Shown here piece by piece: positions 1 to 25,009 of a stretch of 25,009 bases of DNA. Where the stretch lies: positions 1 through 25,009 of the IMG/VR virus record IMGVR_UViG_3300029318_000093. One strand, given 5' to 3'. The notes under the pieces are model-generated. The model searched no databases and was not told the origin of the DNA. It was given only the letters and a program-made list of their open reading frames with translations. Source of the DNA: a virus (lineage: Duplodnaviria > Caudoviricetes). The position numbers and the translations under genes were made by a program. Position 1 is the stretch's first letter. The number at the start of each line of letters is the position of its first letter.

Positions 1-138
1 ATCCGAAACCATTCACAAGCCAGCTGCAAAAAAGAACCTATTTTTGTCTTATATGTGTCTAATTTAAGACTCAATAAAAATTATTATTGATAGTCAGCAG
101 CTGGTGCTTATTGAGAATAAAAATCCTCCTGAAGTCAC

Positions 139-164
139 AAAAAAAGGGATGCTTAAAGCATCCC
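139..164 (-). terminator. Intrinsic terminator after GP88-like gene
   Basis: GGGATGCT-TAA-AGCATCCC hairpin (146-164); A139-145 gives a U-tract on the minus strand. Confidence 0.8.
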
Positions 165-186
165 AAAATATAAAAATAGATAATGA

Positions 187-1047
187 TTATCTAATAGTAA
201 ATTTTTCTATATCTTTTTTATTATATTTAATTCCTATTGGTTTTTTAAATCTCAATAGAACTAATTTATTTTTAGCGTCTAAGAATCTCATATCGTCATT
301 ATCTCCATCTATACAATCAAAGTTAATATCAAATATTTTACTATAAAATTTTGTTGGCAATATTTCTTTTTTCTTATAGTTTATAACACTAGCAATATTT
401 ATATTATTCTCCATAGCATCAAAGCATCTATCTATATTTATTTTATTTGATTCTCCATCAAAACTAAACGTCAAATGATAATTAAATTCATTTAATAAGT
501 TTTGATATTCTCTTTTATTTTTTGTATAGTCATACATAATAATATTTTTTTCATGTTTAAATATCTCAAAAATATTAGAATAATAACCGCTATTAATATT
601 AAATGAAAATTTATTATAAATAAAATCTGATAAACCTACACTTATATAAATTTGTATATTTTCAAATAATATATCACTAGTTCCGTTTAATCTATAAGCG
701 GTTAATTCATTATTATTTTTTCTAAAATTTCTAATAATATTTAAAATTAATATATTCATAAAATCGTTTTGACTATCATTAAATGCAATTGTTTTGTTAA
801 TTCTACTTTTAACTTTTGTTGGATAATATAATTTATTACCGCTATGATGTAAGCATAATTTCGCACAATTCAAAGCCGAGGGACATACGTTAATAATTCC
901 GCTTTGGTTAGATGGTGCTAAATGTAGAATATAAGTTTTAATATCTGATTTAATTGTTTTTGGATTTTCGCTTAATAATGTATTGTAATTAAGCTTATAA
1001 GCATCTTGAAATGCTTTAATTGTTTTTGGTAGTTTGTAGTTTTTCAT
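187..1047 (-). CDS. GP88-like phage protein (Cys-motif, radical-SAM-like)
   Basis: 286 aa; LHLAP..NVCP-x4-C-x3-CL, RLNGTSDI, YDYTK, YHLTFS, DGD..DMRFLD motifs recalled from the GP88 family. Confidence 0.7.
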   Translation of the reverse strand: MKNYKLPKTIKAFQDAYKLNYNTLLSENPKTIKSDIKTYILHLAPSNQSGIINVCPSALNCAKLCLHHSGNKLYYPTKVKSRINKTIAFNDSQNDFMNILILNIIRNFRKNNNELTAYRLNGTSDILFENIQIYISVGLSDFIYNKFSFNINSGYYSNIFEIFKHEKNIIMYDYTKNKREYQNLLNEFNYHLTFSFDGESNKINIDRCFDAMENNINIASVINYKKKEILPTKFYSKIFDINFDCIDGDNDDMRFLDAKNKLVLLRFKKPIGIKYNKKDIEKFTIR

Positions 1048-1123
1048 AATTTAGTAGTGATAGATTGATTTTTAAGTTTTTTTTTAGCGTCCTGATAAAA
1101 AACCTGAACACCTGACTAATAAG

Positions 1124-1453
1124 TTATTTTTTAAAAACCTTATAGGGGCTAGAAATATTTTTTATAAAGTCATCAACTGTTATTACATTTAAGTGTGTTT
1201 GCATTTCAAATAATGCTAAACATGATATATTTTCGCCATATATTGACCAATAAAATCGGTCTTTGTGGTTTTTTAAATCGTCTAAATGGATTCTTACTTT
1301 AAACCAATAACCTCTATTTGTATTAACTTCAAAAGTTTTATACTCATGTAGGCCGTTTATAGATTTTTCTATTTTGAAAAATCCTGTTAATCTATCAAAA
1401 TATAGATCATTAAATGAGGTGTAACAATAACCGAAATGGTGTAAATTTTTCAT
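1124..1453 (-). CDS. Hypothetical protein
   Basis: 109 aa ORF in a tightly packed minus-strand run. Confidence 0.6.
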   Translation of the reverse strand: MKNLHHFGYCYTSFNDLYFDRLTGFFKIEKSINGLHEYKTFEVNTNRGYWFKVRIHLDDLKNHKDRFYWSIYGENISCLALFEMQTHLNVITVDDFIKNISSPYKVFKK

Positions 1454-1455
1454 AA

Positions 1456-1662
1456 TTAAATAGATTTAATAAAATTGTTTAGTTTAATTTGTAGGTTTAA
1501 AATATCTATCTCTTTTATTTTTGGATTATGTGAAATTATTTCATTAATTTGCTCACTTGCTAATTGATAATAAATATCATTTTTTTGCAAAGTGGATCTC
1601 CAAAAAAGAAAAAAAACTAATTGTTTTTTAGCTTCACTTAATGTACATTTTTCAAATTTCAT
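1456..1662 (-). CDS. Hypothetical protein
   Basis: 68 aa ORF ending 2 nt before the next start. Confidence 0.55.
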   Translation of the reverse strand: MKFEKCTLSEAKKQLVFFLFWRSTLQKNDIYYQLASEQINEIISHNPKIKEIDILNLQIKLNNFIKSI

Positions 1663-1685
1663 AATTTAAAAAGGATTAAAAGGAC

Positions 1686-1715
1686 AAAAAAAAGATGATG
1701 CTAAATAGCATCATC
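1686..1715 (-). terminator. Intrinsic terminator
   Basis: GATGATGCT-AAAT-AGCATCATC hairpin (1694-1715) with A-run 1686-1693; core resembles the 146-164 hairpin. Confidence 0.75.
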
Positions 1716-1868
1716 AACAATAAAATTTGTTTTTTGTATATCGTTTAAAAGTCTACATTTTAAAGTAGCGTATTTAAAACTATATACTTGATTATCAATA
1801 GGACATAAACCGAGATTTTTTGTTGGTTCTTTTATTTGATAATCTTTTTTGTTGTTTCTTAAAAACAT
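1701..1868 (-). CDS. Hypothetical protein (55 aa, not in ORF track)
   Basis: Read manually: MFLRNNKKDYQ...FIVDDAI*; stop lies inside the terminator hairpin. Confidence 0.5.
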   Translation of the reverse strand: MFLRNNKKDYQIKEPTKNLGLCPIDNQVYSFKYATLKCRLLNDIQKTNFIVDDAI

Positions 1869-1876
1869 GATGATAA

Positions 1877-2011
1877 TTAATTATTAATAAGTACATGAGA
1901 ATAAGAAAAAGGATTTTCGGATGTTTTACTCTTTACCATATTTGAAAAAGTAAAACTTATTAAACCAATACCTAAAATATAGGTAGTAAAAACAATTAAA
2001 AATGTTTTCAT
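1877..2011 (-). CDS. Small single-TM membrane peptide (44 aa, not in ORF track)
   Basis: Read manually: MKTFLIVFTTYILGIGLISFTFSNMVKSK...; first ORF after the 2060-2089 promoter. Confidence 0.55.
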   Translation of the reverse strand: MKTFLIVFTTYILGIGLISFTFSNMVKSKTSENPFSYSHVLINN

Positions 2012-2059
2012 AACTAATAATAGAGGGAGAAAAAAAAGAAATTAACCTCTATAAGCTTA

Positions 2060-2089
2060 ATTATAGTCTAATTGCTAGTAAAAAGCTAA
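2060..2089 (-). promoter_or_regulatory. Promoter: CTAG-palindrome box + TATAAT
   Basis: Minus-strand TATAAT at 2060-2065; box CTAGTAAAAAGCTAA at 2075-2089, 9 bp away. Confidence 0.6.
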
Positions 2090-2281
2090 GTTTTTTAAGT
2101 TATTCTAACCTTTTTATTAATTGGCACACTAACCTGAGACAAGATGAGATTACAAAAAACCTAGTCATAGCCTGGGTTTACAAGGAATTTAGTAATATAT
2201 GAGAATAGATGAGAATCCTATAATTTTAATATTCTTAATGGCTACTACATCAAGATAGCTAGTAAAAAAGTAGGAATATCA

Positions 2282-2309
2282 TAAGACAGTTTTAAGACAG
2301 TTTTAAGAC
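2282..2309. repeat. 11-bp tandem repeat TAAGACAGTTT x2.5
   Basis: TAAGAC at 2282, 2293, 2304. Confidence 0.85.
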
Positions 2310-2412
2310 TGAGCTGGGATTGATGCACTATAAAATTTTAAATTATTAGATAAGGATTTTAAACCATTAATAAAATTGACTCTTAAAACGTATCTAAGAA
2401 AAAAAATTAAAT

Positions 2413-2443
2413 AAAAAAAATCTTGATAAAAAATATCAAGATT
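2413..2443 (-). terminator. Probable terminator hairpin
   Basis: AATCTTGATA-AAAAA-TATCAAGATT (2419-2443) with a minus-strand U-tract, downstream of ORF 2471-2689; stem is AT-rich. Confidence 0.5.
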
Positions 2444-2470
2444 AAAAAAATATTTTTTTTGTATATTAGA

Positions 2471-2689
2471 TTAAAATTTTAATTTCGATTTTAAAATTTT
2501 ATTTTCATTTTTCAAAATTTTATTTTCATTTTGAATAATTCTAATATAAGAAATTAAATCAAGATAATAATTTTTAAAATCATCTAATTTAATATTATTA
2601 GCATCCTTAATTAAGTTAGCTAATTTTTGAGAAAAAATAAAAATTGACATTTTAGCAATTTTTAGATTTGGTTTTTTTTGGTTTTTCAT
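2471..2689 (-). CDS. Hypothetical protein, C-terminal coiled coil
   Basis: 72 aa; NENKILK duplicated; minus-strand TATAAT at 2721-2726 upstream. Confidence 0.5.
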   Translation of the reverse strand: MKNQKKPNLKIAKMSIFIFSQKLANLIKDANNIKLDDFKNYYLDLISYIRIIQNENKILKNENKILKSKLKF

Positions 2690-2856
2690 TTTGTTTAAAA
2701 TGTTTTATGTTTACTCTTTAATTATAAATTTTATAAATTCATAAAAAAATTTTTACGTGCGAAAAACTAAAATTTTTTTATTAATCGTCCTGAAGAGTAA
2801 AAACAAAAAAATTAAAAAATTTATTTCTTTATACTTTAAAAAAAATTAAAAAAATA

Positions 2857-3000
2857 AAATATAAACAAATAAAATAAAAATAAAATATTTAATTATATTT
2901 TTCCTGAATAAATTACAAAAAATAAAATGTAAACAATTAAAAAAAATTACACTTATTAAATATAAACAAATAAATAAAAATAAAATATTTGATTATATTT
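2857..3000. repeat. Near-perfect ~43-bp direct repeat in an almost pure AT tract
   Basis: AAATATAAACAAATAAA(A)TAAAAATAAAATATTTRATTATATTT at 2857-2900 and 2958-3000. Confidence 0.75.
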
Positions 3001-3099
3001 AAGCTTCAAATATTATTTTTAAATATAAACAATTCTAAGAGAATACAATTTATAAAATATAATTAAATAATCGCTAAAAACGTAGTCATAGCAATGGAT

Positions 3100-3136
3100 T
3101 TGACACTTTTTTATAAAAAATAGTACTTTTGTACTA
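3100..3136 (+). promoter_or_regulatory. Sigma70-type promoter overlapped by a cyanobacterial LexA box
   Basis: TTGACA 3100-3105, 18 bp, TACTTT 3124-3129; TAGTACTTTTGTACTA 3121-3136 fits AGTACWNWTGTACT. Confidence 0.55.
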
Positions 3137-3165
3137 ATTTTTTTTGAGATTTTTTGAGAAATTTT

Positions 3166-3301
3166 GAGATTTCCTGAGAAAAAAAGCTTGCGAGTCCCTC
3201 TGTGAAAAAGTCAGCGAGTCCCTCAGAAAAAAAGCTTGCGAGTCTCTCAGAAAAAATGCTTGCGAGTCCCTCGCCAAAAAAAAAGAACCCTTGCGAGTCC
3301 C
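3166..3301 (+). repeat. 24-bp-period tandem array with GCGAGTC core
   Basis: GCGAGTC at 3190, 3214, 3238, 3262, 3293; unit ~GCGAGTCCCTCAGAAAAAAAGCTT; degenerate copy at 3166. Confidence 0.95.
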
Positions 3302-3330
3302 TTTTTTAAAAAATTTATAAAACCTGATTA

Positions 3331-3588
3331 TCAAGTTTCAAGGCAAACCTCAGTTAATGGATCGTTTTCAAACCATACTGTTCGGTCTTCTTTATTTACA
3401 AATTTATTGCCATTATAACTTTCAACTAAATCATGCACCCATTTAGGATAATATTCTTTGCCATCTGAACTATCTAAATTATAATATGATGCATCAGAAG
3501 ATAGTGCATAAATACTAGATCGTAAATCTTCTAAATCTTCTAAATTAATTTCAAAAGAAATATCTACTTTAATTTTTTTAGTTGACAT
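3331..3588 (-). CDS. Hypothetical protein
   Basis: 85 aa acidic ORF overlapping the upstream stop; GAGG RBS. Confidence 0.7.
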   Translation of the reverse strand: MSTKKIKVDISFEINLEDLEDLRSSIYALSSDASYYNLDSSDGKEYYPKWVHDLVESYNGNKFVNKEDRTVWFENDPLTEVCLET

Positions 3589-3775
3589 TGTTTAACCTCG
3601 CTATTTTAGATTTAATTGATGAATACATTTTTCTTTTTTCTGTATCCATGTTTCTTACATCAAGTGCAAACCAAGCATCAAATAAAATTTCTGCTAAAAA
3701 TTTGGTTTCTTGTTCTGTAAGAATTTCTCCTAGTGCATCAAACATTTTTAATACCTCCTTAATCCATATGATCAT
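3578..3775 (-). CDS. Hypothetical protein
   Basis: 65 aa; true start may be the internal MFDAL after AAGGAGG. Confidence 0.65.
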   Translation of the reverse strand: MIIWIKEVLKMFDALGEILTEQETKFLAEILFDAWFALDVRNMDTEKRKMYSSIKSKIARLNNVN

Positions 3776-4145
3776 TAGATTTTACTTCGCCATCCCAAGG
3801 TCTAATGATACCCATATATTTTTCATATGCATATTGGCATCCATCAGAATTGGATGTGTAAATTTTTTTTCTAAATTCTGAACGACCAAATATTGGACAT
3901 CCTTGGTTAGTCATAGGAACATTTTTACCCTCAATAACTGCAAAACTTGGTAGTGAATGATATTTTTGAAATCCCCATGTGCGACCATAATCATCATCAA
4001 TTTTGTTGTCATCAATTCTCATTAGCCATACATTAGATTTACTAATTCTTGTGACTATAAAAAAGTCATATCTTCTAGGGCATCCCCAACCCATTTCACA
4101 AATTTGATTAACTTCAAAAGTTTTGGTTTGTTGAATAGTTTCCAT
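3759..4145 (-). CDS. Hypothetical phage protein
   Basis: 128 aa; first gene of the leftward arm of the divergent promoter. Confidence 0.75.
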   Translation of the reverse strand: METIQQTKTFEVNQICEMGWGCPRRYDFFIVTRISKSNVWLMRIDDNKIDDDYGRTWGFQKYHSLPSFAVIEGKNVPMTNQGCPIFGRSEFRKKIYTSNSDGCQYAYEKYMGIIRPWDGEVKSNDHMD

Positions 4146-4204
4146 AATTTTTTAAAAAAGATTTTACATAGATTCAGGTTTTTTAAAAACCTGAGCCTAG
4201 TAAT

Positions 4205-4249
4205 ATTATAAACGAATGTCTAGCAAAATGCTAGGAAAACCCTTATAAT
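4205..4249. promoter_or_regulatory. Divergent promoter pair sharing a central palindrome
   Basis: CTAGCAAAATGCTAG 4220-4234 with TATAAT on minus (4205-4210) and plus (4244-4249), each 9 bp away. Confidence 0.75.
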
Positions 4250-4273
4250 AAGGGAGTAGTTACACATTTAATT

Positions 4274-4561
4274 ATGTCAAAAACAAAAACTGTCATTCTA
4301 GAAAATGATCCACATTACAAAGAAAAAGCAAAGTGGGCGAAACAATTTAATCATTTAGTTGGTTTAAAAATTGTTGGAGTTCGCTATTTAACTAAAGAAG
4401 AAACTGAAGCAAGTGCTTGGTATTCTTCTCCAATTGCTATTGAATTAAGTGATGGATCTGCATTAATACCTCAACAAGATGATGAAGGTAATGATGGCGG
4501 AGCATTATGGATTGCTAATTCAAAAGGTAAGCAAAGTTTAATTCCTGTAATCAGAGTTTAA
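4274..4561 (+). CDS. Conserved phage hypothetical protein
   Basis: 95 aa; LVGLKIVGVRYLT and DDEGNDGGAL motifs recalled from phage proteins. Confidence 0.75.
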   Translation: MSKTKTVILENDPHYKEKAKWAKQFNHLVGLKIVGVRYLTKEETEASAWYSSPIAIELSDGSALIPQQDDEGNDGGALWIANSKGKQSLIPVIRV

Positions 4562-4563
4562 TT

Positions 4564-4725
4564 ATGAAACCATTAACAGAATCCCAAATGGAAAAAATTT
4601 GGAAAGAAAATTCCGTAGATACTTTAAATCCAATTCATAAAAAACAATTTATGAATTATTTATTTGGAGAAGAATTTATGGAATCAGAAGACAAAGGTTC
4701 TTTAAAAACTTACGAGGTTAATTAA
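4564..4725 (+). CDS. Hypothetical protein (53 aa, not in ORF track)
   Basis: Read manually: MKPLTESQMEKIWK...TYEVN*; fills the gap between neighbours. Confidence 0.65.
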   Translation: MKPLTESQMEKIWKENSVDTLNPIHKKQFMNYLFGEEFMESEDKGSLKTYEVN

Positions 4726-4911
4726 ATGTCAAATGAAATGCTTTGGTTAATTGATGTTTACGAAAAATATTGTAAGCAAAATCAATTACCACATATGTGT
4801 GCTTCTGATCTTTTATATGGAGCAGATACAAGAAACACATTAAACAGAAACCAACAAGTTTGGTTACAAAGATTTATCTCAATTTGGGATATTGTAAACC
4901 AAAATTCTTAA
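4726..4911 (+). CDS. Hypothetical protein
   Basis: 61 aa; GAGG RBS; abuts previous stop. Confidence 0.7.
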   Translation: MSNEMLWLIDVYEKYCKQNQLPHMCASDLLYGADTRNTLNRNQQVWLQRFISIWDIVNQNS

Positions 4912-4922
4912 GGAGAAAAAAA

Positions 4923-5429
4923 ATGCCTAATTGGACAAAAAACGAAGTTACATTTACTTCGCCATTTACAAACAACATCAAAACAATAAAGGAGATCTTT
5001 GAAAAAGGATCTCCATTTAATCAACTTATTCAAGAACCAAAATGGGATGAAATTCCATTAAAAGGTAATGAACGTGTTTGGTATAACAAATCAAAGCGTT
5101 ATGGCAAAAAAGGAGAATTACCTGTATACGAAAAAATTAATTGCAGTAATGGAGACATTATGGAATTAAAAAAATTTAAGTCTACAAATGAACAGGATTG
5201 TAGATGGCATACTTGGAGATGCGATGAATGGGGAACTAAATGGGATGTTCCCAAAGATGATATAGAAATTACTGAAATAAGTAATGGAGAAATCATGGTT
5301 GAATTTTCTACTGCATGGTCTGCACCATATCCAATCTTTAAAAAATTAAAAAAAATATTTAAAGATGTAAATATTGAATGGTATGCCGAGGATGAAGATT
5401 GGGATGGAGAAGGAGGTTTTTTACAATGA
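4923..5429 (+). CDS. YubB/DUF1281-like ferredoxin-fold phage protein
   Basis: Start MPNW.N after AAGGAG; WR..EWGTKWD and F.TAWS.P motifs. Confidence 0.75.
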   Translation: MPNWTKNEVTFTSPFTNNIKTIKEIFEKGSPFNQLIQEPKWDEIPLKGNERVWYNKSKRYGKKGELPVYEKINCSNGDIMELKKFKSTNEQDCRWHTWRCDEWGTKWDVPKDDIEITEISNGEIMVEFSTAWSAPYPIFKKLKKIFKDVNIEWYAEDEDWDGEGGFLQ

Positions 5430-5743
5430 AAAAAATCACATTTCAGGAATGGAAAAAAAATTTTGAAGACATCCCTTATATCAAAGAAAATTACAAAAAA
5501 ATCCATGAAGATTATGGGATTCCAAAAGAATGCATAAATGGTGGAGACAATTACGAATTGTCTCCGACCACAACAATATGTGTGCGAGTCTTTAAGTATG
5601 GTGGATTTTATGAAATTTGTTTAAATAGCCAATATTATTTGTTACTTGGTAACGAAGATTGGTTAGAAGAAAAAACAGATGTAATAGAAAAAGAATTGTA
5701 CGAATGGTGCAATGGCGAAATTTTTAATACGGAGGAAAACTAA
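5426..5743 (+). CDS. Hypothetical protein
   Basis: Start MKKITF with AGGAGG RBS and ATGA overlap. Confidence 0.7.
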   Translation: MKKITFQEWKKNFEDIPYIKENYKKIHEDYGIPKECINGGDNYELSPTTTICVRVFKYGGFYEICLNSQYYLLLGNEDWLEEKTDVIEKELYEWCNGEIFNTEEN

Positions 5744-5919
5744 TGCTTATCAAATCAACAAACAAAAAAGGCACATTTAATTGTGATGAGGATGGAAAAA
5801 AATTAATTGATTTAATTGATTCCTTATGGTGGGGGAGAGATCGGTGGGATAGCTCCACAGAAAAAGTTATGAATGAAATTGCAGATTTATTAGAGATGGG
5901 AGAAGAAGAAAATGAGTAA
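5743..5919 (+). CDS. Hypothetical protein (58 aa, not in ORF track)
   Basis: Read manually: MLIKSTNKK...GEEENE*; TAATG overlap and GGAGG RBS. Confidence 0.65.
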   Translation: MLIKSTNKKGTFNCDEDGKKLIDLIDSLWWGRDRWDSSTEKVMNEIADLLEMGEEENE

Positions 5920-6229
5920 ATATGGTAATTATAGAAAAGCTAAATTTTCTGTTAATCAAGATAAAATTTTTAAAGGGTATTCTGCGGATACATATTGGAA
6001 TGGTCACGCAGAACCTCATTTTGATTTAAAAACTATTCAAGAAATTATTGATTATTATTTAGATCATAAATGCAAAGAGAAAGCAGAACATTGGAAAGAT
6101 GTTTTTGACCATATGGAAATTTTAGATTCAAACAACAAAATTATTCCCTCAAAAATGACACCATGTTTTTTAAACGATTATGATACTGTTTATGAATGTG
6201 GTTGGGGATTTTGTTGGGAAGAAGAATAA
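5912..6229 (+). CDS. Hypothetical phage protein
   Basis: 105 aa; WNGHAEPHF and C-terminal GWGFCWEE. Confidence 0.7.
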   Translation: MSKYGNYRKAKFSVNQDKIFKGYSADTYWNGHAEPHFDLKTIQEIIDYYLDHKCKEKAEHWKDVFDHMEILDSNNKIIPSKMTPCFLNDYDTVYECGWGFCWEEE

Positions 6230-6248
6230 AATTTTTATAGACAAAAAA

Positions 6249-6467
6249 TTAGGACTCTTGCGAGTCCTTTTTTGTTAGTTTGGCAACTGCTTCTTCTAAT
6301 AATAAGGTTGCGAGTCCTGTAGGTTTCATATCCTTAAATTTAGAAAATTCAATATTTGTTTCACTTCCACAAGTGGGACAAATATTTGTTGATGATTTTT
6401 TTGTTAATGTTTCTAATTGTTCAAAGCACTCGTCAGAAATACGAATGTTAAACTGTCTTTTTTGCAT
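6249..6467 (-). CDS. Putative ribbon-helix-helix DNA-binding protein with CPTCG insertion
   Basis: KRQFNIRISDECFEQLETL (Arc/CopG-like strand + helix), later helix TGLATLLLEEAV; GGAGG RBS. Confidence 0.6.
   Translation of the reverse strand: MQKRQFNIRISDECFEQLETLTKKSSTNICPTCGSETNIEFSKFKDMKPTGLATLLLEEAVAKLTKKDSQES
6251..6273 (+). terminator. Intrinsic terminator between convergent operons, built on a GCGAGTC copy
   Basis: AGGACTC-TTGC-GAGTCCT followed by a T-run. Confidence 0.75.
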
Positions 6468-6488
6468 TACTGCGAGTCCTCCAAGTCT

Positions 6489-6776
6489 TTAATAAGGGTT
6501 GTTGTTGTTGAAGAAGAAATCATCTGATTTTGCTCCTTCCTGAAATCCTAATTTTTTTAATTTATTTAGGATGCTGTTAATTGTTCTTGAGCTAATAAAT
6601 TTTAGCTTTTCATAGTGATCTGCTTCCAGCTCACTATGTTTTATATGTTCCATCAGGTCTTTAAGCTGGGAAAATTCAACCCAGGATAAACCCAGGTTAA
6701 AAATTTCTTGCGAGTCCTGGAGGTGTTGCGAGTCTTTTACATTCATTTTAGTATCCTTTAATTCCTCCATCGCCAT
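6489..6776 (-). CDS. Hypothetical protein
   Basis: 95 aa ORF in operon; start may be internal (MNVKDSQ). Confidence 0.6.
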   Translation of the reverse strand: MAMEELKDTKMNVKDSQHLQDSQEIFNLGLSWVEFSQLKDLMEHIKHSELEADHYEKLKFISSRTINSILNKLKKLGFQEGAKSDDFFFNNNNPY

Positions 6777-6939
6777 AGACCTCTTTCATTAAATCGTCAT
6801 ACAATTCTTTGATAGCTTTAACATCAAAAAATTTATCTGTGACACTATCAAGTATTTTGGATTGAGTTTCACTATCATAATTTTTACTTAAGTCTCTGAT
6901 TTGTTTGAGATAATAAGTTCTGTGATAATTGTTTGTCAT
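6748..6939 (-). CDS. Hypothetical protein
   Basis: 63 aa; AAGGAGG RBS; abuts previous stop. Confidence 0.7.
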   Translation of the reverse strand: MTNNYHRTYYLKQIRDLSKNYDSETQSKILDSVTDKFFDVKAIKELYDDLMKEVYGDGGIKGY

Positions 6940-7164
6940 TTATTTACCTCCTTGTAATTGGATGCTCCAATCTTTTAATGTGTTCCAATCTAATCCATAA
7001 TTTGCAGTTGGTTGTGAATCAATTAAATCCAAACGAACAATAATTGAATGATTTGCTAAATCTACAGAAAATCCTGTGCATCTAAATTCTGCACCATTTG
7101 GATTTGTAAACAATGAACCAACAATCCAATTAAGATTGTGTTCTTGACTTCCTTCTAATTTCAT
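6940..7164 (-). CDS. Hypothetical protein
   Basis: 74 aa; first gene after the 7189-7218 promoter. Confidence 0.7.
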   Translation of the reverse strand: MKLEGSQEHNLNWIVGSLFTNPNGAEFRCTGFSVDLANHSIIVRLDLIDSQPTANYGLDWNTLKDWSIQLQGGK

Positions 7165-7188
7165 AATAATTAGTAAATGTACCCCCTT

Positions 7189-7218
7189 AGTATAATCTAT
7201 TTCCTAGCAAATTACTAC
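7189..7218 (-). promoter_or_regulatory. Promoter: CTAG-palindrome box + TATACT
   Basis: Minus-strand TATACT 7189-7194; box CTAGCAAATTACTAC 7204-7218, 9 bp away. Confidence 0.65.
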
Positions 7219-7221
7219 TTT

Positions 7222-7998
7222 TTAATCAGGATCTTTCCATTCTTTAACAGCTAATGCCCATCTTGGTGCAACACTACCACTACCTAATTTTGCTTGTAAT
7301 TTATGGTTGTTTACTTTAACTACTAATCCATCTGTTGGATATCTAGAAAAAACTAAACTATCTTGCCAATCTTCATGTAAAACTTTTACTTTCTGTATAA
7401 CATTACTTTTAATATGTATATGACCGCAGACATGAAACTTCCAACATAATAGTTCCTGTAATGTATCAATCTCATAGCCATAATCTTTTCCCATAATTTC
7501 AAAAGCACAGAATGCGAGTCCTTCTCCATCGGGTGCTTTTTTTCTCATGTGACCTGCTGCAAGTCTTTGACTTTTTGTATGACCTGTCAATCCATATAAT
7601 TCTCCTCTTACTTCTAAGCAATCTAAATGATTAATCTTTTGTGGTAAATTTTTTACCTTTCTCATTGCATAAGTAATATCTTTACCTTTTCTATTCCATG
7701 CTTTAACTAATTCTCCAAATCTATATCTTAGTGCTACAGCACAACCATCAATCTTTGGTTCTACTACTACATCTGTATTATGTGGCAAGTCTCTATACCA
7801 ATTTTCAAAAGATTGATTACCTAAACTTAAAAGATAATTACCTCCACCAGGAGAAAGTAATGTTGGGTGGTCAGGTGCTATATCTATTAATTCTGCTCTT
7901 AACTTATCAAACTCATAATCAGATACTAAAGGATTACCAGCTCTATAAGCTTCATCTAATAATTGTATTTTTTTTGCTAGTTCTTCTACGTTAATCAC
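7222..7998 (-). CDS. NAD-dependent DNA ligase, Ia + adenylation domain only
   Basis: Y..G.P.VSD.EFD (domain Ia), EPKIDG, EVRGE, DGLVVK, PRWALAVK; stops 6 residues later, no OB/Zn/HhH/BRCT. Confidence 0.9.
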   Translation of the reverse strand: MINVEELAKKIQLLDEAYRAGNPLVSDYEFDKLRAELIDIAPDHPTLLSPGGGNYLLSLGNQSFENWYRDLPHNTDVVVEPKIDGCAVALRYRFGELVKAWNRKGKDITYAMRKVKNLPQKINHLDCLEVRGELYGLTGHTKSQRLAAGHMRKKAPDGEGLAFCAFEIMGKDYGYEIDTLQELLCWKFHVCGHIHIKSNVIQKVKVLHEDWQDSLVFSRYPTDGLVVKVNNHKLQAKLGSGSVAPRWALAVKEWKDPD

Positions 7999-8036
7999 TA
8001 GTGCTAATAATTTGCTACTAATATCCTAGCATTAAT

Positions 8037-8819
8037 TTATAATGATTTGCCAAATTTGTTAATACTTTCAATTAATATTTTTGGAAACTCTCTATTTATT
8101 ATCGTCATTATTTGTTTCCCATATTCATCTTTTGGTTTTATACTTGGCAACTTACCATATATAAATAATGGTTTAACCATTCCTTTTTTACCTTCATCAG
8201 CCTTAACTCTATATATACCTGCTCTTAATTTTTTATTTTTACTTTCTCCTTGATTTTTAACAGCAAAAACTCTTGCAGTTTGTATTCTACTTCCCTTTGA
8301 TTTATTATTTGTTTTTTTATTTCTTGAAGAACTTAATCCCCAAATAGTATTACGATAAACTGTTGGTTTTACTCTTCCAGATTCTGTAAGCTGAATCATT
8401 TCTCCATATTTTGTATTTGGATATGGATATTGATTTGGATTGATGTAATTTCTTTTTCTTAAATATTGCAAAAATCTGGTTGCATAAACTTCTGTACTAC
8501 CTCCACCAATTACTGGAAATAAATATTTAGCTGGTGCGTTACCTTTAGATTCATCGTCATTAACTTTAAAAGTAACTTCATTTTTTTCAGCAGCATAATT
8601 GATACTTTTTAATGTGTAATCTACAGGATCACGAAATTGATTTTTACCAGATTTAAATTCAAAAGGTAAACCTTTTTTATCATTTTTAGCTACAAGAAAA
8701 CCAATTCGTTTTGTAGCTTGATAAGTACTTCGTCTTAAAGATTTAGCATCATATTTATTAATTTCTTTTATCAAAGAAGCTACATTAATTGTTACTCTGG
8801 TTGCCAAAATAAAATCCAA
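8037..8819 (-). CDS. Basic phage protein, possible virion morphogenesis/tail-completion type
   Basis: 260 aa, Lys-rich; F.DPV.YT, KGNAPAKYL.P.I.GG motifs; function tentative. Confidence 0.5.
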   Translation of the reverse strand: MDFILATRVTINVASLIKEINKYDAKSLRRSTYQATKRIGFLVAKNDKKGLPFEFKSGKNQFRDPVDYTLKSINYAAEKNEVTFKVNDDESKGNAPAKYLFPVIGGGSTEVYATRFLQYLRKRNYINPNQYPYPNTKYGEMIQLTESGRVKPTVYRNTIWGLSSSRNKKTNNKSKGSRIQTARVFAVKNQGESKNKKLRAGIYRVKADEGKKGMVKPLFIYGKLPSIKPKDEYGKQIMTIINREFPKILIESINKFGKSL

Positions 8820-8865
8820 AAAATGTTATTAATTAAAGTATAGCAAGTCTTGGTTAAGTGAGACT

Positions 8866-9097
8866 GTGTGTCCAACGTCCAACCTCGTCCAACCTATTTC
8901 TATATATATTCCTTTTTCTTAGGTACATATAAGATAGCCCCTTTTTAGCCCTATCCTGTATATATTTATATAAAAAAAGTCCTTTATGGGTTTTTAGTTG
9001 GACGTTAGACAAAGCTAGTGGTGGACAAGGTGTCCAACCTGTGTCCAACCTTCAGGTGTCCAACCTGTTAACGATTTATACAGAAATTGTGTCCAAG
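8866..9097. other. Probable replication origin with GTCCAAC iterons around an AT-rich core
   Basis: GTCCAAC at 8870, 8877, 8887, 9032, 9043, 9058; inverted GTTGGAC 8997, variants 9004, 9020, 9091; directly downstream of primase-VirE. Confidence 0.75.
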
Positions 9098-11220
9098 TCT
9101 CGAATGTAGACCCATTTGCGACTCGATCTATCTCCTCTGCGTTTTTTAACGAGTCCCAAGTCCCTTAGTATTGACGCAATTTGCATTTGATCTCCTCTGG
9201 TTTGTCGTTCAATTGGCTTTTCAATTGCTTCTGTAAGTACGACCTCTGTTGTTAACTCACGACCTCTATTCTTTGGTTCATTTATATAACTTTCTACGAC
9301 AGATTTCCAAGGACTATCTATTAAATATTTCACGTTTTCGTTGTTAACAATTGCCTCAGATTCTGTATCTAAAATCCAAGGTTCTTTATTTAAATATGCA
9401 CTAACTGCGGAAGCCCAAATACTATCTTTTTCTTTTAATAATCCATCACAATCTATTTGCTTTTCATTATCTTTTGATGTGGGTATGATCCAAAATCTAC
9501 GATTGCCCGAATCATCCATTAGCAATCCATCTGTCTTGTTACTAGTTCCTACTATTATTCCTCTTCTTTTAAAAACTTCTGTTGCTTTTCCATATGGAAC
9601 TCTAAATATATCTGTTGCTTGAGATAGGAATGCTTTGACTTCTCCAGCTTGTTTTCTTGTTGTCAAGAAATCCAATTCGCTATATTCCATTATCCAGCTG
9701 CGATGAAGAATCATTAACGAGTCTTTATTAGAAATATCTTTTAATGCATCGGAAAAAAAATGCCCTCCTAAAACAGACCAAAAGGTAGATTTTCTTGCAC
9801 CTTGTTTTCCTACTATCACACAACAATTATCAAACTTACAACCTGGCTCAAAGACACGAGCTACTGCTGCGATGAGTGTACATTTAAGCATTTTATCGTA
9901 AATAGTTGGAGCAATCGGTTTATCTTCAGGTCTTAAATAGGTAGTTGCTAATTGATCTATGTAAGTAAGTTCTTCTGTATTGGAAACGTGCTGTAGATAT
10001 TCTTTTACAGGATCGTATTCATTTTCTCTTGCAATTTGTACTACACAATCAAAAGCAACATCTTTTGGAATTTTTAATCCTTTATTTGCAAGATGTAAAT
10101 AATATCTTTCTATAGAGTTTGCCCCATCGCAAACAACTTCTCCTTCTTCTATCTGTTGTGTAAATACATTATATCTAAATGGCTCTTGTCCTCGATTCTG
10201 CTTTTCTCTTAATAGTGCCATTAATTGATTAGCTTCTATTTTTTGTAATGGATCTGTTTTTACAGATACAGGCTGATCGGGATTTTCTATATCTTTAATC
10301 TCTACAACTTTTGGAGGTTTATATCCAGCTTCTCGTGCGAGATACCAAAAAGTCCCTGCCTCGATTTGTGACCCTCCAGACCTTGCAATCTGATCTATCC
10401 CACCCCATTCGGGGGAATGTTGTTGCATCAAAGATATTGCATCGCTTGAAGATCTGTTTGCGTCATCGCAAGCTTTAACAAGTCCCCACAGTAAATTACG
10501 ATAGTAATCATAAGTACCACTTCCAGGGATTCTTGGAGGAATGAAATTTAGTGCTTCTTTAATATCTTCAAAAGAGCCTTTTCTATATTCTTTAAATTGT
10601 TTACTTTTTTTTATTTTTTCTGTTTGTACTTTATTAGGTAAACAATCTTCTATATCTTTAACTGTATATTTGTTATCACAAGAACTAATAATCCTTGTCA
10701 TCTCTCTTTGCGTCCCATCATCTCCCATATGATATGTGCCAGGTAGACGCATCACTCGTGATGGATTTTTTAAGGCTCTATCTGCATCTGCATAATCTAG
10801 TAATCTTTCTTGAATAGGCTTCCAAGTCTTTGGATCAATTGTCTTTTTTAAAACCCAATAGTTATGTATTGATTTACCTCCAGTGTCTATTTGTAATGTT
10901 GGTTCTGGAAGACCCAAACTTCTCCATAAATCCACTTGTTCAGACTTAGGTCTATCATCCCATTCGCAGAAGTATGCCCTACAACCTGTTATTTCACTAT
11001 CAGTATCACCACCATCATTTACAACAACATAAATACCACGACCTTCAGATTGACATTGAGTAATCCAATTTATATCTGCATTAGATTTTTTACCACGATC
11101 TGTATTTTTAAGTGGATGCCCTTTTGGGTAAAAGGAACGTAATCTAACAGTATTTTTATCTTTGCCAAGAATTTGAAGAAAAGTCCTCCATTGCAACTTA
11201 TCGAGTTTTAGATCAGACAT
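9076..11220 (-). CDS. Primase-helicase: RepB-type AEP primase + PriCT-2-like + VirE ATPase
   Basis: FCEWDD, TGGKSIHNYW, NPSRVMRLPG; GCKFD, Walker A GKQGARKST, FRVPYGK, DDSGNRRFW. Confidence 0.9.
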   Translation of the reverse strand: MSDLKLDKLQWRTFLQILGKDKNTVRLRSFYPKGHPLKNTDRGKKSNADINWITQCQSEGRGIYVVVNDGGDTDSEITGCRAYFCEWDDRPKSEQVDLWRSLGLPEPTLQIDTGGKSIHNYWVLKKTIDPKTWKPIQERLLDYADADRALKNPSRVMRLPGTYHMGDDGTQREMTRIISSCDNKYTVKDIEDCLPNKVQTEKIKKSKQFKEYRKGSFEDIKEALNFIPPRIPGSGTYDYYRNLLWGLVKACDDANRSSSDAISLMQQHSPEWGGIDQIARSGGSQIEAGTFWYLAREAGYKPPKVVEIKDIENPDQPVSVKTDPLQKIEANQLMALLREKQNRGQEPFRYNVFTQQIEEGEVVCDGANSIERYYLHLANKGLKIPKDVAFDCVVQIARENEYDPVKEYLQHVSNTEELTYIDQLATTYLRPEDKPIAPTIYDKMLKCTLIAAVARVFEPGCKFDNCCVIVGKQGARKSTFWSVLGGHFFSDALKDISNKDSLMILHRSWIMEYSELDFLTTRKQAGEVKAFLSQATDIFRVPYGKATEVFKRRGIIVGTSNKTDGLLMDDSGNRRFWIIPTSKDNEKQIDCDGLLKEKDSIWASAVSAYLNKEPWILDTESEAIVNNENVKYLIDSPWKSVVESYINEPKNRGRELTTEVVLTEAIEKPIERQTRGDQMQIASILRDLGLVKKRRGDRSSRKWVYIRDLDTISV

Positions 11221-11236
11221 TAATTTGATTGTGATA

Positions 11237-11593
11237 TTAACTTAGGGACAAAATATTAAAAACATCTTTAATGCTTCTGGCTACTCCTGTAATGCCCCCA
11301 GATTTATTGATGAAGTTAAGCCAATTGTTTTGTTGAGTTGTAAGTTTGCCTTTTTCTGTTTTTATTTCTATTGAGACAAACTGTGCGATTTCTTGTCCGA
11401 TCATATCTTCGGTTATTTTTATTTTCTTAAAACCGATAAGATCAGAAGAACCTTTAGCTAACCCGAACTGAACGTATCTTCCTGTTCTGGGGTCGGGAAG
11501 TTGCCCCACTTGATTACGAAAAAGGCGAAGAGTTGGTATCTTGCCGATTGCAAGTCGGATTTCTTGTTGAAGCTTAGTTTCATTGTTGCTCAC
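11237..11593 (-). CDS. VRR-NUC domain nuclease
   Basis: E..LQ..I, LFRN.VG, FGL.KGSSDLIG, IEIKT..GK...QQ..WL. Confidence 0.85.
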   Translation of the reverse strand: MSNNETKLQQEIRLAIGKIPTLRLFRNQVGQLPDPRTGRYVQFGLAKGSSDLIGFKKIKITEDMIGQEIAQFVSIEIKTEKGKLTTQQNNWLNFINKSGGITGVARSIKDVFNILSLS

Positions 11594-12596
11594 GCTCCAA
11601 TTGTATAACCCTTTGCAAGGGTATAGCTGCGACTTGCGGAACTATAGTATTTCCCAGCTGCTTTAATCTTTGGATTCGTTGACTTGCGTCCAATTTAGTG
11701 GATAGCCCATCATCTCCTCTACGAATCGTGGGTTCAGATATGTATTGTCTCCAGTTTGGGTTAATACGTCTGATATTCTGCGTTTTCCATGTCGGTCTAT
11801 AAACCCTTGACCCGACCTTCCTTTGTAGTCTGTTGCTGTCGGGGTTGGAAGAAGACTGTTGAAAGTTTTTACTGTCTGTGGATTCACCGCTTCCCTGAGA
11901 TTCGATAAAGATGTCCTCCCTTTTCTCGGACCTTCCATCTGTCTCTTTAATGCTTCGGGACTCCTTTGATCTAAATGATCCATTGTTGTTGGAGTCGGCA
12001 ACATTTCCCGATCTATTATTTCTGTCGCTAGTCCCTTGCTGTGTCTTTTGTCTTTGTTTGGGCTGTTGTCGTAATACATCGAGTCGTTGCATACTGTCGG
12101 AGTTGGAAGGAAATCCGAGCAACCACCAGCGATCTCTTTGGTGGCAAGCTCCAACAAAGCTGCTTGGAATACAACACCATTCTGCATCGTACCCTGCCTC
12201 GTAAATGTCTCGGAGAACGATGTCCATTCCGTTAGCAAGGATCGCTGATACGTTTTCCAAGATGAAGTATTTTGGTCGTACCATGCGTATGGTTCTGATG
12301 AGTTGAAACCAGAGACCAGACCTTGTAGTCTCCGTGATGCCTTCCCTTCGTCCAGCTTGGCTAATGTCGGTGCAAGGAAAGCCCCCAGTGATAACGTCTG
12401 CTGAATGTGGTTCGGCTCTGTAGGTTGTGATGTCATCGTGAATAGGAATATTAGGAAAGTTTTTGTTTAATACTTGTTGACAATACGGATCAATTTCTAT
12501 GAACTGTACTGTTTGAAATCCACCTACAAGTTTTTCCGCAGCGTAACTAAAACCGCCAATACCTGCAAATGTATCTAGTAATCTAAGTTTTTTCAT
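11580..12596 (-). CDS. C5-cytosine DNA methyltransferase, large subunit (motifs I-VIII and X)
   Basis: FAGIGG (I), GFPC (IV), ENV (VI), HQRDR (VIII), RLKQLGNTIVPQ (X); no motif IX in this frame. Confidence 0.9.
   Translation of the reverse strand: MKKLRLLDTFAGIGGFSYAAEKLVGGFQTVQFIEIDPYCQQVLNKNFPNIPIHDDITTYRAEPHSADVITGGFPCTDISQAGRREGITETTRSGLWFQLIRTIRMVRPKYFILENVSAILANGMDIVLRDIYEAGYDAEWCCIPSSFVGACHQRDRWWLLGFPSNSDSMQRLDVLRQQPKQRQKTQQGTSDRNNRSGNVADSNNNGSFRSKESRSIKETDGRSEKREDIFIESQGSGESTDSKNFQQSSSNPDSNRLQRKVGSRVYRPTWKTQNIRRINPNWRQYISEPTIRRGDDGLSTKLDASQRIQRLKQLGNTIVPQVAAIPLQRVIQLEREQQ
11663..12436 (-). CDS. Nested alternative-frame methyltransferase small subunit (variable region + motif IX)
   Basis: 257 aa open entirely inside the MTase gene; three LPTPT modules; LNPRFVEEMMGYPLNWT resembles motif IX. 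Confidence 0.8.
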   Translation of the reverse strand: MTSQPTEPNHIQQTLSLGAFLAPTLAKLDEGKASRRLQGLVSGFNSSEPYAWYDQNTSSWKTYQRSLLTEWTSFSETFTRQGTMQNGVVFQAALLELATKEIAGGCSDFLPTPTVCNDSMYYDNSPNKDKRHSKGLATEIIDREMLPTPTTMDHLDQRSPEALKRQMEGPRKGRTSLSNLREAVNPQTVKTFNSLLPTPTATDYKGRSGQGFIDRHGKRRISDVLTQTGDNTYLNPRFVEEMMGYPLNWTQVNESKD

Positions 12597-14320
12597 TTAT
12601 TAATAAAGATTAGAGAATTAGGATTTATAACAACATTTTTATTACGAACTGTAGATACATAATTTATTATGAAAGTTCTATCCCAAGAATACTGAAACAT
12701 ATCAAAAAACCATTCTTTAAATAACTTTCTATTAGCAAAACTGCTACTACTATTTAATTGCATAGTTTTAAATATTACTCCAGCATCTGAATTTGGATTT
12801 TTAGCTAACTTTCTATAGTTTTCATTGTGATAATCTTTTAACATTTTAAATCCAACAGAATTAAGAGCAAACAATCTTGCAACTTTTTCTTTTTGATCCA
12901 TTGTTAATTTAGCTTTATATTTCATGTCTGGTTTAGGAAGATAGTATGTATTTTTTTTTCTAGATTCATGCACCCTATAAGCCCATCCTTTTTTATAACC
13001 TAATATTTTTGCAACCATTTCTAATTCTTCTAAAGTTCTTGCAGTTGCGATAAGTTGTTTTTGTTGTTGTTTTTCTGTTTCTGCTTGTTCTTTTCTCTTA
13101 AGTTCCTCTAATTCTCCTTCTTCTTGCTTAATAAACCTTTCTCTGTTTTCTGCTTGATAACCACAAACAGGACAAACTGGTGTTGGTTTATATGTAGCAA
13201 AACATTTTTTGCAAGTTTCTACATGAGGTGCAAGTTCTCCTTTTTTCTTTTTCTTTTTTTGCGAATGTAATGACCAATCTCTTTTATCATCTACAAAACC
13301 ATGTGTTCTAGTGCTATTTACATGATCTAAAATAATAGCTGTCTTATTAGTTTTCGGCCTAAGAACTCTACCTACTTGTTGTAAATATAACCCTTCAGAT
13401 TTTGTTGGTCTAAGGAGAATTGCTGCTGATACATCTGGAACATCTGTACCTTCTGATATGACATCAACAGATGTAAGAATTTGTATTTTTCCATTTCCAA
13501 GTCCTTTAATTGCCTTATCACGATCATCGACCTTCATCTCGCCATGAACTATAGCAGCTTTATAACCTGCATCTTTAAATTTATTACAAACATCAGTTGC
13601 GTGTTTTATAGAAATACAAAAAGCAATTGCAGGTAAACCATCTGCGTGTTTTTTATATTGTTGAACTGCATCGCCAATAATATCTACACTATCTATTTGT
13701 TTTTCTAATTCTTTTTTCTGATAATCTCCACCTAAAGTTTTTACTTTATCTAAATTTACTTTTAAAGGAGGTGCAAATACTTTATAAGGAGCAAGATATT
13801 TTTCATCAATTAATTTTGCCACTCCAGGGCCTTTAACTAAATCATCGAAATAATCAGCTAATCCTCTGCCATCAAGTCTTATTGGTGTAGCAGTACATCC
13901 AATTTTATATGCATCTTTAAAATGATCTATTATCTTTGTCCAACTTCCAGCTGCTGCGTGATGTGCTTCATCAATAATAATGTAGTTAGGATTAAAAGTA
14001 TTTTTTACAAGTCTCCTTACTAAGGTTTGTACAGATGCTATCTGTATATTGTTTCTTGACTCTTTATATTTTGCAGCAATAACACCATGCTTTACTCCAA
14101 TAGCTTTTAATTTTTTAGAAGCTTGATCTATTAATTCTCTTCGATGTACAAGAATTAAAACATTTTTTTTGTTTTGTGATATTGCTTTAGATATTGCAGC
14201 AAAAACAACTGTCTTACCAGCTCCAGTTGGCATTACTAACAAAGGAGATTTTTTACCCTTTGTATTAAAAGAATATCTCAAACTATCTATTGCTTTGATT
14301 TGATAACTTCTTAACTGCAT
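12593..14320 (-). CDS. SF2 DEAH helicase with Zn finger and C-terminal extension
   Basis: LRSYQ, PTGAGKT, DEAHH, TATP, QQVGRVLR, CKKC..CPVCG, GYKKGWA. Confidence 0.92.
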   Translation of the reverse strand: MQLRSYQIKAIDSLRYSFNTKGKKSPLLVMPTGAGKTVVFAAISKAISQNKKNVLILVHRRELIDQASKKLKAIGVKHGVIAAKYKESRNNIQIASVQTLVRRLVKNTFNPNYIIIDEAHHAAAGSWTKIIDHFKDAYKIGCTATPIRLDGRGLADYFDDLVKGPGVAKLIDEKYLAPYKVFAPPLKVNLDKVKTLGGDYQKKELEKQIDSVDIIGDAVQQYKKHADGLPAIAFCISIKHATDVCNKFKDAGYKAAIVHGEMKVDDRDKAIKGLGNGKIQILTSVDVISEGTDVPDVSAAILLRPTKSEGLYLQQVGRVLRPKTNKTAIILDHVNSTRTHGFVDDKRDWSLHSQKKKKKKGELAPHVETCKKCFATYKPTPVCPVCGYQAENRERFIKQEEGELEELKRKEQAETEKQQQKQLIATARTLEELEMVAKILGYKKGWAYRVHESRKKNTYYLPKPDMKYKAKLTMDQKEKVARLFALNSVGFKMLKDYHNENYRKLAKNPNSDAGVIFKTMQLNSSSSFANRKLFKEWFFDMFQYSWDRTFIINYVSTVRNKNVVINPNSLIFINK

Positions 14321-14395
14321 AAGGTTGCACGAGATGTTTTAAGGGTATATGATACGACAAGAAACGACAAGTCTTTTATTGATAATCCAACAAAA

Positions 14396-15223
14396 ATGTA
14401 TAAACCCCTTGTAATGAGCAATGCAGAATATCACTCAAAGAAAGACTACGAGTCTTCTACTTCTATTCGTGATATAAAGTTAAATCCAAAAAAATATTTA
14501 TTTCGCAAAACACATGAAACTGTTCCTACTAAAGCTATGGAAGAGGGAACTGCTGTACATACATATTTTTTAGAAAACGATTTATTTAAAAAAAATTATG
14601 TATTCAAACCAAAAGCATTTAATGGCAGAACAAAGGAAGGCAAAGAATGGATGCAAGAACATGGTCATCTAAATATATTGTCTGCTGAATGGGAAGAAAA
14701 TCTTATACAGATGAATCACAACTTTTTAAACAGCCCTGCAAAATTTATCTACAATAAGGAAGGATTAGCAGAATTAAGCTATTTTTGGGAAGATTTATAC
14801 AAAATAAAGGGTAAATGTAGACCAGATTGGCTATCTAAGGATGGAAATACAGTTGTTGATCTAAAAACTACACAAGATGCGAGTCCTAAAGGTTTTCAAA
14901 AATCTATAGCAAATTTTGGTTATCACATTCAATGTGCTTGGTACTTGAGAGGTTTAAGAAAACTAGATGTACCTGCAAAAGAATTTATTTTTATAGCAAT
15001 AGAAAAAACAGCACCATATTGTATTGGAGTCTATCGAGCAGATGAAGACATGATTAATGCAGGTATGAGTGAAGTAGAAAAATCATTAGAACTTTTAAGA
15101 ATATGCCAAGAAACAAAACTATATCCAGACTACACACCGACCATACAAGATATTAGTCTTCCTCCTTGGATGACTAATAAAAAGGTCACACCACAAAACT
15201 ATCAGGAGATTGAACTTTACTAA
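14396..15223 (+). CDS. RecE/exonuclease VIII-like PD-(D/E)xK nuclease (DUF3799 type)
   Basis: NAEYH, GTAVH..LE, KCRPDWL, VDLKTT, YHIQ.AWY, F.FIAIEK..PY. Confidence 0.88.
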   Translation: MYKPLVMSNAEYHSKKDYESSTSIRDIKLNPKKYLFRKTHETVPTKAMEEGTAVHTYFLENDLFKKNYVFKPKAFNGRTKEGKEWMQEHGHLNILSAEWEENLIQMNHNFLNSPAKFIYNKEGLAELSYFWEDLYKIKGKCRPDWLSKDGNTVVDLKTTQDASPKGFQKSIANFGYHIQCAWYLRGLRKLDVPAKEFIFIAIEKTAPYCIGVYRADEDMINAGMSEVEKSLELLRICQETKLYPDYTPTIQDISLPPWMTNKKVTPQNYQEIELY

Positions 15224-15363
15224 TGAAAATCGAATTCGATTACAAACAAGGAGAGTGGATACAACTAAAAGCGTATCTTTTTCCATACCTTCATAAATCA
15301 GAACTTGTACAAGATTTTGTAAAAAAGGTAAATACAAAAACTAGATTGAGGCCAATGAAATGA
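15223..15363 (+). CDS. Hypothetical protein (46 aa, not in ORF track)
   Basis: Read manually: MKIEFDYKQGEW...RPMK*; TAATG and ATGA overlaps at both ends. Confidence 0.6.
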   Translation: MKIEFDYKQGEWIQLKAYLFPYLHKSELVQDFVKKVNTKTRLRPMK

Positions 15364-15572
15364 GTATAGAAGAACGTCTAAATAATCTTGAAAAAGGTTA
15401 TAAAGAACTTTGTCAATCACATGACAAAAACAAACAAGCACATTTATTAACTGCAAGTTCAATAAATGAAGTTAATAACAGTTTTAAAGAGATAAGAAAT
15501 TTAATTAAAACACAACAGATAATTAATAATGGAATTTTGAGTAAATTACAAGAATTGGAGGATAGAAAATGA
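15360..15572 (+). CDS. Coiled-coil hypothetical protein
   Basis: 70 aa; ATGA-coupled on both sides. Confidence 0.7.
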   Translation: MSIEERLNNLEKGYKELCQSHDKNKQAHLLTASSINEVNNSFKEIRNLIKTQQIINNGILSKLQELEDRK

Positions 15573-16195
15573 CAACAGAAATTACAACAACAGAAGGCGA
15601 GTCTTCTATATATCAAACTACAGATAGTTTTGAATTTGCACAAAGACAAGCAAAAAGTTTATGTCAATCACAATTAGTGCCAACACAATATCAAGGTCAA
15701 CAAGGTTTACCTAATTGTTTGGTTGCACTTGAAATGAGTAAAAGAATGAATCTTAGTCCATTAACTGTTATGCAAAATTTAAATGTTATACACGGCAAGC
15801 CAACATGGTCGGCACAATTTATTACATCTAATATTATTGGATGCGGTAGATTTACTAACTTTGATTATTTAGTAAAAGGCCAAGGCGAAACATTAGAAGT
15901 ACAATGTGTTGCCACCAGGCTTGAAGATAAAAAACAAGTTAAAGGCACAGCAGTATCTATGAAGATGGCAAGACAAGAGGGCTGGACTAAAAACCCTAAA
16001 TATTCCAGTATGCCTGAATTAATGTTACGCAACCGAGCAGCAACATTTTTTGGTAGGCAATATATTCCCGATCTGTTATTAGGTGTGCAAACTAGTGAAG
16101 AAGTGATAGATATAGAACCAGAGCCAATAAATGTATCCGAGTCTTCGGTGCAAGTCGAATCAAAACAGGAGGATGAAAATGACCTTGGATTCTAA
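15569..16195 (+). CDS. RecT-like single-strand annealing recombinase
   Basis: VP..YQG, VMQNLNVIHGKPTW, PELMLRNRA..FF.R...PD.LLG; acidic tail; downstream of RecE-like gene. Confidence 0.8.
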   Translation: MTTEITTTEGESSIYQTTDSFEFAQRQAKSLCQSQLVPTQYQGQQGLPNCLVALEMSKRMNLSPLTVMQNLNVIHGKPTWSAQFITSNIIGCGRFTNFDYLVKGQGETLEVQCVATRLEDKKQVKGTAVSMKMARQEGWTKNPKYSSMPELMLRNRAATFFGRQYIPDLLLGVQTSEEVIDIEPEPINVSESSVQVESKQEDENDLGF

Positions 16196-16382
16196 AGATG
16201 AATTTATTACAAGTATGGAACTCGCTGAACGATGGCGAGTCCATGCAGATACTGTTGAACGATGGCGAAGGCAGGGCAAACCCCCTTCTTTCTATTCGAT
16301 TAATGGAAAGATCCTCTATAAGGTGGCTGAGATAGAGGAGCTAGAACTAGCCAAACGTCAAAATTCTGAATTAAAACAATGA
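16179..16382 (+). CDS. HTH DNA-binding protein (excisionase/AlpA-like)
   Basis: ELAERWRV...TVERWR..GKPP.F..I.GKILY; AGGAGG RBS 6 nt before ATG 16179. Confidence 0.85.
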   Translation: MTLDSKDEFITSMELAERWRVHADTVERWRRQGKPPSFYSINGKILYKVAEIEELELAKRQNSELKQ

Positions 16383-16753
16383 CACTAGAATTACAATTAG
16401 CTGTTTTTAGACAAACAGATCAAGACAACAGGTCTTTTTATAAAGAGAAGTTCGATGCTTCTAAAAAATATCCTGATTATAAGGGAACTGTAAAAGTACC
16501 TGTAGGACAACTAGAAGAATTTATTTCTTACCTTAAAAATGCAAAACCCGATAATGATGGTTATGTGGGAGACTATATTCCATTAAGAGCATCGGGTTAC
16601 ACAAATACACCAAAAAATAATCCAAATGGTAAAAAATTCCTTGCATTAAAGATTGAGACAGACTATAAAAAACAAAAGGAGATATATGAGTCTGGTACAA
16701 CATCAACAAGTCCTGTTGATGCACCTTTAGGCGAAGACGAAATCGACTTTTAA
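16379..16753 (+). CDS. Putative single-stranded DNA-binding protein
   Basis: PDYKGTV motif, acidic aromatic tail EDEIDF, follows the recombination genes. Confidence 0.55.
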   Translation: MTLELQLAVFRQTDQDNRSFYKEKFDASKKYPDYKGTVKVPVGQLEEFISYLKNAKPDNDGYVGDYIPLRASGYTNTPKNNPNGKKFLALKIETDYKKQKEIYESGTTSTSPVDAPLGEDEIDF

Positions 16754-16757
16754 CTCA

Positions 16758-16978
16758 TGGGGCATGATCGCTAGTTTGTAAAAATCATAGTCATGGCTAG
16801 TTAATTTGCTGCTCCTTTGTAATCTTGAGGCTAATGACTCTGTATGGCCGTTGCACCAATTTTACAAAGATGACACGAGTTCCCATCGAGGATATATGAG
16901 AGAGTCAAAGGCAGTTTTCTGAAAGGTTTTTCTGCCTCATATGCTCATATATAAGCAAACGTATCTGTTAGTCCCCAA
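16758..16978 (+). ncRNA. Candidate multibranch structured RNA
   Basis: Closing TGGGG/CCCCA; two perfect 9-bp stems; AGGCAG/CTGCCT stem enclosing a GAAA loop; fills the intergenic gap. Confidence 0.55.
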
Positions 16979-16988
16979 CCTTTTTATT

Positions 16989-17264
16989 ATGGCAGACTCA
17001 AGAAAATCAGTACTTAAGCTAAAAAGACTTAGAGAAAAAAGACTTTTATGGCTTGAAAAAAAATTAGATAAAGATATTCGTGGTTATGATCACATCGTTC
17101 AATATCGAGATGATCATACTGCATATTTAAAGTCTGATTGGGTTGATGAAAATATAAGCATTATTATTATTAAACATAATTATGAGGTAAAAAAAGCAAA
17201 GACTATGTTAATTAAAGACTTCAAAAAATGGGAAAGAGAGGAGGTTGATAATGAAATCAAATAA
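16989..17264 (+). CDS. Hypothetical basic protein
   Basis: Start moved to MADSRK, just after the structured element. Confidence 0.7.
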   Translation: MADSRKSVLKLKRLREKRLLWLEKKLDKDIRGYDHIVQYRDDHTAYLKSDWVDENISIIIIKHNYEVKKAKTMLIKDFKKWEREEVDNEIK

Positions 17265-17475
17265 CTTTCCTGATAAAGAAATACTTGATATGCCACCCGA
17301 TATGGAAGGTGTAACAAGACCAAAAAAAGATAAAAAAACTAAGAAGTTTATATTTATTGTAAATGGAGTTGGTAATGCACCTATGAAGCTAACTACTTAT
17401 GCAGAAAATAAAACTAAAGCAATAAAATATGTGCAAGCAAGATGGAAAGATTGTAGCTGGAGGGTAGTTAAATGA
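17251..17475 (+). CDS. Hypothetical protein
   Basis: Start MKSNNF after GGAGG RBS. Confidence 0.7.
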   Translation: MKSNNFPDKEILDMPPDMEGVTRPKKDKKTKKFIFIVNGVGNAPMKLTTYAENKTKAIKYVQARWKDCSWRVVK

Positions 17476-17735
17476 AAAAAATTATTTTTCCAAAAGAACC
17501 ATATAGAGGACAAATATATTGGGACATGAAAACTAAAATTATTTTTGAATATTGGATACCAGACGATGACGCTCCTGTAGAAGTTAAAGCAAAATGGATG
17601 GCATTAGATTTTCAACAAGAATGTGTTGCAGGTTTGTTTTCACAAAAAGGCAAAAATAAATATTTTGCATATAACAAACTAATTGATTTGTTTGGTTGGA
17701 CAGACCAACAGATAAAAGATTTAATTAACGCATGA
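17472..17735 (+). CDS. Hypothetical protein
   Basis: 87 aa; ATGA-coupled. Confidence 0.7.
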   Translation: MKKIIFPKEPYRGQIYWDMKTKIIFEYWIPDDDAPVEVKAKWMALDFQQECVAGLFSQKGKNKYFAYNKLIDLFGWTDQQIKDLINA

Positions 17736-17839
17736 CAACAGATCAAAAGATAGCAGCAGCTACTGCTCGCATAAAAGAACTCGAAACACTTATTAAATTA
17801 TGGAAAGATGAACGAAGAACAAAAAGAATTTCTATTTAG
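17732..17839 (+). CDS. Hypothetical protein (35 aa, not in ORF track)
   Basis: Read manually: MTTDQKIAAATARIKELETLIKLWK...; ATGA-coupled. Confidence 0.55.
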   Translation: MTTDQKIAAATARIKELETLIKLWKDERRTKRISI

Positions 17840-17975
17840 ACACCCTTGGTTTTTAAAACTATTTCGTAAAGAAGATCGGCTTAAAATCCTTGCATCTTTT
17901 ACAACAGAAGAAGCTGAAATGATGATAGTTAGATATGATTTAGAACTTAAATACGGAAAATTTAAAAAAAAATAA
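17808..17975 (+). CDS. Hypothetical protein (55 aa, not in ORF track)
   Basis: Read manually: MNEEQKEFLFRHPWF...KFKKK*; fills operon gap. Confidence 0.55.
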   Translation: MNEEQKEFLFRHPWFLKLFRKEDRLKILASFTTEEAEMMIVRYDLELKYGKFKKK

Positions 17976-17978
17976 ATC

Positions 17979-18164
17979 TTGTATATCACACATTTAGTCT
18001 GCTCAGGACAAATCGGAGTCAACCCGATATATTATGGACTTACAGCAAAATTTAGACCTTGGTATTTCGATGGAAAAAAAGTTTATGCAGGTAGATTATA
18101 TGAGACAAAATCAGAAGCAGAAGACGCAGCAGCAAAACTTAGGGCAGATTGTATGTTGCGGTAA
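17979..18164 (+). CDS. Small protein, possible AP2-like DNA-binding fold
   Basis: TTG start; GKKVYAGRLYETKSEAEDAA pattern. Confidence 0.5.
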   Translation: MYITHLVCSGQIGVNPIYYGLTAKFRPWYFDGKKVYAGRLYETKSEAEDAAAKLRADCMLR

Positions 18165-18248
18165 TCATGTTTTTAGAGTTATAAATGGTAGAAGATATTG
18201 GATTAGTACACCACCTAATGGATACGAGGATAAAATTTGGCATAAATA

Positions 18249-18563
18249 ATGGCTTCTCTTAGATACCATGCTGGTCGCATGGTTCTATATGAAGAAGAGC
18301 CAAATAAATGGCGAGTAAAAATAAAAACAAAAAAAGGAAAACTTAATTTACCATTAAGTGCTACTGAATTAGAACCAGCTCTTATAGAAGCAGAATATTT
18401 ATATGCTGATGCCAGGTGTATGAGTAGAGATCATCCTTTATGTATTGATTGCATCCATCATCTTGTTATAAAAGCAGAATGCGGATTAGGGATGCCAGAA
18501 GGAAAAGCTAGTGGGGGAGTTTGGGCGAAGGATTGCGCTTACTTTTGGGAGAAGAAAATTTAG
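18249..18563 (+). CDS. Hypothetical Cys-containing protein
   Basis: 104 aa; CIDCIH..C.LG.PE...CAYF. Confidence 0.7.
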   Translation: MASLRYHAGRMVLYEEEPNKWRVKIKTKKGKLNLPLSATELEPALIEAEYLYADARCMSRDHPLCIDCIHHLVIKAECGLGMPEGKASGGVWAKDCAYFWEKKI

Positions 18564-18810
18564 CATCTAATTTATCAATATGATCTCCAGCTTGATTAAT
18601 TATTTTTGTTAGCCTAAAATTTTCCATTGCAAAAGCACTTATAAGATCTGGAATATCATCTGGATCTATGTAATTAAATACTTCTCTTAATACCATTTCG
18701 ACTTCAAATTCTTCTTCAAGAGATATTGTTGCCATTACCCAAGGCTCGACCTTACGTCTTTTTTTTGCTTGTTTGTTAAACCACCCAGACCAAGGCATTT
18801 CGATTTTCAT
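18508..18810 (-). CDS. Hypothetical protein
   Basis: ORF with probable start MKIEMPWSGWF; convergent overlap with previous gene. Confidence 0.6.
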   Translation of the reverse strand: MKIEMPWSGWFNKQAKKRRKVEPWVMATISLEEEFEVEMVLREVFNYIDPDDIPDLISAFAMENFRLTKIINQAGDHIDKLDAKFSSPKSKRNPSPKLPH

Positions 18811-18854
18811 TAGAGTGTCCTCCACCCTAACGATAACCAAATATCTATAAAAGT

Positions 18855-19052
18855 CTAGTTATTCCTTATGTACTGTGCTTTTTTATCTTCTATTGTTTGC
18901 TCTGGATATTGAATTGTATGCCAAACGTGTTCACAAGAAAAACATAATCTTCTTCTGATTATGATATGCTCCGAGTTCCTATCAGATTGTATTACTTTCT
19001 GCCTTGAGAGAGTATTGCATTTTGGACAAGTTACAAAATTTAATCGCTGCAT
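18855..19052 (-). CDS. NrdR-like N-terminal zinc-ribbon protein (no ATP cone)
   Basis: CPKC..KVIQS..IIRRRLC..C.HVW.T matches the NrdR Zn-ribbon pattern. Confidence 0.75.
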   Translation of the reverse strand: MQRLNFVTCPKCNTLSRQKVIQSDRNSEHIIIRRRLCFSCEHVWHTIQYPEQTIEDKKAQYIRNN

Positions 19053-19108
19053 CTATAGATTTGTATGGTTTTTTATTTTAATATAGAAGGAGTTATTTAA
19101 CTATAAAA

Positions 19109-19186
19109 ATGCATACACAAACAAGAGGTTACGGATCTTCAAAAAAAAAGAAAACAAAAAAAGTAAAAGTTAAATTAGGTAAATAA
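19109..19186 (+). CDS. Tiny basic peptide (25 aa, not in ORF track)
   Basis: MHTQTRGYGSSKKKKTKKVKVKLGK*; stop abuts the convergent gene's stop. Confidence 0.4.
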   Translation: MHTQTRGYGSSKKKKTKKVKVKLGK

Positions 19187-19348
19187 TTACCTTCCTGGAA
19201 ACAAAGCCCTTTCTAACGCATCACATAGACGATCATCTACTGTATTGTCTGTTTTTTTAACCATAGCTCGTACTATATCTAGTGCGAGTTTTTTTAATGC
19301 TTTCCCACGAAGAAACGCAAAAAGGATTGGCTCGATAATTTTTAGCAT
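19187..19348 (-). CDS. Small conserved cyanophage-type amphipathic protein
   Basis: MLKIIEPILFAFL...KTDNTVDD motif. Confidence 0.7.
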   Translation of the reverse strand: MLKIIEPILFAFLRGKALKKLALDIVRAMVKKTDNTVDDRLCDALERALFPGR

Positions 19349-19438
19349 AATTTTTTTTATATTGCTACGTTTATAGTAGCTCACTCCTCACACTTAGAGC
19401 TATAGCCTCTTCTGCTGGTCATAAAGGAAGGGGCTATT

Positions 19439-20044
19439 TTATGGTTTTGCATATATCCAACCAGTTACTATGTACTTAGGAACTTTTGTTGGATACCCAC
19501 GATGAACATAAGTCCAAGTTGCAGGGAAAAATAGTATACTCCCGACTTTAGGTTGTATTCTTGTACCATCAATAAATTCTGTCCAGCCACCATCTTCTTC
19601 TTTTATTGTATTTATATACCAAATGTAAGTATAAATTCTAGACCATCCTTCTTGCATACACCAATCGTGATGCCAATTATAAAACCCATTAGGTTCATAC
19701 TTTTGCACCTTATATCCTGTATCTTTTATGTCATAATTATAAACAGGATGTAAATTATATTTATCTCCTTCCATTTTTTTTACAGACATATTTTGTAGGT
19801 TAGTTTCATATTCATATAATGCTTTACCCAAAGCTTTGTATAAAATCTCATCTTCTTCTCTCCATGAAATATTATTTGTAATAGTATTTTCTATTGTTAT
19901 TTTTATATCTTTATCAACTCTAGGGTTGTTTTGATCTACTTTTCCTTCTTTTCTGTAAGGATCAGTTTCAAATTTATTAATAATCTGATTACAAAAATCT
20001 TCTGATAACGATTGCTTTTTTACCCAAATTAGCTCTTTAAACAT
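19439..20044 (-). CDS. 2OG-Fe(II) oxygenase (prolyl-4-hydroxylase-like)
   Basis: VQKY, WHHD (HxD), YIN..GG.TEF, FPATWTYVHRG, KYIVTGW. Confidence 0.9.
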   Translation of the reverse strand: MFKELIWVKKQSLSEDFCNQIINKFETDPYRKEGKVDQNNPRVDKDIKITIENTITNNISWREEDEILYKALGKALYEYETNLQNMSVKKMEGDKYNLHPVYNYDIKDTGYKVQKYEPNGFYNWHHDWCMQEGWSRIYTYIWYINTIKEEDGGWTEFIDGTRIQPKVGSILFFPATWTYVHRGYPTKVPKYIVTGWIYAKP

Positions 20045-20047
20045 TAA

Positions 20048-20293
20048 CTATCTTCTTGGCTTAATCTCTACAACAGCGAGTTCTACTTCTTTAAGTCTAT
20101 GAAATACCTCTTTCATGTCATCGTGCATATCATCAATTTTCGTAGTTAACAATTCTATTGCTGTTGTATTACGAACAAGATCATCTCTTGATTGTCTACC
20201 TCTATAAGATATTGATCCCACAGATACAAAACAAGCTGTTAACAATGCCCCACCTACTGCTGCAACTACCTCTACCACTTTACGACTCCTCAA
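20048..20293 (-). CDS. Single-TM + coiled-coil protein (possible lysis accessory)
   Basis: Hydrophobic N-terminus then heptad pattern; start uncertain. Confidence 0.6.
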   Translation of the reverse strand: MRSRKVVEVVAAVGGALLTACFVSVGSISYRGRQSRDDLVRNTTAIELLTTKIDDMHDDMKEVFHRLKEVELAVVEIKPRR

Positions 20294-20320
20294 TCTATGT
20301 CTATTATACAGAAAAACCCT

Positions 20321-20746
20321 ATGGAAAAAGATAAATCAAAAGATATACCACAAAAGAATAAAGAATTAGAGGATGACAAGCCCGACTATCAAGAGAAAAT
20401 TACCTTTTTAGTTTCTACAGTTGCACAAGCATTTATATTAACTTGGTGTTTACTAGTATTGTCTCTTGGATATGTAAAATTACCAAATAAATTGTTTGGA
20501 ATAGACATCCCAGATCAGCCAAGAGTAGATAGCACATTTGCAGCTGGTTTGTTAGGGAATATTCTTGGAGGACTAGGAATAAGCGTTAATGCAGCACAAG
20601 GAGCAAAAAAGAAAAAGAAAGAAGAAGGGGAGAATGGTAATATCGGTAACTCTGGAGGTGGCACACAAACTATAATAATAAAGCAACCACTAGAGATCGT
20701 CACAACAAAACCTGACGTAATCAAAGTTGATCCCACAAAAAAATGA
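20321..20746 (+). CDS. Two-TM membrane protein
   Basis: Two hydrophobic segments followed by KKKKK; ATGA-coupled to next gene. Confidence 0.7.
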   Translation: MEKDKSKDIPQKNKELEDDKPDYQEKITFLVSTVAQAFILTWCLLVLSLGYVKLPNKLFGIDIPDQPRVDSTFAAGLLGNILGGLGISVNAAQGAKKKKKEEGENGNIGNSGGGTQTIIIKQPLEIVTTKPDVIKVDPTKK

Positions 20747-21249
20747 AAAAACTACTTCCATTTTTGTTTTTGATATCAGCACCAGTTCACGCTGACATCA
20801 CTTCAAAATTTACATCAAGCGTTAGTGTAAAAGTTGACGCTGCTATGAGTCAAGCTACACGAATAGGTGCGTCTTATAGTGCTTCTGGTAGCAATATAGG
20901 AACAAGTAATACAAATGATCAGATTGGAGGCTTAACTGTAAGTAATGGTGCAGTTACTTTAAATGCTGGAGATTATTCTATAAATGGATGTGGAGAAGAT
21001 CCTGCCAACTGTGCAAGTACATGGTCATTAACAGAATCATTCACAGCAGCAGATACTATTCCAAGCAGTAACAGCACTATTACAGCTGGAACAGTTCCTA
21101 ATTTTGGAAGTGTGGTTTCAACTGTAGCTGGAAGTGGAGATGGTTTTGCAGGTTCTATTACATCAGGTCATGGCATAACAGGATTACATGAGGGAGATTC
21201 GGGTTCTACTGTTACAGGACAGTTTGTAACGGAGCTAACTATAAGATGA
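20743..21249 (+). CDS. Secreted Ser/Thr/Gly-rich protein
   Basis: Signal peptide MKKLLPFLFLISAPVHA; beta-rich mature part. Confidence 0.8.
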   Translation: MKKLLPFLFLISAPVHADITSKFTSSVSVKVDAAMSQATRIGASYSASGSNIGTSNTNDQIGGLTVSNGAVTLNAGDYSINGCGEDPANCASTWSLTESFTAADTIPSSNSTITAGTVPNFGSVVSTVAGSGDGFAGSITSGHGITGLHEGDSGSTVTGQFVTELTIR

Positions 21250-21252
21250 TTT

Positions 21253-21693
21253 ATGAAAAAACTTTTACTGCTAGTTTTTTTATATGCTTTACCGCTTAAT
21301 GCTCAACCAATTGTCCCTGCCTTTACAACTGGAACAGTTTCCAGCACAACAAATACGACCACATCTATCAATGAGACTATCACTTCTACAGATTATCATG
21401 GTAATTCTTATGAGTATTCTGTTACTGGATTGGGTATCTCAACCGATGGATCAGTCGCTCCAAATACAACGAATGTTAATGGGACAGTAGGTGGACAAAG
21501 TTATACATGGACAGGGTTAGATCTATCAACAGAGAACAAACCAGTATTCACACTAACCGACTCAAGTTCTGGGAACGCATTTCAGTTTACCGAAACTTAT
21601 CGAGGCCCTGGAGGAGTCTCCAACGTGACAGTAATACAAAGAAATATAGAATCACAAAGCGTAATTACAAGTACCTCAGTATTCTCTCAGTAA
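21253..21693 (+). CDS. Secreted Thr-rich protein
   Basis: Signal peptide MKKLLLLVFLYALPLNA; VP.FTTG, FQFTETY.GPG. Confidence 0.8.
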   Translation: MKKLLLLVFLYALPLNAQPIVPAFTTGTVSSTTNTTTSINETITSTDYHGNSYEYSVTGLGISTDGSVAPNTTNVNGTVGGQSYTWTGLDLSTENKPVFTLTDSSSGNAFQFTETYRGPGGVSNVTVIQRNIESQSVITSTSVFSQ

Positions 21694-22301
21694 TACTTTT
21701 ATATCCAACGCAAGTCTTTGCTAATGCTGTAAGTCAATCCAATAATGGCTCGGTAACGAATATGGCCATACAATCGCTGACAGGAAATATGACCACTAAC
21801 CAATACGGAGGAAATATTGTATGCCAAGGGCCGACACTCACGATTAGCCCATTCACCACCTTTGGAGCAAATTATTTGAAACCATATCGAGATTTTTATT
21901 CTACACCAGTTTACGATCCAACTGACGCAAACGATGATGGTGTGCCTGATAATCCAGGAAATATTCTTTATTATCAACAAAACTATAGTGGAACAAACAA
22001 AGATAGTTATGCACTAAATTTTGGAGTATCAGCATCTTTTAGTATTCCATTAGATCGTGGATTACAAAATCAATGCAAGTCTGCTGCTGATACACAAATA
22101 GCAATACAAAATCAAGTGTTGGAGAATAAAAGGCTTGACTGGCAGATTGCAAGAATTCGTGAATGTGGAAAATTGAAACAGGAGGGCATAATGCTGACTA
22201 CCGATAGTCCATTTTTTAATATCTGTAAGGATGTTTATTTAGTTCCAAAAGCCAATCAAGTAATTCCTCATACACATAAAATCATTCCTTCTCAGCAGTA
22301 G
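21507..22301 (+). CDS. Exported/membrane-anchored protein (start uncertain)
   Basis: Hydrophobic segment ending VFA, then NQYGG.IVCQGPT and S.PLD..C motifs. Confidence 0.7.
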   Translation: MDRVRSINREQTSIHTNRLKFWERISVYRNLSRPWRSLQRDSNTKKYRITKRNYKYLSILSVILLYPTQVFANAVSQSNNGSVTNMAIQSLTGNMTTNQYGGNIVCQGPTLTISPFTTFGANYLKPYRDFYSTPVYDPTDANDDGVPDNPGNILYYQQNYSGTNKDSYALNFGVSASFSIPLDRGLQNQCKSAADTQIAIQNQVLENKRLDWQIARIRECGKLKQEGIMLTTDSPFFNICKDVYLVPKANQVIPHTHKIIPSQQ

Positions 22302-22941
22302 ATTTCTTGCTAAAACGTCCCACTAATTTTTTCACTAGGGGCTTAATAATTGATAGTAGTGCTGGACTACTCGCAGCGATAAGTCCAATAGCAGTAGTGC
22401 TAACAACAGTAGAAACAGGAGGTAAGTACTGAGAGATGAACGGAACACTTTCATAGACTTCATAGCATTTAAGTCCATCATCTGATCTCCGATGAGATAC
22501 GACAATCTCTAGTTTAAGTTCTGAAGCATATTGGCCTACTCTTAAATTATCATCGCCAGGACAATCTACCAGCTGTACTTTTTCTTTTTCGATTTTTTGT
22601 TCTGGAATCTGCGGTTGTTCAAACTTAGATTTTGAAACTTCTTGTGCAGGTTTTTGTTGTTGTTTTTGTTCTACTATTTCTAATTTTTTAGGATTGTAAT
22701 CTATAGGTACATAAGATGGAATCTCGTGACCTGGAGGACAAGAATAAAAAGAGCCGTTCTCGTCATCATCAATAATTGCAGTATTAGTAGGTCTTACATC
22801 ACGATGTGTTTTAACACATCCAGGCAAATTTATATTTGGTAATGGAACATATAGATTATTTAAGCTTGATGGAGCAAAATTAGGAATATTTATTGTATTT
22901 ATTTCAGGAATAATTATTTCCTGTATTTCAGTCATAGGCAT
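22282..22941 (-). CDS. Pro-rich protein with C-terminal membrane anchor
   Basis: 219 aa; PGCV..H, PIDYNP, hydrophobic then basic C-terminus. Confidence 0.75.
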   Translation of the reverse strand: MPMTEIQEIIIPEINTINIPNFAPSSLNNLYVPLPNINLPGCVKTHRDVRPTNTAIIDDDENGSFYSCPPGHEIPSYVPIDYNPKKLEIVEQKQQQKPAQEVSKSKFEQPQIPEQKIEKEKVQLVDCPGDDNLRVGQYASELKLEIVVSHRRSDDGLKCYEVYESVPFISQYLPPVSTVVSTTAIGLIAASSPALLSIIKPLVKKLVGRFSKKSTAEKE

Positions 22942-23089
22942 CTCTTTTTTTTAATACTTCTACTTGCGAAAAACATTTAGGACAAGATAAATTAGTCATT
23001 ACCGAAAACTCTGGATAAGTTGGCATAGATTCATCAATATCTATATCTCCACTTGGTATTAACTCATCATTACACCAATAACAATTCAT
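22928..23089 (-). CDS. C4 zinc-finger protein (53 aa, not in ORF track)
   Basis: Read manually: MNCYWCNDELIPSGD...TNLSCPKCFSQV; ATGA-coupled to upstream gene. Confidence 0.75.
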   Translation of the reverse strand: MNCYWCNDELIPSGDIDIDESMPTYPEFSVMTNLSCPKCFSQVEVLKKRDAYD

Positions 23090-23310
23090 TTTAGTTTAGG
23101 TAATTGCATTGATGGCCCTGTTACATCAGGTATTTCTGCGTCTAAAATTTTAGGCATAAGTCCTTGTACATTACCTAAAACTTCATTCATTATTTTTGTT
23201 TTAAATTGTTCTGAGGTTACATATTTGAATGTAAAGAAACCACCTCCTAAAATGCCTAGAATTAAGACTGTAGATAAAATAGAAAGATAATTACAAATTT
23301 TTTGAAACAT
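23086..23310 (-). CDS. Single-TM membrane protein
   Basis: MFQKICNYLSILSTVLILGILGGGFFTFKYV. Confidence 0.75.
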   Translation of the reverse strand: MFQKICNYLSILSTVLILGILGGGFFTFKYVTSEQFKTKIMNEVLGNVQGLMPKILDAEIPDVTGPSMQLPKLK

Positions 23311-23440
23311 GATCAAAGAAGCATTAATTAAAGCAAGCGTACCAATTACATTTATGGTGCTTTTTTTAATTATAGGTTTAGCACCACTTTATGTCATGTA
23401 TGGCATTATTGACAGGAATATTCCAGTTAAGACTCGTTAG
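23309..23440 (+). CDS. Small TM peptide (43 aa, not in ORF track)
   Basis: Read manually: MIKEALIKASVPITFMVLFLIIGLAPLYVMYG...; fills the gap on the opposite strand. Confidence 0.5.
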   Translation: MIKEALIKASVPITFMVLFLIIGLAPLYVMYGIIDRNIPVKTR

Positions 23441-23606
23441 TTTCCTCACTTTGTTTTATCAAGTCTTCGCAAGCTGCAATACCACCTTGTATCTGTAATA
23501 TTTTACGTTCACAATTACCCATCACTTCTTTTGCTTCATTATAGTTTTTTGCGATCTGTTGTAGTTCTGATTGAAGTGCTGCAAGTTTTTGTTGAGGGTC
23601 TAACAT
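23427..23606 (-). CDS. Coiled-coil hypothetical protein
   Basis: Heptad-rich 59 aa ORF. Confidence 0.65.
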   Translation of the reverse strand: MLDPQQKLAALQSELQQIAKNYNEAKEVMGNCERKILQIQGGIAACEDLIKQSEETNES

Positions 23607-23654
23607 CAAGTCTTTAGTATAATACTAGTATAATACTAGCACTATAAACTTATA

Positions 23655-23966
23655 TCAACTAGGTTTTGGGTATTTGGCTTTAACAGGATCTACTATATCT
23701 GTCTTCCATTTTTCTATTCCGTTGTGGTAGATATAATCTAATTGTGTAGTCCAATCTGGATATTCTTTTATTCGCTCATCTTTATATTTTACTTTTGCGT
23801 ACTCAGCATCCAGTTTAGTTCTAGCTTCTTTTACTAAAGAAAAATCTACTTCTACTTTATTACCATCTTTATCAAAAGCACCTTCAGTTGTATCTATAGA
23901 AACTACAGGTCGTTCTGAGTTTTTATAAGCTTCAACAATAGCTTTATAATCAGTATATTCGTTCAT
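23655..23966 (-). CDS. Tail-fibre assembly/chaperone-like protein
   Basis: Y...R..EYP....QLD.IYH.G...WK...VKAKYPK motif; follows fibre genes. Confidence 0.7.
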   Translation of the reverse strand: MNEYTDYKAIVEAYKNSERPVVSIDTTEGAFDKDGNKVEVDFSLVKEARTKLDAEYAKVKYKDERIKEYPDWTTQLDYIYHNGIEKWKTDIVDPVKAKYPKPS

Positions 23967-24478
23967 GCTGCATACTCCATAATAGTCATACCAGATGTAC
24001 TAGCTCTTTCAATAGTTGCACTAGAATGATAATTGTCACCATTTATATGAAAACTACCAGTGCTTTCAATTCTCGCTCGAACTTTATAAGTATGTGAGCT
24101 TGTATCTCCTGGTGTGGTTTCTGTAATACACATATTAGTAGTTACATTTCCATTTGTATTACCTGCATTATTAGAATATAAGTTCTGTTGTGTAGTTGAG
24201 TTTAAAGTTCCTCCATGTGTAGAAAAAGCTAAACTTGTACTATCTTTTCTTAGTTGTGTAAGTACATTTCCATAATTCCAAAACTCACCACTAACATGAA
24301 CATAATACATTATTATCAATTTATTACTAGAATCGTTTGCTGCAAAACTTAGACTCATTCCTGTAATGTCTACAAAAGAACTAGAAGTACTATAAAATCC
24401 ATTAGTTTTTGTTGTAGATTTTACTTGAACAATTCTTCCAGAATTAGAATTAGAACCATCTCCATAATAAATAGCCAT
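23963..24478 (-). CDS. Short tail-fibre/receptor-binding-like protein
   Basis: GRIVQV.ST.K, FVDITGMS, DTSSHTYKV, C-terminal TIME.AA. Confidence 0.7.
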   Translation of the reverse strand: MAIYYGDGSNSNSGRIVQVKSTTKTNGFYSTSSSFVDITGMSLSFAANDSSNKLIIMYYVHVSGEFWNYGNVLTQLRKDSTSLAFSTHGGTLNSTTQQNLYSNNAGNTNGNVTTNMCITETTPGDTSSHTYKVRARIESTGSFHINGDNYHSSATIERASTSGMTIMEYAA

Positions 24479-25008
24479 TATGATACCTCCGTCAGGTTAA
24501 ATTTATATTTTTTACCATTGCGTCTGTTAATCAAGAAAAGATCTTCTGCACCTTCTTGTATAGTATAACTTCCCCAAGTTCCGTCAACGTCATTAGATGA
24601 GCCTTCATTTGATAATTGAAGGTCATTGGTGTAGATGTTTCTCCATCTTAATGATGTAGTGCCTAAATCGTATGAGTTATCTGATGCTGGTTGTATGCCA
24701 TCATTAGTAATCTGTACCCTTAATCCTCCTTGACGGAAAAAATTATGAACTGAGGCATTATATTCAATTTTTTTATAAGCTCCAAACCCTGTTGTTCCAG
24801 ATGCTATTTGTAAACCTTCACTATTTAAATCAAAGAAAACATGACCAGTACTACCATCATCTATGATAATTTTTCCATCAGAAAACAAAGCTCCATAACT
24901 TGTAGTCTCGAACTTTTTACTGCCATTATGATATAACTTTACTGCTCCGTCTTCTATAGCTTCAATAATATGTTCGCTATCAGCAGCGTTTGAAACATTA
25001 AAATAACT
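24478..25008 (-). CDS. Tail-fibre protein, C-terminal part (starts beyond window)
   Basis: Frame open to window edge; DGAVKLYHNGSKKFETTS, YDLG...RWRNIYTNDL, DGTWG.YTIQEG.EDLFL. Confidence 0.85.
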   Translation of the reverse strand, partial: SYFNVSNAADSEHIIEAIEDGAVKLYHNGSKKFETTSYGALFSDGKIIIDDGSTGHVFFDLNSEGLQIASGTTGFGAYKKIEYNASVHNFFRQGGLRVQITNDGIQPASDNSYDLGTTSLRWRNIYTNDLQLSNEGSSNDVDGTWGSYTIQEGAEDLFLINRRNGKKYKFNLTEVS

Positions 25009-25009
25009 G

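Follow-up and report, generated by a model that had tools for sequence, protein, structure and literature searches.

The DNA analysed here (the window, 25,009 nt in all) is the genomic right end of a cos phage with a lambda-type terminase and cyanophage genes, and it carries a short oriented word, CRAGTCY, which is very probably a real and conserved signal, selected at the level of the DNA and tied to one end of the genome. The explanation that best fits this pattern, with a probability of about 0.35, is that CRAGTCY is an oriented site for a phage protein, most likely the tail-completion-like product of the gene at 8037-8819, on the DNA that would be ejected first; this explanation is placed ahead of those in which the word is a host Chi sequence or a site of programmed nicks. 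No account of the motif was found in the open-access literature. The features on which the argument draws are as follows.

1..39, + strand: fixed genome end, equivalent to the right end of the lambda map, with four variable bases, GAA and, at 30-39, an element which we take to be cosQ-like (shared contig starts, circular assemblies)
2001..3100, no strand: AT-rich stretch with almost no genes, preceding the first motif copy (GC 17.6% in 2001-3000)
3190..3300, + strand: tandem array of five GCGAGTCY at spacings of 24, 24, 24 and 31
5585..23613, + strand: 31 dispersed CRAGTCY, densest at 5-10 kb
7222..7998, - strand: adenylation domain of an NAD-dependent ligase, standing alone (PF01653, phrog_3869, alignment of 34)
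8037..8819, - strand: candidate reader, phrog_1924 / DUF6441-like and tail-completion (gpZ)-like (phrog_1924, E 7e-13; its tree follows the word switch)
9076..11220, - strand: primase-helicase with a VapE domain, of the S-LBS1/S-2L type and closest to Synechococcus phages S-LBS1 and S-2L; six motif copies inside
14396..16195, + strand: recombination module, exonuclease VIII and a RecT-like annealing protein (phrog_412, phrog_561)

The initial annotation had singled out GCGAGTC as a motif confined to one strand, and the fifteen positions that it listed, the five additional CGAGTC, the trailing C or T and the lack of GACTCGC were all exact on recounting: there are 15 copies on the + strand of the window and none on the - strand, the next base being C or T every time. 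Its expectation of about 0.2 copies per strand is likewise close to the 0.18 given by an order-2 model. The + polarity of GCGAGTC therefore stands, but the true motif is the wider CRAGTCY, which occurs 36 times on the + strand and once, at 23436, on the - strand; CAAGTC is polarised equally (19:2), and CGAGTC has two - strand copies. The motif also does not end at 16241, as had been claimed, but spans 3191-23607, with no CRAGTCY in positions 1-3190. Because five of the 15 GCGAGTC belong to a single tandem array, the 15 copies are not independent. When nine relatives are pooled, the preferred form is (T)GCRAGTCY, and weaker variants are polarised too.

Composition, codon bias or the avoidance of restriction sites could be invoked to explain such a word, and several short sites are avoided by the genomes of the clade, but this explanation retains next to no probability, since composition and codon bias are refuted by synonymous-codon shuffles. 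In 1000 such shuffles, in which only copies lying fully within coding sequence were counted, the 9 observed GCGAGTC compare with a mean of 0.26 and a maximum of 3, and the 26 observed CRAGTCY with a mean of 3.3 and a maximum of 10, enrichments of about 35-fold and 8-fold respectively that hold in both gene directions; sites are, in addition, gained and lost between lineages. Copies of CRAGTCY lie in + genes, in - genes and in all six strand and frame classes; 10 of them lie between genes or at their edges. The word thus passes the codon-preserving shuffle that the initial annotation had named as a check, and the earlier proposal that selection acts on the DNA rather than on the protein is supported. 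Two observations may be recorded here in their own right. CACTG/CAGTG, GGACC and CCGG are strongly avoided in the window and in two relatives (G001, G002), and the avoided short sites are probably host restriction sites. The small ORF at 6249-6488, which by eye resembles a ribbon-helix-helix protein, has a ribosome-binding site flanked by two motif copies, with one more copy in a terminator-like hairpin at the end of the ORF.

The end from which the motif is distributed can be fixed precisely. At least 10 independent contigs share their starting point with the window, and the circular assemblies G002, G003 and G091 read across the junction, on the other side of which lies the start of the small terminase. 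These junctions read TTTTGCG-NNNN-GAA, and the contigs begin four variable bases ahead of the GAA, which suggests a lambda-type terminase producing cohesive ends of only about four bases. The complete relative G001 has genes for a portal, a tail and both terminase subunits, large and small, of lambda type; that for the small subunit sits at the far end, so that position 1 of the window corresponds to the right end of the standard lambda map. The right end of lambda is the end ejected first; by analogy, packaging of the present phage is predicted to finish, and ejection to begin, at the motif-rich end. The genes of the window comprise a VapE-type primase-helicase, a VRR-NUC protein, a C5 methylase, an SF2 helicase, exonuclease VIII, a RecT-like protein and genes of cyanophage type. 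Inside the C5 methylase gene there is a second long ORF in another frame (11580-12596 and 11663-12436), which also matches a methyltransferase family, phrog_1008.

These uncultured phages are common in metagenomes from the ocean, with 299 relatives confirmed in a single scan, and the motif is conserved within the clade. Among 67 low-GC primase loci of at least 8 kb (shorter ones were dropped, and many are near-duplicates), 57 have an excess of CRAGTCY on the same strand (6-47 copies versus 0-8), nine have CAAGAAC in its place (8-14 versus 0-2, and in one case 13 versus 7), and one, L064, has neither word in excess. Loci of 54-66% GC that share only the N-terminus of the primase show no excess of the motif, and in eight cultured cyanophages CRAGTCY is not enriched, with 1-9 copies per strand. 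The counts on the two strands, with codon-aware expectations in brackets, are 36/1 (4.2/1.6) in the window, 41/2 (9.0/6.2) in G001 and 70/1 (11.0/4.5) in G091; they are 41/6, 35/13, 22/8 and 16/2 in G090, G003, G092 and G095, and the whole-record expectations for those with 41/2, 70/1, 41/6, 35/13 and 22/8 are 9-11 on one strand and 4-8 on the other. The half of the genome nearest the cos end holds 34 of the 41 sites in G001 and 61 of the 70 in G091, and Kolmogorov-Smirnov tests of the end bias in five whole records, with clusters collapsed, give p = 0.058, 0.035, 0.010, 0.028 and 0.008. G002 has 13 copies of GCMAGAAC, all within 41% of its length from the cos end, and none on the other strand. 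Tandem arrays akin to that of the window are found in G001, G003, G005 and G091. The same-strand excess at related loci supports the conservation and the oriented signal that had been anticipated, while the decay from a fixed cos end and the second lineage with another word are beyond what the initial annotation could see.

The word is not restricted to a single GC class. A relative of about 52% GC, G096, has CMAGAAC at 14/1 (4.4/3.0) and CRAGTCY at 6/5, so that both words are found in low-GC and in about 52%-GC phages. The fragment G098, which is unrelated, has CRAGTCY at 34/3 in the same layout, with an array 3.1 kb from its end. As separate observations, G098 (L310/L311) has CGAGTCC at 25:0, two tandem arrays, genes for Erf, helicase, SSB and ExoVIII, and its contig ends in a long repeat of ACAT type. 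G097 and L223/L211 were dropped as independent carriers, their copies being mostly in local arrays; L223 and L211 have many intergenic 12-base tandem arrays on AGCGAG in a single orientation. In Roseobacter phage CRP-821 (L547), TTGCTCA occurs at 20:2 versus 3.1 expected and is evenly spread genome-wide.

The array adjoins the stretch of 17.6% GC, and phage primases with sites of 5-8 bases are known (PMC8718748, PMC12205980); the array could then serve as origin iterons next to AT-rich DNA, with the dispersed copies as priming or loading sites for the primase-helicase, as in NrS-1. This is improbable. Priming sites should span the genome, but the far half of G001 has 7 of the 41 sites and there is no domain on the opposite strand. 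Grouping by word is rejected by the primase N-terminal tree, which requires two word changes (p-AU 1e-56), and the primases share no diagnostic column; S-LBS1 and S-2L, moreover, have the same primase type, and the motif is absent from them. Motif sites within the primase gene are common to close relatives and turn over among distant ones, and all of them are absent from the three low-GC CAAGAAC sequences in the alignment.

The host is, we infer, Prochlorococcus or marine Synechococcus, and a primase 45% identical to that of the window is present in a Prochlorococcus genome record. Chi was the first reading of the motif because phages LLS and MD8 have matching geometry: RGACTYG, the word as seen on the lambda top strand, would be the Chi sequence of a picocyanobacterial RecBCD that enters at the unprotected right end, and tandem copies would raise the chance of recognition. 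In LLS, 20 of 23 copies are reported to be active and half lie in the rightmost 22%, and MD8 has 32:0 (PMC12315714); Rec+ Inh- lambdoids are described as having the same geometry (PMC3784561), and the lambda right end as left open by terminase (PMC12315714). Co-oriented clustering at the right cos end, as expected of Chi, is found here, and the same core recurs on the unrelated fragment G098. RecBCD is reported in marine picocyanobacteria (PMC5101192), and in all five Prochlorococcus-family genomes tested, the host family as inferred, recC matches were obtained, below the curated cut-off, with open frames of 1064-1105 aa.

The host chromosomes do not, however, behave as this reading would lead one to expect. 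In a hand tally of whole chromosomes, with the origin taken as position 1, where dnaN lies, and the terminus as the midpoint, the leading strand has 33 of the 69 Chi-sense copies in G046 and 31 of the 74 in G080 (p 0.81 and 0.20). RGACTYG occurs at 86:68 in a 720 kb sample of G046, where 78.5:72.7 is expected, and at 77:56 in 420 kb of G048, where the expectation is 86.8:77.4, so that in these samples neither enrichment (observed/expected about 1.0 and 0.8) nor strand bias (p 0.33 and 0.26) is present. A different word, GCGGCT, has a Chi-like signature in G046 (69:23 versus 23.8:18.7), the motif is absent from the eight cultured cyanophages, and each of the two phage words spans both GC classes. 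The oriented signal that had been proposed is upheld; among its suggested roles, that of host Chi failed the host-genome test. Because the sampled hosts show neither enrichment nor polarity, it is less likely that the word is Chi, and we consider that identity possible but unlikely; the likelihood that it works like Chi is unaffected. GCGGCT itself was rejected as a strong host signal, the count of 86:28 having been inflated by one repeat gene (69:23 when collapsed in G046, and nothing in G048). As a side observation, GCGGCT is leading-strand biased and enriched in G046 after the collapse of clusters, which makes it a candidate Chi of low-GC Prochlorococcus, and it is scarce in five low-GC records of the clade (0-2 versus 1.2-5.6 expected), with 18 versus 9.0 in MED4-117.

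Since the sampled host chromosomes do not favour the word, it is likely to be a private signal for a viral protein. Only two genes are general to the right arm, the ligase adenylation domain and phrog_1924, located by the primase. They occur in the same 12 of 16 records, and every carrier with an intact arm has both; they are missing from G089, G093 (truncated), and the unrelated G097 and G098, the last unmatched for either gene in 17.9 kb (27% complete). In G089, which may be without its right arm, CRAGTCY reaches only 13/7 (7.9/3.5). The phrog_1924 tree needs a single word change and joins G096 to the low-GC CAAGAAC clade with support 92, compared with two word changes in the ligase tree, which neither supports nor clearly rejects that grouping (p-AU 0.058), and of the 17 ORFs of G096 that are common to both groups only phrog_1924 and GP88 have their nearest counterparts in the low-GC CAAGAAC phages. 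This co-variation of word and protein amounts to one incongruence, with L085, where neither word is clear, and L524 having joined the group after a tree had been seen. Because the structural genes lie outside the G096 fragment, the reader linked to the word could be a virion protein. Identity in phrog_1924 is only about 30% among CRAGTCY carriers despite the constant word, and phrog_1924 matches occur without an end-biased word in Roseobacter CRP-821, Pseudomonas KT1 and freshwater loci. Homologues of phrog_1924 are annotated as minor tail protein Z, and 45 members gave no Pfam match. The predicted fold (pLDDT 88) resembles uncharacterised viral proteins and, weakly, tail components, but it matches nothing in the PDB at E<=0.001, and no DNA-binding fold was recognised in it.

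Other candidate readers were set aside. GP88 is absent from the strong carriers G091 and G003, and in its tree the partner of G002 is a carrier of CRAGTCY; the N-terminal helix-turn-helix of the small terminase is nearly identical across word types; the trees of helicase, VRR-NUC, ExoVIII, RecT and SSB do not group by word; and the ORF at 6249-6467 is missing in G090 and G091 and has no family match.

The sites could instead be places where a phage nickase cuts one strand of the virion DNA in a programmed manner, as happens in tf, T5 and phiKMV, the breaks being closed once the DNA is in the cell with the help of the truncated ligase. GAGTC is a known nickase site. By its motifs, the ligase core appears catalytically intact in all carriers with an intact arm: KxDG and the later catalytic motifs are kept in the alignment of 34, and the protein ends past the last core motif. 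The stand-alone adenylation domain is conserved clade-wide, the OB-fold part being absent from the same ORF. Phage tf is reported to have 14 one-strand sites, of which 11 fall in the head-attached half and none before 4.5% of the genome, and the word varies among its relatives (PMC3517423), a layout that fits as well as that of Chi; the ligase core would also suit nicking. The word switch, however, is followed by no nuclease, and in the VRR-NUC tree the CAAGAAC phages do not fall together; arrays with copies 12-24 bp apart, like the graded variants, suit binding better than cutting. The motif lies at 10 of 164 contig ends, against a background of 9.9%, in what is a weak and indirect test of nicking. 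We regard this reading as doubtful, and rank it after host Chi.

The preferred explanation, a phage-encoded reader, takes in the observed polarity, gradient, fixed end, conservation, switch to CAAGAAC and co-travelling genes. Three further elements are presumed: that the order of ejection follows the lambda precedent, that the candidate reader binds its word specifically, and what this binding is for. The phrog_1924 product would be loaded in a single orientation on the DNA that is the last to be packaged and the first to be ejected, with the tandem array about 3 kb in as a high-occupancy entry point; the bound protein would steer or protect the leading end for as long as the short cohesive ends stay open, and the neighbouring adenylation-only ligase would perhaps help closure. 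The most specific version is a tentative one: a private Chi-like code, in which a protein of the tail-completion family has turned into a sequence-specific binder, loaded in one direction over the 20 kb that enter first, the word has switched from CRAGTCY to CAAGAAC with the whole genome, and the protein guards and closes ends of about 4 bases together with the adenylation-only ligase.

Each of the leading readings lays a standing question open to direct test. If the reader is a phage protein, the tail-completion proteins, which are poorly understood, would gain a DNA site together with two natural variants of specificity. Chi would be the first for picocyanobacteria, and one invisible to genome statistics. 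Nicks would lead to the genes responsible for the breaks in virion DNA, which have no known function in T5 and tf.

Among known systems, the priming sites of NrS-1 and of GP55 of lactococcal phage 1706 resemble the present motif in being short asymmetric words in phages with an AEP-type primase-helicase, but the word here is end-biased and does not follow the primase tree. The sites of the tf/LUZ24 group, T5 and phiKMV are reported to share the confinement to one strand, the empty first few percent, the decay from the end thought to enter first and the word variants among relatives (PMC3517423). The putative sites here are 3-5 times more numerous and degenerate, and they include tandem arrays; the present phage, unlike tf, T5 and phiKMV, is of the cos rather than the terminal-repeat type. 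The Chi clusters of LLS and MD8 (PMC12315714; PMC3784561) are alike in the lambda-type terminase, the single strand, the peak at the right end and a word of 7-8 bases within genes, but the present system differs from them in showing no Chi signature in the likely hosts, in having its own ExoVIII/RecT module, in using two words in one clade across GC classes, and in its tandem arrays.
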